Shown here in pieces: positions 1 to 64,000 of a stretch of 64,000 bases of DNA. The notes below the pieces were generated by a model, which saw nothing but the letters and a program-made list of their open reading frames with translations, was not told the origin of the DNA and did not search any database. The first letter of the stretch is position 1; the number at the start of each line of letters is the position of its first letter. Position numbers and translations under genes: made by a program. Origin of the DNA: Chloracidobacterium sp. (GTDB lineage Bacteria > Acidobacteriota > Blastocatellia > Pyrinomonadales > Pyrinomonadaceae); the NCBI GenBank assembly GCA_016716305.1, contig JADJWP010000001.1:350391-414390 (forward strand), given 5' to 3'.

Positions 1-17
1 ACATTCAGCGTGCCACA

Positions 18-674
18 ATGCGGCAGGCAATGATCAACAAATGGGGCCGGGCGGCAGTCGAAAAGGCTGAACGCGAAGCGGCATCACGCTCGCGAACGAC
101 GGCTGCATCGCGTAACACCGCGGCAAACAGCGGCCCCGTCGTCGATAGTGTTCCGGCTCCAAAGAACCTTGGAAAGTTCAGGCCATCTGCTGCGGTCGAT
201 ACCGGCAAGCTGATCGCCGACAGCCTCGGGACCTCGGCTGAGGAAAAGGCTCTGCTCAAACAGATCTTTGTCGGAACAAAGACCGCGTTCGAATCACAGG
301 CCGCGGCTAAAGGCTGGAAGAATGATGTGGCCGGAGCACTCACGTTCTTTATCGTCGGTACGACGACCATATATCATGATTCTGAAGAACCGAGTGATGA
401 GGCAATGGGAGTGTTGTATACGGCCATAAGCCGCTCAATAGACGAGATACCCGAATTCGCAAAGACCACCGACCGCGAGAAGCAGTCGGTCTATGACATT
501 TTGATAGGTTTTACCGGCATACCGCTCGCACTTTATTCTCAAGGTAAACAATCCGGCGATGCCGGCACCGTCGCGACCGCGAGACAGCTCTCGGCAAAGC
601 TGATCGAGATCGTCCTTAAGGGTGATGCTGAGAAGATCAGGTATTCGAACGGGACATTTGTATTTGGGCAGTGA
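18..674 (+). CDS. hypothetical protein; 5' end possibly cut by the window edge
   Basis: 218-aa ORF. The frame stays open from nt 3 to the first ATG at 18. No family motif recognised. The antisense ORF 5..370 is judged a shadow. Confidence 0.35.
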   Translation: MRQAMINKWGRAAVEKAEREAASRSRTTAASRNTAANSGPVVDSVPAPKNLGKFRPSAAVDTGKLIADSLGTSAEEKALLKQIFVGTKTAFESQAAAKGWKNDVAGALTFFIVGTTTIYHDSEEPSDEAMGVLYTAISRSIDEIPEFAKTTDREKQSVYDILIGFTGIPLALYSQGKQSGDAGTVATARQLSAKLIEIVLKGDAEKIRYSNGTFVFGQ

Positions 675-722
675 TCTTCGAGAACGGCTGACCCGAGAGA
701 ACGGACGTCGTGATGCGGCTGG

Positions 723-2837
723 TCAAAGGGTGATCTCGTAGATCGTAAATTCCCCGCTGCGGTTGCTGGCGAAGACTATCTTCGAACCATCGGGTGAAAA
801 TTTTGGTTCTACATCTTCGGCGGCGTCACGTGTCAGACGCAACAGCTTGCTGCCGTCAGTATTCATCATGTAGATCTCAAAGTTTCCATCGGCATTGCTT
901 GAAAACACGACCCTTTTTCCGTCTGACGAGACCGATGGAGCAACGTCGTAGCGTATTCTATCGGTAAGGCGTACCGGTGTGGTCTGGGCCGACATCAGAC
1001 GAAACAACTCAAAATTTCCTACACGTCCCCCGATCCTGTCGTTGGCAAATAGCAGATCGCCGTCAGGTGTCCATATCGGATTGACAGAAGATCCCTCGTC
1101 GCGGTAAGCCAGTTGCTGATCGCTGCCGTCCGGGTTCATTGTCCAAATGTCGTATCGTTGAAGATCACCCCCGCGATTGGTCGAAAAAGCGATCTTTCGA
1201 CCGTCGGGCGACCACGAAGGCATCAGGTCTTTTGACGCATTCCGCGTCAGATTCACCCGATCCTTCCCGTCGACGGAAATCGAAATTATCTCTGTGTTGT
1301 CGTCTACAAAATCCGTGAAGAGTATCCTTTTGAAGTCAGGCGATACCGCCGGCTGGCCGTTGAGCCTCTCGACGACCGCCAAAACCTGATCCTGCTTTGA
1401 AACCTGATCGAACGACCTAATCTCGCCGCCCTCGTCTCCGATCGGCCTGAAATATACCAAAGAACTGTTATTTCCCAGGTAGTCCGGCTGGGTTGCCGGA
1501 AGTTGGGTGATGCCGAAATCGCGCGCGTCGAATGGTTCAACATTCATAAGATAGATGTTCTCAGCACCATCTTTGTCCGAGATCACAAGTAATTGGGTAC
1601 CGTCGGCCGACCACGGATTGGACGCGGCGTATTCTGTACTCGCCAGGTTCGTAAGTTTTTTTAAGCCGCCGCCGTCAGAGTCCATCAGATAGACGTCGGT
1701 GTTTTCGCCTTCGCGGTCAGAATTGAAAACGATCTGGGTTCCGTCGGGCGAAAAGCTTGGATACGAATCGTGGCCTGGATTATCGGTCAGCCGCATTACA
1801 TTTCCCGTCTCGAGATCTTGCCGATAGATCTCGATGTTTCCGTCGCGGTCGCTGACAAAAAGGATCGAACGTGCATCCGGAGCGAACGACGGGTCACCAT
1901 CGAATGCCGGATGACTGACAACCGGCTGGAGTTCGCCCGAAGCAAGCGTATAAATAAATATGTCCGAGTTCTTTTTTCCGTCCGGCGTTTCGGACCAAAC
2001 TTGAAGAACGAGCTTTTTGCTGTCAGGCGACCACGAGGTATTGCCGGCGTTGAATGTGAGCTGCTTTTCATCGCTCCCGTCCGCATTGGCGATAAAAACG
2101 GTTGATCCGCCTCCCTCCCGCTGATAGAAGACCTTTGTGCCGTCCGGCGACCAAAGTCCTCGGGCGAGCCCGGGAATAGCTGCTTCGCGTCGGACATCGC
2201 TCCCATCCGCATTCATTACGTAGCTATAAGATATCTTTCCCTCCAGCCGTACAAACCTGATCCTGCCGTCAGACGCGAATGTTGGGACCATGTCCGTCGT
2301 TGGGTCATTTGTCAGCCTGATCAAGGTGTTCTTGGGGACACCTGCTTTTTTTCCCGGCGTCTGGGGCCTGTAGACAAACGCGGCCGCGAGAAGCGATGCG
2401 AAAAGCGCGAGCCCCAAGCCGAGATAAATATATCTGCTTTTCTGCCACGGTTGTGATCCCGGTGATGAACCCCGTTCCGGGCGATCGGGTTCAACACTGA
2501 CAGCTGCGGCCTCTATCCGAGCAATGAACCGATAACCCTGCTTCGGAACGGTCTCGATAAAATCGCTCCCGTCTGACTGACGCCCGAGTTTTCTGCGAAG
2601 CGTTGAAACGGTTCGGTTGACGTTTCCTTCTTCGACGACGGCATCTGACCACACGGTTGCAAGCAGTTCGTCCTTCGTTACGACCTCGCCGGCGTTCTCG
2701 ATCAGCTTCGCAAGAAGATCAAAGACCCTCGGCGTCAGTTCGATCCGAACCCCATTTTTCATCAGGCTCCGCCGTGAGGCGTTAAATACATAGCCATCGA
2801 AACGAAGACCGTCAGACATGCTCGCTGCATCGTGCAT
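723..2837 (-). CDS. membrane-anchored transcriptional regulator: OmpR/CadC-type winged-helix DNA-binding domain, one TM helix, TolB-like (PD40) beta-propeller repeats
   Basis: 704 aa. The N-terminus 'FDGYVFNASRRSLMKNGVRIELTPRVFDLLAKLIENAGEVVTKDELLATVWSD...VSTLRRKLG...GYRF' fits the Trans_reg_C pattern. TM segment 'YIYLGLGLALFASLLAAAFVY'. Many 'SPDG..I.F.S.R.G...IY' PD40-like repeats follow. Confidence 0.85.
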   Translation of the reverse strand: MHDAASMSDGLRFDGYVFNASRRSLMKNGVRIELTPRVFDLLAKLIENAGEVVTKDELLATVWSDAVVEEGNVNRTVSTLRRKLGRQSDGSDFIETVPKQGYRFIARIEAAAVSVEPDRPERGSSPGSQPWQKSRYIYLGLGLALFASLLAAAFVYRPQTPGKKAGVPKNTLIRLTNDPTTDMVPTFASDGRIRFVRLEGKISYSYVMNADGSDVRREAAIPGLARGLWSPDGTKVFYQREGGGSTVFIANADGSDEKQLTFNAGNTSWSPDSKKLVLQVWSETPDGKKNSDIFIYTLASGELQPVVSHPAFDGDPSFAPDARSILFVSDRDGNIEIYRQDLETGNVMRLTDNPGHDSYPSFSPDGTQIVFNSDREGENTDVYLMDSDGGGLKKLTNLASTEYAASNPWSADGTQLLVISDKDGAENIYLMNVEPFDARDFGITQLPATQPDYLGNNSSLVYFRPIGDEGGEIRSFDQVSKQDQVLAVVERLNGQPAVSPDFKRILFTDFVDDNTEIISISVDGKDRVNLTRNASKDLMPSWSPDGRKIAFSTNRGGDLQRYDIWTMNPDGSDQQLAYRDEGSSVNPIWTPDGDLLFANDRIGGRVGNFELFRLMSAQTTPVRLTDRIRYDVAPSVSSDGKRVVFSSNADGNFEIYMMNTDGSKLLRLTRDAAEDVEPKFSPDGSKIVFASNRSGEFTIYEITL

Positions 2838-2882
2838 TTTCGGAACTTTTCGGAACTTTTCCGGCTGTTTACAGGATTTTTC
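2837..2882. promoter_or_regulatory. candidate operator region: tandem 10-bp repeat TTTTCGGAAC x2 (plus a partial third copy) and the motif CAGGATTTTTC, in the divergent intergenic region
   Basis: Read directly. The repeat occupies 2837-2864, abutting the regulator start codon. The 11-mer at 2872-2882 is the reverse complement of GAAAAATCCTG, which recurs upstream of the paralogous regulator at 61829-61839. Confidence 0.35.
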
Positions 2883-2983
2883 CGGCTCCCGAAAATTATA
2901 AGGTTAGAAGCCATAAGTATCAATAAAAACCGATGCAGCCTGACCGCCGGCTACGTGACTGACCGCAGACCTATACAAACTAA

Positions 2984-4429
2984 ATGGGAGATCAAAACCA
3001 AATGCAGCGAGCTCGTGCAATTCTCGTAGGAACCTTTGTACTTCTTGTCAGCATGACCGCAATGGCCCAGAGCTACATATTCACCTATCAGGGCAAGCTG
3101 AATGACGGCGGTGCTCCTGCAAATGGCGTTTACGATATCCGTATCACACAGCTCGAGGCCATAGATCAGCCGGCAGGTACCGATACCATATTCGATAACG
3201 TACAGGTAACGAACGGCATATTCACCGTCGATATTCCGACAGGTGCACTAATACTTATCGAAAACAGACTTCGCTTCCTTGAGATCGCCGTCAGGCCAGG
3301 CAATAGCGAAGGTGCGTTTTCGGTACTCTCACCGCGCCAGGCGGTGAATATGGTTCCTTACGCCGGCCGGTCAGCCTCAGCCGTCGAGGCGAACTATGCT
3401 GTAAACGCAACAAACGTAAGCGGCGGAACAGTGTCGGGTAATGGGGCCGGCATCACGAATCTAAATGGTTCTAATATCGCACTCGGCACCGTCGGCCCCG
3501 AACAACTGGCACCGAATCTGATCGACGCTCCAAAAAGAAATGCATCACTTCTCGCATCAAAACGATGGGACGTTCTGAGAAGATGGAGAACTTTTCCGGT
3601 CGGAACCTCGCCACACGGAATTACCTTTGACGGCAAGCATGTCTGGACAGCAAATTCCGGTTCAAACAACGTTACAAAACTGGACCCGACCGATGGCTCG
3701 ATAGTAGGCACCTATCCCGTAGGATTGAATCCCAGGGGAATTGTTTACGACGGTTCAAATATTTGGGTGGCAAACTTCGGTAGCAGCAACGTTTCGAGGA
3801 TCCGTGCAAGCGACGGCACTAACTTAGGTACCTATTCAGTAGGAAACAACCCCATCGCTATTGCTTTCGACGGTACTGATGTTTGGGTAACCAACTCTGC
3901 ATCAAATAGTGTGACGAGGTTGAGTACAAGCGACGGTTCAGTTGTAGAAACCATCGATGTAGGCGTTGGGCCCGTGGCGATTGTATTTGATGGATACTAT
4001 CTTTGGACGGCGAACACGGGAAATAGCGTAACTAGAATTCGAGTTACGGGTGGCAACTCATTTGGAACATTCCCCCTTGGAGCTCTGGGGAATGGAACAG
4101 GGATTGAGTTTGATGGAACACACATCTATGCCCTGACCCAACTCGGTAATGTCGTTAAGATCAAGCCAAGCGATGGCTCCATAATTTCATCGTTTTTATC
4201 AAATTCCTTGGGATTTCTTGCACGCAGCATCCTCTTTGACGGAACAAGCCTGTGGGTTTCGCATGGCAATGGACAGATTCACAAGCTTCGAATAAGCGAC
4301 GGAGCCCTACTTGCAGAACATACTGCATTAACTGATAGTCGCGGCCTTGTTTTCGACGGGATCAACGTGTGGGCGACTGGTGCTCAAAACGTCGCGGTTA
4401 GACTTCCACCGGCATTTCCAGAACCTTGA
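2984..4429 (+). CDS. secreted beta-propeller (NHL/YVTN-like) repeat protein with the N-terminal 'FTYQGKL' fibre-head domain
   Basis: 481 aa with signal peptide '...LLVSMTAMAQS'. The N-terminal ~110 aa align with the N-termini of ORFs 4674..7808 and 60065..61543. These are followed by ~7 repeats of 'G..P.GI.FDG..IWV.N..SN.V(T/S)(R/K)...DG'. The start may instead be the ATG at 3002. Confidence 0.7.
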   Translation: MGDQNQMQRARAILVGTFVLLVSMTAMAQSYIFTYQGKLNDGGAPANGVYDIRITQLEAIDQPAGTDTIFDNVQVTNGIFTVDIPTGALILIENRLRFLEIAVRPGNSEGAFSVLSPRQAVNMVPYAGRSASAVEANYAVNATNVSGGTVSGNGAGITNLNGSNIALGTVGPEQLAPNLIDAPKRNASLLASKRWDVLRRWRTFPVGTSPHGITFDGKHVWTANSGSNNVTKLDPTDGSIVGTYPVGLNPRGIVYDGSNIWVANFGSSNVSRIRASDGTNLGTYSVGNNPIAIAFDGTDVWVTNSASNSVTRLSTSDGSVVETIDVGVGPVAIVFDGYYLWTANTGNSVTRIRVTGGNSFGTFPLGALGNGTGIEFDGTHIYALTQLGNVVKIKPSDGSIISSFLSNSLGFLARSILFDGTSLWVSHGNGQIHKLRISDGALLAEHTALTDSRGLVFDGINVWATGAQNVAVRLPPAFPEP

Positions 4430-4474
4430 TCGGAGTTCCAACGCCATGTCTCTCAAGTATTTTCAGAACCAAAG

Positions 4475-4648
4475 TTGGCTTCCAAGGTCAAAACATATCG
4501 ACGCGTGTTTCCAGTTTTCTGTTTGCTCCTTATCATCGTTGCCGCCTTCGATGAAAGTTTCGCTCAATACGAGATGACCGAGTACGTTATTTCAAATGGT
4601 GGCGGGCGGTCGGGCGATGGCTTGAGGCTCAAATATCGTCACCTTTAA
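4475..4648 (+). CDS. possible small secreted ORF (TTG start), a truncated paralog of the N-terminus of ORF 7882..8379
   Basis: Hand translation gives '..VFPVFCLLLIIVAAFDESFAQYEMTEYVISNGGGRSGDGLRLKYRHL*'. This parallels 'LVALSGSSSPSFGQYEVTRFVISTGGGTSSNAQYEV' of the 7882 gene. It is below the ORF-track length cutoff. Confidence 0.25.
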   Translation: MASKVKTYRRVFPVFCLLLIIVAAFDESFAQYEMTEYVISNGGGRSGDGLRLKYRHL

Positions 4649-4673
4649 AAATAGGAAAGGGAAAGAACGACTT

Positions 4674-7600
4674 ATGCGACTTAAAGTACCAACTGTGATC
4701 TTGTTTGCAACCATTGTTTTTGTTGGAACCTTGGCAGCACAGCCCCCCACCTCTACGACCTTTACATATCAAGGAACGCTAAGTGGGACGAATGTTAATC
4801 CAAATACCATCTATGAGTTTCAGTTCTTGCTTTTTGATGAGGAGACTGGCGGCGGCCAACTTGGTCCAACTATAACCAGGGGAATATTACTGCGAAACGG
4901 CGTGTTCATCGCCCGGTTAGATTTTGGAAATCAGTTCTCAGGAGAACCTCGATATCTTGAGATTCGGGTCAAAGGGCCCGGCGAGCAGATTTTCACGGTT
5001 CTCTCTCCTCGCCAATCGGTCGATTGGGTTCCATATTCCGTGCGAAGTAGTACCTCCGACAATTCCGGAACCGTAGGCGGCGTGCCTCTTTCAGGCTTGG
5101 TTCAAACGAACGACCCGCGATTGACCGATGCTCGGCAGCCGCTGCCCGGAAGCGTGAGCTACATTCAAAACGATACGAATCCCCAAGCGGCTAACTTCAA
5201 TATCACGGGTGACGGAACTGCCGCCAATCTCGATGTTACCAGCGAGTACCGGATGAACGGCCAAAGGTTCTTAAAAGCTTCAGGAACTGGTATATCGCTT
5301 GGGTTTGACACACTATTGCCTAGCGAGGGCAGCACTTCCGTTGGATTCGGAGCGGGTGGGGGCCTGCCACCAGGCGTTGTACCTGCCGCGAGCACAGCGG
5401 CGACCTCTGTCGGGTATGGTGCCGGTGGTGGAAACAACGGGTCGTTCTTCGGGAGACTGGCGGGACGGAGGAACACTGGTGCCGGAAACTCGTTCTTTGG
5501 TACGGAAACGGGGCTCAACAATACGGGAGGACAACTCAACTCGTTCTTTGGATATCGGGCAGGCAGGGCAACCACGAATTCGAATCGAAATGTATTTTTC
5601 GGAGCCAATGCCGGGCAGGCTAGCACTGACGGGGAATTAAATACCTTAGTTGGCACGGATGCCGGCACCTCACTTGTGAGTGGGAGTCAGAATACGTTTC
5701 TCGGCGCGGCGGCGGGCAACGAGATTGTGACTGGAGACTTTAATACATTTATCGGTACCGCTGCAGGAAGCCCAAATGGTTTTGAGAATACGATGCTGGG
5801 CGCGAATGCACAGTGCGCACCAGGTGCAATCGGGTGCAACGGCGTAACGCTGATCGGCTCCTTGAGTCGCGCCACCAACGTTAACTGGAATGCGACTGCG
5901 ATTGGCCACCGGGCGCAAGTTCAACAGGATAACTCGATCGTCCTGGGTTCGATCAACGGAATCAACAGCGCCACCTCAGATACGAATGTCGGCATCGGTA
6001 CGACTGCTCCGACGCAGCGACTGCATGTGGTCGGGAATTCGGTTCTGACTGGCAATCTGGGCGTTGGGACCACGAGTCCAACAAGCAAACTCCACGTTAT
6101 AGGCAACGGATTGATCACTGGAAATCTGACCGTCTCGGGAACCATCACAGGCGCGATCAACCTTACTCCAGGCAGTCCGAACTACATTCAAAATACGACA
6201 ACCCAGCAAGCAACTTCGAACTTCAACATCAGTGGTTCCGGCACGGCCAGTATTTTCAATGCCGGGTCGCAGTTTCAGATCGGCGGCAATCGTGTGCTGT
6301 CCATCGCAGGCACAGAGAACGTTTTTGTTGCCAGAAACGCGGGACAGGCAAACACCACCGGGATTTGGAACACGTTTATCGGTTTTGATTCGGGCCTCTC
6401 GAATCTTGGTGGCAGCAATAACGTGTTTCTTGGCCACAGTTCTGGCCGATCGAATGTATCGGGCACCGGCAATACCTTTCTTGGAGTCGGAGCCGGGTCC
6501 GGCAATACCACCGTTGGCGGCCTGACCTTTATTGGCGAGAATGCCGGTGCGTCAAATACGACCGGAGGCGGAAATGTCTTTGTCGGTGCAGCATCAGGAT
6601 TTGCGAACGAAAGCGGGTTCGACAACACATTCCTTGGGGTCAATAGCGGCGCAAACAATGTCGGCGGCAGCTCAAACACCTTCGTCGGTATGGGAAGCGG
6701 GGCCCCAAATAGCTCAGGTTCGCAGAACACCTTTGTCGGAGTGACGTCTGGAGCTCGCAACACTACCGGTAACAATAACTCTTTCTTCGGTTTTCAGGCA
6801 GGATTTTCGACAGTTAGTACCGGCGGAAATTCGTACTTTGGGCACAATGCGGGGATGGCGAGTACCGGAGGTCAGAACTCGTTTTTTGGCGCAAGTTCCG
6901 GGCTCGCAAATACCACCGGTTCGGGCAATTCCTTCTTTGGTTACCAGAGCGGAAATGCGACAACCACCGGTGGCGGAAACGCTTTCTTCGGCGTGTTGTC
7001 TGGCTTTGCCAATTCGATCGGCGAATCAAACACCTTTGTCGGTGCGAGCGCAGCCGCGAGGAACACGTCCGGCTCTGACAATTCATTTATCGGAGCAAGC
7101 GCCGGATTCTTTAACACGACCGGGACCAAGAACATCTTCATAGGCAAAGATTCGGGTCGGGACAATACGACCGGCTCGCAGAACACGATCATCGGCTGGA
7201 ATGCGACCGTGGCGACCGCGAACATGCAAAATGCCACCGCGATCGGTGCAGATTCGAGATCCTATGCCAGTAACCAGGTTCAACTTGGACGCGGCGGGCT
7301 TGATACGGTCTCGATCGGATTACTGGGAACAGGCGGAACTGCACAGGTCTGTCTCAATTCATCGTTGATAAACGGAAACGTTCTAGCCGCCTGCTCGTCC
7401 AGCATGCGTTACAAGAATAACGTTTCCGGATTTACGGCGGGCCTCGATCTTATCCGTAACCTCCGGCCCGTAGCGTTCACTTGGAAAGACGGCGGCAAAG
7501 CCGACCTTGGTTTGGTCGCAGAAGAGGTAGCTGCGGTCGAACCGCTGCTGACTACAACGAACGACAAAGGCGAGGTCGAAGGCGTGAAATACGATCGCAT

Positions 7601-7808
7601 CGGCGTCGTCGCTGTCAACGCCGTCATTGAACAACAGGCGCAGATCGAGAACCAGAGCCGCGAGATCTCGAAACAGCGGGACGAGATCGAACAGTTGAAA
7701 ACCGAAAACGATGCGCTCCGCATGACACTTACAGAATTGCGGAACGCATTTTGTGCGACAAATAACGCCGCGGCCATATGCAAGGTAAAAGCTCCGAAGC
7801 CCCGATAA
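4674..7808 (+). CDS. large secreted tail-fibre-like repeat protein with a C-terminal peptidase-S74 intramolecular chaperone (endosialidase-chaperone) domain
   Basis: 1044 aa with a signal peptide and the N-terminal 'TFTYQGTLSG' domain. Two blocks carry dozens of 'N(S/T)F(F/L/V)G..AG..NTTG' repeats. The C-terminus 'CSSSMRYKNNVSGFTAGLDLIRNLRPVAFTWKDGGKADLGLVAEEVAAVEPLL...GEVEGVKYDRIGVVAVNAVIEQQAQIE' followed by a coiled coil is the S74 pattern. Confidence 0.85.
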   Translation: MRLKVPTVILFATIVFVGTLAAQPPTSTTFTYQGTLSGTNVNPNTIYEFQFLLFDEETGGGQLGPTITRGILLRNGVFIARLDFGNQFSGEPRYLEIRVKGPGEQIFTVLSPRQSVDWVPYSVRSSTSDNSGTVGGVPLSGLVQTNDPRLTDARQPLPGSVSYIQNDTNPQAANFNITGDGTAANLDVTSEYRMNGQRFLKASGTGISLGFDTLLPSEGSTSVGFGAGGGLPPGVVPAASTAATSVGYGAGGGNNGSFFGRLAGRRNTGAGNSFFGTETGLNNTGGQLNSFFGYRAGRATTNSNRNVFFGANAGQASTDGELNTLVGTDAGTSLVSGSQNTFLGAAAGNEIVTGDFNTFIGTAAGSPNGFENTMLGANAQCAPGAIGCNGVTLIGSLSRATNVNWNATAIGHRAQVQQDNSIVLGSINGINSATSDTNVGIGTTAPTQRLHVVGNSVLTGNLGVGTTSPTSKLHVIGNGLITGNLTVSGTITGAINLTPGSPNYIQNTTTQQATSNFNISGSGTASIFNAGSQFQIGGNRVLSIAGTENVFVARNAGQANTTGIWNTFIGFDSGLSNLGGSNNVFLGHSSGRSNVSGTGNTFLGVGAGSGNTTVGGLTFIGENAGASNTTGGGNVFVGAASGFANESGFDNTFLGVNSGANNVGGSSNTFVGMGSGAPNSSGSQNTFVGVTSGARNTTGNNNSFFGFQAGFSTVSTGGNSYFGHNAGMASTGGQNSFFGASSGLANTTGSGNSFFGYQSGNATTTGGGNAFFGVLSGFANSIGESNTFVGASAAARNTSGSDNSFIGASAGFFNTTGTKNIFIGKDSGRDNTTGSQNTIIGWNATVATANMQNATAIGADSRSYASNQVQLGRGGLDTVSIGLLGTGGTAQVCLNSSLINGNVLAACSSSMRYKNNVSGFTAGLDLIRNLRPVAFTWKDGGKADLGLVAEEVAAVEPLLTTTNDKGEVEGVKYDRIGVVAVNAVIEQQAQIENQSREISKQRDEIEQLKTENDALRMTLTELRNAFCATNNAAAICKVKAPKPR

Positions 7809-7881
7809 ATACAATTCGGTTCGGCTGCTTTTTTCCCATCACGACCGAGTGATGTTCACGAATGTTCCCGGAGGCAAAGAA

Positions 7882-8379
7882 ATGAGATTTAACTTTGGAA
7901 TTTTGGTTGTCGCACTTGTCGCTCTCAGTGGGTCAAGTTCACCCTCGTTCGGTCAATACGAGGTCACGCGGTTTGTCATCTCTACCGGCGGCGGAACGTC
8001 GAGCAATGCCCAGTACGAAGTAACAGGCACGTCGGGTCAGCCCGTCTTGGGCCCGCTTGCGTACGGAGCTCCCTATTTTTTACAGAGTGGCTTTTGGAAC
8101 TTCGATCTCGGACCGACCTCCGCGATGGCAGCCATCGAAGGACGCGTCGTCACGTCTGACGGCCGCCCGCTGGTCAGAACAAGCGTCATCATTATCGATG
8201 AGTCGGGCGCCATCAGATCGGCTCTGACCAACCCATTTGGCAGATTTCGTTTCGACGGGCTCGAGGCGGGCCGCACATACGTGATCGAGTTTTCGGCAAA
8301 AGGCTTTGTTTCAACGCCGCACGTCATTTTCCTTGCCGAAGACATCGCCGGACTCGAGCTGACGGCATTCCCTCAATGA
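7882..8379 (+). CDS. small secreted protein with a C-terminal carboxypeptidase-regulatory-like (CarboxypepD_reg) domain
   Basis: GGAGG lies 8 nt upstream of the ATG at 7882. Signal peptide 'MRFNFGILVVALVALSG'. C-terminus 'IEGRVVTSDGRPLVRTSVIIIDESGAIRSALTNPFGRFRFDGLEAGRTYVIEF'. Confidence 0.65.
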   Translation: MRFNFGILVVALVALSGSSSPSFGQYEVTRFVISTGGGTSSNAQYEVTGTSGQPVLGPLAYGAPYFLQSGFWNFDLGPTSAMAAIEGRVVTSDGRPLVRTSVIIIDESGAIRSALTNPFGRFRFDGLEAGRTYVIEFSAKGFVSTPHVIFLAEDIAGLELTAFPQ

Positions 8380-8791
8380 CCGCAAGGATAGAAAAAGGCG
8401 GCAATTGATCGGGTCAAATGCGAAAATATGAGGTCTAGATCGGACCAAGCCCGTTAGACGGTCATTGATCATATTGCCCGCCTTCATCGGAACGTGTGGA
8501 ATTCTCGGTGGTCAGATGATCTTGTGTCTTCCTTCCACGGATAACGGCGAAAGACCGTGCTCGCCGCTCCGATCGAACCTCATCCGCGGCCAGCTGTCGT
8601 CTTCCAACCTGACCTGTTATTCTTTACATCTGAGCCCATCTTTGAGCCGGTATTGCGTTCGTCCCCGCGTAGTGCTGCGGTTATGCGAATTTCGGCGCCC
8701 AACGGAGATCGAACATGTCAGACGAATCAATAAGCACAACACCCAAGAGCGTTAATGTCCTCGCAGCGGCCTGCCCATATTGGAGGGTCGT

Positions 8792-9313
8792 ATGGCAATA
8801 GTAGTCGATGCGATCAGCGGCGCCGATATCGCCAACGTGGTAAATAACAACATCGATGGTGCGGTCGACCTTTCGGGCAAACGCTGCGGTGAATTTTTTG
8901 AAGCTCTTGCTGCGCGCGTCGGCGACAAAAAGATCTCGGTTCTCCGGATCTGGGGACACGGAACGACACACTACGCCAGCGGCAGGGATTACGGCAAGGG
9001 CAACATGAGATTTGTGGAGGACGAGGTGAGCGATGATACGCTCGCCACATTCGAGCCTCACATCAGAAAACTGACGCCGCTCCTTGATACAGGTTCGCGA
9101 GTCGAGATCCGCGGTTGCCAGATCGCATTGGGGACTGGCGAAAAATTGATGCTCAGACTCGCGGACATTTGGAAGGCGGAGGTACAGGGTTCCCCTCGGT
9201 CACAACCTTTGCTTTCTTGGACCCCGCCGGTCAAATCGGCATTCCCCGGCGCAACTTCGCTGCGAGGTGCAGTCATTATCGAGTACAACGATGAGCGTTA
9301 TAAAAAGCGATGA
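8792..9313 (+). CDS. hypothetical protein, DUF4347-like stand-alone domain
   Basis: GGAGGG precedes the ATG at 8792. 'ISVLRIWGHGT...' and 'VEIRGCQIALGTGEKLMLRLADIWKAEVQGS' resemble the '...HG..G.L.LG' and 'L.GC.VA.G..G..F...LA...G..V.AS' pattern of DUF4347. Assigned from memory only. Confidence 0.4.
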   Translation: MAIVVDAISGADIANVVNNNIDGAVDLSGKRCGEFFEALAARVGDKKISVLRIWGHGTTHYASGRDYGKGNMRFVEDEVSDDTLATFEPHIRKLTPLLDTGSRVEIRGCQIALGTGEKLMLRLADIWKAEVQGSPRSQPLLSWTPPVKSAFPGATSLRGAVIIEYNDERYKKR

Positions 9314-9419
9314 CCCTTACTATTTGCTTGCACCTGCGTGGCATTTGTTCTAATATTGATTTTAATGTAAGGATTCGGAGGTTCCGTGTCCTTTATTTTT
9401 GATAGGAGCAGCAATTTAT

Positions 9420-9776
9420 ATGTCAGCAGTAGCAGCACCAAACGTCGAATTGAATGTGACCGAAGCGGCCGCCGTCGAGATCAAAAAGTTTCTCGCTGGC
9501 GAAGATGACCTGCCCGAAACCGCCGGCCTTCGCGTCCGCGTGGTTCCCGGCGGATGTTCGGGCTTTCAGTACAGCCTGAACATCGAAGAAGAGTCGCGAC
9601 AGGGCGATTTCATCCTCGACAAGTTTGGTATCAAGCTTTTCGTCGATATGTTCTCGGCACAGTATCTGAACGGCGTACAGATCGATTACACGTCGAACAT
9701 GATGGGGTCAGGCTTTACGTTCGAGAATCCGAATGCTACCGGCGGATGCGGTTGCGGAACCTCTTTCTCGGCGTAG
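9420..9776 (+). CDS. erpA: A-type Fe-S cluster carrier/insertion protein (HesB/IscA/ErpA family)
   Basis: 'VTEAAAVEIKKFL...GLRVRVVPGGCSGFQYSL...DKFGIKLFVD..S..YL.G..IDY...MGSGFTFENPNATGGCGCGTSFSA'. This carries the canonical C-x(n)-C-G-C signature. Confidence 0.85.
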   Translation: MSAVAAPNVELNVTEAAAVEIKKFLAGEDDLPETAGLRVRVVPGGCSGFQYSLNIEEESRQGDFILDKFGIKLFVDMFSAQYLNGVQIDYTSNMMGSGFTFENPNATGGCGCGTSFSA

Positions 9777-9797
9777 ATTACTTCCAGATTCAATAGG

Positions 9798-9836
9798 AAC
9801 GGCGACGGTTTATGCCGACGCCGTTTTTGCTTTTTG
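9798..9836 (+). terminator. rho-independent terminator after erpA
   Basis: Hairpin AACGGCG(ACGG..CCGA)CGCCGTT followed by TTTTTGCTTTTT. Confidence 0.6.
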
Positions 9837-9896
9837 GAAGCATTGGTTCATTGCATCTATTTCATTGCATACAACGGACAACTAAGGAAGGCATTT

Positions 9897-9952
9897 GCGG
9901 GGAGGTGACGCACGGACAATTCTCGGGAAACCGGGAATTGTCCGACGCCCGC
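9897..9952 (+). other. strongly structured element: 14-bp hairpin with a GAAA tetraloop nested in an outer GCGGG/CCCGC helix
   Basis: 9913-9944 reads CGGACAATTCTCGG-GAAA-CCGGGAATTGTCCG (13 Watson-Crick pairs plus 1 GU). It is flanked by GCGGG (9897-9901) and CCCGC (9948-9952). No U-tract follows and no ORF covers it. Confidence 0.3.
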
Positions 9953-10237
9953 ATTGGGGGGTCGCTTTCCGCGCGTTGCAATTTCGTGATCAAAAATGTT
10001 AACCTCTTTCTTAGCTGATCAGCCGGACAGTACGAAGCCTTGCGATTTATCCGGCAACGCAAACACGAATTTCGCGTTTCAGCAACGATAAATATACAGA
10101 CAATTTGAACGTCCATTGGATCCGCTAGACGGATCATCGGATTAATCTTTGCTCCTGGCCTTTGCGTCAATTAGGTGATCCCGGATCACCCTGCCTTCGT
10201 TCTTCAAGTCTGAAACAAATAGCAGGAGTCATAAATT

Positions 10238-10948
10238 TTGATCAATTTGAAACGAGGCTTGGTTTTGTCGCTTTGCGGCCTTTCGGTAGTACTTTCGGCC
10301 GACAACGCGGTATTTTCTCAAGATCGGGAACGCGTTGTGCGAACCGTTTCTTCGAGGCCGACAAACCAGCCCGCCGCTCAGCCGCAAGCTGAAAGGCCTG
10401 CATCGCTTTCCTCATCCGCACCGGTCAGATCCACAAGCCAACGCCCCGTATTGACCGACAATATCGTCGTCGCGGAACCGTCGAAACCGCTAGTGAAAAA
10501 AACCGGCGAATCGAGCCCGTTGACCGTGATGGCAAGGGCCGCGGGCAAACGTTCGATGTATAGTTCGGTCGTTACGAACAGCATGCTCGGAGCTATCCAA
10601 AAACGGCTCGGCATTCCGTATCTTTATGGCTCCACCGGGCCGAACCGCTATGACTGTTCCGGTTTTGTATGGGCCGTTTTCAACGATGCAGGTATCAATT
10701 TCACGCGGCAAAGTGCCCGCAGCCTGTGGGCAATGTCAGAACCGGTGATGGGCGACGAACGATTCGAGTTCGGTACACTCGTTTTCATGAACAAACTTGG
10801 CCATATGGGTATCGTTGCTGACGAAAACGGGTTTTACCACGCCTCATCCAGCAAAGGAATCACGTATTCGCCATTCAAAGGGTATTGGGAGAAACGCATT
10901 GTCGGATTTCGCCGCCTGGTCATGCCCGATCCGCACAGCGTAAAATAG
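10238..10948 (+). CDS. secreted NlpC/P60 family cell-wall peptidase
   Basis: TTG start 10 nt after AGGAG, with a signal peptide. 'YLYGSTGPNRYDCSGFVWAVFNDAGINFTRQSARSLW...GHMGIV...FYHASS' supplies the catalytic Cys/His pattern of NlpC/P60. Confidence 0.85.
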   Translation: MINLKRGLVLSLCGLSVVLSADNAVFSQDRERVVRTVSSRPTNQPAAQPQAERPASLSSSAPVRSTSQRPVLTDNIVVAEPSKPLVKKTGESSPLTVMARAAGKRSMYSSVVTNSMLGAIQKRLGIPYLYGSTGPNRYDCSGFVWAVFNDAGINFTRQSARSLWAMSEPVMGDERFEFGTLVFMNKLGHMGIVADENGFYHASSSKGITYSPFKGYWEKRIVGFRRLVMPDPHSVK

Positions 10949-10971
10949 GTCGGTAGTTTTTTTTAGGATCG

Positions 10972-11001
10972 GCCCGGGGCTTATCGGCTCCGGGCTTTTT
11001 T
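10972..11001 (+). terminator. rho-independent terminator after the NlpC/P60 gene
   Basis: GCCCGGGGC-TTATCG-GCTCCGGGC stem followed by T6. Confidence 0.6.
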
Positions 11002-11411
11002 GCGCGCCGTTCGATCTCGGCAGTCGTGAACGCGATAAATGTAGTACGTACCGTGGAATTTTACGCTATCAGCCGCGCTCGAGTTCATTTTGCGACGACC
11101 ACAAGAGAGCCTCGATGCGATAAAAGCGGGCCCAATTTCGATCTTTCTCCCGGGTTGGGCTGGCATTCAAATTGCACTTTAGATCGGTATATAAGCGCGC
11201 TCCTCTCCTCTCAAAGCGTCTGGAATTTTCGGATTCGAATCATGCTTTCGTCCGGGTATTGTCCCGATCGCAATGACCTCGCTGCCTGACAAATTATTTT
11301 GGATAGTTCGCGGTATTCGCCGTATTGCGTGTGTATCAAGGTAGATTTCTATTGACCTATTAGGCCTATTCGGCCATGCCTGTGCGCCATGCGCATAAAT
11401 GGAGTAAGAAA

Positions 11412-13496
11412 ATGAGATCAATTAAAGTATTAATATTTCAAAGTATTCGGGTCGCAGTAATTGCTGCGATCGCAACAATCATCGCCGTTGCCCAGCCTGG
11501 GACCTCTATTGACGAGACGATACCGAGCGGTTCGCTCGTTATCGCGATGGACAATGCCAAACAAGGCAATTCGACAGGCTGTAACGGACCAGCGTTCAAC
11601 CTTAAGGCGTATGGATTGGCGGTCCGTCTTCTGCACAACAACATCCCGGTCAAATGGGCGATCGCAAACAAAGCGTCGAAAGACGCGAACGACTTTACCG
11701 TGAATGCGACGCGCATCTCCGGGCAATCGTGCCAGACCGGACCGTCGGATTTCGGCTTCTCTGGCGGCCCGTTGGTCGTAGTTCAGGAATACGCGGTTCT
11801 CGCCCTTCCGATAATCACGGCGTTCAATAACGAGATCGACGGAACGTCAAATGACGTCCGCGTTTATCAAACGAACGCCGCGGTCAACGCTCCGATAAGG
11901 TATACGCTGACACACAAACCCCTTATCGCGGTCGGGCCGGTTGACGGCGGTTGGGGAGGCGATCCGCACACGACCCTCTTCACCGAAGCCAAGCTGACGG
12001 GATATTTTGCCCCGGTCGAAGACATCGATATCGGCCCCGGCAGCTGCTATACGATGGCGACCCAGGCCCATGCTACGTCAGCTCCGTTCTATAATTCGTT
12101 CCGCGGGTTTGTTGAGAACGGCGGCAACTTCCTGATCCAGTGTGAATCGATAACCCACTACGAACAGAATCAGAACCCGCGATTTCAAACAGCGAACGGA
12201 TTCAATTTGTTTGGCAACAGCAGTCAGTTCCCCGGTCGGACCATAGGCACCTCGAGTACGCAGGTGACCTACCCGAACCCGGCGATGCCTTTCAGTCAGT
12301 TCGTCGGGGCCTTTGCATCAAATGTTGACGGCGCTGTCTCGGAGTTTTCTGTAATTGGCGGAGATGCCAATTTTATCAACAACACACTTTCAGCCGTTAG
12401 GAACACCAGCACCGGCTGGACAACGGCACATATCGCCGCGGTCGGACGCATTCCCACATCAACCGGCGGCGGAGGCCACGTCTTCACGATCGGCGGCCAC
12501 GACTATTACCGCGACACTACGCCGACGAATGCCAGCCTTGAGCGTCGCAATGCCCAGAGGATGATCCTGAACGCGGTACTTGTACCTTCGGAACGCAGCG
12601 GATGCTCGCTTTCGATACCGATAGTCAAGGGATTCAAGCAGGTCGAATATCTCCCGAACACGCCTGACGATGCCGTTCCTGTCGGCGTTTTCAATCCCGG
12701 CGATACGATCACGTGGACGATCCGTTATATAAACGATGGGCTCGTACCGGTTACGAATTTCCAGATAGTCGACCCGCTGCAATCTGGCCTTATTTATCAG
12801 GGACCGCTGGTCGTCACGACAAACGGTTCGGGAACGATCGCGACGGCGAATGCCTCCTACAACGGCACCGGAAACAACAATATGCTCGCCCCGAACGCCG
12901 TACTCGGCATTGGTGGGATGATAACGGTAAAGGTCAGAACGACCGTCACACAATGGACGACCTATCTGAACCACCCGACTGCATATGGAACCGGAATGCC
13001 CGAAGGCGGCGAACGGACCGACACGGTCGATGCAACAACACCTGGTACGTTCGGCGGCTATCCGATCGGATGTCAGCCGGGTTCGAATTGCTATCCCCAG
13101 GAAGATTGGCAAACGCCCAGCCTTGACCCGACGGGTATCCTGCTCGTTGGGCCGACCTCAGCACCGGCTTCCGTTGAAGGACGAGTGATCGATGCCGGAG
13201 GCCGAGCGCTCTCACGCATCAACGTCGAGATCTACAACGTCCAGACGGGAGAGATCAAAGCGGTCACGACGGGTTCGTTCGGCACTTTCAAATTTGATTA
13301 CCTGACGACCGCCCAGTTCTATGTGGTGAGCGTTTCGGGCAAACGTGTGTATTTTCCGATCGATACCCATTCTTTCACTTTGCTCGATAACATTGTCGGA
13401 TTGACGTTCGTCGCCGGCGAACCGCAGCAGGTGAAGAACTTGTCCGAGGGTACGAAGGGGAAGGTTCCGGCCAGATCAGGCCTGAAAAAGAACTAG
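11412..13496 (+). CDS. large secreted protein with a DUF11-like central domain and a C-terminal CarboxypepD_reg-like module
   Basis: ATG at 11412 after GGAG. Signal/TM segment 'IRVAVIAAIATIIAVAQ'. 'GDTITWTIRYINDGLVPVTNFQIVDPL' is DUF11-like. C-terminus 'GPTSAPASVEGRVIDAGGRALSRINVEIYNVQTGEIKAVTTGSFGTFKFDYL..AQFYVVSVSGKRVYF'. Confidence 0.7.
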   Translation: MRSIKVLIFQSIRVAVIAAIATIIAVAQPGTSIDETIPSGSLVIAMDNAKQGNSTGCNGPAFNLKAYGLAVRLLHNNIPVKWAIANKASKDANDFTVNATRISGQSCQTGPSDFGFSGGPLVVVQEYAVLALPIITAFNNEIDGTSNDVRVYQTNAAVNAPIRYTLTHKPLIAVGPVDGGWGGDPHTTLFTEAKLTGYFAPVEDIDIGPGSCYTMATQAHATSAPFYNSFRGFVENGGNFLIQCESITHYEQNQNPRFQTANGFNLFGNSSQFPGRTIGTSSTQVTYPNPAMPFSQFVGAFASNVDGAVSEFSVIGGDANFINNTLSAVRNTSTGWTTAHIAAVGRIPTSTGGGGHVFTIGGHDYYRDTTPTNASLERRNAQRMILNAVLVPSERSGCSLSIPIVKGFKQVEYLPNTPDDAVPVGVFNPGDTITWTIRYINDGLVPVTNFQIVDPLQSGLIYQGPLVVTTNGSGTIATANASYNGTGNNNMLAPNAVLGIGGMITVKVRTTVTQWTTYLNHPTAYGTGMPEGGERTDTVDATTPGTFGGYPIGCQPGSNCYPQEDWQTPSLDPTGILLVGPTSAPASVEGRVIDAGGRALSRINVEIYNVQTGEIKAVTTGSFGTFKFDYLTTAQFYVVSVSGKRVYFPIDTHSFTLLDNIVGLTFVAGEPQQVKNLSEGTKGKVPARSGLKKN

Positions 13497-13571
13497 GCCC
13501 AACGGATCGGGCTTTCTAAATTGCCCGCAACATTTCGGCTCGAACATGGTAAAGCGTGTTCGAGCCATTTT

Positions 13572-13781
13572 TCATGCAACGAAACCCGGACGAAGATGGT
13601 TGTCAGAAACCACGTTGACCGCAGCGATCTTTTCGATCGATATATACAATGTCTTATCTTCATCATCGCGTAGCGAAAGTATCCCGTTTTCAACCTCAAG
13701 AACCTCTCCGGTAAATCCTACGGCCGAAGTACAGCTGACGTCGATCTTCTTTCCAACGAGCGATTTAAGTTTCTCTTCCAT
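13572..13781 (-). CDS. small hypothetical protein (Sm/LSm-like beta-barrel guess)
   Basis: 69 aa counted from the internal ATG: 'MEEKLKSLVGKKIDVSCTSAVGFTGEVLEVENGILSLRDDEDKTLYISIEKIAAV'. The longer 115-aa version has a low-complexity, non-protein-like N-terminus. Confidence 0.4.
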   Translation of the reverse strand: MEEKLKSLVGKKIDVSCTSAVGFTGEVLEVENGILSLRDDEDKTLYISIEKIAAVNVVSDNHLRPGFVA

Positions 13782-14055
13782 AAATTGATTGTTGCAAGCA
13801 ATGTTTGATTCCAGGCGAGATTCTACTATGTAACGACCGCGAAAATCGAATGTCCTGGGATTTTCAATCAAAGCGACCGAATTTCGGTCAGAATGACCGA
13901 ATACCTCATTGCCGCCCAAACAAAATGTTGACTTCTGTTTAGCAACTATCTACATTGTTATACAGTGATCGGCCCCGCGATCCATCTTCAACGTTCTTTC
14001 TGCACCCAACTAAACCAAATAATCTCAACGACTTCCCTGAAGTTCCTACCGACAT

Positions 14056-15921
14056 ATGAAACGAACACTCTTCGTCGCCTTCATTATCCTTGGATTTGGC
14101 TTCTCGTTGTACCTCGCCGTTGCTCCCGCATCGGGTAAAGACAGCAAACTCATCAGAAGCCGGAACGCCGTTCCCGGCCGATATATCGTAGTGTTCAAGG
14201 ACGATCGGTCGAAGTCTACCGAAACGGATCCTTCTGCAGCGTCGACTGCCAATGTTCTGGCCGGTGAATACAACGCGATGATCGATACGATCTATGATAC
14301 GGCGATCAAAGGATTTTCGGCAGAGATGTCTGCTAAGGACGCAGAGGCGTTAAGCCGCGATTCGCGGATCGAGTTTGTCGAGGAAGACTCGGTAGCATAT
14401 GTCAGTAGTGTAACGACCAATTCAGATTGGGGCCTTGATCGGATAGATCAACGCGAACTGCCGTTGAACGGCGCGTTCATGTATTCCGAGACCGGAGCGA
14501 ACGTGAACGTTTACGTGATCGATTCGGGCATCAGGCCTACTCATACGGAATTTGGAAATCGCGCGTCGGTAGCGTTCGATGCGCTTACAGACGGTCAAAA
14601 TGGCATCGACTGCAACGGTCATGGTACACACGTCGCTGGAACGATCGGCAGTTCGACATACGGCGTTGCAAAGAATGCCCGTCTCTACGGCGTCAGAGTG
14701 CTGCCGTGTTCCGGGTTTGGTCTGGTTTCGAGCATGATCAGCGGCGTCAACTGGGTCACTGCAAATCGCGTCAATCCGGCGGTCGTCAACATGAGCATTG
14801 CCGTCAGCGGCATTTCAAACTCATTGAATAATGCGATCAACAATTCGGTCGCCTCGGGGATCACGTTCATCGTTTCGGCCGGAAACAACGGGAATGATGC
14901 TTGCCTTTATTCACCCGCGACCGCGTCTTCGGCATTGGTGGTCGGCGCCACCGGGAACGATGACGCTCGCGCCGGATATTCAAATTTCGGAGCATGTGTT
15001 GACATCTTTGCTCCCGGAAACAATATCACTTCGCTCAGCCATCTGAGCGACACCGGAACGCGGCTTATGACCGGAACATCGATGGCAGCGCCGATGGTTG
15101 CAGGAGCTGCTGCACTTTATTTGGAGGCCAACCCCAATGCCTCGCCGGCAACCGTCGCCAACCGGATCAAGCTCGATGCCACCTCGGGAAGCGTGACCAA
15201 CATCGACACCGTTTCGCCGAACAAGCTCCTTTACACTTGGCTGGACGGCGCTCAGCCTCCGACGCCAGGCAGCGTAACCATCATTAAAGAAGTGGTATCG
15301 TGGGGCGGCGGGACCTCGTCTTCAGAATCATTTACCTACACGGCCAGCAACTTCGGACTCCCGTCGTTCTCGTTGGTCGACAGCGACGTAGTACCGGCAG
15401 ACCGTGTTACGAATGCGAACGTGTTTCTCTTTGACGAATCGAATGCGATAACCGTAACCGAAAACGAGACGACGGGTTGGGGACTAACCTCGATCTCTTG
15501 TACCGAGACCGGAGCCGAAGGCATGCCGAATTCTCAGAATTCGACGGTTGACCTGCCAAATCGAAAGGCGAATATCGTCGTCGAAGAAGGTGAATCGATC
15601 GTATGTACCTTCAGAGGCGAACAATTCGCACCGACCGCCGCTCCCGGATCGATAACCGGACGTTTGATCGATCAACGCGGAACCGGGCTTCGCGGACAGC
15701 ATGTGACGCTGTTTGACGCGAACACCGGAGAGACGCGAAGCGCGATAACGAACTCGTTCGGGTTCTATTCGTTCGGCGAACTTACCGTTTCCCACTTTTA
15801 CGTGATATCGGTTAGCAACAGCAAACGGTATCAATTCACACCTGATAGCCACTCGTTCTCTTTGGATGGCGATATGTTCGATATGAACTTCACGGCAACG
15901 GAGCATACTCGGGGCAGTTGA
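14056..15921 (+). CDS. secreted subtilisin-family (S8, proteinase K-like) serine peptidase with an I9 propeptide and a C-terminal CarboxypepD_reg-like module
   Basis: Catalytic triad motifs 'VYVIDSGI', 'HGTHVAGTIG' and 'GTSMAAPMVAGAAAL'. Propeptide 'GRYIVVFKDD...'. C-terminus 'APTAAPGSITGRLIDQRGTGLRGQHVTLFDANTGETRSAITNSFGFYSF'. Confidence 0.92.
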   Translation: MKRTLFVAFIILGFGFSLYLAVAPASGKDSKLIRSRNAVPGRYIVVFKDDRSKSTETDPSAASTANVLAGEYNAMIDTIYDTAIKGFSAEMSAKDAEALSRDSRIEFVEEDSVAYVSSVTTNSDWGLDRIDQRELPLNGAFMYSETGANVNVYVIDSGIRPTHTEFGNRASVAFDALTDGQNGIDCNGHGTHVAGTIGSSTYGVAKNARLYGVRVLPCSGFGLVSSMISGVNWVTANRVNPAVVNMSIAVSGISNSLNNAINNSVASGITFIVSAGNNGNDACLYSPATASSALVVGATGNDDARAGYSNFGACVDIFAPGNNITSLSHLSDTGTRLMTGTSMAAPMVAGAAALYLEANPNASPATVANRIKLDATSGSVTNIDTVSPNKLLYTWLDGAQPPTPGSVTIIKEVVSWGGGTSSSESFTYTASNFGLPSFSLVDSDVVPADRVTNANVFLFDESNAITVTENETTGWGLTSISCTETGAEGMPNSQNSTVDLPNRKANIVVEEGESIVCTFRGEQFAPTAAPGSITGRLIDQRGTGLRGQHVTLFDANTGETRSAITNSFGFYSFGELTVSHFYVISVSNSKRYQFTPDSHSFSLDGDMFDMNFTATEHTRGS

Positions 15922-15955
15922 CGCTGCGATCGAGAAAGCAAAACGGATGGTGAGG

Positions 15956-15981
15956 CCCGATCGATGATCGGGTCTTTTTTT
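15956..15981 (+). terminator. rho-independent terminator after the S8 peptidase gene
   Basis: CCCGATCGATGATCGGG hairpin followed by TCTTTTTTT. Confidence 0.65.
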
Positions 15982-16398
15982 GACTTGAGGCGTCGAATCA
16001 GGCAAAAATACTGCTTCGGGACGAAAACAATTATTGGAAATCGTCCGAATTGCCACTTTATTTGTGCAAATATAAACGGTCTGAGCGTCTTTGTACCAGA
16101 CGCCGAAGCGGGAATATCTTGTGGTGTGTCCGCTAATGTGTTGCAAGTATTGGGTGTTTGTCGTTTGAATCAACCTGAAACGGAAAGGTTCACACGGAAA
16201 AAGAGGGCCGATCTCAAGAAGATGGTTATTGACTTCGATCTAAATATTTGTTAAACAATCGTTTATAGTTTTCTAAGTTTCGAGCAGTCAATTTTTTTTT
16301 CGTTCAGTGTTGCCCGTACCCCCGGGCGAGAGCCTCTGGCAAATGCACTAACGTTTTTTCTTCTTAATTGGAGACTACTTCATAGGAGTAACTAGATT

Positions 16399-17277
16399 AT
16401 GTATTTCCACCAAGGAAAGTTCACGCATTTCGTTTTAGCTTCGCGAGCAGCCGCATTCACCTTGTGCGTGCTTTTGCTAGCAAACGTCAGTTTCGGCCAG
16501 CTCCGAACCCTGGACCCGCGAGCCGGTAAGAGCCAGGCGGAGATCAAGACGAACGACGATTCCCTTCGAACCGGGTTGGGCCCGTATTACATTGAGACGA
16601 CCTACGAAGGTTGCAAAGCACTGTTTGACAGGGGCGGGCCGGAATATGCCCACATGACCACGTTTTGGGAGATGAGGATCGGGACACCAACGCCGAACGG
16701 TAGTTTCCCGCTGGTCAATGCGGCTCCCGTCTCGATTTTTGGTGGCATGACTGAAAATCCGAACCTGGCCATCAATATCAGTTCGAGTGGCAGTAATGTA
16801 AATTCGTGGTCGCTCGGTCCTCCACAGTTTCTTGATCGAGCCGTCTCGGCTATCGTTATTAGCGGCGTAAATGGCGGTACAGGCTTGTACGTTTACACAT
16901 ATCCGACCTTAGCGGTGAGCGATGTCGGGCCGTTTTCCACCCCACCGATCGGAAATCAATTTCCGCAGGTGAATGCTGTATCGTTTTGTTTTGAGCCATT
17001 TACGGCTCCGTCATCAGCCGACGCAATAATCTCAGGCCGGGCTCTGACGACCGCTGGACGAGGCATTGCGAATGTGAGGATGGAATTGACAGACCTTTCC
17101 ACCGGCACGGTTCGATACGCAATGACGAATCCGTTCGGTTATTACACGTTCGAAGAGGTTCCGGTTGCTACGCTCTATATGGTTCGGGCATCGCACAAAC
17201 GCTACACGTTCTTCGACAACGATCGAACGATCACGCTTGAAGATAACTTGACGGGATTGGATTTCGTCGCGGAATGA
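16399..17277 (+). CDS. secreted hypothetical protein with a C-terminal CarboxypepD_reg-like module
   Basis: Signal peptide 'AAFTLCVLLLANVSFGQ'. C-terminus 'TAPSSADAIISGRALTTAGRGIANVRMELTDLSTGTVRYAMTNPFGYYTFEEVPVATLYMVRASHKRYTF'. Confidence 0.6.
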   Translation: MYFHQGKFTHFVLASRAAAFTLCVLLLANVSFGQLRTLDPRAGKSQAEIKTNDDSLRTGLGPYYIETTYEGCKALFDRGGPEYAHMTTFWEMRIGTPTPNGSFPLVNAAPVSIFGGMTENPNLAINISSSGSNVNSWSLGPPQFLDRAVSAIVISGVNGGTGLYVYTYPTLAVSDVGPFSTPPIGNQFPQVNAVSFCFEPFTAPSSADAIISGRALTTAGRGIANVRMELTDLSTGTVRYAMTNPFGYYTFEEVPVATLYMVRASHKRYTFFDNDRTITLEDNLTGLDFVAE

Positions 17278-17342
17278 CCGTCCCTGGTATTTGACCGGCG
17301 GATAGCCCCTGTCCGCGATCTGAACAACTTGGTGCGATCTCG

Positions 17343-17376
17343 AACGGGTCTGGATCATTTCAGGCCCGTTTTTTTT
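17343..17376 (+). terminator. rho-independent terminator
   Basis: AACGGGTCTG/CAGGCCCGTT 10-bp stem followed by T6-7. Confidence 0.6.
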
Positions 17377-17416
17377 CGTGTTCCGTCCGCTTCACGTGTT
17401 CGAGGAACAAGAAGGG

Positions 17417-18916
17417 TCAGCGATTCGAGACCCGCCACGTAGCTGCCCAATCCCCTAGCCGCTCCGATCCCATTGCTTTCTCTTTGATTCCCGTTCGCTG
17501 TTCTGAATGACTCAGTGCAGCCGCGACCAATGCCAGATCGCGTTCGATCATGTCCGGTACATGTTCTTTGCGGCGGTCCCGAAACCCGGTGATGAATCCT
17601 GTATCCAGATCGCCGTCGATAAATACGCCATCCTCCATCACTTCGCGAAAGAAAGGCAGCGTCGTAGCGATCCCCTCGATCCGGTATTCTGATAGCGCCC
17701 TACGCATACGTTCGATCGCCTCGCGCCGGTCACGGCCGAGTACGGCGAATTTCGAGATCATCGGATCGTAATAGATCGACACCTCAGCACCTTCGTAAAC
17801 GCCACTGTCGTCACGTGTGCCCGGCCCGTGCGGAACCTTCAGCCGCGTTATGCGTCCCGGCGAAGGCATGAAGTTCTGTTCGGGATCCTCGGCATAGATT
17901 CTGCATTCTATCGCATGCCCGCGCATCACGATGTCGGCCTGCGTGAACGACAGTTCTTCGCCTGAGGCCACATTTATCTGCTCACGGACCAGATCGATCC
18001 CGGTGACCAACTCGGTGACCGGATGCTCTACCTGCAGCCGGGTATTCATTTCGAGAAAATAGAACGATCGGTCGAGGTCTGAAACAAGAAACTCCACCGT
18101 TCCCGCGCCAACGTATTTAACGGCCCGCGCGACTTGAACTGCGCACGCTCCCATCGCTTCGCGCAGTTCGGCGGAGTTTATGGGTGACGGTGCTTCCTCG
18201 ATCACCTTTTGATGACGTCGCTGGATCGAGCATTCGCGTTCACCTAGATGTACGTGATTGCCGTGCTTGTCCGAGAAGACCTGTATTTCGATATGCCGTG
18301 GCCGGACGATCGCCTTTTCGATATAGACGGCATCGTCGCCAAAACTGGCAAGCGACTCGGACTGGGCGGTTTCAAGAGCGTTCTTGAGCTCGCTTGCTTC
18401 CAGAACCAGCCTCATTCCCTTTCCGCCGCCGCCGGCCGATGCCTTTAACATCACCGGGTATCCGATCTCGGCAGCCGTCGTCGCAGCGTCGTCGAATGAT
18501 CTGAGTTTTTCGGTAGTCCCCGGAACGACCGGCACACCCGCCTCGATCGCGATCTTGCGGGCCGACATTTTGCCGCCCATTGCTTCCATTGCTTCGGGAG
18601 GCGGTCCGATAAAGACGATCCCGGCCGCAGCGACCTGGCGCGCAAAGCCCGCATTTTCGGAAAGAAATCCGTAACCCGGGTGGATCGCTTCGGACCCGGT
18701 CCTCGTCGCGACCTCGATCAACTTATCGGCGCACAAATAGCTTTGGTTCGAGGGTGCTGGCCCGATGCAAAATGCCTCATCCGCCAATCTGACATGCATC
18801 GCATCCCGATCGGCTTCCGAATAAACAGCAACAGTGGCGATCTTCATTTCGCGACACGCCCTTATCACCCGACAAGCGATCTCGCCGCGATTTGCGATCA
18901 ATATCTTCTTGAACAT
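17417..18916 (-). CDS. accC: biotin carboxylase subunit of acetyl-CoA (acyl-CoA) carboxylase
   Basis: 'MFKKILIANRGEIACRVIRACREMKIATVAVYSEADRDAMHV...', an ATP-grasp 'GGGGKGMR' motif and 'EMNTRLQVEHPVTE'. No adjacent accB. Confidence 0.92.
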   Translation of the reverse strand: MFKKILIANRGEIACRVIRACREMKIATVAVYSEADRDAMHVRLADEAFCIGPAPSNQSYLCADKLIEVATRTGSEAIHPGYGFLSENAGFARQVAAAGIVFIGPPPEAMEAMGGKMSARKIAIEAGVPVVPGTTEKLRSFDDAATTAAEIGYPVMLKASAGGGGKGMRLVLEASELKNALETAQSESLASFGDDAVYIEKAIVRPRHIEIQVFSDKHGNHVHLGERECSIQRRHQKVIEEAPSPINSAELREAMGACAVQVARAVKYVGAGTVEFLVSDLDRSFYFLEMNTRLQVEHPVTELVTGIDLVREQINVASGEELSFTQADIVMRGHAIECRIYAEDPEQNFMPSPGRITRLKVPHGPGTRDDSGVYEGAEVSIYYDPMISKFAVLGRDRREAIERMRRALSEYRIEGIATTLPFFREVMEDGVFIDGDLDTGFITGFRDRRKEHVPDMIERDLALVAAALSHSEQRTGIKEKAMGSERLGDWAATWRVSNR

Positions 18917-18953
18917 ATTAATGCTGGAAGAATCCCCGTATAAATGAGGTCCG

Positions 18954-19244
18954 CTATTCGAGCATCGAATTTCCTTGATTCTTCGGATCGTATCGAACGC
19001 CGACCTTTGCTCCAGGAGCGTACTTCAGCGGATCGGCCATCTGCTCCGCAGACAACAGTTCAGACGATTCGAAATCGACGCCATTAAGCGAATAGACGTA
19101 GAAGACAAGCTCTTCGCCGCGAGACGTGGTCTCGCTGTCGATTATGCGGCCGTCGGTTATACGTCCATTCGCGAGCAGAAAACGCCGACGCTCGCCATGA
19201 ATATCGCTCGGCCCTTTGCGTCTTAAGAAATTGAACAGCCCCAT
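18954..19244 (-). CDS. small hypothetical protein
   Basis: 96-aa ORF with protein-like composition, co-directional with and 1 nt downstream of the next gene. No family recognised. Confidence 0.45.
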   Translation of the reverse strand: MGLFNFLRRKGPSDIHGERRRFLLANGRITDGRIIDSETTSRGEELVFYVYSLNGVDFESSELLSAEQMADPLKYAPGAKVGVRYDPKNQGNSMLE

Positions 19245-19245
19245 G

Positions 19246-19674
19246 CTAGTCGACGGTCAGCGGCGGTTTATTGAACCTCGCCCTCAATTTATTAGCAGCG
19301 GAAAGCACTGCCGGTCTTTGAATGATCCGCGCCTCGAGCGGACGTTTGCCCGGAATATCGAGCATTATCAGCCCGAGCAAGATCGTGAGTACTCCCTGTC
19401 CGGGCACACCCGGCAACGATAGCGCAATACCGAGCAAAATAAGAAAAACGCCGAATACGTTTTTCAAGATCACTGCTCCCCAGCGGACGATCCACGGACT
19501 ATCGGGCAGAAAATCAGCCTTATAATGGCTGCTAAAATAATTGGCCGGCAGTTTGACGAGCACGACCGCGATCGCAGCGAAACTGAAAGTAAGCGATAAA
19601 AGAAAGACACCGACCCCGAAAAGCACGTTTCCCAGAGTTAACGAGGCTAGAAATTCAGAAAGCCCATCGATCAT
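19246..19674 (-). CDS. PGPGW-family small membrane protein
   Basis: Three TM segments and the diagnostic 'LSLPGVPGQGVLTILLGLIMLDIPGKRP' motif. Its start overlaps the upstream gene's stop by 4 nt. Confidence 0.65.
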   Translation of the reverse strand: MIDGLSEFLASLTLGNVLFGVGVFLLSLTFSFAAIAVVLVKLPANYFSSHYKADFLPDSPWIVRWGAVILKNVFGVFLILLGIALSLPGVPGQGVLTILLGLIMLDIPGKRPLEARIIQRPAVLSAANKLRARFNKPPLTVD

Positions 19675-20315
19675 CTCAGCTCTCCCTCAGTCTCCAAACG
19701 TCGAAACTCTGTCCAAATAAAGTACATTCGGTGGACGAGCGTCCAGATAGAACCAACGGCCAGTACCCACAACACTTGCGGCATCCGGTTGAACCAGTAT
19801 ACTTCTGAGTTCCAATCCCAGGTCGACAGCGCACCGATGATCAGCAGCACGATCCTCTCCGGACGCTGCAAAAAACCAACGTTCGCTTTGACGCCCAAGC
19901 TCTCCGACCGGGCCGTCGTATAACTCACCATTACGGATCCGATCATAGCGACGCCGCCCAAGATCACGTTCAGGAGCGAATGCTGCGGCGTGTTGCTGGC
20001 ATAAAAGACCATGATGCCCAGAAAAGCGACCATGTCCGACAGACGATCAAGTGAAGAATCAAGAAACCCGCCAAACTTGGTAACGTTCCCTGTGAGACGA
20101 GCGACGTTACCGTCGAGCATGTCAAAGATGTTTGCGATTATCAGAACGACACCGGCGTAGAAAAACTCGCCCATCCCGAAAAGAATGCCGCAAAAGACAT
20201 TGATGGAGACACCGATGGTCGTCAAGATGTTCGGCGGGACTCCAAGCGAAGCAAGGCCGCGAACCATCGCGTTGATGATCCACATTGCTCCCCGACCTAT
20301 ACCTTCTCCTAGCAT
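19671..20315 (-). CDS. CDP-alcohol phosphatidyltransferase family protein
   Basis: 'DMLDGNVARLTGNVTKFGGFLDSSLDRLSD' matches the D-x2-DG-x2-AR-x8-G-x3-D-x3-D motif. Multi-pass membrane protein. Confidence 0.85.
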   Translation of the reverse strand: MLGEGIGRGAMWIINAMVRGLASLGVPPNILTTIGVSINVFCGILFGMGEFFYAGVVLIIANIFDMLDGNVARLTGNVTKFGGFLDSSLDRLSDMVAFLGIMVFYASNTPQHSLLNVILGGVAMIGSVMVSYTTARSESLGVKANVGFLQRPERIVLLIIGALSTWDWNSEVYWFNRMPQVLWVLAVGSIWTLVHRMYFIWTEFRRLETEGELR

Positions 20316-20369
20316 CCTGGTTGCGTCGCCTGTTTTTCCGGGACTGACAGACGCTCAATACTCCGTTCG

Positions 20370-20843
20370 TTATTCCTGTTCGTGGATCGTCGTCAGGCGG
20401 CTGATCTCGAAATTACGCCAACCCGTCGGCGTCTTGACCCTCACCTCATCGCCCTCCTCTTTGCCCATCAGTGCTTGCCCGATCGGCGAAAGGGTTGAGA
20501 TAAGGCCGTTTTCGGGGTCGCTTTCTTCCGAACTCACCAACCGATAGGTGATCTTCTCTTCTTTTTCTATTTCAAAGAGAACGACGCTCGAACCATATGC
20601 CACGCGGTCGGTCGGCAAACGTGTCAGATCGATCGATTCGACCTCGGTCAGCCTTTGACGCACCTGCATTATTCGGGCCTGGACGATCGACTGCCGCTCC
20701 ATTGCCGCTTTGTATTCCGCGTTTTCACGCAAGTCGCCAAACTCACGTGCCTTCTGGATCTCTTTCGGCAGCCTGAAATGCAGTTCATCTTCCAATGCAT
20801 CCAGTTCTGCCTTTAGCTTTGCTTTTACTTCTTCCATATTCAA
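20370..20843 (-). CDS. greA: transcription elongation factor GreA
   Basis: 157 aa. N-terminal coiled coil 'REFGDLRENAEYKAAMERQ' and a C-terminal FKBP-like 'VTYRLV...E.D...G.IS..SPIGQALMGK..GD'. Confidence 0.92.
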   Translation of the reverse strand: MNMEEVKAKLKAELDALEDELHFRLPKEIQKAREFGDLRENAEYKAAMERQSIVQARIMQVRQRLTEVESIDLTRLPTDRVAYGSSVVLFEIEKEEKITYRLVSSEESDPENGLISTLSPIGQALMGKEEGDEVRVKTPTGWRNFEISRLTTIHEQE

Positions 20844-20871
20844 ACTTCTTCGCTACTGATGTCGTGCCGAA

Positions 20872-21957
20872 CTAAAGATCTGATTCCTTGGGCGCCGCAA
20901 ACGAAATTCCGATATCTCGAGCCGTCCGAACCAACTGACCGTCGATCGGTACAGTCTTGATATTCGCGCATGCCTCTGAAAGCGGGACCGTTACGATCGT
21001 GCCGGCCTGCAGCGCGACCATTTTTCCCGTCTGCCCATTCGCAAGAGCCCTGACCGCACAGGCCCCAAAATTGGTCCCGAGCATTCGATCGAACGCGTTC
21101 GGGCTCCCGCCCCGCTGAAGATGGCCAAGGACGACACAACGGGCTTCTTTCGAGGTCAACTCTTCCACTTTACGACGCACGTAATCGCCTACGCCGCCGA
21201 GCCTCAAATTGCCGCTATCGGCATACATTTCCTTTTTGCCCACTTCTGTCGCACCTTCGGCAACGACGATGTTGGTGAACCGCGAACCTTGTTTTTCGCG
21301 TTCGTTGACCTTTCTCAGCACCGATTCGAAAGAGAACGGGATCTCGGGGATCAGGATTATGTCGGCACTGCCCGCCAAGCCCGTGTGAAGAGCGATCCAG
21401 CCGGTATTCCGGCCCATCACCTCGAGGATCATGACCCGGTCATGCGACGCCGCGGTCGTGTGGAGCCGGTCCAAGGCCTCCGTCGCGACGTCGATCGCGG
21501 TCATGAAACCGAACGTCAACTCTGTCGCCGCCAGGTCATTATCGATCGTTTTCGGGACCCCGATCACGGGAAATCCGCGATTGTGAAATTGCTCTGCGAT
21601 CGCAAGCGTTCCTTCACCGCCTAAAACGATCAGTGCCTCGATCCCGAGAATGTCCAGATTCGCCAATGCCTCGGCGATAGGCATTTCCGGAAAGAAAGGC
21701 TGTCCGTCGGTCATCTTAACAAAGCTTCCCTTGTTCCGGGTGCCAAGGATAGTGCCGCCGCGAGGCAATATTCCGCTCACGCTTCGCGGCGTAAGCTTCA
21801 TCGTTTGGGTCTCACCGAGTATGCCTTCAAAGCTGTCCTCGATCCCGATGACCTTCATTCCAAATTCGCCCACGGCAGTTCTGACCACCGCGCGTATAAC
21901 CGCGTTGAGGCCAGGTGCGTCGCCGCCGCCGGTCAATATGCCTATCTGTTTGTACAT
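20872..21957 (-). CDS. pfkA: 6-phosphofructokinase
   Basis: 'IGILTGGGDAPGLNAVIRAVV', 'VIGVPKTIDNDL' and 'MGRNTGWIAL'. The phosphoryl donor (ATP vs PPi) cannot be decided from sequence alone. Confidence 0.9.
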   Translation of the reverse strand: MYKQIGILTGGGDAPGLNAVIRAVVRTAVGEFGMKVIGIEDSFEGILGETQTMKLTPRSVSGILPRGGTILGTRNKGSFVKMTDGQPFFPEMPIAEALANLDILGIEALIVLGGEGTLAIAEQFHNRGFPVIGVPKTIDNDLAATELTFGFMTAIDVATEALDRLHTTAASHDRVMILEVMGRNTGWIALHTGLAGSADIILIPEIPFSFESVLRKVNEREKQGSRFTNIVVAEGATEVGKKEMYADSGNLRLGGVGDYVRRKVEELTSKEARCVVLGHLQRGGSPNAFDRMLGTNFGACAVRALANGQTGKMVALQAGTIVTVPLSEACANIKTVPIDGQLVRTARDIGISFAAPKESDL

Positions 21958-22100
21958 AAAACCCTTAAGTGCAGGTCAAACAAGCATTTTACTTCAACGC
22001 AGCCGAAAACTTAAGAGCCGAATGAGGCGGCTAGGCAAAAAAGCAAACGGACGAACCGGCTGAACCAAGTTCGTCCATCTGTTGACCGCTTGAAAATATC

Positions 22101-23735
22101 CTATTTCTTCGCGAGGTATCGCTCGACCATCTTCTTGGCGTCAGGCATCACCTCGATCGCCCTGAGGACCTGCGGGTCGCTTTCGAGCAGAACCTGAATA
22201 CCGGCTTCGTTCGAAAAATTGGCCGTCGCCAATTCCTGTCGGATCCGCGTTCTTGCATAATCCGCATTTGCTTTGATGTTCTCTGCTGATAGACCATTGT
22301 CCTTGTTCGCGAGGACAAATGCCTCAAATGACTCGAAGAGCTTATCGGTGACCCGAAACGCATCCGAAGATATCGACCATTGATGGTTCTGTTTCTCTAC
22401 GCGATACGATTCCTGGCCGGCGATCTTGCCCGCGACGAGCTGTCGTACAAAATAGAACGCAGCATCGTTGATCCTGAACCGAAGCGGCGTAAACTCAGGT
22501 GCGGCAACAACAACGTCCGGCTCTATCCCCCTGCCGCCCATCAGCACGCGTCCGTCAGGTAAGGTCACCGGCGAACCCGCAGGTTTCGGTTTTGGGGCTT
22601 CGCCCGATCCATTTGCCTCGCCGTTCGTATGCGTGAAATATTCATAGATCGAACCGTTCGAATAATCACGCTGGAGCGATCGGCCGAATGGCGTGTAATA
22701 CCGTGCCGTCGTCAACGTCAAACCCGTCCCGTAAGGCAATGGGAACACGCGTTGAACCAGCCCCTTGCCAAAGCTCTCAGAGCCGACTATCAGGCCGCGG
22801 CTATAATCCTGAATTGCTCCGGCGACTATCTCGGACGCCGATGCAGATCCGCCATTGACGAGAACGACCAACGGAGACCGGTCCTGTTGACTCCCTTTTG
22901 AACGCAGTTCCTGGCTTACTGCATAACGCGATCTGCCCTTGACCGAAACGACCGTCTGTCCGCTTGGAACGAACCGGCTGACCACCTCGATAGCTTGCGG
23001 CAGCAATCCGCCCGGATTTCCGCGGACATCGAGGATAAGGCTGTTCATGCCTTGCTTTTGAAGCGTGGCGATCGCATCGTTCAACTCGGCCGCTGTAGTC
23101 TCCTGAAATCCGCCGGTCAGCCCGATATAGCCGACATTATTGGGCAACATGAAATAATTTCTGATCGAGGGCAGCGGCACGCCGCCTCGAACCAGTTCAA
23201 GCTCGATCGGCGCGTTCGAGGCCGCGCGTTCGATCTTGATCTTTACCGGTGTTCCCCGTTCGCCGCGTACATTTTTTGAAACCTCTGCGCTCGTCCATTC
23301 TTTGGCGTTCTTTCCGTCCACCTCGAGAAACCGGTCGCCATAACGGACGCCGGCCTTGTCTGCCGGAGTGCCGGGTATCACGCTCTGGACATAGACACCG
23401 TCACGATGCTGGAGTATCGAAACGCCGATGCCATAAAACTGCGATGCCTGTTCTTCGTATAGTTTTCGGAATTCCTCGCGTGTAAAGAACTGCGAATGCG
23501 GATCGAGCGACCACAGCATTCCCTGAATCGACGAATCCGACAGTTGCTCGTAATTGATCGTACCGCCGTAGTTTTTCTGCATCACATCGACGGCCTCGCG
23601 GTAATCGGCGACGATCTTACCGGTGGTCACGCTGCTGTCAGCCGACGTGGAAGCCGGAAACTTCCCGAAAAGGCCGCCAAGGAGGGCTCCGAATCCGATG
23701 GTTACTAGTGCACAGGCTGCGAATTTACCTTTCAT
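22101..23735 (-). CDS. S41 family C-terminal processing peptidase with a PDZ domain
   Basis: PDZ segment 'GTPADKAGVRYGDRFLEVDG'. S41 core 'LILDVRGNPGGLL...', 'NGGSASASEI' and 'G..SFGKGLVQ'. Confidence 0.9.
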   Translation of the reverse strand: MKGKFAACALVTIGFGALLGGLFGKFPASTSADSSVTTGKIVADYREAVDVMQKNYGGTINYEQLSDSSIQGMLWSLDPHSQFFTREEFRKLYEEQASQFYGIGVSILQHRDGVYVQSVIPGTPADKAGVRYGDRFLEVDGKNAKEWTSAEVSKNVRGERGTPVKIKIERAASNAPIELELVRGGVPLPSIRNYFMLPNNVGYIGLTGGFQETTAAELNDAIATLQKQGMNSLILDVRGNPGGLLPQAIEVVSRFVPSGQTVVSVKGRSRYAVSQELRSKGSQQDRSPLVVLVNGGSASASEIVAGAIQDYSRGLIVGSESFGKGLVQRVFPLPYGTGLTLTTARYYTPFGRSLQRDYSNGSIYEYFTHTNGEANGSGEAPKPKPAGSPVTLPDGRVLMGGRGIEPDVVVAAPEFTPLRFRINDAAFYFVRQLVAGKIAGQESYRVEKQNHQWSISSDAFRVTDKLFESFEAFVLANKDNGLSAENIKANADYARTRIRQELATANFSNEAGIQVLLESDPQVLRAIEVMPDAKKMVERYLAKK

Positions 23736-23955
23736 TGCTAAATACTACAAACTTCATAATCATACCATATCTTTGTGTCCGTAAATTGAATTCACGTTGC
23801 CGTAGATTCTGGTGAAATTCTGTCGGAAATCAGGGTGCATAACGCCGGCCAAAAATTCCTGGAGCTTTTGCAGCACGTACCGACCCGGGCCGTGCAGAAC
23901 ATATACGTTCGTGTTTTACTTTAGTTTAGCGAAGCCCTAACATTGTGATTTTTGG

Positions 23956-24705
23956 ATGAATCAAAAGACCTCGATTGTCATACCCGCATTTAATGAAGAA
24001 GACCGTGTTGGCGCTTCGATATCGACGATTCTCGCGTATATCAATGCGAACGGGATCAATGCAGAACTGATCGTTGTCGACGATGGATCGAGTGACAGAA
24101 CTTCTGAGACCGCCGAGGCCGCCTGCAGCAAGTTTCCAGAGATACCTTCGCGCGTTATCCGCTACGAGCCGAATCGCGGTAAAGGCTTTGCCGTGAAGAC
24201 CGGGATTCTCGCGGCCGAAGGCGAGATTGCACTTTTTTCCGATGCAGACCTGTCGACGCCCATCGAAGAGATGCCAAAACTCGTCGACCCGATAAAGGCC
24301 GGCGATCTGGACGTCACTCTGGGTTCGCGTGCGCTCGACCGCTCATTGATCGGTACGCATCAGCCATGGCGGCGTGAGCAGGGCGGAAAGGTCTTCAATC
24401 TGGTCGTCAGACTGATGACGGGAATGCCTTTTTGGGATACGCAGTGTGGGTTCAAAGCTTTCAACGTCGCGAAGTTTCGTCCGTTGCTCGATATGATGCA
24501 GATCGAACGGTTCGGATTTGACGTCGAGTTCCTGTATGTCGCCCAGCTGCACGGCCTTAGGCTAAAAGAGATCCCGGTCCGTTGGAACAACGACGACCGC
24601 AGCAAAGTAAATGTACTCCGCGACAGCATCCGTATGTTTGACGAGGTGCGTCAAATCAGGCGCAATGCCAGAAAGGGAGTTTACGGCAATGTCAGCACGC
24701 CTTAA
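23956..24705 (+). CDS. family-2 glycosyltransferase (dolichyl/polyprenyl-phosphate hexosyltransferase-like)
   Basis: '[13 protein letters not shown]', '[12 protein letters not shown]', 'NRGKGFAV' and 'FSDADLS', the classic GT2 DxD architecture. Confidence 0.85.
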
Positions 24706-25432
24706 CGTCAACATCGATCACGTCGCGACCATTCGCGAAGCCCGCAAGACCATCGAGCCAAGCATCATCACCGCCGCGGTCATTTGCGAACAGGCAGGAG
24801 CCAACGGCATCACGGTCCATCTCCGCGGCGACCGCCGTCACATACAGGACCGCGACATCGAGCTGCTCCGCGACGTCGTCACGACCTATTTGAACGTCGA
24901 GATGGCCGCGACCGAGGAGATGCTTACCATCGCCGAACGCACACGGCCTGACGCTGTCTCGCTTGTCCCCGAAAAGCCAAATGAAGTGACCACCGAAGGC
25001 GGGCTGGATGTCATCGGCAATCTTGAGGCGATCAAGAACGCCGTCGAGCGCCTAAAAGCGGCGGGCGTTTTTGTCAGCATCTTCATCGACCCCGCGACCG
25101 ATCAGATCGAGGCCGCAAAGAACGCCGGCGCTCAGCAGGTCGAGCTCTGCACCGGCGAATATGCCGAACTCACACTCGGCTCGCGGGCGATGCATGGCGA
25201 CGGCGAACGCCGCGCCGCCGCCGAGGTCGAACGGATTCGCACCGCCGCCGTCCACGCCCGCTCGCTCGGTCTCATTGTTGCTGCCGGCCATGGGCTCACC
25301 TATCGAAACATCGCCGCCCTCGCCGCCATTCCCGAAATAACCGAGTTCAACATCGGCCACAACATCATCTCGCGCTCGGTCTTTGTTGGGTTGAATCGGG
25401 CAGTAAGAGAAATGATAGATGCGATCACGTAG
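24689..25432 (+). CDS. pdxJ: pyridoxine 5'-phosphate synthase
   Basis: From the internal ATG: '[20 protein letters not shown]...[16 protein letters not shown]...[14 protein letters not shown]...ELCTG.YA...AGHGL...[10 protein letters not shown]'. Confidence 0.92.
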
Positions 25433-25438
25433 CATGTT

Positions 25439-26368
25439 ATGGTCAAACCCGCAGGCATAATTATCATCACGATCTTGATGCTATTTGCTGGAAAGGGATT
25501 TGCCTGCCTTTGGCCGGTGGGCGAGCGATATACGGTAGGAAAGCCTATCGACCTCGAAAACGTTAGCGAAACCGAGTACATTCGGCGATTGACTACAACT
25601 GACTCCCGGGAGTACTGGGACGACCTTCTTAAACAGCTATATGATCAAAAGAAGAAAGAAGCGATGATCGATGTCGAAACCAATATCGCCGTTGCTTTAG
25701 TTCATCTAGGTCAATATCAAGAAGCACTTAAAATATTCAAGGGGGAGGAACGGTCTTATAAGGCCTATAACACAGCGGCAAATATTGGGACTACGTACGA
25801 GTTGTTGGGTCAGAATGATAAGGCATTGCACTGGATAAAAGAGGGACTCACCCGAGATCCCGGTTCCCATTATCGAACCGAATGGCTCCACGTCAAAATC
25901 CTCGAAGCCAAGATCGCATTAGAAAGGGACCCAAAATGGTTGGAAAAGAACACCGTTTTAGGAATTGATTGGGAGTCCGTAAATCGCAATCCGTCAGCGG
26001 AACTTACGGTGACCGACCATCGAGGACAAGTAAAGTCGGCAAAAGAGATCGAAGACGCTCTTGCATATCAGTTGCACGAGCGTATGGAATTTGTAAAACC
26101 ACCGGATCAGGTCGTTGCTCAGTTGCTGTTCGATCTAAGCAATGTCCTTAGAAGGTCAAGATCATCCGAACACGCCACAGCCGTCCATAAGCTTGCGATA
26201 GATTACGGACATAAATCCATTCTGCCAGCCGTAGCCGCTCCCGTAAAAACAGATTTGGAAGCTCCAACTGTGGTTCCGGCAAGGTTTTCCGGTTTCACCG
26301 TCGTTGGAGCTTCCGTCCTGGCAGTCGTACTTTTAGCAACTGGCTATTATTTTTGCCGACGCCGATAA
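25439..26368 (+). CDS. TPR-containing protein with an N-terminal signal/anchor and a C-terminal TM helix
   Basis: 'ALVHLGQYQEALKIF...NIGTTYELLGQNDKALHWIKEGLTRDP' is TPR-like. C-terminal segment 'FTVVGASVLAVVLLATGYYFCRRR'. Confidence 0.5.
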   Translation: MVKPAGIIIITILMLFAGKGFACLWPVGERYTVGKPIDLENVSETEYIRRLTTTDSREYWDDLLKQLYDQKKKEAMIDVETNIAVALVHLGQYQEALKIFKGEERSYKAYNTAANIGTTYELLGQNDKALHWIKEGLTRDPGSHYRTEWLHVKILEAKIALERDPKWLEKNTVLGIDWESVNRNPSAELTVTDHRGQVKSAKEIEDALAYQLHERMEFVKPPDQVVAQLLFDLSNVLRRSRSSEHATAVHKLAIDYGHKSILPAVAAPVKTDLEAPTVVPARFSGFTVVGASVLAVVLLATGYYFCRRR

Positions 26369-26374
26369 AGCTGC

Positions 26375-27181
26375 TTACTTCGGAGCCGCCCCGGTCACAG
26401 TAAACTTCATGTCCTGCGAAGTTTGCGAGAGCTTGCGATCATTTGCGTTGAACGCCTCGACCTTGGCGGTGTAGTTTCCTGGAACCAAAGGCTTGTCAAG
26501 ACTTACCGACGTACCATCCACGCGTTTGCTTATATAATCAAAATTGGTCTCAGCTCCGCTGGCGCTATCAGCATGAATGCTGTATTTGTAATAAGCCGCG
26601 TCCGGATATGCGTCCCACTTTATCTCGATACCCGCAGCTGCGACTTTTGAACCAGCTTTGGGGCTCACCAGCTTTAAGTCATTCTTGTAGAGGTGCGTAT
26701 CCGGAGCAAAAAAAGTCTTACCGTCCTCGATATTGTATTTTGCCGCAGAAATGATGCCTGAGGTAGCAAAAACAAAATAGGGTGTATCAAAAACCTTGAC
26801 CGTAAGCCCTTCATAAATACCAGGGGGAACATCTTTTATCAAATACTCTCCTGAATCATCTGTTTTAGTGGTCAATGCATCTGCGCCGCAGCCGCCCATA
26901 TACTGGTTGAAAGTTTTACAAAGCTTGACCTCTACTCCAGCCGCCGGCTTTTCGTTAAAGAATGCCTTACCTTGAACATTTGCTTTTCCGGCAGCTGGCT
27001 TCTCCTTTTCGACCCCAGTGCCTGATGGGATGGTTCCGTCTTTGTTTGGTTGTACGGCCGCTTTGTTCGAATTCGCCGATGCAGAACTGGCATTAGTTTG
27101 GCTGGGATCAGATCCACAACCTCCAGTGATCAACGAAACCACTACAAACCCTACACACGCTAACGTATTTACTCTCGACAT
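26375..27181 (-). CDS. lipoprotein of unknown function
   Basis: Lipobox 'VVVSLITGGCGSD' and a low-complexity linker. 'VEVKLC...TTKTDDSGEYLIKDVPPGIYE' resembles a CarboxypepD_reg-like beta-sandwich. Confidence 0.55.
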   Translation of the reverse strand: MSRVNTLACVGFVVVSLITGGCGSDPSQTNASSASANSNKAAVQPNKDGTIPSGTGVEKEKPAAGKANVQGKAFFNEKPAAGVEVKLCKTFNQYMGGCGADALTTKTDDSGEYLIKDVPPGIYEGLTVKVFDTPYFVFATSGIISAAKYNIEDGKTFFAPDTHLYKNDLKLVSPKAGSKVAAAGIEIKWDAYPDAAYYKYSIHADSASGAETNFDYISKRVDGTSVSLDKPLVPGNYTAKVEAFNANDRKLSQTSQDMKFTVTGAAPK

Positions 27182-27317
27182 TGGTCTTTACTCCATTAAG
27201 CTGAGGGAAAGGCAAACAAACGGTCACACCCGTTTTCCAAGCATTATAGGTTTGAACGCGTTAAGCGCAAAGTTATTGCACGGGCAGAGTCTGTAGTCCG
27301 GACGCCGTTGGAAAACT

Positions 27318-30221
27318 CTAATCCAACATCGCCTTCAAAGCCTGTCCGGTGAACGACCTCCTGACCTTTGCAACCTCCTCGGGCGTTCCCGTTGCGACCA
27401 CCTTACCGCCGCCAGAGCCGCCTTCGGGACCGAGGTCGATTATATAATCGGCTGATTTTATCACGTCCAGATGATGCTCGATAACGATCACCGTGTTTCC
27501 CGTATCGACGAGCTTTTGCAGAACATCGAGCAGCCTGTGAACATCGGCAAAATGAAGCCCTGTGGTCGGTTCATCAAGGATGTAAATAGTTTTTCCGGTC
27601 GCTCGTTTTGATAACTCCTTGGCGAGTTTGATCCGTTGTGCCTCGCCGCCGGAGAGCGTGGTCGATGATTGCCCGACCTTGATATAGCCAAGGCCGACGT
27701 CTAGCAGGGTCTCCAGCTTTTGCCTGATCTGCGGAATGTTCTCAAGCAGCGGCAAAGCGTCTTCGATCGTCGTGTCGAGCAGGTCAGCGATCGAGAGCCC
27801 TTTGTATTTGACGGCGAGCGTTTCGCGGTTATAGCGGTGGCCTCGGCAAACGTCGCAGGTGACGTAAACATCCGGCAGGAAATTCATCTCTATCCGCTTC
27901 ATCCCATCGCCTTCGCAGGCTTCGCAGCGGCCGCCCTTTACATTGAACGAGAAACGGCCGGCCTTATAACCTCGCTGCCGCGATTCGGGCAGCATGGCAT
28001 ATAGGTCACGTATCGGCGAGAACAGTCCCGTATATGTCGCGGGATTCGAACGCGGCGTGCGCCCGATCGGCGATTGATCGATCTCGATTATCTTGTCTAC
28101 GAGATCGATGCCCTCGATCGAATCGTGTTCTAACGGCTGCAAATTCGATCTATAAACCTGTTTGTAGAGCGCCGGATACAGAATATCCTCGACCAGGGTC
28201 GATTTGCCCGAGCCCGAAACGCCCGTAACCACCGTCAAAAGCCCGAGCGGGAATTCGACGTCAATATTCTTGAGGTTGTGCGCGCGTGCCCCTTTTACTT
28301 TGATCCGGCTGCCGTTCGGCAATCGACGAAACTCAGGAATCTCGATCTTCACTTCGCCCTTGAGATATTTGCCCGTCAATGAGGCTTCGGTGTTTTTGAT
28401 CTCGCTCGGTGAACCGACAGCGATGACCTCGCCGCCGTGCGTCCCGGCCATTGGCCCAAGATCGATGACGTAATCTGCGTTTTCGATCGTTTCTTCGTCG
28501 TGTTCAACGACCAGGACCGTATTGCCGAGGTCGCGAAGCTTTTGAAGCGTATCCAGCAGCTTTCTGTTGTCGCGCGGATGGAGCCCGATGCTCGGTTCAT
28601 CCAATACGTACAACACACCTCGGAGATGTGATCCGATCTGCGTTGCCAGCCTTATGCGTTGACCTTCGCCGCCCGATAGCGTCCCGGATCCGCGATCGAG
28701 CGTCAGATATCCGAGCCCGACCGCATCAAGAAACTGCAGCCGGCCATTTATCTCTTTGAGGACAAGTCCGGCGATCTTTTCTTCGCGCTTCGTTAGCTTG
28801 ATCTCGGCGAATCGTTTGACGGCCTCGGTGATCGGCAACGCGGTATATTCGCCGATACCTCGTCCGTTTATCCTTACGGCAAGGCTTTCGGGCTGGAGCC
28901 GAGCACCGTTGCAGATCGGACATGGAACGGGAGCGACCAATTCGATCAGGGCCTCACGCGTTTTCTCGGACGGCGGATTCTCGAGCCGCTCCTTCATCGC
29001 CTTCAATGCACCTTTCCAGTCGCTCTCGTATTTATACTCGCCCTGGCGAAATGTCAGCCGTTTCTTTGTTCCGAAAAGAAAGGCGTTTCGGATCTCTTCA
29101 GGAAGTTCGGCGAACGGAGTTTCGATCAGGCTCTTATGACCGTCTGCTTCCGTAATGACATCCGCCTTTTTTCGTTTTCCTTTCTTCCGTGCCCTCGCTC
29201 CCTCGACCGGCGGTTCGAGCTTGTCTCCGTCGACGAATCGTTCGATGATGGCCAGCAACGCTGATCGTAGAAACGATGCTCCCGAACGGTCAGCTCCGCT
29301 GAGAAACTCGATCTTTCCGGCAGCGATCGAAGGGTCGGGTACGATCTTATTGACATCGATCTCCATCACCGTCCCTATCCCCTGACAATGTTTACACGCC
29401 CCGTAGGCCGAGTTGAACGAAAACGATCGCGGCTCAAGCGTGGCGATGTTGATTCCGCAATCGACGCACGCCATCTTTTCCGAATAGAGCTTTTCGTCGC
29501 CATCGACGATCGAAACAAGTACGCCTCCGTTCGCCAGTTTTAGCGCGGTTCTGACCGATTCATTCAGACGGTCCTTTACGCCGTCTTTTATCAAAAGCCG
29601 GTCGACGACGATCTCGATCGTGTGATTTCGACGTTTATCGAGGATTATCTCCTCGTCGAGCTGCCGCATCTCGCCGTCGATCCGGGCTCTGACAAAGCCG
29701 TCTTTGTGAAACTTTTCCAGCTCCTTTTTGAATTCACCCTTTCGGCCGCGAACGACCGGGGCAAGGATCATTACCCGTTCACCGTTCGGGAGTTCAAGGA
29801 TCCCGCCGACGATCTGTTCTACTGTTTGCCTTGTGATCGGCGCACCGCATTGGTGGCAATGAGGCTGACCGATCGACGAGAACAGAAGTCTCAGGTAATC
29901 GTATATTTCGGTAACGGTACCAACAGTTGAACGAGGGCTTCGAGAAACGGTCTTTTGTTCGATCGAGATCGCAGGGCTTAAACCTTCGATCGAATCGACA
30001 TCCGGCTTTTCGAGCTGATCAAGGAATTGACGGGCGTAAGCCGACAACGATTCGACATAACGCCTCTGGCCCTCGGCGTAGATCGTATCGAATGCAAGCG
30101 ACGATTTACCCGAGCCTGAAAGGCCGGTGATCACGGTGAACTTATCGCGAGGGATCTCGACGTCGATGTTTTTGAGGTTATGTTGGCGTGCCCCGCGGAC
30201 AGTGATCTGCTTGATGCTCAT
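27318..30221 (-). CDS. uvrA: excinuclease ABC subunit A
   Basis: 967 aa. '[61 protein letters not shown]', two ABC modules and Zn-finger Cys clusters. Confidence 0.97.
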
Positions 30222-30271
30222 TACGGTGTAAAACTCTGTCTAGTACCGAAACGAGCATTATATCAATCCGG

Positions 30272-31216
30272 TCAGCTAAACGTAAGCACCGCCCATAGCG
30301 AAACGGATGCGATGATGACCCAGAGCAGCGTACCCTGCAGGAAAGGACGCCACCCGACCCGCTTCAGCATCTTTCTTGAAAGGCTAAGGCCGATCAGGAA
30401 AAGCGTGACCGTAAAACCGGCCTTTGCGAGGTTCACCAACGAATCAAAGACGCTCGGGAAAACGAATAGCGGGGCGTAAGTTCGAATTGCAGCCGCAGCC
30501 ACGAATAGAAAAATGAACCACGGGATCGCGATCTTCGTTTTCGAACCACCCTCGTGGTAAACGAATGCAAGAACGATAGCAAGCGGGGCGATCCACAGCG
30601 CCCGGGCAAGCTTTACCGTGGCGGCAACTGCAAGCGCTTCGGGGCCATATACCGTCGAGGCTCCGACGACCGAGCTTGTATCCTGTATGGCCACCGCCGC
30701 CCAAAGACCGAACTGATTCTGAGTAAGCCCCAGGAAATGCCCGATCATCGGAAAAGCGACCAACGCGATCGAGTTCAGGACAAAGATCGTCCCGAGCGAG
30801 ACCGACATCTCGTCGTTCTCGGCCTTGATCGCCGGCCCGATCGCCGCGATCGCACTTCCGCCGCAGATCGCAGTTCCTGAAGAGATAAGCGTCGAGACCC
30901 TCGCCGGGATCTTGAGAAGTTTCCCTATCGCGTAGCCAAGGAACAGGGCTCCAAAAACGACGCCAAGAATAAAGAAAATTCCGCTTTTGCCGGCTTGATA
31001 GACAGCTCCGAGATTCATCCCAAAGCCGAGCATGGCGACCGATGCCTGGAGCAGGTATTTTGCCGGTTTGCCTGACAGCTCGGGGAAAGGATTTCCGATC
31101 GTCAGGGCAACGAACAGCCCAAGTGCGAGTGCCGCTGCGGGCGAGCCCCACGGGGATAAAATGAACACGATCAGAACGAAAAAGAGAGCTTTTTGCCAGG
31201 ACATACGAAGTGACAA
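30272..31216 (-). CDS. YeiH/UPF0324 family membrane protein (putative sulfate exporter family)
   Basis: 314 aa with about 10 TM segments. 'SSGTAICGGSAIAA', 'FGLWAAVAIQDTSSVVGA' and 'K..RALWI.PL' fit my recollection of the family pattern. Confidence 0.75.
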   Translation of the reverse strand: MSLRMSWQKALFFVLIVFILSPWGSPAAALALGLFVALTIGNPFPELSGKPAKYLLQASVAMLGFGMNLGAVYQAGKSGIFFILGVVFGALFLGYAIGKLLKIPARVSTLISSGTAICGGSAIAAIGPAIKAENDEMSVSLGTIFVLNSIALVAFPMIGHFLGLTQNQFGLWAAVAIQDTSSVVGASTVYGPEALAVAATVKLARALWIAPLAIVLAFVYHEGGSKTKIAIPWFIFLFVAAAAIRTYAPLFVFPSVFDSLVNLAKAGFTVTLFLIGLSLSRKMLKRVGWRPFLQGTLLWVIIASVSLWAVLTFS

Positions 31217-31289
31217 AGTATAAAAGTGAAAGGGCGAAAATGGAAATCGAACATCTCCTTTTCGCCCTTTCTCTTATGTGTCGATTGCC

Positions 31290-32030
31290 CTACTTTGCCT
31301 TCCCCTGGTTTGCCACGGCCTCCTGTGCAGCTTTGATGGCCTCAGCGTCGCCCAGGTAATAGCTGTTGAGCCGCTTTAGATCATCGTCGAGTTCATAGAC
31401 GAGCGGCACACCGGTCGGGATATTCAGCTTGACGATCTCGTCATCCGAAATTCCATCGAGGTGCTTGACCAGGGCACGCAGGCTGTTGCCGTGCGCCGCG
31501 ACGATCAGGCGTTTACCCGCTTTGACTTTAGGCCCGATCTCGCTTTCCCAGTAAGGTACGACGCGGGCGACTGTGTCCTTGAGGCACTCGGTCTTTGGAA
31601 AATTCACGATATCGGCATAGCGCGGATCGTTGCCAAGATACCGTTCGTCCGATTCGTCCAATTCCGGCGGCGGAATGTCATAACTCCGACGCCAGACCAA
31701 CACCTGCTCGTCACCGTATTTCGCGGCCGTTTCGGCCTTGTCGAGCCCCTGCAGACCGCCGTAATGCCGTTCGTTGAGCAGCCACGATTTGGTCTCCGGG
31801 ATCCACATCTGGTCCATTTCGCTCAGCACAAGCCAAAGCGTCCGGATCGCCCGTTTCAGCACCGAAGTGTACGCCTCGTCAAACGCAAAACCTTCGGCCT
31901 TCAGCAATTCGCCCGCAGCCTTTGCCTCCGCAATTCCCTTTTCGGAAAGATCGACATCCTTCCAACCCGTGAACCTGTTCTCTTTGTTCCACTGGCTCTC
32001 GCCGTGGCGTATCAGTACTATTTTGTGCAT
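31290..32030 (-). CDS. gpmA: 2,3-bisphosphoglycerate-dependent phosphoglycerate mutase
   Basis: From the internal ATG: '[29 protein letters not shown]', 'ERHYG' and '[10 protein letters not shown]'. Confidence 0.92.
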
Positions 32031-32061
32031 AACTGGAACGCCGGCGTTTTGCAGGCGATGT

Positions 32062-33330
32062 TCAATTATTGAACAACTTCTTAACTTCACCAACCAGGTA
32101 AAGAGATCCGGTGACTAAAATCATGCCTCCCGGAGGTGTAACTTCTCGAGCTTTTTCGAGAGCATCGGCCACGTTTTCGGTTTTAACTACTTTGGATCTA
32201 TCAATACTCGCCGGCGCCTGAGCCAAAAGTCCATCAGGTGACAAGGCTCTTATATTTGCCGGCCGCGTCAATATCACTCGCTCGGCCCGCGGCCATAAAA
32301 TTTTGGCGATCTTGCTTATGTCCTTCTCTTTCATCGCGCCAAAGATCATTGTGATCGGCTTGTCTACAAACTCATCGAGGTAAGCAGCAAGGGCCTCGGC
32401 TCCGGCAACGTTGTGCGCACCGTCGAGCAAGAAATTGTCCTGGTATTCAAGCCGTCCGGGATGGATCGCAGATCTCAGGCCCGCGCTAATATCCTGGTCT
32501 CTTATCGAAAAATGCGTTCGCAACGCATCTGCCACAAGTATCGCAACTTCGGCATTCTCGACCTGGTGAGCACCGCGAAGGCTCAGGCTCCCGACAAGAG
32601 ATCGCAGCGGCATCCCGAGTGCGCTTTCGTCGAAAACCACGGCTGTCTCACGAACAAAAACGCCTCTACGGTGAGCCTCTCCGATCACGTCACGGAGGAC
32701 ATTCATTACTGGCGGAGATTGCCGGCCGATCAATACGGCTTCCGTCTGTTCACGGATTATTGCCGCCTTTTCCGCTGCGATCTCTTCGATCGTGTCGCCG
32801 AGGTATTCCTGATGGTCCAGGCCGATCCGAGTTATCGCGGCTATCTCTGCGTTGGCGGCAGTCGTTGCGTCTAGCCGACCTCCGAGGCCGGTTTCGAGAA
32901 TTGCGAGTTCGACCTTCGCTTCGGCAAAAGCCGTCAGAGCGATCGCCGTTACCTGTTCAAAGAAAGTGGGCGTGTAGGTCAGCTTGCCCTCGGCAAGAAG
33001 CCTTTCGGAGGTCTCGCGGACCAACGCAGCAAGCCTGGCAAAATCGCTCTCGCTGATATCGTCACCGTCTATCTTTATGCGTTCGGTGATCGAAACAAGG
33101 TGCGGCGAAGTATAGAGCCCACGCCGAATGCCAGCCTCGCCGCAGATCGAATCCAGAAACGCGCACACCGAGCCTTTTCCGTTGGTCCCCGCAACTTGAA
33201 CCTTGAGATAATTCTCATGCGGTTCCCCAAGAGCAGTTAGAAGCGTCCGTATATTCTCCAACCCGAGCTTCATCGCCTCGACCTCGTTGCCGAGCGATAA
33301 AAGATAACCGTTTGCTTCGTCAAAATTCAT
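32062..33330 (-). CDS. folC: bifunctional folylpolyglutamate synthase/dihydrofolate synthase
   Basis: '[13 protein letters not shown]', '[13 protein letters not shown]', '[13 protein letters not shown]' and '[12 protein letters not shown]'. Confidence 0.88.
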
Positions 33331-33396
33331 CGGGATCCGCAGGTTTCACTTAGGGTTCAAAACACTTTCCTATAAAATAGACCGAAAAATCGAAAT

Positions 33397-34557
33397 ATGA
33401 CGACCAAAACAGATCGCAGAGAATTTCTAGTGACAACGGCCGGATTAGCGGCCGTACCCGCGTTGCTGTCTGCCCCGAACGCGAAGGCCCAAAACGGCCC
33501 GAAGGCAGGTTGGGCGATCGTCGGCCTTGGCAACTATGCGCAGTATGCGATGCAGCGTTTCGCTCCGTCAAACACGTCCCGGATCGCGGCTCTTGTTAGC
33601 AGCGACCGGGCCAAGGCCGAACAATTCGCTATCCGGTACAGCGTAAGGTCCGACAGCATTTACAATTACGAGAATTTCGACTCCATCAAAGATAACAAAG
33701 ATGTTTCGGTCGTTTACATCATAACCCCAAACGGCACTCATGCCGACTTAGCTATTCGGGCGATGGAAGCGGGCAAACACGTGATCGTCGAGAAGACGAT
33801 GGCCGCGACAACTGTCGACGCTATCAGAATGATCAATGCGGCAAAGCGGCTGAACAAAAAGCTGATGGTCGCCTACAGGGCGAGGTTCGAACCGTTCAAT
33901 CAGAACGTGATCCGCATGGCCCGTGAAGAGGAATTCGGAAAGATCACTTCGATCGTCGCACACAAAGGCTTTGCGATCGGCAATGCTCTCGGCAAGAACA
34001 ACTGGCGCCTCGACCGAAAGCTGATCGGCGGCGGATCGCTAGTTGACATCGGTGTTTACAGCGTTCAGGCGTGCCGTTATATCGCCGGTGCGGAACCGGT
34101 CGAAGTGACGGCCAGCATCAGTAATACATCCGGCGATCCGCGATTTAAGGACGTGGAAGAAAGCATTGCATTCACGCTGAAGTTTCCGAACGGATGTCTT
34201 GCGACCGGATCCGCAAGTTGGAATTATTCACTGCAGAATTATTTCCGTGCCGTCGGCACAAAGGGATGGGTGGAACTTGATCCGGCGACGAGCAATGCAA
34301 ATCTGCGGATGTTCGCCTCGAAAGATGTCGTTCGATCGGGTCCGGCGCCACAGCCGAGCCGCGTCGTCGAAGAACGTTTTTTCCCGAGCGTCGATCAATT
34401 GCCCGTGATGTTCGATCACTTCTCCGATTGCGTCCTTAACGATAAACAGCCGATGCTGGCGATGGAAGAAGGCCTCCGTGACCTCGAGGTCATCGAGGCG
34501 ATCTACGAGAGCGCCCGGACGGGCAAAGCCGTTACGCCGAAATATGCCGCGATCTAG
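33397..34557 (+). CDS. Tat-exported Gfo/Idh/MocA family oxidoreductase
   Basis: Twin-arginine signal 'TDRREFLVTTAGLAAVPALLSAPNAKA'. Rossmann 'WAIVGLGNYA' and 'EKTMA' motifs. Confidence 0.85.
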   Translation: MTTKTDRREFLVTTAGLAAVPALLSAPNAKAQNGPKAGWAIVGLGNYAQYAMQRFAPSNTSRIAALVSSDRAKAEQFAIRYSVRSDSIYNYENFDSIKDNKDVSVVYIITPNGTHADLAIRAMEAGKHVIVEKTMAATTVDAIRMINAAKRLNKKLMVAYRARFEPFNQNVIRMAREEEFGKITSIVAHKGFAIGNALGKNNWRLDRKLIGGGSLVDIGVYSVQACRYIAGAEPVEVTASISNTSGDPRFKDVEESIAFTLKFPNGCLATGSASWNYSLQNYFRAVGTKGWVELDPATSNANLRMFASKDVVRSGPAPQPSRVVEERFFPSVDQLPVMFDHFSDCVLNDKQPMLAMEEGLRDLEVIEAIYESARTGKAVTPKYAAI

Positions 34558-35000
34558 CTGCCGAGCAGCCGTCGATGATAGTTGATCTGGCCAAGGTGGT
34601 AGTTGAGGTGTGTGGCGAGATGGACGAGGAAGAATTCCGTCGTCATTGGATGGCCGAAGACCTCGATCGGATAAGTTCTTGTAAGATCGTCAGCCGTAAG
34701 TTTCTCCAGCGTAGCGAGCACATCGGCTACCGCTTGATCGACGCCGGCAAGTAGATCGGCCCGCGAAACTCTTACATCTGAGAATTCTCTATCGCGGTCA
34801 CGAACGTATCCGGTATCGCCGAGCACTGCACCAAAGAAATGCCGGAGATTGCCAACAAGATGCAGAGTCAGATTTCCCGCCGAATTTGCTATCTTGCCGT
34901 CTACCCGCCAGAGATCGGCCTCGTTCAAATACAACTCGATCTCGGCCTTGAGCTTCGCAAGGTCGCGCCTGTATATGTCGATAAGTATCTGATTCAGCAT
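34554..35000 (-). CDS. DinB-superfamily (DUF1572-like) protein
   Basis: Four-helix bundle pattern with His residues 'LTLHLVGNLRHF' and 'HLATHLNYHLGQI'. Confidence 0.7.
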   Translation of the reverse strand: MLNQILIDIYRRDLAKLKAEIELYLNEADLWRVDGKIANSAGNLTLHLVGNLRHFFGAVLGDTGYVRDRDREFSDVRVSRADLLAGVDQAVADVLATLEKLTADDLTRTYPIEVFGHPMTTEFFLVHLATHLNYHLGQINYHRRLLGS

Positions 35001-35006
35001 ATGCGC

Positions 35007-35879
35007 TCAAGCTTTGGCAGCAGCTGCGGGGTTCATCATGAACTCAAGCACCCTGACAATGGTGTCTTTCATCTCGCGTCGGTCGACGACGATGTCCACC
35101 ATCCCGTGTTCGAGCAGGAATTCGCTGCGTTGAAATCCTTTGGGCAGTTTCTGGCGGATGGTCTGTTCGATCACGCGTGGGCCGGCGAAGCCGATCAGGG
35201 CCTTTGGCTCCGCGATTATCACATCGCCAAGCATCGCAAAGCTCGCGGTGACGCCGCCCGTGGTCGGGTCGGTGAGAACCGAAATGAAAGGTAACCTCGC
35301 TTCGTGGAGCAACGAAAGGGCGGCCGAGATCTTGCCCATCTGCATCAACGAAAGCGTTCCTTCCTGCATCCGGGCGCCGCCCGACGCTGCAAAGATAACC
35401 ACTGCCCCGCGATTCTCCAATGCACGTTCGATCTGACGGGTGATCTTTTCGCCGACAGCCGAGCCCATCGATCCGCCGATGAACGACATATCCATCGCAC
35501 CTGCGTAAACAAGATGTCCGCCGACCTTACCGGCACCCGAGACTATCGCTTCCGGCAGCCCGGAGCTCTCCTTTGCTGCCTCGATACGTTGAATGTAAGG
35601 TTTTGTATCGACAAACCCGAGCGGATCGCCTGAGGTGACCTCCTGGTCGAGGAGTTCGAATTTTCCGTCGTCAAACAGCGCGGCGAGACGGTTCATCGCC
35701 GGGTACCTGAAGTGATAATCGCAATGTGTGCAAACCTGATGAGATTCGATCAGCTCGCGCTTATAGAGCGGATTTTCGCATTCCGGGCACTTCACGAAGA
35801 TCCCTTCGGTCCTGACGTTGCGCTCTCCGCCATCGGGCTGATTGTCTATCTTGGGTTTGTCTCTTCGAAGCCATGACAT
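35007..35879 (-). CDS. accD: acetyl-CoA carboxylase carboxyltransferase beta subunit
   Basis: From the internal ATG 'MSWLRR'. Zn ribbon 'CPECENPLY...CTHCDYHFR' and 'SFIGGSMGSAVGEK...ASGGARMQEG'. Confidence 0.9.
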   Translation of the reverse strand: MSWLRRDKPKIDNQPDGGERNVRTEGIFVKCPECENPLYKRELIESHQVCTHCDYHFRYPAMNRLAALFDDGKFELLDQEVTSGDPLGFVDTKPYIQRIEAAKESSGLPEAIVSGAGKVGGHLVYAGAMDMSFIGGSMGSAVGEKITRQIERALENRGAVVIFAASGGARMQEGTLSLMQMGKISAALSLLHEARLPFISVLTDPTTGGVTASFAMLGDVIIAEPKALIGFAGPRVIEQTIRQKLPKGFQRSEFLLEHGMVDIVVDRREMKDTIVRVLEFMMNPAAAAKA

Positions 35880-35993
35880 AATTCGGTGGCCGAACGCTGG
35901 CAGCACAAGAAAAAAGATCGATCGATCGCGCGGCAAGTCAGCTGTTACGGTTAACCTAGACTAGCATAAGCGGCGGCGGCTTGTCGCAGGCGG

Positions 35994-36758
35994 CTATTTG
36001 AGAATCCCGGTCATTTGTTCGTGAATAAGGCCGTTGCTCGCGACGATCGGCGGCGTGTAGATACTGAATTTCGCACCGTCATAATAGCTGACCACTCCGC
36101 CGGCTTCTTCGATAAGGAGCTTACCCGCCGCTACGTCCCAAGGATTGAGCCCTTCTTCCCAGAAGCCGTCGAAACGGCCGCATGCGACATATGCCATGTC
36201 GATCGCCGCCGAACCGTCGCGCCGAACGCCCCGCGACGCAAGCAGGAATTCCGTCAAATGCCGGGCAAATTTCTCACGGACCTTGAAGTCGTATGGAAAA
36301 CCTGTGACGAGAAGCGCGTTGCCAAGTTCCGCCGTGGCCGAAACGCGTATCGGCTTGCCATTGAGCGTTGCACCGCGGCCTTTTTCGGCCGCAAAAAGCT
36401 CGTCTCGCGTCGGGTCATATGTAACACCCGAAACGATCTCGCCATTGTGTTCCAGCGCGATCGTCACGCAAAAGCACGGGTAGCCATGTGCGTAATTGGT
36501 CGTGCCGTCGAGCGGGTCGATGATCCATTTGAATTCCGAATTACCTCCGATCACGATCGCCTCGCCCGATTCTTCGGCAAGAATGGCGTGACGCGGAAAA
36601 TGCGATCGTATCCGCTCGATGATCAACGCCTCCGAAGCAAGATCGGCCTCGGTGACCAGATTGATGTCGCCTTTTTTTGTGATCGTTTCGATCCGGCCAA
36701 ATTTCTCAAGTAAAACCCGCCCGGCATCGCGGGCGGTTTCGATAGCAAAATTGAGCAT
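35994..36758 (-). CDS. suhB: inositol monophosphatase family protein
   Basis: 'AEESG', 'WIIDPLDGTTNYAHG' and 'GSAAIDMAYVACGRFDGFWE'. Confidence 0.85.
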   Translation of the reverse strand: MLNFAIETARDAGRVLLEKFGRIETITKKGDINLVTEADLASEALIIERIRSHFPRHAILAEESGEAIVIGGNSEFKWIIDPLDGTTNYAHGYPCFCVTIALEHNGEIVSGVTYDPTRDELFAAEKGRGATLNGKPIRVSATAELGNALLVTGFPYDFKVREKFARHLTEFLLASRGVRRDGSAAIDMAYVACGRFDGFWEEGLNPWDVAAGKLLIEEAGGVVSYYDGAKFSIYTPPIVASNGLIHEQMTGILK

Positions 36759-36837
36759 TTGTTTATTCGATCGCAGAACCTGCAGAGTCAGCCAAAACGA
36801 AATTCTCCCACTGTTCCCCTGGTCCGCCGAAGAACCA

Positions 36838-38178
36838 TCACTTCAGAATAGCAACGATCTCGGTCTGATGCGGAGCAGTGATCAGAACGTCCTTTCCGTC
36901 GATGTAGACATCGATCTCCGATCGTATGCCGAACCTACCGCTGAGGTAAATTCCGGGCTCGATCGAAAACGCCGTTCCGGCGATCAGCCGACGCGAATCG
37001 CGCGTCTCGAGATTATCGATGTTAGCGCCGTTCCCGTGCCCTTCCTCGCCGATCGAGTGGCCCGTTCGGTGCAGGAATTGATCGGCGTATCCTGCCTTCG
37101 CGATAACACCGCGTGCTACGTCGTCAGCCTCGGCCCCGGTGATCTGCCGCCCGTTCTTGAACGCCTCTCGGATTGCCTTCAACGCCGATTGCTGTGCATC
37201 GAATACGATATTCCAGACCTTCGCATATTCCTCAGGAACGGTCTCGCCGACATAGCCGACCCACGTCAGATCTGCGGCCGGAGATCTCGGTTTTTTCACT
37301 TTTGTCACCGTATCTATCAGAACTAGATCTCCCCGATTTATCGGAGATCCTTTTCCCGCCCGCGGAAAATAATGCGGTGACGCCGCATTCGCGTTGACCG
37401 CCACAATCATCGGCGACGGGTTCATTCCCTCTTCCTCGTACCGTTTCATCATGAACTGCTGCACGTCGTTCTCGGTCGTCGGGATGCCGGCATTTATGCG
37501 GCGTTTGATCTCAGCAAACGCTTCGATGATGATCTTCTGCATCTTGGTCGCCGCTTCGGTATGCATCTGAAGCTGTTCCGGCGTCCAGACCGCCTCGAAC
37601 TGCTGCACCAGATCAGCGCTTGAGTCGATCGAGACACCCAGGGATCGAACCATCTCGATCGTTCCGGCATCGACCCGCGAGATATATGGAATGTCGTTGT
37701 TCGGCGAATATTGCATCGCGAGACGAAACTTGCCTTTCGGCCGCTTTTGCGAATAGACCGCGGCCTCGACCTGTTTCTTGAGCAGCGACCATTCGCGATA
37801 GATCAGCTTCTTACCCGGCAATGCGTCAAGCTGGCCCGGCTCGATGGTATGAACGACCTTCACCGGCTCACCATCTGCCGGAACAAAATAGAACCACCGC
37901 CGCGATCCGCTAAGCCGTTCGGTCTTAAGGATACGCGGTATGAGAATGTCGCTTCCCCGAAAATCGTAAAAGAGCCAGCCGTCAAACCCTTGCTGTTTCA
38001 GCGCGGCCTGTATCTCGAGGACGCGCTTTTCTTGTTCGGTTTGAACCTGAAAAGGGACCACGTCGATGCCTTCGATCTCGATCATCGAAGGTGACGCTGG
38101 CGTTCTGTTCACATGCTGACCATCGGCGGTGGCGAATAACAGGAATAATGCTGCAAAAATAACGAAAAGGTACTTCAT
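36838..38178 (-). CDS. secreted M24 family Xaa-Pro aminopeptidase
   Basis: Signal peptide. 'DLVLIDT', 'HRTGHSIGEEGHGNG' and 'FSIEPGIY' are the metal-ligand motifs of M24B. Confidence 0.85.
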   Translation of the reverse strand: MKYLFVIFAALFLLFATADGQHVNRTPASPSMIEIEGIDVVPFQVQTEQEKRVLEIQAALKQQGFDGWLFYDFRGSDILIPRILKTERLSGSRRWFYFVPADGEPVKVVHTIEPGQLDALPGKKLIYREWSLLKKQVEAAVYSQKRPKGKFRLAMQYSPNNDIPYISRVDAGTIEMVRSLGVSIDSSADLVQQFEAVWTPEQLQMHTEAATKMQKIIIEAFAEIKRRINAGIPTTENDVQQFMMKRYEEEGMNPSPMIVAVNANAASPHYFPRAGKGSPINRGDLVLIDTVTKVKKPRSPAADLTWVGYVGETVPEEYAKVWNIVFDAQQSALKAIREAFKNGRQITGAEADDVARGVIAKAGYADQFLHRTGHSIGEEGHGNGANIDNLETRDSRRLIAGTAFSIEPGIYLSGRFGIRSEIDVYIDGKDVLITAPHQTEIVAILK

Positions 38179-38208
38179 ATTCTGATGCCTGACGAATGCT
38201 CAACGTCG

Positions 38209-38655
38209 TTATCGAAAATAGATGTCAACGTAATCCGTCACAGGGTCGCAAGGATTACCCATTTGCATCAGCCGCCAATATTTCCGCGTGCCGGTTATCT
38301 TGAACGTGAATTCGCCTTCGCGCATACACGGTTCGCCGCCGTTTATGTGACTCACCTGTGTGACGATCGTACCGCTGAATGTGAATTCCTTCGTGTCTAT
38401 CCGCGAAATGGTTCCGTCGATCGTGACAAAGTCGGTATTCCCGCGGCCGCGCTGCTCGCCTTTCAAGGCATAAACGCCTTTCTTGTTCGTAACGGTCGCG
38501 GTTCCGAAGTAGTCCCAGCTGATCCATTGGAGGGACAGCATATGCTTGCCAAGCAGACGCTTCGCCGCAGCGGCGTCGGCGACCGCGGTCCTTGTCTGAG
38601 GGAAGACAGCCAATGGGAGGATCAGCAAAATGGTTACGAGCAATATCTTCTTCAT
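38209..38655 (-). CDS. secreted hypothetical protein
   Basis: 148 aa with signal peptide 'MKKILLVTILLILPLAVFPQ'. No family recognised. Confidence 0.5.
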   Translation of the reverse strand: MKKILLVTILLILPLAVFPQTRTAVADAAAAKRLLGKHMLSLQWISWDYFGTATVTNKKGVYALKGEQRGRGNTDFVTIDGTISRIDTKEFTFSGTIVTQVSHINGGEPCMREGEFTFKITGTRKYWRLMQMGNPCDPVTDYVDIYFR

Positions 38656-38666
38656 AATGTCACCCT

Positions 38667-39545
38667 TTACCGGAGCATCCGGCCCGCCACCTGGAGGAAT
38701 TCCTTCACCTGTTTATCCCAGTAAGGCCAGTTGTGAGCACCCGGCAGCTGCCGATATTCATGCGGTATCCTCTTTTCGGTCAACAACGTAACGAAATCGC
38801 GGTTATTTTGAACCAGAAAATCCTCGGTGCCGCAATCGAGATAGATGAACGGCAGGGTTTTGATCTTTTCAGGCGTCGCCCGCCGGACGATGTCGAAAAT
38901 GTCATTTGCTTTTCGCAGTTCGCCATCGATCGGGCCCATGATCTCATCGATCGACCTGCCGATAGCTCCGGCACGCGATCTTTCCGTGAACTCCGCTGCA
39001 CTGAGCGCTCCGCTGAAGCTGCCGACGAGGACGAACATTTCTGGGTATTTAAGTCCGAACTTGATCGCACCGTAACCGCCCATGGACAGGCCGGCTATCG
39101 CACGATGTTCGCGTCGCTTATCGGTGCGAAACTTCTTGTCGATCTCCGGGATCAGTTCCTTGATGATATAGCTCTCGTATTTGTCGTTTTCCTTAGAAAG
39201 GCTGTCAGTATACCAACCGTTTCCGCCCTCCGGGGTGACGATTATTGCGTCGTGCCCGGCGGCGTATTTTGCGAGCGCCGTTCGCGAGAGCCAGTTGTCG
39301 AACCGGCCGGTCAGTCCGTGCAGAAGATAGATGACCGGGTAAATGCGTCCGCTTTCTTCCTTCAGGTTGTATTTTTCGGGAACGACGACCAGATACGGCA
39401 TCTTCCGTCCCATCAGGCGGCTGTCGAGCTCGAGCGGCGTTCCGGCCACGCGGGGATCGATGGTCTGCACGGTCGCGTTTTGCTGCGAATATCCGCCGAG
39501 CGCGAGCAGGAACAGCAACAGAAAGAGGAAACTCGTCCGTTTCAT
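38667..39545 (-). CDS. secreted alpha/beta hydrolase, 'putative esterase' (esterase D/enterochelin esterase-like) family
   Basis: Signal peptide. 'YPVIYLLHG' and the nucleophile elbow 'IAGLSMGGYGA'. Confidence 0.8.
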   Translation of the reverse strand: MKRTSFLFLLLFLLALGGYSQQNATVQTIDPRVAGTPLELDSRLMGRKMPYLVVVPEKYNLKEESGRIYPVIYLLHGLTGRFDNWLSRTALAKYAAGHDAIIVTPEGGNGWYTDSLSKENDKYESYIIKELIPEIDKKFRTDKRREHRAIAGLSMGGYGAIKFGLKYPEMFVLVGSFSGALSAAEFTERSRAGAIGRSIDEIMGPIDGELRKANDIFDIVRRATPEKIKTLPFIYLDCGTEDFLVQNNRDFVTLLTEKRIPHEYRQLPGAHNWPYWDKQVKEFLQVAGRMLR

Positions 39546-39601
39546 ATAGGTTAGTTTAAGTTAGAGTAACAAAATTCTTATCGGCCGTTTTCCGCGCCAT
39601 A

Positions 39602-40537
39602 TCAACTCTCGGTCTTGTGCACCGATCGCATTCGCTGACGAGCTTTTTTCGAGCGTCGAATGGTTCCTTTTCTCGTAAGGCTCGAACCGGCCCAATCAGA
39701 TACCTGCTTGAAGGGATGCCATTCAAAGCTCTCGAGCGGCAGCACCTCGCTCGAAGCATCGCGGAGCTTGAGCGTACTGAATGCGACGAAAAAGATCAGA
39801 AAATTGAATACTGCGCCGACAGTTACCACCAGCCATCCCGGAGCCAGGCCGACCTGAGCCCGGTCGAACAGCAATTCCCAGAATCGCTCGCGATCAACCG
39901 GCGAGGTGGTCGGGATCGGCGACGGGTGAATATATATCTTCAGCGACCATGAAAGAGCGAGTAGGATAAAGATCCAAAGATAGTTTGCACGCAGCCGCCG
40001 GCCGATGGCCTCCCACTCGCTGATCGTGAAATGCGGCGAGATAAGATCGGCGGAAATGTGATCTGCCCATTCCTTATCCGGCGGGATCGTCCGATGCGAG
40101 AGCATCGGTGCAAAATAACCGGTCTCGAGTATCCTTACTCGATTTGCCCAGACCTCGTAATACCGGTAACGCCTTGCTTCCATGAACAGAAATATGGAAA
40201 CAAGAATAGTATTGATCGGTATCGCGAAATGCGGGTTATCCGGCGAACTGAATACGAACGAGAGCGTTGCGCCGGCCGTGATAACTGCCCAGTTCGTGGT
40301 CGCGTCGAGCCGATTGCGCCAAATATTCGAACGCTGTATCTCGCCCCGGTAAAAGTGCACCATCGCCGTGTTGAACTCGGCCGGAGCCAATTTCTGCGGT
40401 ATCGTCAGCGGCGTCGTCCTGGGTTTTTGGTTGCGCTTGCGAACCTCTTCGGCAAAGGCCTTGAAGGAGTCGGGGACTGAGGTTATATGGATGTCTTCGT
40501 CGGCTGTTTGGGAACCAAGCCGAACATCGTCTTTCAT
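39602..40537 (-). CDS. DUF2270-like integral membrane protein
   Basis: 'MVHFYRGEIQRSNIWRNRLDATTNWAVITAGATLSFVFS' plus further TM segments. Family assigned from memory. Confidence 0.6.
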   Translation of the reverse strand: MKDDVRLGSQTADEDIHITSVPDSFKAFAEEVRKRNQKPRTTPLTIPQKLAPAEFNTAMVHFYRGEIQRSNIWRNRLDATTNWAVITAGATLSFVFSSPDNPHFAIPINTILVSIFLFMEARRYRYYEVWANRVRILETGYFAPMLSHRTIPPDKEWADHISADLISPHFTISEWEAIGRRLRANYLWIFILLALSWSLKIYIHPSPIPTTSPVDRERFWELLFDRAQVGLAPGWLVVTVGAVFNFLIFFVAFSTLKLRDASSEVLPLESFEWHPFKQVSDWAGSSLTRKGTIRRSKKARQRMRSVHKTES

Positions 40538-40682
40538 ATAGCGTAGGCTGACCGGGTAAACATCGAGGTGGCTTCATAAAGCCCAAATCACAGAATATTC
40601 CTTTCGCGTTGCCGATGCAAGAAATTCGGCCGCCGCCCAGCCTGGTTTCGCTATCCGGGCCGCGTTGTTTAGAATCCTTCTG

Positions 40683-41144
40683 ATGCACGATGACGTTCAT
40701 TGGATGGATATCGCCCTTGGCGAGGCCCGCCGGGCCGGATCGCTTGACGAGGTGCCGGTCGGCGCAGTCATTGTCGACAGCGGCGGCGATCTTCTGGCTG
40801 CGGCCTCGAACCGCACGATCTCCGATCGTGACCCGACCGCCCATGCCGAGATACTTGCCATCCGCAAGGCAGCTGCCAAGATCGGGAATTACCGCCTCAT
40901 CGGGGCGACCGCCTACTCGACCGTCGAACCGTGTGCAATGTGTGCCGGTGCCCTTGTCAACGCGCGTATTCGTCGGCTCGTATTCGGCACCGCCGACGAG
41001 CGTTTCGGAGCCGTTGTGACGCAATTTCAGCTTTGCGACAGCCCGAGGCTCAACCACAGGCTTGAGATAACCGCCGGCATACGTGCCGACGAATGCCGTG
41101 AGCTGATGCAGGCATTTTTCCGCGAAAGGCGTGGGCGCACTTGA
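40683..41144 (+). CDS. tadA: tRNA adenosine(34) deaminase
   Basis: 'EVPVGAVIV', 'HAEILAIRKA' and 'TVEPCAMCAGALV'. Confidence 0.9.
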   Translation: MHDDVHWMDIALGEARRAGSLDEVPVGAVIVDSGGDLLAAASNRTISDRDPTAHAEILAIRKAAAKIGNYRLIGATAYSTVEPCAMCAGALVNARIRRLVFGTADERFGAVVTQFQLCDSPRLNHRLEITAGIRADECRELMQAFFRERRGRT

Positions 41145-41181
41145 AATTTCACGCTTCAAGAACGTAGAATTGGGGATTCGC

Positions 41182-41271
<90 letters not shown>

Positions 41272-41427
41272 TGTCGATTTTGTTTTGAGGATCTAAGCTA
41301 CGTTTTGACATAAACGCGGGTTCGTCGATGCCGCATCGCTTGTTCAGGACTCGGCAGTTCGCAATGCATTTACAGACAAGGCCCGTCTACACTGCTTCAT
41401 CGTTATAAAAGGGAGGACAATTGATCT

Positions 41428-42186
41428 ATGCCTTTAAGTAAGAGGTTGACGGCAGAGTTTATCGGTACACTTTGGCTCGTTTTGGGCGGATGCGGAAGCG
41501 CCGTGCTGGCAACGGCATATCCGAGCCTTGGCATCGGTTTCGCAGGCGTTTCGCTGGCATTCGGCTTGACCGTCCTCACGGGCGCGTTCGCTCTCGGCCA
41601 CATTTCGGGCGGGCATTTCAACCCGGCGGTCTCGATCGGGCTGTGGGCCGGAAAGCGCTTTGACGCAAAAGATCTGCTTCCGTATATCATCGCTCAGGTA
41701 CTCGGGGCGATCGCTGCCGCGGGGATAATTTACCTGATCGCAAGCGGCAAGGCCGGATTCTCTGTCGCGGGCGGATTTGCGGCAAATGGTTTTGAAGCCA
41801 ATTCACCGGGCAGCTATTCGGCGCTTTCGGCGTTCGTTGCCGAGGTCGTGATGACGTTCTTCTTTTTGATCGTCATTCTCGGAGCGACCAGCCGGCGTGC
41901 CCCGGCAGGGTTCGCCCCTATCGCCATCGGCCTCTGTTTGACGCTGATCCATTTGGTAACCATCCCGGTGACCAACACATCGGTTAACCCGGCACGCTCG
42001 ACCGGACCGGCGCTCTTTGTAGGCGGGTGGGCGATCTCGCAGCTTTGGATGTTTTGGGTCGCCCCGATCCTCGGTGCCGCCCTTGCCGGCTTCTTTTACA
42101 GTTGGCTCGGCGACGAAGATGACGGCGGAGCGGCGGTGGTCGAGACCGTCGAAGAGATAGTGGTGATCGAGACCGAAGAGGCTTGA
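41428..42186 (+). CDS. aqpZ: aquaporin Z
   Basis: '[10 protein letters not shown]' and '[10 protein letters not shown]' NPA boxes, six TM segments, and an acidic C-terminal tail. Confidence 0.92.
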
Positions 42187-42218
42187 TCCGGACTTTTTGA
42201 TCTTTAAAAATTCAATTC

Positions 42219-42309
42219 GGAAAGGTGCAAGAGTGGTTGAATTGGCAGCATTGGAAATGCTGTGAGCCTCAAAAGGGTTCCGTGGGTTCGAATCCCACCC
42301 TTTCCGCCA
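42219..42309 (+). tRNA. tRNA-Ser (anticodon GGA), CCA encoded
   Basis: Acceptor GGAAAGG/CCTTTCC, anticodon arm CAGCA-TTGGAAA-TGCTG, long variable arm, T arm GTGGG-TTCGAAT-CCCAC. Confidence 0.9.
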
Positions 42310-42485
42310 GAATTGACAGCGAAGGGAGAGAGGTTGCCGGAGAGTTTGTTTTTCTCCTGCGATCTTTCCCTTTGCTTTTTTTGACCCTATTATCTTCCAA
42401 TAACCGTGCCGCGCACGCCTCCGGTTCGAGATTTCCACTTTTCCGTTTTTCTCTTTTTGGCTTTTGGTCTGCTATTCTTTAGCTT

Positions 42486-42585
42486 GGCTCCAGGCTCCGC
42501 ACAAGGGCTGTGGTGTGAACTCCGCTAGGCGAGGAATCGAGCAACGGTAGCATTTTCACCCTGTGTTGCGGTTAAGTCTGGGGCC
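42486..42585 (+). ncRNA. ffs: small (4.5S-type) signal recognition particle RNA
   Basis: About 100 nt. The terminal helix GGCTCCAG/CTGGGGCC closes the molecule. The apical 'TAGG-CGA-GGAA-TCG-AGCA-ACGG' matches the conserved domain IV (E. coli 'CAGG-TCC-GGAA-GGA-AGCA-GCC'). A terminator follows. Confidence 0.7.
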
Positions 42586-42599
42586 ATCTTCTTATTTCG

Positions 42600-42620
42600 G
42601 CCCGCCGAGCGCGGGCTTTT
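42600..42620 (+). terminator. rho-independent terminator after the SRP RNA
   Basis: GCCCGC-CGAGC-GCGGGC followed by TTTT. Confidence 0.6.
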
Positions 42621-42723
42621 CTCTTGTGTCCTTCCGGAAACTGCGATACCATTCGGCAACTTCATCCCCGAAACCTCACTTTTCATCGATGATCGCTCCA
42701 TATTTCTTTGTCAGGAGTAGAAG

Positions 42724-43614
42724 ATGAGTATGCGATTTCCCCGATCCTTGCAGCTGACGTTGATCGCTGCCTTTGCGGTCATTGGAGCCGCCGCCCAGTC
42801 GGCCGTCAAGTACAATTACGAATACAAGTGTCCCGAAACAGTGATCGTAAACTATTGTCGCAACGATAGCGGACAGAAGGTCCATGAGGATGACAATTAT
42901 TGCAACGTTGAGTATCCCGACCGACCGCGGAGGGTCCCGACGATCCCCGTTTCCCGTTCAGTAGTAAGATCGGTTCTAGCGGTTGAGTTAAAGAACTGCA
43001 AAGGACCGGCGGCGGACGACCCCGCGATCGCAAAAGCGGCCGCGGCAAAGGTTGACACTGAGGTTTTCGGGATTCAGCTTGGCGATCCGTTCACCCTTCC
43101 CGCATGTCCAGTGTTTCAGGTCGGCGGGGCGGGACTCCAGACCTGCCACGGAGCACTCGACGACATGTTGGCAAAGTTCGCCCGGCCCGGCGGCCTAAAT
43201 CCAGATCCGGTCGATATTAAAACCGTGTATCTTGCGACCGACAAATGTCCCTCCTGGGTAAACCAGTGCACGTTGGTCGTTCGTTCGGATGCGGGCAAGG
43301 TCGGGTTCATCGGCGTGTTCACAAAGGGCCCGGGCGTCGACGTTCAGGTGCGAAACGTCCTTGCAGAAAAATACGGCGGCTGGTCGCTAAAAGGCGATGC
43401 CACGGTAACTCCCGGCAATACGGACAGGCAGCCGTTCAAAATAACTCAGTATTGGTGGAATCTTCCGGGCCTTTACGTTCATTACCAGCCCGTTTGGTCG
43501 ACTGACGATGGCGAGACACCAAACATCCGCGAAGGCCTGATCAGGATCGAGACCGAAACGGCGAGAAAACTTCGCTTGGCCGATGAGGCAAGAAAACCAA
43601 AGCCAAAGATGTAA
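42724..43614 (+). CDS. secreted hypothetical protein
   Basis: AGGAG precedes the ATG. Signal peptide 'LTLIAAFAVIGAAAQS'. Several Cys residues. No family recognised. Confidence 0.5.
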   Translation: MSMRFPRSLQLTLIAAFAVIGAAAQSAVKYNYEYKCPETVIVNYCRNDSGQKVHEDDNYCNVEYPDRPRRVPTIPVSRSVVRSVLAVELKNCKGPAADDPAIAKAAAAKVDTEVFGIQLGDPFTLPACPVFQVGGAGLQTCHGALDDMLAKFARPGGLNPDPVDIKTVYLATDKCPSWVNQCTLVVRSDAGKVGFIGVFTKGPGVDVQVRNVLAEKYGGWSLKGDATVTPGNTDRQPFKITQYWWNLPGLYVHYQPVWSTDDGETPNIREGLIRIETETARKLRLADEARKPKPKM

Positions 43615-44126
43615 GCCAGATCGGTCGTGCCTCATAGCGGTGATCGTTAAGTGATAAACGGGCAGTAAACTCGTTCGAGCTGAGATGTTGCTGAATAACG
43701 ATGTATCGCGGATTACGAGTGCATTTTCGGTAAATCGGCCGATCCCGACCTATTGTGCCGACCCGGTGAAGATCGTGATCGTTCGGAGTCCGACGATATG
43801 AATGACTCGGATGTTCGTCAGATGGCTTGGATATCGGTCAGAGTTTCGACGGCGGAACATCATTAGCCGTCATGCGAACCGCATGAAACGGCCATCATCG
43901 CCGACGATGCGCCGTCCCGCACGCCAATGCGGCCGTTTACCGGTCAATGCGTGCGACCGGTATGCGACGAACATCGGCAAACAGCCGGGAAAGTTCCTCA
44001 CTTGTTCGTGTAGCATCGGTAAACACTGGCTGAAACGGCGCCGTCACCGCGCCGTGGACCTGTTTTTCGGTCGAACGATGCGCCGAGCTTTATCGTTTCG
44101 CGAATATCCATTATTCTATGTAGCGA

Positions 44127-45917
44127 ATGTCCTACCAGGTTATTGCCCGAAAATGGCGGCCGCAGGCTTTTGACGAGGTCACCGGCCAGGAGCATATTAC
44201 GCAGACGCTTCGTAATGCGATCGAGCACGGGCGGCTGCATCATGCTTACCTGTTTTCGGGGGCGAGAGGTGTCGGAAAGACGACGACCGCTCGTCTGCTG
44301 GCAAAGGCGCTCAACTGCCATAAGACCGAGAAACCGACCGTAAGCCCCTGCCGGGTCGACGATCCCGAGGCGTGTCCGTCGTGCAGAGAAATCACCGAAA
44401 GCCGTTCGATAGACGTGCTCGAATTCGACGCCGCTTCGAATACGCAGGTCGATAAGATCCGCGACATCATTCTCGAGAACATAAACATCGCGCCGGCACG
44501 CGACCGCTGCAAGATCTTCATAATCGACGAGGTTCATATGCTTTCGGGCTCGTCGTTCAACGCATTACTTAAAACCGTCGAAGAGCCGCCGCCGGGCGTA
44601 GTCTTCATAATGGCGACGACCGAGCTCCAAAAGGTGCCTGATACGATAACCTCGAGGTGTCAGGAGTTTCAGTTCCGTACCATACCTCAGCAAAAGATAT
44701 ATGAACGCCTGCGGTCGATCGCCGATGCCGAAAAGATCGATGCAGACGACGCCGCACTTCGCGAAATAGCGCGCTCTGGCGAAGGCTCGATGCGTGACGC
44801 CCAATCGAATTTCGACCAGGTCATATCATTCTCCGACGGCAAGGTCTCGGCCGCTGATGTGTCGAATGCCCTCGGGATCGCAAGTATCGACATCCTCATT
44901 GCGACCATCAAGGCGATCGCCTCGAACGAACCTCGCCGAATGATCGAGATCGTCGGCGAACTCGATGCTCGCGGACAGGATCTGCGAAGTTTTTGCCGCG
45001 ACCTTCTAGCTTTGCTTCGCGACATGATGGTCGCAAAGATAGCCGGTGATGCCGAAGGTGTTCTGGATAATGCCGTGATCCGCCGCGACGAGCTGGTCGG
45101 TCTTGGCATCGACCTTTCTGAATCAGACGTCCTGCGGCTTTTTAATTCTCTCGCCGCGACCGAATCAAAGCTCAAAGACGCCTCAAACCCGCGTTTCGCT
45201 CTGGAGATCGGACTTGTAAAGCTTGTCGAAATGCGTCGGATCGTCCCGATCGAAACACTCATTGATCGGCTGAATGAGCTAACGATGGGTTCGGTTCCCG
45301 CCGACGCACGCTTGGCATCGCCGGCTGGGCCCGAAACGAGGGCCGCCGCTGCCGCCGAGGAAAAAAAAACTCTAGATTCTGAGCCGCCTCCCCTTTCTGA
45401 TTGGCCCGAGTCGGTCAGTTCGGTCATTCACGCTGAACCTGAGGATCTCGTTTTCGCCGATCCGGAAGCCGATACTGTCCCGATATCCGCCAAAAGGCCT
45501 GCCATCGATCTTTCGTTCATCGAGAATTTACCGTCAAAGCTGCCCCCTCTGACACCTGACGACCTCGCGCATACTGACGACGCGTGGCTTGACGACGCCT
45601 ATGAGCAGGCGTTAACGACCAGCGGCGACGACCTGATGCCGATCGCTTCGGCGGTTGAGTTCGCTCGGGCCTTTGCCGAACCACACGCTGCAGCTCATGC
45701 CGCCGCCGGATCCGGCAGTAACACGGTAAAGACCTCTGAACTATCTTTCATCCCTCCGCGACGTGACGATTCTGACGACGACACGATGCCCGTAACCGAA
45801 CTCTCCGCCGATCCGACGGATGAGGAACTTCTAGAATACGCTCGCCAATTACCGACCGTTCGCCGTGTAACGCGGATCTTCCGGGCAGAGATCGTTGGCA
45901 TCGAAAAGCGAAAGTAA
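44127..45917 (+). CDS. dnaX: DNA polymerase III subunits gamma/tau
   Basis: 'YQVIARKWRPQAFDEVTGQEHITQTL...HAYLFSGARGVGKTTTARLLAKALNC', Zn module 'PCRVDDPEACPSCREI' and 'IFIIDEVHMLS'. Confidence 0.94.
   Translation: MSYQVIARKWRPQAFDEVTGQEHITQTLRNAIEHGRLHHAYLFSGARGVGKTTTARLLAKALNCHKTEKPTVSPCRVDDPEACPSCREITESRSIDVLEFDAASNTQVDKIRDIILENINIAPARDRCKIFIIDEVHMLSGSSFNALLKTVEEPPPGVVFIMATTELQKVPDTITSRCQEFQFRTIPQQKIYERLRSIADAEKIDADDAALREIARSGEGSMRDAQSNFDQVISFSDGKVSAADVSNALGIASIDILIATIKAIASNEPRRMIEIVGELDARGQDLRSFCRDLLALLRDMMVAKIAGDAEGVLDNAVIRRDELVGLGIDLSESDVLRLFNSLAATESKLKDASNPRFALEIGLVKLVEMRRIVPIETLIDRLNELTMGSVPADARLASPAGPETRAAAAAEEKKTLDSEPPPLSDWPESVSSVIHAEPEDLVFADPEADTVPISAKRPAIDLSFIENLPSKLPPLTPDDLAHTDDAWLDDAYEQALTTSGDDLMPIASAVEFARAFAEPHAAAHAAAGSGSNTVKTSELSFIPPRRDDSDDDTMPVTELSADPTDEELLEYARQLPTVRRVTRIFRAEIVGIEKRK
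45361..45369 (+). other. A9 homopolymer inside dnaX (codons 412-415): candidate slippage/recoding site for a gamma-like product
   Basis: GAG GAA AAA AAA ACT CTA GAT TCT GAG. The +1 frame stops at TAG 45373-45375 and the -1 frame stops at TGA 45380-45382. Confidence 0.4.
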
Positions 45918-45980
45918 CTGCGAACATCAAGGTCGAAACTTTCGTATTAGTGTAAGATTTGACACAATTGTCATAATCGA

Positions 45981-46862
45981 ATGAAACTCCGACGATTCCC
46001 AAGACCTTTTAGGTTCTTCGCCGCCACATTACTGACTCTCACGGCAGTCGTCATGTCATTTTCGCAAGACGACTCATGGTCGGTGAACCGTTCGCCGCTG
46101 CCTGCACCGACCGGTTTTGTAAACGATTACGCCGGTGTCATCGACGAAGCCTCCAGACAGGCTCTTGAAACAAAACTTAAGGATTTTAAGGACAAGTACG
46201 GTGTCGAGATAGCGGTTGCGGTCGTAAAAACGACCGGTGACCGGCCTATTTTTGAATATTCGCTCGCGGTCGCCCGCGGTTGGGGAATAGGATCGAAAGA
46301 AGACGACAACCCCGGAGCCCTTCTCTTTGTTGCGATCGACGATCGAAAGTATTTCACCCAGGTCAGCAAAGATCTCGAGGACGAACTCCCCGATGGCATA
46401 GCGGGCAACCTGCAAAGGCAGTTTCTCGTCCCGGAGTTCAGAAAGGGGAATTACGCAAAAGGCATCAGCGACACGGTCGACGCGTATCTTTACACGATCG
46501 AAAGCCGTCGCTCGGGTGTTGCGATCCCGACGCCTTCACCGAAGGCTGAGGATAGTGGCGGGGTTACGCAAAGTGCGCTGAGCGTTTTCTGCTGTCTCGC
46601 CCTAGTCATCTTTGTTATCGTGATCATCGCCGCCAACCGCTCGGGCGGAAAGTCAAAAAACGATCAGGATCGTTGGGGCGGCGGCGGCTTTGGCGGAGGG
46701 GGCGGCGTGCTTCCCTGGATCATCTTGGGCGGTTCGAGCGGGTCCTCGAGCGGATCGTCATCTTCATCTTGGGATTGGGGCGGCAGCAGCGGCGGCAGCG
46801 ATTGGGGCGGATTTGGCGGCGGCGGCGATTTCGGCGGAGGAGGAGCCGGCGGCGATTGGTGA
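45981..46862 (+). CDS. TPM-domain (YgcG-like) protein with a TM helix and Gly/Ser-rich tail
   Basis: 'VNDYAGVIDEASRQALETKLKDFKDKYGVEIAVAVVKT', '[14 protein letters not shown]', TM segment 'LSVFCCLALVIFVIVIIAA', then GGGFGGGGG/SSGSSS repeats. Confidence 0.8.
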   Translation: MKLRRFPRPFRFFAATLLTLTAVVMSFSQDDSWSVNRSPLPAPTGFVNDYAGVIDEASRQALETKLKDFKDKYGVEIAVAVVKTTGDRPIFEYSLAVARGWGIGSKEDDNPGALLFVAIDDRKYFTQVSKDLEDELPDGIAGNLQRQFLVPEFRKGNYAKGISDTVDAYLYTIESRRSGVAIPTPSPKAEDSGGVTQSALSVFCCLALVIFVIVIIAANRSGGKSKNDQDRWGGGGFGGGGGVLPWIILGGSSGSSSGSSSSSWDWGGSSGGSDWGGFGGGGDFGGGGAGGDW

Positions 46863-46878
46863 TCGCGGGACATATTGA

Positions 46879-47601
46879 ATGATGAAGCAGCATTTTGCAC
46901 CATTTATTGACGATCTTAGAACGACCCACGGCAAGAACCTTGCTTCGGTCATTCTGTACGGTTCGGCTGCGGCGGGCGATTTTATCCCGAATCAATCGGA
47001 CTACAATATTCTGATCGCGTTACACAAGATCACGCCGAAAGACCTTCGCGAGGCTCACGCGTGCGTCCGGGAATGGCACAAAATGGGTCATCCGGTGCCT
47101 GTGTACTTTACTGTGTCGGAGCTAAAGAATGCTGCGGACGTTTTTCCGATCGAGTTTCATCAGATGCAGGTCGCGCATAAGGTGCTTTACGGAACAGACG
47201 TGCTTGCCGGTCTCGACGTTTCGGACCGCTTTCTGAGACATCAGATCGAATATGAACTGCGCAGTAAGCTTTTGTTGCTGCGGCGCCAGTACATTCCGGC
47301 GTCCGTTTCGGTCGACGGACTCAAACGGCTGATGGGCGAGAGCCTGACGAGTTTTGCTGCTTTGTTTCGAGCGGTGCTTCTGATGCGAGGGATCTCACCG
47401 CCTTCTACGAAACATGAGATCGTTGCATTGACGGTCACGACGCTTGGATTGAATGGAATACCATTTGAAAAGATATTCAATATTCGCGAAGATAATTTCG
47501 CCGATACATTGAGCGATGCTGAAGCGAACGAACTCTTCGGCGAATATATGGAAGAGATCGAACGGGTCATCGATTCGGTCGATTCGTCAGGAAACGAATA
47601 G
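46879..47601 (+). CDS. nucleotidyltransferase-domain protein
   Basis: 'SVILYGSAAAGDFIPNQSDYNILI' is a pol-beta-type NTase G-S-x(n)-D motif. A helical C-terminal half follows. Confidence 0.6.
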   Translation: MMKQHFAPFIDDLRTTHGKNLASVILYGSAAAGDFIPNQSDYNILIALHKITPKDLREAHACVREWHKMGHPVPVYFTVSELKNAADVFPIEFHQMQVAHKVLYGTDVLAGLDVSDRFLRHQIEYELRSKLLLLRRQYIPASVSVDGLKRLMGESLTSFAALFRAVLLMRGISPPSTKHEIVALTVTTLGLNGIPFEKIFNIREDNFADTLSDAEANELFGEYMEEIERVIDSVDSSGNE

Positions 47602-47669
47602 GCGGACTATTCGGAGTGGAGACGAAAGGTATGTTTCGGATCAAACGATCGACATTGGGGAGAAAAAAT

Positions 47670-48367
47670 ATGAGAAGAGCGATTTTATTTAGTATTGCGA
47701 TGTTTGCAGCATTTGGCCTGAGCGGATGCAGCTACAACGAATTGACTGCGAAACAGCAGAACGTCAAAGGCAAATGGGCCAACGTTGAAAGCTCAATGCA
47801 GCGACGGGCCGATCTGATCCCGAATCTCGTTGAAGCTGCCAAGATGTCAGCCGTCCAGGAACAGGAAGTCTTTGGCCAGATCGCCGACGCTCGATCGCGG
47901 CTGCTGAACGCCCAGCAAGCAGCGCCGCAGGGCGAGGGTGGCGACAAAGCCCCGAGCAAAAACAGGCTGTGATCGAAGCTAACAACAGTTTTGGCGGTAC
48001 GATCGGAAGACTCCTTATGCTTCAGGAGCAATATCCTCAGCTGCGTTCGAACGATGCGTTCATGAAAGTTCAAGATGAACTCTCAGGCACTGAGAACCGC
48101 ATCAATACCGCTCGTCTCGATTACAACGATGCCGTTACCGATTACAACACTACGCGGAATTCATTTCCGGCAGTGTTGACCGCCGGTCTGCTCGGTTTCA
48201 AAGAGGAACCGTTCTTTAAGGCTGAGGAGGGATCGCGAACTGTTCCGAATATCGGGAACGCAAATGACCTGCGGCGTAATCAAGCCCCGGCAAATAACGC
48301 CCCGCCGACGGCAAATCCGCCCGCGGCCAACGCTCCGGCGTCGAACGGTCCGGCCTCAAATAATTGA
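47670..48367 (+). pseudogene. LemA family lipoprotein, split by one frameshift near 47950-47956 (possibly an assembly artefact)
   Basis: Lipobox 'AAFGLSGC'. 'VKGKWANVESSMQRRADLIPNLVEAAK' in frame 0 continues as 'EQKQAVIEANNSFGGTIGRLLMLQEQYPQLRSNDAFMKVQDELSGTENRINTARLDYNDAV..YNT..NSFPA' in the frame of ORF 47969..48367. The break lies at a CCCC run. Confidence 0.8.
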
Positions 48368-48389
48368 CTTTGGATGGTTAAATGACCGA

Positions 48390-48713
48390 TCAGAATCCGC
48401 GCGAACTGCACATCGCGCAGTGGTCGCAAGGCCTGGCGTTCGGTTCGAACGTACAGGCCTTTTCATTTTGCGGCCTGCCAAATACCTCGTCAGCGATCGC
48501 CTCGGCGATAGTGAAGCGGTTCTGGGAAGGATGTTGCGAAGTTGTTATTTGCGAGCCGATCTTCGGTATCGCAGTTGCGCCTTCAAGTTTATCGAGCCGG
48601 TGATTTATCTTCTCAAGACTGGCAAAGATGGGCGCGAGTCTGTCTGTTGATTCGTCTGCTTCCAGCAGCCTTGCGATCTTTGCAGCGAGTTTTTGATTTT
48701 CACTCATGATCAT
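48390..48713 (-). CDS. BMC-locus small protein: N-terminal amphipathic helix plus a C-terminal C-x8-C-x2-C-x2-C motif
   Basis: 107 aa. 'SENQKLAAKIARLLEAD' at the N-terminus and 'EKACTFEPNARPCDHCAMCSSRGF' at the C-terminus. Its start lies 3 nt from the stop of the upstream BMC-P gene. Confidence 0.55.
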   Translation of the reverse strand: MIMSENQKLAAKIARLLEADESTDRLAPIFASLEKINHRLDKLEGATAIPKIGSQITTSQHPSQNRFTIAEAIADEVFGRPQNEKACTFEPNARPCDHCAMCSSRGF

Positions 48714-48716
48714 TTA

Positions 48717-48998
48717 CTAAAGATCTGAAAGCAAGTCGATGTAGTCAACAACACCTACGATCGCTGAATCGATGGCGGCTCCCGGACGCCCGGTCGCGGC
48801 AGTTGATGCGGACCAACCCTCCTGGGCAATTATCACCAGGTCGCCTTCGCCCGAATTGACCGAATCAAGCGCGAGGCATGTGTAATCCATATCAATGCCG
48901 TCGGGCGTCACCTGACGACACAGCATTATTCGCGTTCCCTCGTAACGCTGGTTCTTTTGCGAGGCAACTACGTTGCCGATTACGCGGGCTATCAGCAT
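48717..48998 (-). CDS. BMC-P pentameric vertex shell protein (EutN/CcmL family), copy 3
   Basis: 'MLIARVIGNVVASQKNQRYEGTRIMLCRQV...LALDSVNSGEGDLVII...IDSAIVGVVD'. Confidence 0.9.
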   Translation of the reverse strand: MLIARVIGNVVASQKNQRYEGTRIMLCRQVTPDGIDMDYTCLALDSVNSGEGDLVIIAQEGWSASTAATGRPGAAIDSAIVGVVDYIDLLSDL

Positions 48999-49007
48999 AA
49001 CTGGATC

Positions 49008-49286
49008 TCACGCTCGCTGAAACACATGTTTTTCTGAATCGATTATCCCGACTATTGTGCAGTCGGTAGGCGTTTCGTCACGCTTGAATGGAAACGACGC
49101 TTCTTTGCCGCGGCACCAAAAGACAAGCTCACCAATACCGGCTCCGACCGCATCAAGAGCGACCATCGGACTGCCCTTCGGCCTAAGGTCGGCATCGAGC
49201 GTTTGCACAAGAAGGAACTTTCGGCCCTCGAGCGTTCCATTCTTTATGGTCGAAACGACCGTTCCAATCACTCGTGCTATCTGCAT
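49008..49286 (-). CDS. BMC-P pentameric vertex shell protein (EutN/CcmL family), copy 2
   Basis: From the internal ATG: 'MQIARVIGTVVSTIKNGTLEGRKFLLVQTLD...VALDAVGAGIGELV...DCTIVGIID'. Confidence 0.9.
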   Translation of the reverse strand: MQIARVIGTVVSTIKNGTLEGRKFLLVQTLDADLRPKGSPMVALDAVGAGIGELVFWCRGKEASFPFKRDETPTDCTIVGIIDSEKHVFQRA

Positions 49287-49288
49287 AT

Positions 49289-49684
49289 CTACTTTGCCTG
49301 GCTTCGATAGGTCGCAAGTGCGGTCGCCAAAAAACATGCGATGAGTAAGACACTGTACTCCATTCCGTTTCGGCCCGCTCCGACGACGAACCAGCCTTCT
49401 TTCCAATGGACCATTGCAACCCCGGCCGAAAGTTGTGCTGCAAAGACCAGAGCTATGACCCAGGCATAGAAACCTGCGGCAAACAACACGCTGCCGATCA
49501 ATTCGAACAATGTTATGGCCCACGCCAGATAAAATCCCAAAGGGAATCCCTGAGCACCAAGGAAACCGCCGAGATCATCGACCGTACCATTCCCTATTCG
49601 GGCGGCTCCGTGGATGAACATCAAAACTGCGAGGATGATTCGTAGGAAGACAAGGGCGGTTGATCTGTTGTCGCCGAATCTCAT
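49289..49684 (-). CDS. DoxX family integral membrane protein embedded in the shell-gene string
   Basis: 131 aa with four TM segments. 'LRIILAVLMFIHGAARI...LFELIGSVLFAAGF...GVAMVHWKEGWF' is DoxX-like. Its stop is 2 nt from the next ATG and its start is 1 nt after the upstream stop. Confidence 0.8.
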   Translation of the reverse strand: MRFGDNRSTALVFLRIILAVLMFIHGAARIGNGTVDDLGGFLGAQGFPLGFYLAWAITLFELIGSVLFAAGFYAWVIALVFAAQLSAGVAMVHWKEGWFVVGAGRNGMEYSVLLIACFLATALATYRSQAK

Positions 49685-49685
49685 T

Positions 49686-49961
49686 CTACTCAGCCTTAGT
49701 AAAGTCGATTGTATCTATCACCCCGATGATCGCTGAATCGACCGGGCAGTCCTTGTTGCCCTCAGCCATTCGGGCCGACGAACCGCCTACGACAATGACC
49801 TTTTCATGATAGCCGGCTCCGACCGTATCGACCGCGACAACATAGCCGCTCTGATCTTTTCCGTCAAGATCGATCGGTTTGACGATGAGGAGCTTCTTTC
49901 CCTCCAATCGCTCATCTTTCTGGGTCGAAACGACCGTCCCTAAAATTCGTCCAATTATCAT
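49686..49961 (-). CDS. BMC-P pentameric vertex shell protein (EutN/CcmL family), copy 1
   Basis: From the internal ATG: 'MIIGRILGTVVSTQKDERLEGKKLLIVKPID...VAVDTVGAGYHEKVIVV...VDSAIIGVID'. Confidence 0.9.
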   Translation of the reverse strand: MIIGRILGTVVSTQKDERLEGKKLLIVKPIDLDGKDQSGYVVAVDTVGAGYHEKVIVVGGSSARMAEGNKDCPVDSAIIGVIDTIDFTKAE

Positions 49962-50034
49962 TATTTGTGTAGAACGAGAACCGTCGACCGCCGCGGTGCC
50001 CGCCACCGTCGCCGACCACGTACACAGAGCCGGT

Positions 50035-50313
50035 CTACTTCATTACGACAGGGAGCCGTTCGTCGACACTTGCGTGCGGCCTCGGAATAACGTGGACGCT
50101 TACCAACTCACCGACCCGTCGGGCGGCTGCGGCTCCGGCGTCCGTGGCAGCTTTGACCGCTGCGACATCACCGCGAACGATAGCCGTTACAAATCCGGCC
50201 CCGATCTTTTCGTAGCCGACTAGCTGTACGTTCGCCGCCTTCACCATTGCGTCTGCTGCCTCGATCATTGCAACGAGACCTTTTGTCTCAACCATTCCTA
50301 ATGCTTCCTGCAT
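50035..50313 (-). CDS. BMC-H hexameric shell protein (PduA/CcmK-like, single BMC domain)
   Basis: '[58 protein letters not shown]...[10 protein letters not shown]'. Confidence 0.93.
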
Positions 50314-50362
50314 TTAGTTCGTGCTCCTGATTGCGATTGGAAAATTCAAATGCCCCGATAGT

Positions 50363-51163
50363 TTAACCCAGATTCGCTGCCTGGCTCAAAAGCTCGATCA
50401 ATTCTTCACGGGTAAACGACACCTTTTCCCCGTTTGATGCCTTTCCGGCCGGATACTGGACCTCCAACTCGCAGGAGATACCTGCATCATGAAGGTAGCC
50501 GCATGCCTGACAACGAGCGTTTTCGCGTAGGTATCCGGCCTTTTCGCGGATATTTATCAGCTTTTCGATCGCATCCTGAGGCAGGTCGTTCGCTCCGCCG
50601 AGTGCTTTGGCAAGAATAGCGATCCTTGCGGTATGTTCCAATGTTTCAAGCCTGTCGAATGCTTGCCAAAGATCATCACCGTAAGCAACAGCTCCATGAT
50701 TCGCCATAAGAAGCGCGTTGTGATGCTCAACAAAGGGCTTCATCGCCTCTGTCAGCTCGTTGGTCGACGGCGTTCCGTAATCAGTGAGCGGCACGCAGCC
50801 AAGCGTGAGGATCACCTCCGAAAGGATCGGTTTGTCGATCGCCAGGCCCGCAACAGCAAACGCCGTCCCGTGCGGCGGATGCGCATGACATACGGCCTTG
50901 ATGTCCGGTCTCATCTTATAGATAAGCAAGTGCATTGCCAGCTCTGACGAAGCTCGCTTGTCCGAAAGCGGCCTGCCTTCCATATCCGTTAAGGCAAGGC
51001 AATCTTCGGTCATCCGTCCTTTGCAGGTCATCGTCGGTGTCGCAAGTACTGTATTCTCGTCGAGCCTGATACTCACGTTGCCGTCAGATGAGACAACGTA
51101 GCTCCTCTCATAGAGCAGCTTGCCGATCTCCACGATCAGTTTTCGTGCTGATTGTTCGTCCAT
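50363..51163 (-). CDS. class II aldolase/adducin-family enzyme (fuculose/rhamnulose-1-phosphate aldolase-like) with a ~60-aa C-terminal extension
   Basis: 'DGNVSIRL', Zn ligands 'VCHAHPPHGTAFA' and 'LMANHGAVAYG'. The extension is 'RCQACGYLHDAGISCE...VSFTREELIELLSQAANLG'. An alternative GTG start lies at 51178. Confidence 0.88.
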   Translation of the reverse strand: MDEQSARKLIVEIGKLLYERSYVVSSDGNVSIRLDENTVLATPTMTCKGRMTEDCLALTDMEGRPLSDKRASSELAMHLLIYKMRPDIKAVCHAHPPHGTAFAVAGLAIDKPILSEVILTLGCVPLTDYGTPSTNELTEAMKPFVEHHNALLMANHGAVAYGDDLWQAFDRLETLEHTARIAILAKALGGANDLPQDAIEKLINIREKAGYLRENARCQACGYLHDAGISCELEVQYPAGKASNGEKVSFTREELIELLSQAANLG

Positions 51164-51233
51164 AAAGCAAGAAACCACAGATTAACACAACTCGAATGTT
51201 GCGTTAACCTGTGGCCTTGGTTCTTCAAGAAAA

Positions 51234-51569
51234 CTATTTGACCGTAACGGTCTTCATTTTGATCTCTTTGACGGGTGGTGCCGGTGGGGCCGGTACGTCA
51301 AGTTCCTTCGGGATCGTCAATTCGACCTCAGAGACCTCGGTCGCCCGCCGCAGTTCTTCTAACTGCTGACGCAGCCTTATGTTTTCGTTACGAAGTTCCT
51401 TGTAATGCGGACGCTTTTTCTTACAGTCGCTGTGTCCATAGCTTGTCGATCCGCTGCGCGATTCGATTGTCGGGACACTTAATGGCACAAAAATACTTGC
51501 GATCAACAATCCCGCTCCGAAAGTCAAAGCGAAGGGAATGGCTCTCTTAAATACTGCGGTCAAATTCAT
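51234..51569 (-). CDS. hypothetical single-pass membrane protein with a coiled-coil segment
   Basis: TM segment 'IPFALTFGAGLLIASIFVPL', then 'YKELRNENIRLRQQLEELRRATE' and a Pro-rich tail. It sits between rex and the aldolase gene. Confidence 0.45.
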   Translation of the reverse strand: MNLTAVFKRAIPFALTFGAGLLIASIFVPLSVPTIESRSGSTSYGHSDCKKKRPHYKELRNENIRLRQQLEELRRATEVSEVELTIPKELDVPAPPAPPVKEIKMKTVTVK

Positions 51570-51592
51570 ACTTCACCTCTTGATTAATACTA

Positions 51593-52273
51593 CTAGCGTT
51601 TACGGCGGGTATTTCGTTTTGGTTTCAACCCGGAGCCATTTATACTCTCGGTTCCCGCAAGAAAGAATGACAAGCTTTCAAGACACGTCGTCAGATCGAC
51701 CGTTCGAACCTTCAGGTGGTCTGTCGCTTTCAGCGGAACGGGTGCGAAATTCATCACGGCCTTTATACCGGCTTTCGCAACGAGTTCGAGTACCCGTTCG
51801 GCGGAATCTGCAGGGACGGCGATCACCGCAATATCTATGTTATTCCTTTTTACGACAGACTGAAAGTTTTTTATGTCAAAAATCTCAGCTCCGCCCACTT
51901 TTTTTCCGATCTTTTTCGCATCCGCATCGAACAGGGCCTTGACCGAAAAATTCGATTTGCGAAAACCGTTGTAATCAGCCAGCGCCGTGCCGAGTCTTCC
52001 CGAACCGATAATGCATACATTATGATCATGATCCAGACCGAGAATGGTCCGCAAATTATCGATCAGCGTATCAACATAATAACCGACCCCGCGAATACCG
52101 AATTCGCCGAAGTAAGCAAGGTCCTTACGTATCTGAGCTGAGTTCAAATGAAACCGCTTGGCAAGGGCCGCGGACGAGACCGTACTCTGTCCTTCCGATC
52201 GAAGCTCCAGCAAACAGCGGAGATAGATGCTCAAACGATTGGTGGTGAGTTCTGAGATCTTTTCGGCTTTCAT
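51593..52273 (-). CDS. rex: redox-sensing transcriptional repressor Rex
   Basis: 'RLSIYLRCLLEL...VSSAALAKRFHLNSAQIRKDLAYFGEFGIRGVGYYV' is the winged helix. 'VCIIGSGRLGTALADY' is the Rossmann NADH site. Confidence 0.88.
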   Translation of the reverse strand: MKAEKISELTTNRLSIYLRCLLELRSEGQSTVSSAALAKRFHLNSAQIRKDLAYFGEFGIRGVGYYVDTLIDNLRTILGLDHDHNVCIIGSGRLGTALADYNGFRKSNFSVKALFDADAKKIGKKVGGAEIFDIKNFQSVVKRNNIDIAVIAVPADSAERVLELVAKAGIKAVMNFAPVPLKATDHLKVRTVDLTTCLESLSFFLAGTESINGSGLKPKRNTRRKR

Positions 52274-52378
52274 TCAATTCTAATAAATCAAAACGATTGC
52301 GGGATAGCAAGGATGGACTGTCTCATTGATGATGTACGCCGCCGCTCGCGTTGCCCTATATTGAGAATTGCACTACTA

Positions 52379-52396
52379 TGTTTCAGGTGTGAAACA
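52379..52396. promoter_or_regulatory. perfect palindrome TGTTTCA-GGTG-TGAAACA in the rex/ruvA divergent intergenic region
   Basis: Read directly. 7-bp arms with a 4-nt spacer, 106 nt upstream of the rex start and 44 nt upstream of the ruvA start. Confidence 0.3.
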
Positions 52397-52439
52397 GGAA
52401 CCTCGTGCGAGGAAATAAGCTCCGATCGGCCGCCGAACT

Positions 52440-53049
52440 ATGATCGCCTATTTATCGGGTACGATTCTCGAAAAAACCGCAGGAACCGTGATCGTCGACG
52501 TAGGTGGCGTCGGCTATGACGTAACGATCCCATTGTCGACATTTTATGAGCTTGGCGAGGTCGGCAGCGAGGTTTCGCTGAGGATCTATACATACGTTCG
52601 CGAAGACGCTTCAGCTTTTCGGGTTCAAGACCGCACGCGAGCGTGAACTTTACCTGAAATTGATATCAGTTCAGGGCGTCGGGGCAAAATCGGGAATCAC
52701 AATGCTTTCGGGTATGAACGCCGACGAGATCATTGCGGCCATCAGGACGGATGATCTCGCAAAGTTGACTGCGATACCGGGTGTCGGGCGAAAAACGGCG
52801 GAACGACTCGTGATCGAACTCCGCGATAAGGTCGGCGAACTCTCGCATTCCACTGCCGCCGGCAGTCATCAGTCGACATCCGCCGGAAGCGCCGGCGAAG
52901 AAGTACTCGACGACGCGCTTTCGGCCCTGACAAATCTCGGATACAAAAAGGACGCTGCTGAAAAGGCACTCCAACAGGCGATCAAAGATGGAACCGAGCT
53001 TAACGTACAAAAACTGCTCCGGGCGGCTCTCCAACGACTCGCGAAATAG
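52440..53049 (+). pseudogene. ruvA: Holliday junction helicase subunit RuvA, with one frame break near 52608 (probably an artefact)
   Basis: 'MIAYLSGTILEKTAGTVIVDVGGVGYDVTIP...YTYVREDA' then a shift to 'LQLFGFKTARERELYLKLISVQGVGAKSGITMLSGM...IPGVGRKTAERLVIEL'. Confidence 0.88.
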
Positions 53050-53154
53050 TGCTTTATCGTTGCAAGCATGAATTTTGGTTCGCGATAATGGCATTTTGGT
53101 CCGCAGAAGGGTTTTTTTCGCATGCGAAAATGAACGTTTGTTACACCTAACTGG

Positions 53155-53916
53155 TTGATGCGCAATGTTCTGCAGCAATTTTCCAAGGATCTGGCCATTC
53201 TTGATCGAAAAGCCGTGATCTCGCTTGTTTACGCGGCATTCGGACTGACGTGTATCTTTTATCTTAAGAACCAACCGGCGGTCGCCTCCTTTTTTGCTGG
53301 TACCTCACTAGCCGATTTTGGAAACTTCATCGCCAACTCACCTTCGAATAATCTGCCCGGTCTTGGCTGGTGGGTCTTTATCGTGACCGTCTTCTACGTT
53401 TTGCTGCCCGTTCTGATAATTAAACTCGTCTGGCGCGAGAATCTGCGCGATTTCGGTCTGAAATTCTCGATCGAAGAAGGCTTCTGGAAGCTTTTGGCCG
53501 CCTGTACGGTAACCATGATTCCGCTCGTTTACTTGATGTCGCTCACATCGGGCTTTGCGGCGAAGTATCCGTTCCTGCATATTTACAACGGCGAGCCCTA
53601 CATCGGGACGACGCTGCTTCTTTGGGAACTGATATACTTCTTACAGTTTTTCGGGCTCGAGTTTTTCTTTCGCGGGTTTCTGGTGCACAGCCTGAAGCCT
53701 TCGCTCGGTCTTTACTCGATATTTGTTATGACCGTGCCATATTGCATGATACATTTCGGAAAGCCGGCTGCCGAGACGTTCTCAGCGATCATTGCCGGCA
53801 TCTTTCTCGGCTGGCTAAGCTATCGCAACGGCAGCATCTGGCTGGGATTGATACTACATTGCGCGGTCGCGTTTTCGATGGATATCTTTGCACTTTTTAA
53901 CAAGGGACTTTTGTGA
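53155..53916 (+). CDS. CPBP family (CAAX/Abi-like) intramembrane metalloprotease
   Basis: Multi-TM protein. '[10 protein letters not shown]' is the EExxxR-type motif, with 'CMIHFGK' and 'ILHCAVAF'. Its stop overlaps the ruvB GTG start by 4 nt. Confidence 0.8.
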
Positions 53917-54946
53917 CAACCTCTGCCGCAATTAACATCCGTGACGAAGAGCTAACGCCCGAGGAATCTAAATTCGAGGCGACGCTTCGGCCTGCGCAGC
54001 TTGCCGAGTATATCGGGCAGCAAAAGGTAAAGGACAATCTCCGCGTGTTCATGAAAGCGGCACTTAAACGCCGCGAGGCTTTGGATCATATCCTTTTGAC
54101 CGGCCCGCCCGGAGTCGGCAAGACGACGCTTTCGAACATCGTCGCTAACGAAATGGGTGCCGCACTCAAATCGACGGCAGGCCCGATAATCGAAAAGGCC
54201 GGCGACCTGGCGGCGATCCTGACCAATCTCGAAGAGGGTGATGTCCTTTTCATCGACGAGATACACCGCCTCAATCCTGCTATCGAAGAAATTCTTTATC
54301 CGGCGATGGAGGATTACAGCCTGGATCTCATGATCGGGCAGGGCGGCCGCACGCTCAATAAAGCTCGAACTGCCAAAATTCACGCTTGTCGGAGCAACGA
54401 CGCGGCCCGGAATGATCACGGCGCCGCTCCGCGGCCGTTTTGGCATTATTTTCATCTTGATTTTTATGGCGTAAGCGAGCTGCAGCAGATCGCTGAACGC
54501 TCCGCCGGCATTCTCGAAGTTGAGATCGACGCGAGCGGCTCAAATGAAATAGCTCGCAGGTCGCGCGGAACGCCGCGTATCGCCAACCGTCTGCTTCGCC
54601 GTGTCCGTGATTACGCTGAGGTCGATCACGACGGAAAATTACCGAACACGTTGCGAATGATGCTCTCAACCGGATGGAGGTAGACACCTACGGCCTCGAC
54701 GAAATGGACCGTAAGCTACTAATGACGATCATCGAGAAATTCGACGGCGGCCCGGTCGGCCTCGGCACGCTGTGTGCGTCGCTCCACGAAGAAAAAGACT
54801 CGATCGAAGAGATCATCGAACCATATCTGCTGCAGATAGGCTTTCTTAACCGAACGCCTCGCGGGCGAATGGCGACGCGGCTTGCTTACGAGCATTTCGG
54901 GATCGACCTTCCTGCAAAGGCCGTCGCTCCGACACTTTTCGAATAG
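53913..54946 (+). pseudogene. ruvB: Holliday junction helicase RuvB, with three frame breaks at homopolymer runs (probably artefacts)
   Basis: '[19 protein letters not shown]...[14 protein letters not shown]...FIDEIHRL'. The alternate frame gives '[37 protein letters not shown]'. The text then returns to 'HLDFY...[16 protein letters not shown]', then shifts to '[26 protein letters not shown]...PRGRMAT'. Breaks lie at the G-run 54341-43, the T-run 54449-52 and the A-run 54635-38. Confidence 0.9.
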
Positions 54947-55018
54947 ACCGGCCTGACCAATCGTCTCTCATCAGCTCATCCTTTTGCCCCGGGGCGATCG
55001 GTTCGCAATAATTGCTCT

Positions 55019-56669
55019 ATGAATAAAATATTTTTCGGCATTGCATTTCTGGCTATTTCATCTGTTTCGTCGCATTCCCAATACAAATTCGAGGGCTACA
55101 ACATCGTGCTCAATGCTCCGACGAATCATCGTTCGGCGACGTGTGCCGTCCGCTATGTCAACCCGTCGACGGCGATCGCCGTTGCAGATCTCGACCGGGC
55201 AACGCCGATGAAGCTGACGCCGTGTGACGGCTCGTCAAGCAGCCTTTCGCAGTCGTCTGCGGCCGGTGCGACGATGCGTGCGAGCCAGAGCGACTACAAA
55301 TGGTGCTTCATCGGCGAGGACAAGCGATATCGCATCACGTTTCAGGGCGATCAGCATTCGGGCCCGATAACATACGATTGGATCGCTGACGTCGATCCGC
55401 GTCAGGAAGGTTTTTACAACGTCCGCGATTTCGGCGCCGCCGGCGACGGCCGCACCGACGATACGATAGCCATCCGAAGCGCGTTTGCCTACATTGCCTC
55501 GCGTAATGGCGGCACGCTCCGCTTCCCTGCCGGCGATTACGTTGTAAGGTCGCCGATCGCGATCCCGTCGGGCATCATCATCGAGGGCTCGAATGGCATT
55601 CACTCGAGCGATCGGACCAGCGACGTCCCGCGTCCGAACCCGACTCGCATCACGCTCGACGGAGCAAAGCGTGCATTGTTCCAGATCGGCGAATGCGTCG
55701 AAAGGTGACGATCCGCGATATCGAGCTTTATGCCCGCAGCAACGACGGAACGTCGGGAGTCGAGGCATTCGGCGCTTACAATTCCTCGCAGGATTTCGTT
55801 TTTGACCGCGTCGTTTTTCACAACTTCGATCGCGGCATCAATGCGTACGGCCTGCCGCAGACCGACCTCAACTGGCAGTTCGATTACGTCAAGGTCAACA
55901 ATAGCCGTTTCGTATTCAGCCGCGATACCGGCATTTTCACCAACGTCCGAAATTCCGATTGGAAGATCTCGGGATCGCTCTTCATCAATCCGCCAAAACG
56001 CGCCGGGCAGAACGCCAACTCGATGCATTTCGAACGCGCCGCAGGCATACTCATTCAGGACACATTCGGCGGCGGATTCGGCAACGCACCGGGCGGGACA
56101 TTCCTGAACATCCTCGACAGCGGCGGCATCACGATAATAGCTTCGCAGACCGAGGCGATGACGAATTCGATCGTCTACAACGCCGTCAACAATCCGCTTG
56201 CGGGCGACTATTCGGCCCCGATAATGATGATCAATTCGGCCTTTGGGAACCCGATCGTGTTCAACGCCCGACGCACTTTCGTATCGACCGGCAACTTCTT
56301 TACGGGCGATACGTTCAAGGCCGACGAACGGCTGCGGGTTTATTCGACCGGCGACCGCTTTTGCTACGACGGTTTCACGCTTGCTGCCGCGGCGCTCAGA
56401 AAAAGATGTTCGACAAAGCTACCGTCGTATTTATGACGGGCCAGCCGGCCGAGGGCAGCGTCGCCGGACATCCGACCTACTTCGGCACCGACGTCCAGTT
56501 CGGCGGCCCCGTTCAGATGCCGTCGCTGATGCATAACGCCTTGCCGGCCGGCCGTGCGAACGGTTCGATGGTCTATTGCCAAAACTGTCGCCGATCTACA
56601 ACGCCCTGTCAGGCCGGCGGAACCGGAGCTCCGGCAATGATCGTCAATGGCCAATGGAGCTGTATGTAG
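55019..56669 (+). pseudogene. secreted right-handed beta-helix protein (pectate-lyase-3/tailspike-like), with two frame breaks
   Basis: Signal peptide. 'YNVRDFGAAGDGRTDDTIAIRSAFAY...GGTLRFPAGDYVV' is the hallmark of the pectate_lyase_3 family. The reading continues through ORFs 55693..56436 and the tail of 55959..56669. Breaks lie at the A-run 55701-03 and near 56390. Confidence 0.7.
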
Positions 56670-56735
56670 GGCAGAGGAGCGAGGTATCTTTTGTTTCGTT
56701 TCAGCGCGCGCGGCCCGTATGTTTCCCTGAAACAC

Positions 56736-56888
56736 ATGAAACAAGCGAGCCATAGATCGGTGCACGCTCCGGAAATTGAATTTTGCACAGGTGTTTTGTC
56801 CGCCGCCATTGTTGGAACCGTCATGACCCTATTTTCGAGTATCTGTAGCGTGATCGGAACTGCAGTTTGCACGATATGCACGGTTTGA
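56736..56888 (+). CDS. possible 50-aa Cys/Ser/Thr-rich hydrophobic peptide
   Basis: 'MKQASHRSVHAPEIEFCTGVLSAAIVGTVMTLFSSICSVIGTAVCTICTV'. No clear SD sequence and no neighbouring modification enzymes. Confidence 0.25.
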   Translation: MKQASHRSVHAPEIEFCTGVLSAAIVGTVMTLFSSICSVIGTAVCTICTV

Positions 56889-56948
56889 CACAGAAAGAAA
56901 GCAGAAGGAAAAGCGCTCGATCCGGCAAAACTGCGATATTCTGCTTAA

Positions 56949-57318
56949 GTCCCAGAAACCGGCGAAACAACCGTCTTCGCGTATGATGCTTCAAACAGGC
57001 GGGTTGCCGAGTATTCAACCATCGTCGAACCGGCCGCAACCGCCAAAACCAGCTATTTGACAACCGATCATCTTGGGGCCGCGGGTGGTGACGGACGAGG
57101 ACGGGCGGGTGACGAGCCGGCGGGACTACACTGCCTTTGGCGAGGAGAGCGTTACGCCGGAGCGGGCGGCGGGGCTTGGCTATGCGGGCCAGAGCGAGAC
57201 GCGGAAGGGCTACACCGGCTACGAGAAGGATAATGAAAGCGGACTCGAATTCGCCCAGGCGAGGTACTACAACGCGACCCACGGCCAATTGAGCCGATTC
57301 CGGTTCGGAGGACACTGA
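56949..57318 (+). pseudogene. RHS/YD-repeat protein fragment (end of the conserved core), frame-broken and truncated
   Basis: Hand translation gives 'TVFAYDASNRRVAEYSTIVEPAATAKTSYLTTDHLG', then a shift to 'PRVVTDEDGRVTSRRDYTAFGEE...YTGYEKDNESGLEFAQARYYNATHG'. This is a typical RHS core terminus with no N-terminal body upstream. Confidence 0.65.
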
Positions 57319-57361
57319 TTTGGCAACGATCTGTGGGCGTCGTGAGGAGGTAGCAATACAC

Positions 57362-58180
57362 ATGAGTCGGTATCTCAACAAAACGTTAGCTCTGGCAGCT
57401 CTCTGTATTACCCTGGGAATAACGAATTCGCTGGGGCAAAGTAAATTAACAAACAGGAATAATCGAGAACTATCAACGGTTTTTTCGGATCTGGCGAACT
57501 TTCATTCGGCAACCTATGAGCAATCGTTGCGCGCACTTTTTTCGTTGCCGCCGAGTCAATTCGACAGTGTGTTGAATGCGGTGACGAGCTCGAACCTCGA
57601 CGAATCCGATGGGGCTCAGCGTTTAATTAGATATCTCGGCGACCGTGAACTTCTGAGTAAACTAGTCGAAAATTGCAAAACGCGCTGCTTGCTTTCTGGC
57701 CCGGTGCCAATTCCGCTTCATCCGCTAGACTATCGTGAAATCGAGTATCTGACGAGAGCAGGCGACGTCTGTAAATGGGGTGAATTCGATATGAGATACG
57801 TATTTGCTCTTTTTCTCGACACCACACAGCCAGCTCTAGAGTTGCGGAGGCGAGTAGAAAACGGCTCCCGCCAATGTGCATCAAACGCGATATTGACATC
57901 AACGATCCGAACAATTCACGACACAAAAGGACTTGAAACCGCGTTTACTTTACAGAATTCAGTTGAAGCAGTCCGATCCGAGCTGTTTTTCTTAACCGAA
58001 GTCGAAAGGGAACGTGCGAAGATTCAATTTCTAGGTTTCAATTTCCAAAAGAATCGCGCGCTGTTCGAAGTTCTAGTAAACAACGGAATTCTCGCAAGTC
58101 GTTACGTCCATGTTGTTTTTCACAAGGTCGATTCGAAGAATTGGCAATTCTATTCGATCACCGTGGTGAACCAGTCGTAA
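57362..58180 (+). CDS. hypothetical secreted protein/lipoprotein in low-GC DNA (immunity-like position after the RHS core fragment)
   Basis: GAGGAGG lies 8 nt upstream of the ATG at 57362. Signal peptide 'MSRYLNKTLALAALCITLGITNSLGQ'. Visibly AT-richer than its flanks. Confidence 0.5.
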   Translation: MSRYLNKTLALAALCITLGITNSLGQSKLTNRNNRELSTVFSDLANFHSATYEQSLRALFSLPPSQFDSVLNAVTSSNLDESDGAQRLIRYLGDRELLSKLVENCKTRCLLSGPVPIPLHPLDYREIEYLTRAGDVCKWGEFDMRYVFALFLDTTQPALELRRRVENGSRQCASNAILTSTIRTIHDTKGLETAFTLQNSVEAVRSELFFLTEVERERAKIQFLGFNFQKNRALFEVLVNNGILASRYVHVVFHKVDSKNWQFYSITVVNQS

Positions 58181-58183
58181 TGA

Positions 58184-58336
58184 GCACCTGATCCTCTTTT
58201 GAATTGCCGCAAAACAGCGAACCAAGGCTACTGGAACTATGCCGGCAGCTTCACCGAAAACGCGGCGGTGCGGTTTTCGGCGACGAAGCTCGGGAACGGA
58301 AAAATGAGAAAACAAAACTACCGTGAAAGTAATTGA
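58184..58336 (+). pseudogene. short RHS-family fragment
   Basis: 'ANQGYWNYAGSFTENAAVRFSATKLGNGK' parallels 'AGLWNYAKNFTYNAAGAVTSMQLGNGR' at about 58930-59010. Confidence 0.4.
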
Positions 58337-58368
58337 GGAGGAATAAGCGGGTCGTTTGGGAGGTTGAC

Positions 58369-58623
58369 GTGAAATTAGCATTTAAGTTAATCTTCGGCTT
58401 AATTTACACCGTTGTGTACGTTGTTCTCGCAGTTGATAGTACAGGTGGCGGACATGGAGCTTTTATTTTTTTTGCACCACTTTTCACCTGGCCCTTGATT
58501 CTGATGGCCCTCGGGCTTACCACCAGAGTCAATAACTCGATAGTGCGCATATTGGTACCAATGCTGCTAATCGTTTCATACATCAGTATTAACAATGTTT
58601 CTGGACGAGTGCATTCACGGTGA
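58369..58623 (+). CDS. small multi-TM hypothetical protein (low GC)
   Basis: GTG start 6 nt after GGGAGG. 'VKLAFKLIFGLIYTVVYVVLAV...IFFAPLFTWPLILMALGL...ILVPMLLIVSYI'. A further 35-aa TM ORF (58649-58756, 'MSPYFVILILGWYFAGQLIIWATYILELRRQNRLD') follows. Confidence 0.4.
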   Translation: MKLAFKLIFGLIYTVVYVVLAVDSTGGGHGAFIFFAPLFTWPLILMALGLTTRVNNSIVRILVPMLLIVSYISINNVSGRVHSR

Positions 58624-58799
58624 TGGTTCGGTCCAACGCCGTTGGGAAATGTCGCCTTATTTCGTAATACTAATTCTTGGCTGGTACTTCGCGGGTCAGT
58701 TAATTATTTGGGCGACGTACATTCTCGAGTTGCGGCGGCAAAACCGGTTAGATTGAATTTTACATTCCAAAGATGGGCCAAGGAGCAGTCTCTTACACA

Positions 58800-59306
58800 A
58801 CTTCGCCCGAGCATTGGTCGAGCAGACCTATCCCTCAGGCCGGAAGTTGAAGAACGTGCTCGACGCGAGCGGTGATCTCTCGATGGTTCAGAGTCCGGTG
58901 CATGGACGCCGCGGCAGGCGCGGACGCCGACTGCGCCGCACAGGCCGGCCTCTGGAACTACGCAAAGAATTTCACCTACAACGCGGCTGGTGCTGTGACG
59001 AGCATGCAACTGGGCAATGGAAGATGGGAATCTACGCAATTTAATTCAAGATTGCAGCCCACGCAGATCGCACTCGGTGTAACGCAGGGAGCGACGAACT
59101 TGCTCGATCTGGATTATTCGTACGGCACGACGGCGAATAACGGGAATTTGTTGTCGCAGACGATCACGGTTCCGACGGTGGGAACAAATACAGGCTTTTC
59201 GGCGGTGCAGACGTACAATTACGACAGCCTGAATCGGTTGAAGGACGCGACCGAGATGCTGACGCCGCACGGTGGCTCCGCAACACAATCGTGGAAGCAG
59301 ACGTGA
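58800..59306 (+). pseudogene. RHS/YD-repeat protein fragment (internal repeats), frame-broken
   Basis: 'VEQTYPSGRKLKNVLDASGDLSMVQS', then a shift to 'AGLWNYAKNFTYNAAGAVTSMQLGNGRWESTQFNSRLQP...LLDLDYSYG...VQTYNYDSLNRLKDATE'. Confidence 0.6.
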
Positions 59307-59325
59307 CACCGTTTAATATTGTTCT

Positions 59326-61543
59326 TCAGGGTTCACTTATTCCCTTGCAGATTTCCGCGGATGTCTTTGCCGCACACACGATCTTTTTCAACTCGGTGAG
59401 TTGCTCTCGAAGACTGTCGATCTCCGCTTGCTGCTGCTTCACCGCATTCACGAGGACCGTAGTGATCTGTTTGTACTTGACTCCTTCGATCTCGCCTTTC
59501 GCGTTTTGAGTCGCAAGAGCGAGAACCGACAGTTGCAACCTCCTCCGCAGCAAAGCCTATGTCAAGAAGCCCGCCGCTATTCCACTGGAATGCGATAGGC
59601 CTCAGGCGGCGCACGACCTCAAGACCACGGTCATAAGGTTCGACATTTGATTTGTAACGCAGGCTGGACGGCACGAGGGCAGATTGAAAGTTGCGGCGTT
59701 CTGACAAACATCTATCGAACCACCCGACGGTGACAGCGTCGCACGCAGAAAGCCATAGACGACGACATCATCACCAAGTGAGCCGCTGGGATTCGCGAAG
59801 TTGCGTCCGAGGACTATCGTGTTGCTCGTGCTGACAACCGCCTCTGCGCCGATCGCCGTTGCATGGCTTACTATCCCCGACGTATTGGCGTTCCATCCGA
59901 TCACAGTGTTGGCGTCACCGACCGTATTCGCCTTTCCGGCCTGATAGCCGTAGAACGTATTCGCATTTCCGGTAGTGGTCATCTGGCCAGCTTCATAGCC
60001 GGCGTAAGTGTTGTATAGACCGTCGGTATTCCCGTATCCGGCCTGATATCCGAGAAACGTGTTGTTACTGCCAACCGTATTGCTTGCTCCAGACCCCGTG
60101 CCAAAGAATGAATTTGTCGAGCCGGTCGTATTCGACACGCCTGCCGCATACCCAAAGAAGGAGTTGTTGAGCCCTGGTCGTGTTTACTCGGCCCGCTACT
60201 TTTCCGAAAAAGGCATTCTGGCTCCCGGTCGTATTTGTAAGACCTGCGAAGTATCCGAAAAACGAATTGTTGATCCCGCTGTTTGAGGCTCCGGCCTCGT
60301 AGCCAAAGAATGAATTATCGCTGCCGGTGTTGTTCCTTCCGGCGAGGGCGCCAAAGAACGAATTGTGTTCTCCTAAGGTGTTGGACGATCCCGCCCGAAA
60401 ACCGAAGTAGGAATTTGACGAGCCGTTCGTGTTCAAATCTCCCGCAGCATATCCAAAGAACGAATTTCGATCTCCCTGCCAGTTGGCTTTGCCGGCTTCG
60501 CTTCCGAAAAACGCGTTCTCGTCGCCAGTATTCGCCTCGCCCGCGAGATAGCCGAAAAAAGAGTTACCGGACGCGTTTGAATTTGTCGCGCCCGCGCGAT
60601 AACCGAAAAAGGAATTGTTTGAGGTCGTGCTGTTCTCGCCTGCTCCGCTGCCGAAGAACGAGTTGAACGCGCCGGCCAAATTCAATAATCCGCTATGCCG
60701 TCCGAAATACGAATTGTGACTTCCGGTCGTGTTGATATCACCGGCCCGCATTCCGAAGAACGAATTGTTCGAGCCCGTCGTATTCACGCGGCCGGCAGAC
60801 GAGCCGAAAAATGAATTTGCCGCCCCCAAGCTGTTCGCATTGCCGGTGTTCGTTCCAAAGTAGGAGTTATCAACTCCGCCCGGGCCACCTGCGTTCAATC
60901 CGACGAACAGCGTGTTCGATCCCGGCCCGATCCCAATGAGGCGGAAGCCGCCGTAGTTGAATTGCGCCGCCGAGACGATATTCGCCGACATGTTTCCGGT
61001 GATGCTGAAGTTTGCGTTCTGAATGAACGCGGAGTTCTGAATGTAGTTTGTGCTGCCGGCAAGGGGTGTACGCGCGTTGCTCATCCTCGGATCGTTTGTC
61101 AGAACGAATTGATCTGCGGCGATGCCGCCGAGTTGGAAGGCGTTTTCCGCGATCGCGCTTTTTATCGAATATGGGGCTGAATTTACTTGTACGCGAGGAG
61201 ACAATGCTTGAAAAGTGCCGGTCCCGGCGGGACGCAGAGAAATTTCGAGCCATCGATTCGAGCCGGGAAACTGTGCACCGAAGTCGAGTCGGAGTGCGAA
61301 TATTCCGTTTGTTACGGCTATGTTCGGGCGAGACAAGCTCGCGATAGGCGTACCGCCCGTCTCGACCGAATACAAACTGACGATGAAATCATAGCTGCCC
61401 GTTGCCGGCGTCATACCATCATTCAATTTGCCCTGATATGTGAACTCGGTCGTTTGCGCCCCCGCGGCAAGGGCCGAAAACAAAAGAATTGCAAGACAAA
61501 GCGGACCGATCGCGTTAGTAGGCGACACTCGATTACTGTTCAT
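59326..61543 (-). pseudogene. second tail-fibre-like repeat protein with an S74 chaperone C-terminus, interrupted by three frame breaks
   Basis: ORF 60065..61543 carries the signal peptide, 'EFTYQGKLNDG' head and NSFFG repeats. ORF 59602..60138 carries more repeats. 59333..59707 gives 'SSLRYKSNVEPYDRGLEVVRRLRPIAFQWNSGGLLDIGFAAEEVATV'. 59326..59553 gives 'QNAKGEIEGVKYKQITTVLVNAVKQQQAEIDSLREQL'. Breaks lie at about 60175, 59670 and 59526. Confidence 0.8.
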
Positions 61544-61828
61544 TATCTTTTACTTCTCCTTTGGAAGAGATCTTTTCGATCTGAAAGTGAGACGGACTGT
61601 CGAGGACCTTATTGATCGATCCATCGGTTGCAGTCGCCGGCTCCTCGATCGGTTCATTGCGTTCTGCACGATAGGTTCGACGATGGATCACAGTTCTTGT
61701 CCAAAGCTCGACCCGTATAGTGATGCGATTGGTCATCCGCAAAATGTTTGATTTAGTCGGATCGTTTGTTAAAATCCGGCTATCCAGTTTATTCCCGCCG
61801 TGATTTCGTATTTTTACCGGCGGCTGTC

Positions 61829-61870
61829 GAAAAATCCTGAATTTTGCGCGGAATTTTTCCGAAAAATTCC
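61829..61870. promoter_or_regulatory. candidate operator: GAAAAATCCTG plus the 10-bp inverted repeat GGAATTTTTC-C-GAAAAATTCC upstream of the regulator gene
   Basis: Read directly. The 11-mer 61829-61839 is identical to the reverse complement of 2872-2882. The inverted repeat spans 61850-61870. TTCCGAAAA is shared with the 2837-2864 repeats when read in regulator orientation. Confidence 0.35.
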
Positions 61871-61880
61871 AAATAACGCG

Positions 61881-64000
61881 ATGACATCTGCGGCGAGAGA
61901 GTATTACTTCTTCGACGAATTTCGGCTCGACCTTCCGAAGCGGAGGCTGGAGCGTGACGGCGAGGCAATACCGCTCAAGCCAAAGGCCTTCGACCTGTTA
62001 TTGGTCCTTGTAGAAAACTCCGGACAATTGATGTCGAAGGATGATCTGTTTCAGCTTGTCTGGAGTGACCGGATCGTCGAGGAATCAAATCTCTCTGTCC
62101 ATATGGCGCAGATCCGGAAGGCTCTCGGTGAATCGGCGAAGCGGCCTCGGTATATATTGACGGTGTCGGGTGAGGGCTACAGATTCGTCGGGAACGTTCA
62201 TACGAACGCTGACCCCGAATGTGAAGAGATATTTGAGCAACAGACCTTTGCAAGCATCGTCCTGGAATCCGACGTCGTTGATGAGCGTCCCGTTCAGACC
62301 GAAAACAATCGTCGTTGGGCAAATGGGCGACCACTTATCGTCGTATTTGGGTTGCTTGTCATATTTCTCCTCACGATTTTCGGCGGCTTTCTCATGCAGG
62401 ATCGCTTTGCTGCCAAGACACAGATCCCGTTCCAGCGCTTCAGCATCAAGCGGCTGACGAATAATGGAAAAGTGACGTATGCATCCCTATCACCGGACGG
62501 AAAATTGTTTGCCTATTCAAAAGAACACAGAGACGGTCGCGCCAGCCTATGGCTCGGGCACGTCAACGGAACGAGTGAAGTACAGCTCCGCGAACCGGCC
62601 GAGGTCACTTACGCGTTCATCAAATTCGCCCCGGACGGTAGTACCTTGTATTATGTCGCGATCGACCTAAACCGTGCTTCAGCGCTTTTCAAAATGCCAG
62701 TGCTGGGCGGAAAGGCAGATAAGATCAAGGACGAGATCAATTTCATCTCGTTCGCGCCGTCGGGCGAAGAATTTGTTTTCGTTCGAAACGAAGCCGACAG
62801 GTCGACATTGAAGATAGCCGACTTGAGGGGAAACGAACGCGAATTGATCTCGCGCCCTCGAAGTCTTGAATTCAACGCCCGAACTCCGGCGTGGTCGCCC
62901 GACGGAAAGATGATCGCTGTCGCCGCTTTCGCTAAAGAGAACGCCGAAACGCAGGAAATCCTTATCGTCACGGTCGACGACGGGTCGATATCACGACTGA
63001 CCGGTCTCGGGTGGCAACTCTACAGGTCGCTCGTCTGGCGAAATGACGCCAACGGGCTGATCGCGGTCGGATCCGAAAGAAGCCTGACCGTTAGTTCCCG
63101 GCTTTGGCACATCAGCTACCCGACGGGCGAAGCAAGACCGATCTTAAGCGATCTCAACGCTTACGGTCAGCTTCTCGACTTATCAGCCGACGACACGTCG
63201 CTGCTTGCCGTGCAAGCGCAACATCAATCGAACGTCTGGATCGCACCGGCGGACGATCTAGCCGCGGCGGAACAGATCACGTTCGACTCGCTTGGCACGA
63301 CAAACGGTTGGTACGGAGTAGATTGGCTACCTGGAAGACGGCTCGTATACACGTCATTTGTGGACGGCAACATAAGTCTATGGACAATGGCAGCCGACGG
63401 TTCCGGACCAGTTCAGCTCACCTCGGGGGCGAACGACTTTCACATAAGTTCGTCCGAAGTCTGCGGGTGCGTCGTCTTCGAATCGGATCGGGGTGCGAGC
63501 AAACAGATCTGGAGCGTTAACTTCGACGGAAGCGATCTTCGTCAGGTCACGAACTCCGGTAAGAACGTACAGCCTCATATATCACCTGATGGACAGTGGA
63601 TCACATTCGCATCTACACGGGGCGATAGTCACGGACTCTGGATGATCTCAACCACACGCGGCGAAGAGATCCTTGTGCTGGATAAATCGGTTGCATTCCC
63701 ACGCTGGTCGCCCGACGGGAGGTCCATTGCTTTCCATTCAACGCGCAAGGGTGCCATAACGATCGCCGTTGTTCCGATCGATGGAGCCGGGCCTTTGCGT
63801 GAGTACCCGACGCCGCGGCTTGCGAATCTGAATTTAGGCGTTCGATGGACACCAGACGGCAAAGCGATAACCTATCGAGACTGGGCGAACGGTATATGGC
63901 GTCAGGATATTGCGGGCGGCGAACCGCAGCGACTCGCCGGTTTGCCGGAAGAGAAGGTCTACGCATACGCGTGGTCGCTAAGCGGCCACGAGATCGCATT
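61881..64000 (+). CDS. membrane-anchored winged-helix (OmpR/CadC-type) regulator with a TolB-like beta-propeller; 3' end runs off the window
   Basis: Hand translation from the ATG at 61881 gives 'MTSAAREYYFFDEFRLDLPKRRLERDGEAIPLKPKAFDLLLVLVENSGQLMSKDDLFQLVWSDRIVEESNLSVHMAQIRKALG...GEGYRF'. TM segment 'LIVVFGLLVIFLLTIFGGFL', then 'SPDG' PD40-like repeats. It is absent from the ORF track, apparently because no stop occurs before nt 64000. Confidence 0.8.
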   Translation, partial: MTSAAREYYFFDEFRLDLPKRRLERDGEAIPLKPKAFDLLLVLVENSGQLMSKDDLFQLVWSDRIVEESNLSVHMAQIRKALGESAKRPRYILTVSGEGYRFVGNVHTNADPECEEIFEQQTFASIVLESDVVDERPVQTENNRRWANGRPLIVVFGLLVIFLLTIFGGFLMQDRFAAKTQIPFQRFSIKRLTNNGKVTYASLSPDGKLFAYSKEHRDGRASLWLGHVNGTSEVQLREPAEVTYAFIKFAPDGSTLYYVAIDLNRASALFKMPVLGGKADKIKDEINFISFAPSGEEFVFVRNEADRSTLKIADLRGNERELISRPRSLEFNARTPAWSPDGKMIAVAAFAKENAETQEILIVTVDDGSISRLTGLGWQLYRSLVWRNDANGLIAVGSERSLTVSSRLWHISYPTGEARPILSDLNAYGQLLDLSADDTSLLAVQAQHQSNVWIAPADDLAAAEQITFDSLGTTNGWYGVDWLPGRRLVYTSFVDGNISLWTMAADGSGPVQLTSGANDFHISSSEVCGCVVFESDRGASKQIWSVNFDGSDLRQVTNSGKNVQPHISPDGQWITFASTRGDSHGLWMISTTRGEEILVLDKSVAFPRWSPDGRSIAFHSTRKGAITIAVVPIDGAGPLREYPTPRLANLNLGVRWTPDGKAITYRDWANGIWRQDIAGGEPQRLAGLPEEKVYAYAWSLSGHEIA

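Follow-up and report, generated by a model that had tools for sequence, protein, structure and literature searches.

The PVM type of bacterial microcompartment (BMC) is reportedly, after Erbilgin et al. 2014, the fucose/rhamnose BMC of Planctomycetes and Verrucomicrobia. PVM loci encode an aldehyde dehydrogenase (AldDh; PvmJ), a PduL-type phosphotransacylase (PTAC; PvmB), an acetate kinase (PvmG), lactate/malate dehydrogenase-family and flavoprotein genes, and several BMC-H (PMC8217296). The HO type of Haliangium ochraceum has a BMC-P triplet, with the type I HO aldolase and two BMC-P on a separate locus (PMC8217296). A third type, ACI, was catalogued from 125 loci, in Acidobacteria only (Sutter et al. 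2021, Nat Commun 12:3809, Supplementary Data 2; PMC8217296). The defining features of ACI are a PF00596 aldolase bearing an encapsulation peptide (EP) at its C-terminus, a BMC-P triplet, a BMC-H with typical motifs, and a small protein whose N-terminus carries an EP and whose C-terminal cysteines are conserved; the main locus as published further includes a 2-hydroxyacid dehydrogenase (PF00389/PF02826) and a protein with three conserved histidines (PMC8217296). The ACI AldDh, which has an EP near its C-terminus, consistently lies on a satellite locus in most genomes, and PduS/PduT pairs occasionally accompany ACI loci (PMC8217296). The catalogue treats the ACI aldolase as distinct from the PVM aldolase and most like the one in HO/MIC3, while MIC3 is the sole type with which the ACI AldDh groups (PMC8217296).

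We assign the locus described here, with a probability of about 85%, to the ACI type, as a BMC main locus of Pyrinomonadaceae/Blastocatellia (Acidobacteriota subdivision 4) typed by the published description. It occupies positions 48390-52273 of the window, the whole 64-kb stretch of Chloracidobacterium sp. DNA that was analysed. An ORF check recovered all nine co-directional minus-strand ORFs where the original prediction had placed them (Table 1), with gaps of 23, 70, 49, 73, 1, 2, 9 and 3 nt from rex to the Cys gene. Pfam and NCBIfam gave a family to seven of the nine, leaving the TM/coiled-coil and 107-aa Cys ORFs unmatched. Together, coordinates and family matches uphold the predicted set of nine tightly packed genes, and the predicted lemA and ruvA flanks also hold. 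Three starts were corrected: the aldolase to the ATG at 51163 (266 aa, the same in all homologues), BMC-P1 to 49961 (91 aa) and BMC-P2 to 49286 (92 aa). A 171-aa BMC-P2 ORF overlapping DoxX was rejected as an over-extension of the last of these. The cluster, which codes for a bacterial organelle with a protein shell, is real and intact, and its ORFs are not chance reading frames, because they share high identity with ~80-150 related loci.

Table 1. Features of the ACI-type locus, in order of transcription (positions in the window).
Feature	Position	Strand	Match or property
rex	51593..52273	-	PF06971 + PF02629; NF003995 253.8 bits vs cutoff 126; redox-sensing (NADH/NAD+) transcriptional repressor
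TM/coiled-coil protein, 111 aa	51234..51569	-	no Pfam or NCBIfam match
Terminator-/attenuator-like stem-loop with U-rich tract	51172..51217	-	20-pair site; dG -32.3 kcal/mol
Class II aldolase-family enzyme, 266 aa	50363..51163	-	PF00596, E 5e-46
BMC-H, canonical hexameric shell facet protein, 92 aa	50035..50313	-	PF00936, E 8e-31
BMC-P paralogue 1, pentameric vertex protein, 91 aa	49686..49961	-	PF03319, E 2e-30
DoxX-family integral membrane protein, 131 aa	49289..49684	-	PF07681, E 2e-10
BMC-P paralogue 2, 92 aa	49008..49286	-	PF03319, E 8e-30
BMC-P paralogue 3, 93 aa	48717..48998	-	PF03319, E 6e-19
ACI-specific Cys protein, 107 aa	48390..48713	-	no Pfam, NCBIfam or PDB relative

Host, enzyme and shell all resemble ACI. 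The host belongs to Acidobacteria subdivision 4, the PF00596 aldolase ends in an amphipathic helix, and the main locus lacks AldDh, as in ACI; the locus likewise has one BMC-H, a divergent BMC-P triplet and a small Cys protein with an EP-like helix. KAAN and PRPH interface motifs can be read from the BMC-H sequence, and BMC-P1 is 41% and 36% identical to P2 and to P3, the most divergent of the three. Judged by sequence, the shell is encoded by a single canonical BMC-H together with three BMC-P paralogues that diverge from one another. The catalogue's BMC-P tree includes a Blastocatellia MAG protein tagged "ACI (main)" (PMC8217296); a related contig with the same compact aldolase-H-P-P-P-Cys layout next to LemA (L171, from DMF69) comes from what we take to be the same MAG series. 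The locus departs from the ACI description in that DoxX interrupts its BMC-P triplet and that rex and a TM/coiled-coil gene lie upstream.

The locus is an ordinary example of a catalogued type, and its architecture is not new. The original prediction had raised an Acidobacteria-restricted BMC class as one option, and that class exists as ACI, named in 2021 (PMC8217296). Its suggestion of novelty, which was to fall if the gene set proved to be a named type already, gives way for essentially that reason (PMC8217296). It had also left open whether DoxX, the Cys protein and Rex were catalogued: the Cys protein is explicitly described, whereas Rex and DoxX are absent (PMC8217296). Nor is the cluster a satellite, as had been considered; it is the main locus, because the shell's facet protein, its three vertex paralogues and the signature enzyme are all encoded in it.

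The signature enzyme is, from its residue pattern, a Zn-type class II aldolase-family member with a C-terminal helix set apart as in encapsulation peptides. E74, H93, H95 and H156, its putative metal ligands by comparison with FucA, are invariant in the alignment. Its C-terminal extension consists of a Cys-x2-Cys...His...Cys segment, a linker and an amphipathic helix, the last presumed to be an encapsulation peptide. C218, C221, H225, C231 and the REELIxLLxQA motif are conserved in the alignment, and the C-terminal consensus across loci reads ARCQaCGYLh..c and REELIxLLsQA. Within the class II aldolase/adducin superfamily, OtnC (3-oxo-tetronate 4-phosphate decarboxylase) and FucA offer the best NCBIfam and PDB likeness, with 6VOQ/6VOP the nearest PDB entries and FucA structures next. 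The enzyme nevertheless scores under the cutoff of every named NCBIfam subfamily (OtnC best, 142 vs 250 bits; FucA 110), far short of both curated cutoffs (250 bits), and unlike free-living OtnC/FucA enzymes it adds a ~60-aa C-terminal extension, Cys-rich with a putative EP. Its AF2 model is poor (pLDDT 44).

Only two locus proteins, the aldolase and the Cys protein, bear EP-like terminal helices; both are conserved along with the shell genes, and in both the helix is set apart from the rest of the protein as in encapsulation peptides. The Cys protein begins with an amphipathic helix (motif LAEKIAxLL), a presumed encapsulation peptide, followed by a coiled coil, HPSxEKF and a C-terminal C-x8-C-x2-C-x2-C...RGF. 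C87, E90, P91, C96, D97, C99, C102, G106 and F107 are invariant in a family that comprises 156 clusters at 50% identity, with members in no fewer than 548 GTDB species genomes. The AF2 model has helices at 5-21, 23-47 and 62-78 and only moderate confidence for the Cys tail. By these features the protein matches the small EP and Cys protein of the ACI description, although here it has ~105-125 aa and four invariant cysteines, against ~80 aa and three in the catalogue.

The six core genes make up a module that does not vary and keeps to one chromosomal site, between ruvA and lemA; rex, the TM/coiled-coil gene and DoxX are accessories that differ from lineage to lineage. Core order and strand (aldolase, H, P, P, P, Cys) are identical in 69 of 69 genome loci and 21 of 21 metagenome contigs, with ruvB-Rce1-ruvA as one flank and LemA-240aa-TPM-dnaX as the other. 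The synteny comparison that the original prediction had proposed shows core order kept in ~90 related loci that are complete. Within Acidobacteria the locus holds to this chromosomal position and is inherited vertically. Across ~80-150 related loci, identity is 74-91% for the aldolase, 90-99% for BMC-H (99 loci), and 78-96%, 71-90% and 68-100% for P1, P2 and P3, and the shell genes are under strong purifying selection. The closest aldolase homologues (85-99% identity) are from Pyrinomonadaceae or Chloracidobacterium MAGs, and the best 80 genome loci are nearly all from Pyrinomonadaceae or Blastocatellia.

The other core metabolosome enzymes are absent from the window. Pfam scans of the 49 window ORFs gave no match to PF00171, PF06130, PF00871, PF00389 or PF02826; AldDh, PduL, acetate kinase and 2-hydroxyacid dehydrogenase were not found within the 64 kb, and no additional BMC or EutN domain, nor any BMC-T, turned up when the window was searched in six frames. 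The scans and the search confirm an earlier statement that AldDh, PduL, AckA and BMC-T are missing from these 64 kb. Across ~170 related Blastocatellia loci, AldDh was not seen within ~10 kb, one AldDh query being an approximate sequence. In contrast to the ACI description, neither the window nor the 6-10 kb around these loci holds a 2-hydroxyacid dehydrogenase (PF00389/PF02826), and no three-histidine protein is obvious in the window or near them; the TM protein lacks any conserved His, and in DoxX there are only two. HO loci, which like MIC3 were compared by description, differ in having BMC-T(dp) and a main-locus AldDh and in occurring in Myxobacteria, whereas the window has neither BMC-T nor AldDh.

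These absences might point to a self-sufficient minimal organelle, in which the six-gene module encloses the aldolase and the four-Cys protein in a genome without AldDh, PTAC or alcohol dehydrogenase. We consider this improbable. It would account for the compact, invariant core, for EP-like helices on two proteins only, and for AldDh and 2-hydroxyacid dehydrogenase being unseen in the window or within ~10 kb of related loci. The catalogue, however, puts the ACI AldDh on a satellite locus in most genomes (PMC8217296), so its absence near a main locus is expected and uninformative about the rest of the genome. The least probable reading is that a PVM-like fucose/rhamnose metabolosome has its main locus elsewhere in the genome and that this cluster is its satellite or a degenerate copy. 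The class II aldolase (PF00596) as signature enzyme and the BMC-P triplet are indeed shared with PVM, and the window lacks the metabolosome core enzymes. The PVM comparison made in the original prediction stands for those shared parts and no further: none of the extra PVM enzymes or added BMC-H is here, the host phylum differs, the aldolase falls under the FucA and RhaD family cutoffs, the gene complement is that of a main locus, and its fixed position was inherited vertically in Acidobacteria. The two systems probably share a logic, in which a sugar phosphate is split by aldol cleavage into DHAP and an aldehyde inside a shell.

A further reading, very unlikely though less so than a PVM satellite, is a Rex-controlled, membrane-connected variant in which the TM protein tethers the organelle, the four-Cys protein and DoxX pass reducing equivalents to the quinone pool, and Rex switches the locus on at high NADH. 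Its appeal lies in the packing of rex, the TM gene and DoxX, co-directional with the shell genes, in four invariant cysteines that suggest a metal or Fe-S site, and in the occasional PduS/PduT pairs beside ACI loci (PMC8217296). Linkage of rex to the aldolase recurs in divergent lineages; in two of them (L170 and L172) rex immediately precedes or overlaps the aldolase gene. Of 30 relatives, 16 have Rex-like boxes upstream of rex (background 0.049 per kb), but no such box is recognisable in the window. The locus is headed by Rex, as predicted, yet this does not define it: rex adjoins only ~40% of related loci (20/53 genome, 5/10 metagenome) and is missing from ~60%. DoxX, too, occurs in only ~36% (31/75 genome and 8/33 metagenome loci), between BMC-P1 and BMC-P2, where other loci have an unrelated CarboxypepD_reg/TPR protein (~25 loci) or nothing. 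Other unrelated genes (TIR, toxin-antitoxin, Uma2, DUF2059) also insert elsewhere in the operon of some relatives, the TM gene is lacking in some lineages, and between the rex/TM pair and the BMC genes lies a terminator-like hairpin.

Under the preferred ACI reading, the aldolase-family enzyme would cleave or decarboxylate a phosphorylated sugar or sugar acid within the shell, yielding DHAP and a reactive aldehyde. The shell would retain the aldehyde for oxidation by an EP-bearing AldDh encoded on a satellite locus outside the window. The four-Cys protein may bind a metal or Fe-S centre and serve as a redox/cofactor-recycling partner, or as a scaffold. Transcription could start at a promoter 5' of rex and the TM gene and read through the conserved hairpin, which would then set the ratio of regulator to structural gene. 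In many relatives, though not recognisably in the window, a Rex-like operator at that promoter could couple expression to NADH/NAD+.

The accessories add modestly to what is known of ACI. Rex and DoxX, which the ACI catalogue text and HMM table do not include (PMC8217296), are small additions to the type; DoxX is the least conserved locus gene (52-79% identity). The TM/coiled-coil gene, likewise absent from that text and table (PMC8217296), lies upstream of the aldolase in 60 of 62 genome and 14 of 14 metagenome loci, and is missing from L170, L172-L174 and the P0271 locus. Its product has a hydrophobic N-terminal helix, a coiled coil and a Pro-rich tail, with KRxxPFxLTFaxGLfIASFFV, L..EN..LR.EN and VPPPPxP conserved in an alignment of 75 homologues. 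The hairpin (z -6.4) ends ~8 nt 5' of the aldolase ATG. Most related loci retain it, with 15 pairs of which 3 show compensatory changes, and in loci where other genes intervene it remains next to the TM gene's 3' end.

The microcompartment cluster is a genuine, intact main locus of the ACI type, the Acidobacteria-only class in the bacterial microcompartment (BMC) catalogue of Sutter et al. 2021 (PMC8217296). It comprises nine co-directional genes: rex, a TM/coiled-coil gene, an aldolase gene, BMC-H, BMC-P1, DoxX, BMC-P2, BMC-P3 and a cysteine-rich (Cys) protein gene, with successive gaps of 23, 70, 49, 73, 1, 2, 9 and 3 nt. Family searches with Pfam and NCBIfam assigned seven of the nine ORFs and left two without a family, so these results, together with the six-frame search, confirm the gene-by-gene description in the original prediction. 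Among 49 window ORFs scanned, Pfam found no aldehyde dehydrogenase (AldDh, PF00171), PduL (PF06130) or acetate kinase (PF00871), and a six-frame search of the window found no additional BMC or EutN domains. The prediction had claimed both the absence of these enzymes from the 64 kb and a single BMC-H beside three BMC-P with no BMC-T, and both claims hold. Public contigs from metagenomes and metagenome-assembled genomes (MAGs) match the window at 99.97% identity.

Features of the window; starts of the aldolase, BMC-P1 and BMC-P2 were set by comparison with homologues
Feature	Position (nt)	Strand	Length	Family match or remark	Identity to window in related loci
BMC cluster	48390-52273	-		nine ORFs
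Rex		-		PF06971 + PF02629; NF003995, 254 bits (cutoff 126)	61-70%
TM/coiled-coil ORF		-	111 aa	no Pfam or NCBIfam match
Stem-loop	51172-51217			between TM gene and aldolase ATG
Class II aldolase-family protein	start 51163	-	266 aa	PF00596, E 5e-46, residues 14-187	74-91%
BMC-H, single copy		-		PF00936	90-99%
BMC-P, three copies	P1 start 49961; P2 start 49286	-		PF03319	68-100%
DoxX protein		-		PF07681; between P1 and P2	52-79%
Cys ORF		-	107 aa	no Pfam, NCBIfam or PDB match
Palindrome	52379-52396			TGTTTCA-N4-TGAAACA, between rex and ruvA
lemA	47616-48367			two frames
ruvA	52440-53049			68 + 129 aa, two frames
ruvB	53913-54683		256 aa	apparent frameshift
uvrA	27318-30221
ORF	60065-61543	-	492 aa	no Pfam match at E<=1e-4
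ORF	42724-43614	+	296 aa	no Pfam match at E<=1e-4
ORF	57320-58180	+	286 aa	no Pfam match at E<=1e-4
ORF	26375-27181	-	268 aa	no Pfam match at E<=1e-4

Comparison with the catalogue identified the type. ACI comprises 125 loci, exclusively from Acidobacteria and mainly from subdivisions 4 and 6, and in its main locus a PF00596 aldolase bearing an encapsulation peptide (EP) at the C-terminus is accompanied by a hydroxyacid dehydrogenase, a BMC-H with standard motifs, a BMC-P triplet and three proteins without homologues, one of them very short with an N-terminal EP and conserved C-terminal cysteines (PMC8217296). The window cluster agrees in phylum, aldolase, BMC-H and Cys protein, and has three BMC-P genes. 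Its BMC-H carries the VKAANV and IPRPHA motifs expected of ACI, and its aldolase combines PF00596 with a predicted C-terminal EP. The nearest homologues of the aldolase and BMC-H come from MAGs named as Pyrinomonadaceae, Blastocatellia or Chloracidobacterium, the closest aldolases (85–99% identity) from Pyrinomonadaceae and Chloracidobacterium MAGs, and the best 80 genome loci are nearly all from Pyrinomonadaceae or Blastocatellia. The catalogue's own BMC-P tree marks one Blastocatellia MAG protein "ACI (main)" (PMC8217296). Contig L171, which we take to belong to the catalogue's MAG series, has a compact layout identical to the window's, with no hydroxyacid dehydrogenase downstream.

The window cluster departs from the published description in several respects. 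In ACI, the green, grey and orange BMC-P clades contribute one member apiece to the triplet, and the three are usually adjacent (PMC8217296), whereas in the window DoxX splits P1 from P2; the three window paralogues share 35–41% identity with one another and belong to separate orthologous groups, conserved and fixed in their order. The Cys protein exceeds the length given in the catalogue text and carries an additional invariant cysteine. The hydroxyacid dehydrogenase of the published main locus is absent, with no PF00389/PF02826 match in the nine-gene cluster or among the 49 window ORFs scanned. The ACI description also names a protein with three conserved histidines, for which the catalogue supplies no sequence (PMC8217296); in our alignments the TM/coiled-coil protein has no conserved histidine and DoxX has two.

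A six-gene core defines the compact form. Wherever the full core is present (69/69 genome loci, 21/21 metagenome contigs), its genes run aldolase, BMC-H, P1, P2, P3, Cys without exception. In Pyrinomonadaceae-type loci this core is flanked by ruvB-Rce1-ruvA and, at its other end, by lemA-240aa-TPM-dnaX, a fixed chromosomal site that indicates vertical inheritance. Inside and within 6 kb of the 80 genome loci there is no conserved hydroxyacid dehydrogenase candidate; representatives of the inserted genes were scanned with Pfam, and the conserved flanking genes are ruvA, ruvB, Rce1, lemA, TPM and dnaX. Metagenome loci share the layout and likewise lack the enzyme. Searching more widely for loci with a hydroxyacid dehydrogenase or AldDh, through distant Cys-protein homologues (a metagenome scan and the homologue P0241) and BMC-H homologues, yielded none; every locus recovered was compact or further reduced. 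These results show that the Blastocatellia form lacks the hydroxyacid dehydrogenase, and we therefore treat the enzyme as common in part of ACI rather than as defining the type.

In sequence, the aldolase and the Cys protein are consistent with encapsulated cargo that has a metal site. The aldolase retains E74, H93, H95 and H156, which we equate with the FucA metal ligands, and scores below the cutoff of every named NCBIfam subfamily (OtnC best at 142 vs 250 bits, FucA next); its closest PDB entries are 6VOQ/6VOP. A C-terminal extension of ~60 aa contains a conserved ARCQaCGYLh...C segment and ends in an amphipathic REELIxLLsQAaxL helix, which a low-confidence AF2 model (pLDDT 44) places at residues 252–263 after a coil. 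In the Cys protein, an amphipathic helix at the N-terminus (LAEKIAxLL) is followed by a coiled coil, then by an HPSxEKF motif and an invariant tail, C-x-FEP-x3-4-PCDxCxMCxxRGF, with invariant C87, C96, C99 and C102. A moderate AF2 model (pLDDT 73.6, pTM 0.31) has helices at 5–21, 23–47 and 62–78 and only moderate confidence in the Cys tail, and a PDB profile search with the family returned only coiled-coil noise. The Cys protein is a good marker of the ACI type; its family forms 156 clusters at 50% identity, with members in at least 548 species-level genomes and at least 549 metagenome contigs.

Other readings of the cluster fare less well than an ACI main locus. The original prediction had allowed for a satellite of a main locus elsewhere; as a satellite of the Planctomycetes-Verrucomicrobia fucose/rhamnose metabolosome (PVM) this is rejected. 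PVM and PVM-like loci likewise have an aldolase but join it with an AldDh, a PduL-type phosphotransacylase, an acetate kinase and several BMC-H, whereas the window lacks PF00171, PF06130 and PF00871 and has a single BMC-H. A minimal organelle enclosing only an aldolase step is not favored, because according to the catalogue the ACI AldDh (PF00171, with an EP close to its C-terminus) is encoded at a satellite locus (PMC8217296). A six-frame phmmer search of the window and all loci, including their full 10-kb flanks, found no AldDh; its query was an approximate E. coli EutE sequence, so this negative is weak evidence. The lack of an AldDh in or near the loci is consistent with a satellite enzyme, without proving one.

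The prediction's third option, a distinct acidobacterial BMC type, was right in that the cluster belongs to a class restricted to Acidobacteria, one already catalogued as ACI (PMC8217296). A bolder version sees in the compact form, which has the six core genes and no hydroxyacid dehydrogenase, a functionally distinct ACI subtype working without any AldDh. Its four-Cys protein would be a new encapsulated metal or Fe-S redox partner, and the organelle would be linked to cellular NADH status and the membrane quinone pool through Rex, DoxX and the membrane-anchored coiled-coil protein. We consider this combination improbable. As an ACI main locus, the window cluster reveals no new system; the type is catalogued but biochemically uncharacterised.

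The remaining genes of the window cluster (rex, the TM/coiled-coil gene and DoxX) are accessory. The TM/coiled-coil gene lies upstream of the aldolase in 74/76 Pyrinomonadaceae-type loci and is missing in more distant lineages; rex adjoins 25 of 63 loci, and DoxX occurs in 39 of 108. The P1–P2 junction holds DoxX, a CarboxypepD_reg/TPR protein (~25 loci) or nothing, and other junctions hold Uma2, 23S-rRNA-IVP, DUF2059, SPFH, methyltransferase, TonB_C, TIR or toxin-antitoxin genes. Across related loci (L010-L174), insertion sites within the operon include P1–P2, TM–aldolase, aldolase–BMC-H and P3–Cys; one locus (L170) has gained two TIR-domain genes, and three others (L172-L174) HicAB and MNT/HepT toxin-antitoxin pairs. 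The shell operon thus looks like an insertion hot spot tolerant of many unrelated genes. Given this variety at P1–P2 and other junctions, DoxX looks like one passenger among many rather than a core part.

The L172-L174 lineage, which includes a 9.5-Mb contig, has a different layout (L172 8259-11308, L173 9198-12030, L174 5494-8994). Here an aldolase gene, in places preceded by rex, is followed by a small ORF, BMC-H and a single BMC-P adjoining ruvA, with toxin-antitoxin genes and nadE next and neither a Cys protein nor a further BMC-P nearby. The aldolase retains the C-terminal EP-like helix but not the CxxC segment. Such a locus is either a reduced or a fragmented one.

A conserved hairpin lies between the rex/TM pair and the BMC genes. 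The stem-loop has a 20-bp stem and a U-rich tract (dG -32.3 kcal/mol, z -6.4), is kept in most relatives with a few compensatory changes, and remains at the 3' end of the TM gene where other genes are inserted. Its conservation and its attachment to the TM gene despite insertions argue that it behaves like a terminator or attenuator of the rex/TM unit. Loci with a short TM–aldolase gap leave no room for a separate promoter, from which we infer that the BMC genes may be transcribed by read-through from upstream.

Rex control, which the original prediction had raised as part of one option, is unsupported at the window locus yet plausible for the locus family. The whole window contains no match to a TTGTGAA-N4-TTCACAA-like Rex operator at up to 3 mismatches, and Rex-like boxes are likewise absent from its nearest relatives (L008, L020, L026, L046). 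Elsewhere, 16 of 30 related loci carry such boxes 37–83 nt upstream of rex (L027, L057, L061-L063, L076, L080-L082, L084, L085, L088, L100, L134, L140, L159), a ~70-fold enrichment over a background of 0.049 per kb; one example reads TTGCGAACTTTTTCACAA. In two divergent lineages rex immediately precedes or overlaps the aldolase gene. Judged by sequence, these boxed promoters and the rex–aldolase linkage make a Rex link plausible for the family, a first hint of redox control for ACI loci. In the library searched, literature queries on Rex or DoxX together with BMCs, and on follow-up to ACI, found no relevant work.

A perfect palindrome between rex and ruvA is probably an operator of ruvA, not of the BMC locus. 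Its core, GTTTCA-N4-TGAAAC, occurs in 27/31 loci with rex and 22/38 without, always beside the ruvA start and often abutting the ATG. We rejected it as a Rex operator because it is equally conserved beside ruvA in rex-less loci and abuts the ruvA start codon. A LexA/SOS box is unsupported, since no copy lies upstream of uvrA in the window.

ACI is among the most widespread BMC types without experimental characterisation. Acidobacteria are dominant soil bacteria, and the Cys marker occurs in hundreds of soil metagenome contigs. The details new here are the compact Blastocatellia form without a dehydrogenase, four rather than three invariant cysteines in the Cys protein, the accessory rex, TM gene and DoxX, and the dividing hairpin. 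The invariant six-gene core can now be distinguished from its passengers (rex, TM protein, DoxX, TPR, TIR and toxin-antitoxin genes), and is a handy minimal set of genes for studying shell and cargo in a heterologous host.

Two observations concern assembly quality. At ~47947, within lemA, the window is one base short relative to the near-identical public contigs L001-L006, all six of which have an uninterrupted lemA of 232 aa; ruvA also appears frameshifted, as does ruvB, at 256 aa vs ~346. This pattern suggests indel errors in the window assembly, and none of the nine BMC-locus genes is touched by the apparent frameshifts. Separately, the 6.99-Mb Leptolyngbya sp. 7M sequence (L009, CP070897.1) contains a 4.8-kb acidobacterial piece (9364-14178), running from a truncated rex to one gene past lemA, among cyanobacterial genes such as hetR. 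The piece is 99.98% identical to the acidobacterial contig L008; chimeric assembly of a non-axenic culture is the likeliest explanation, and a very recent transfer a less likely one.
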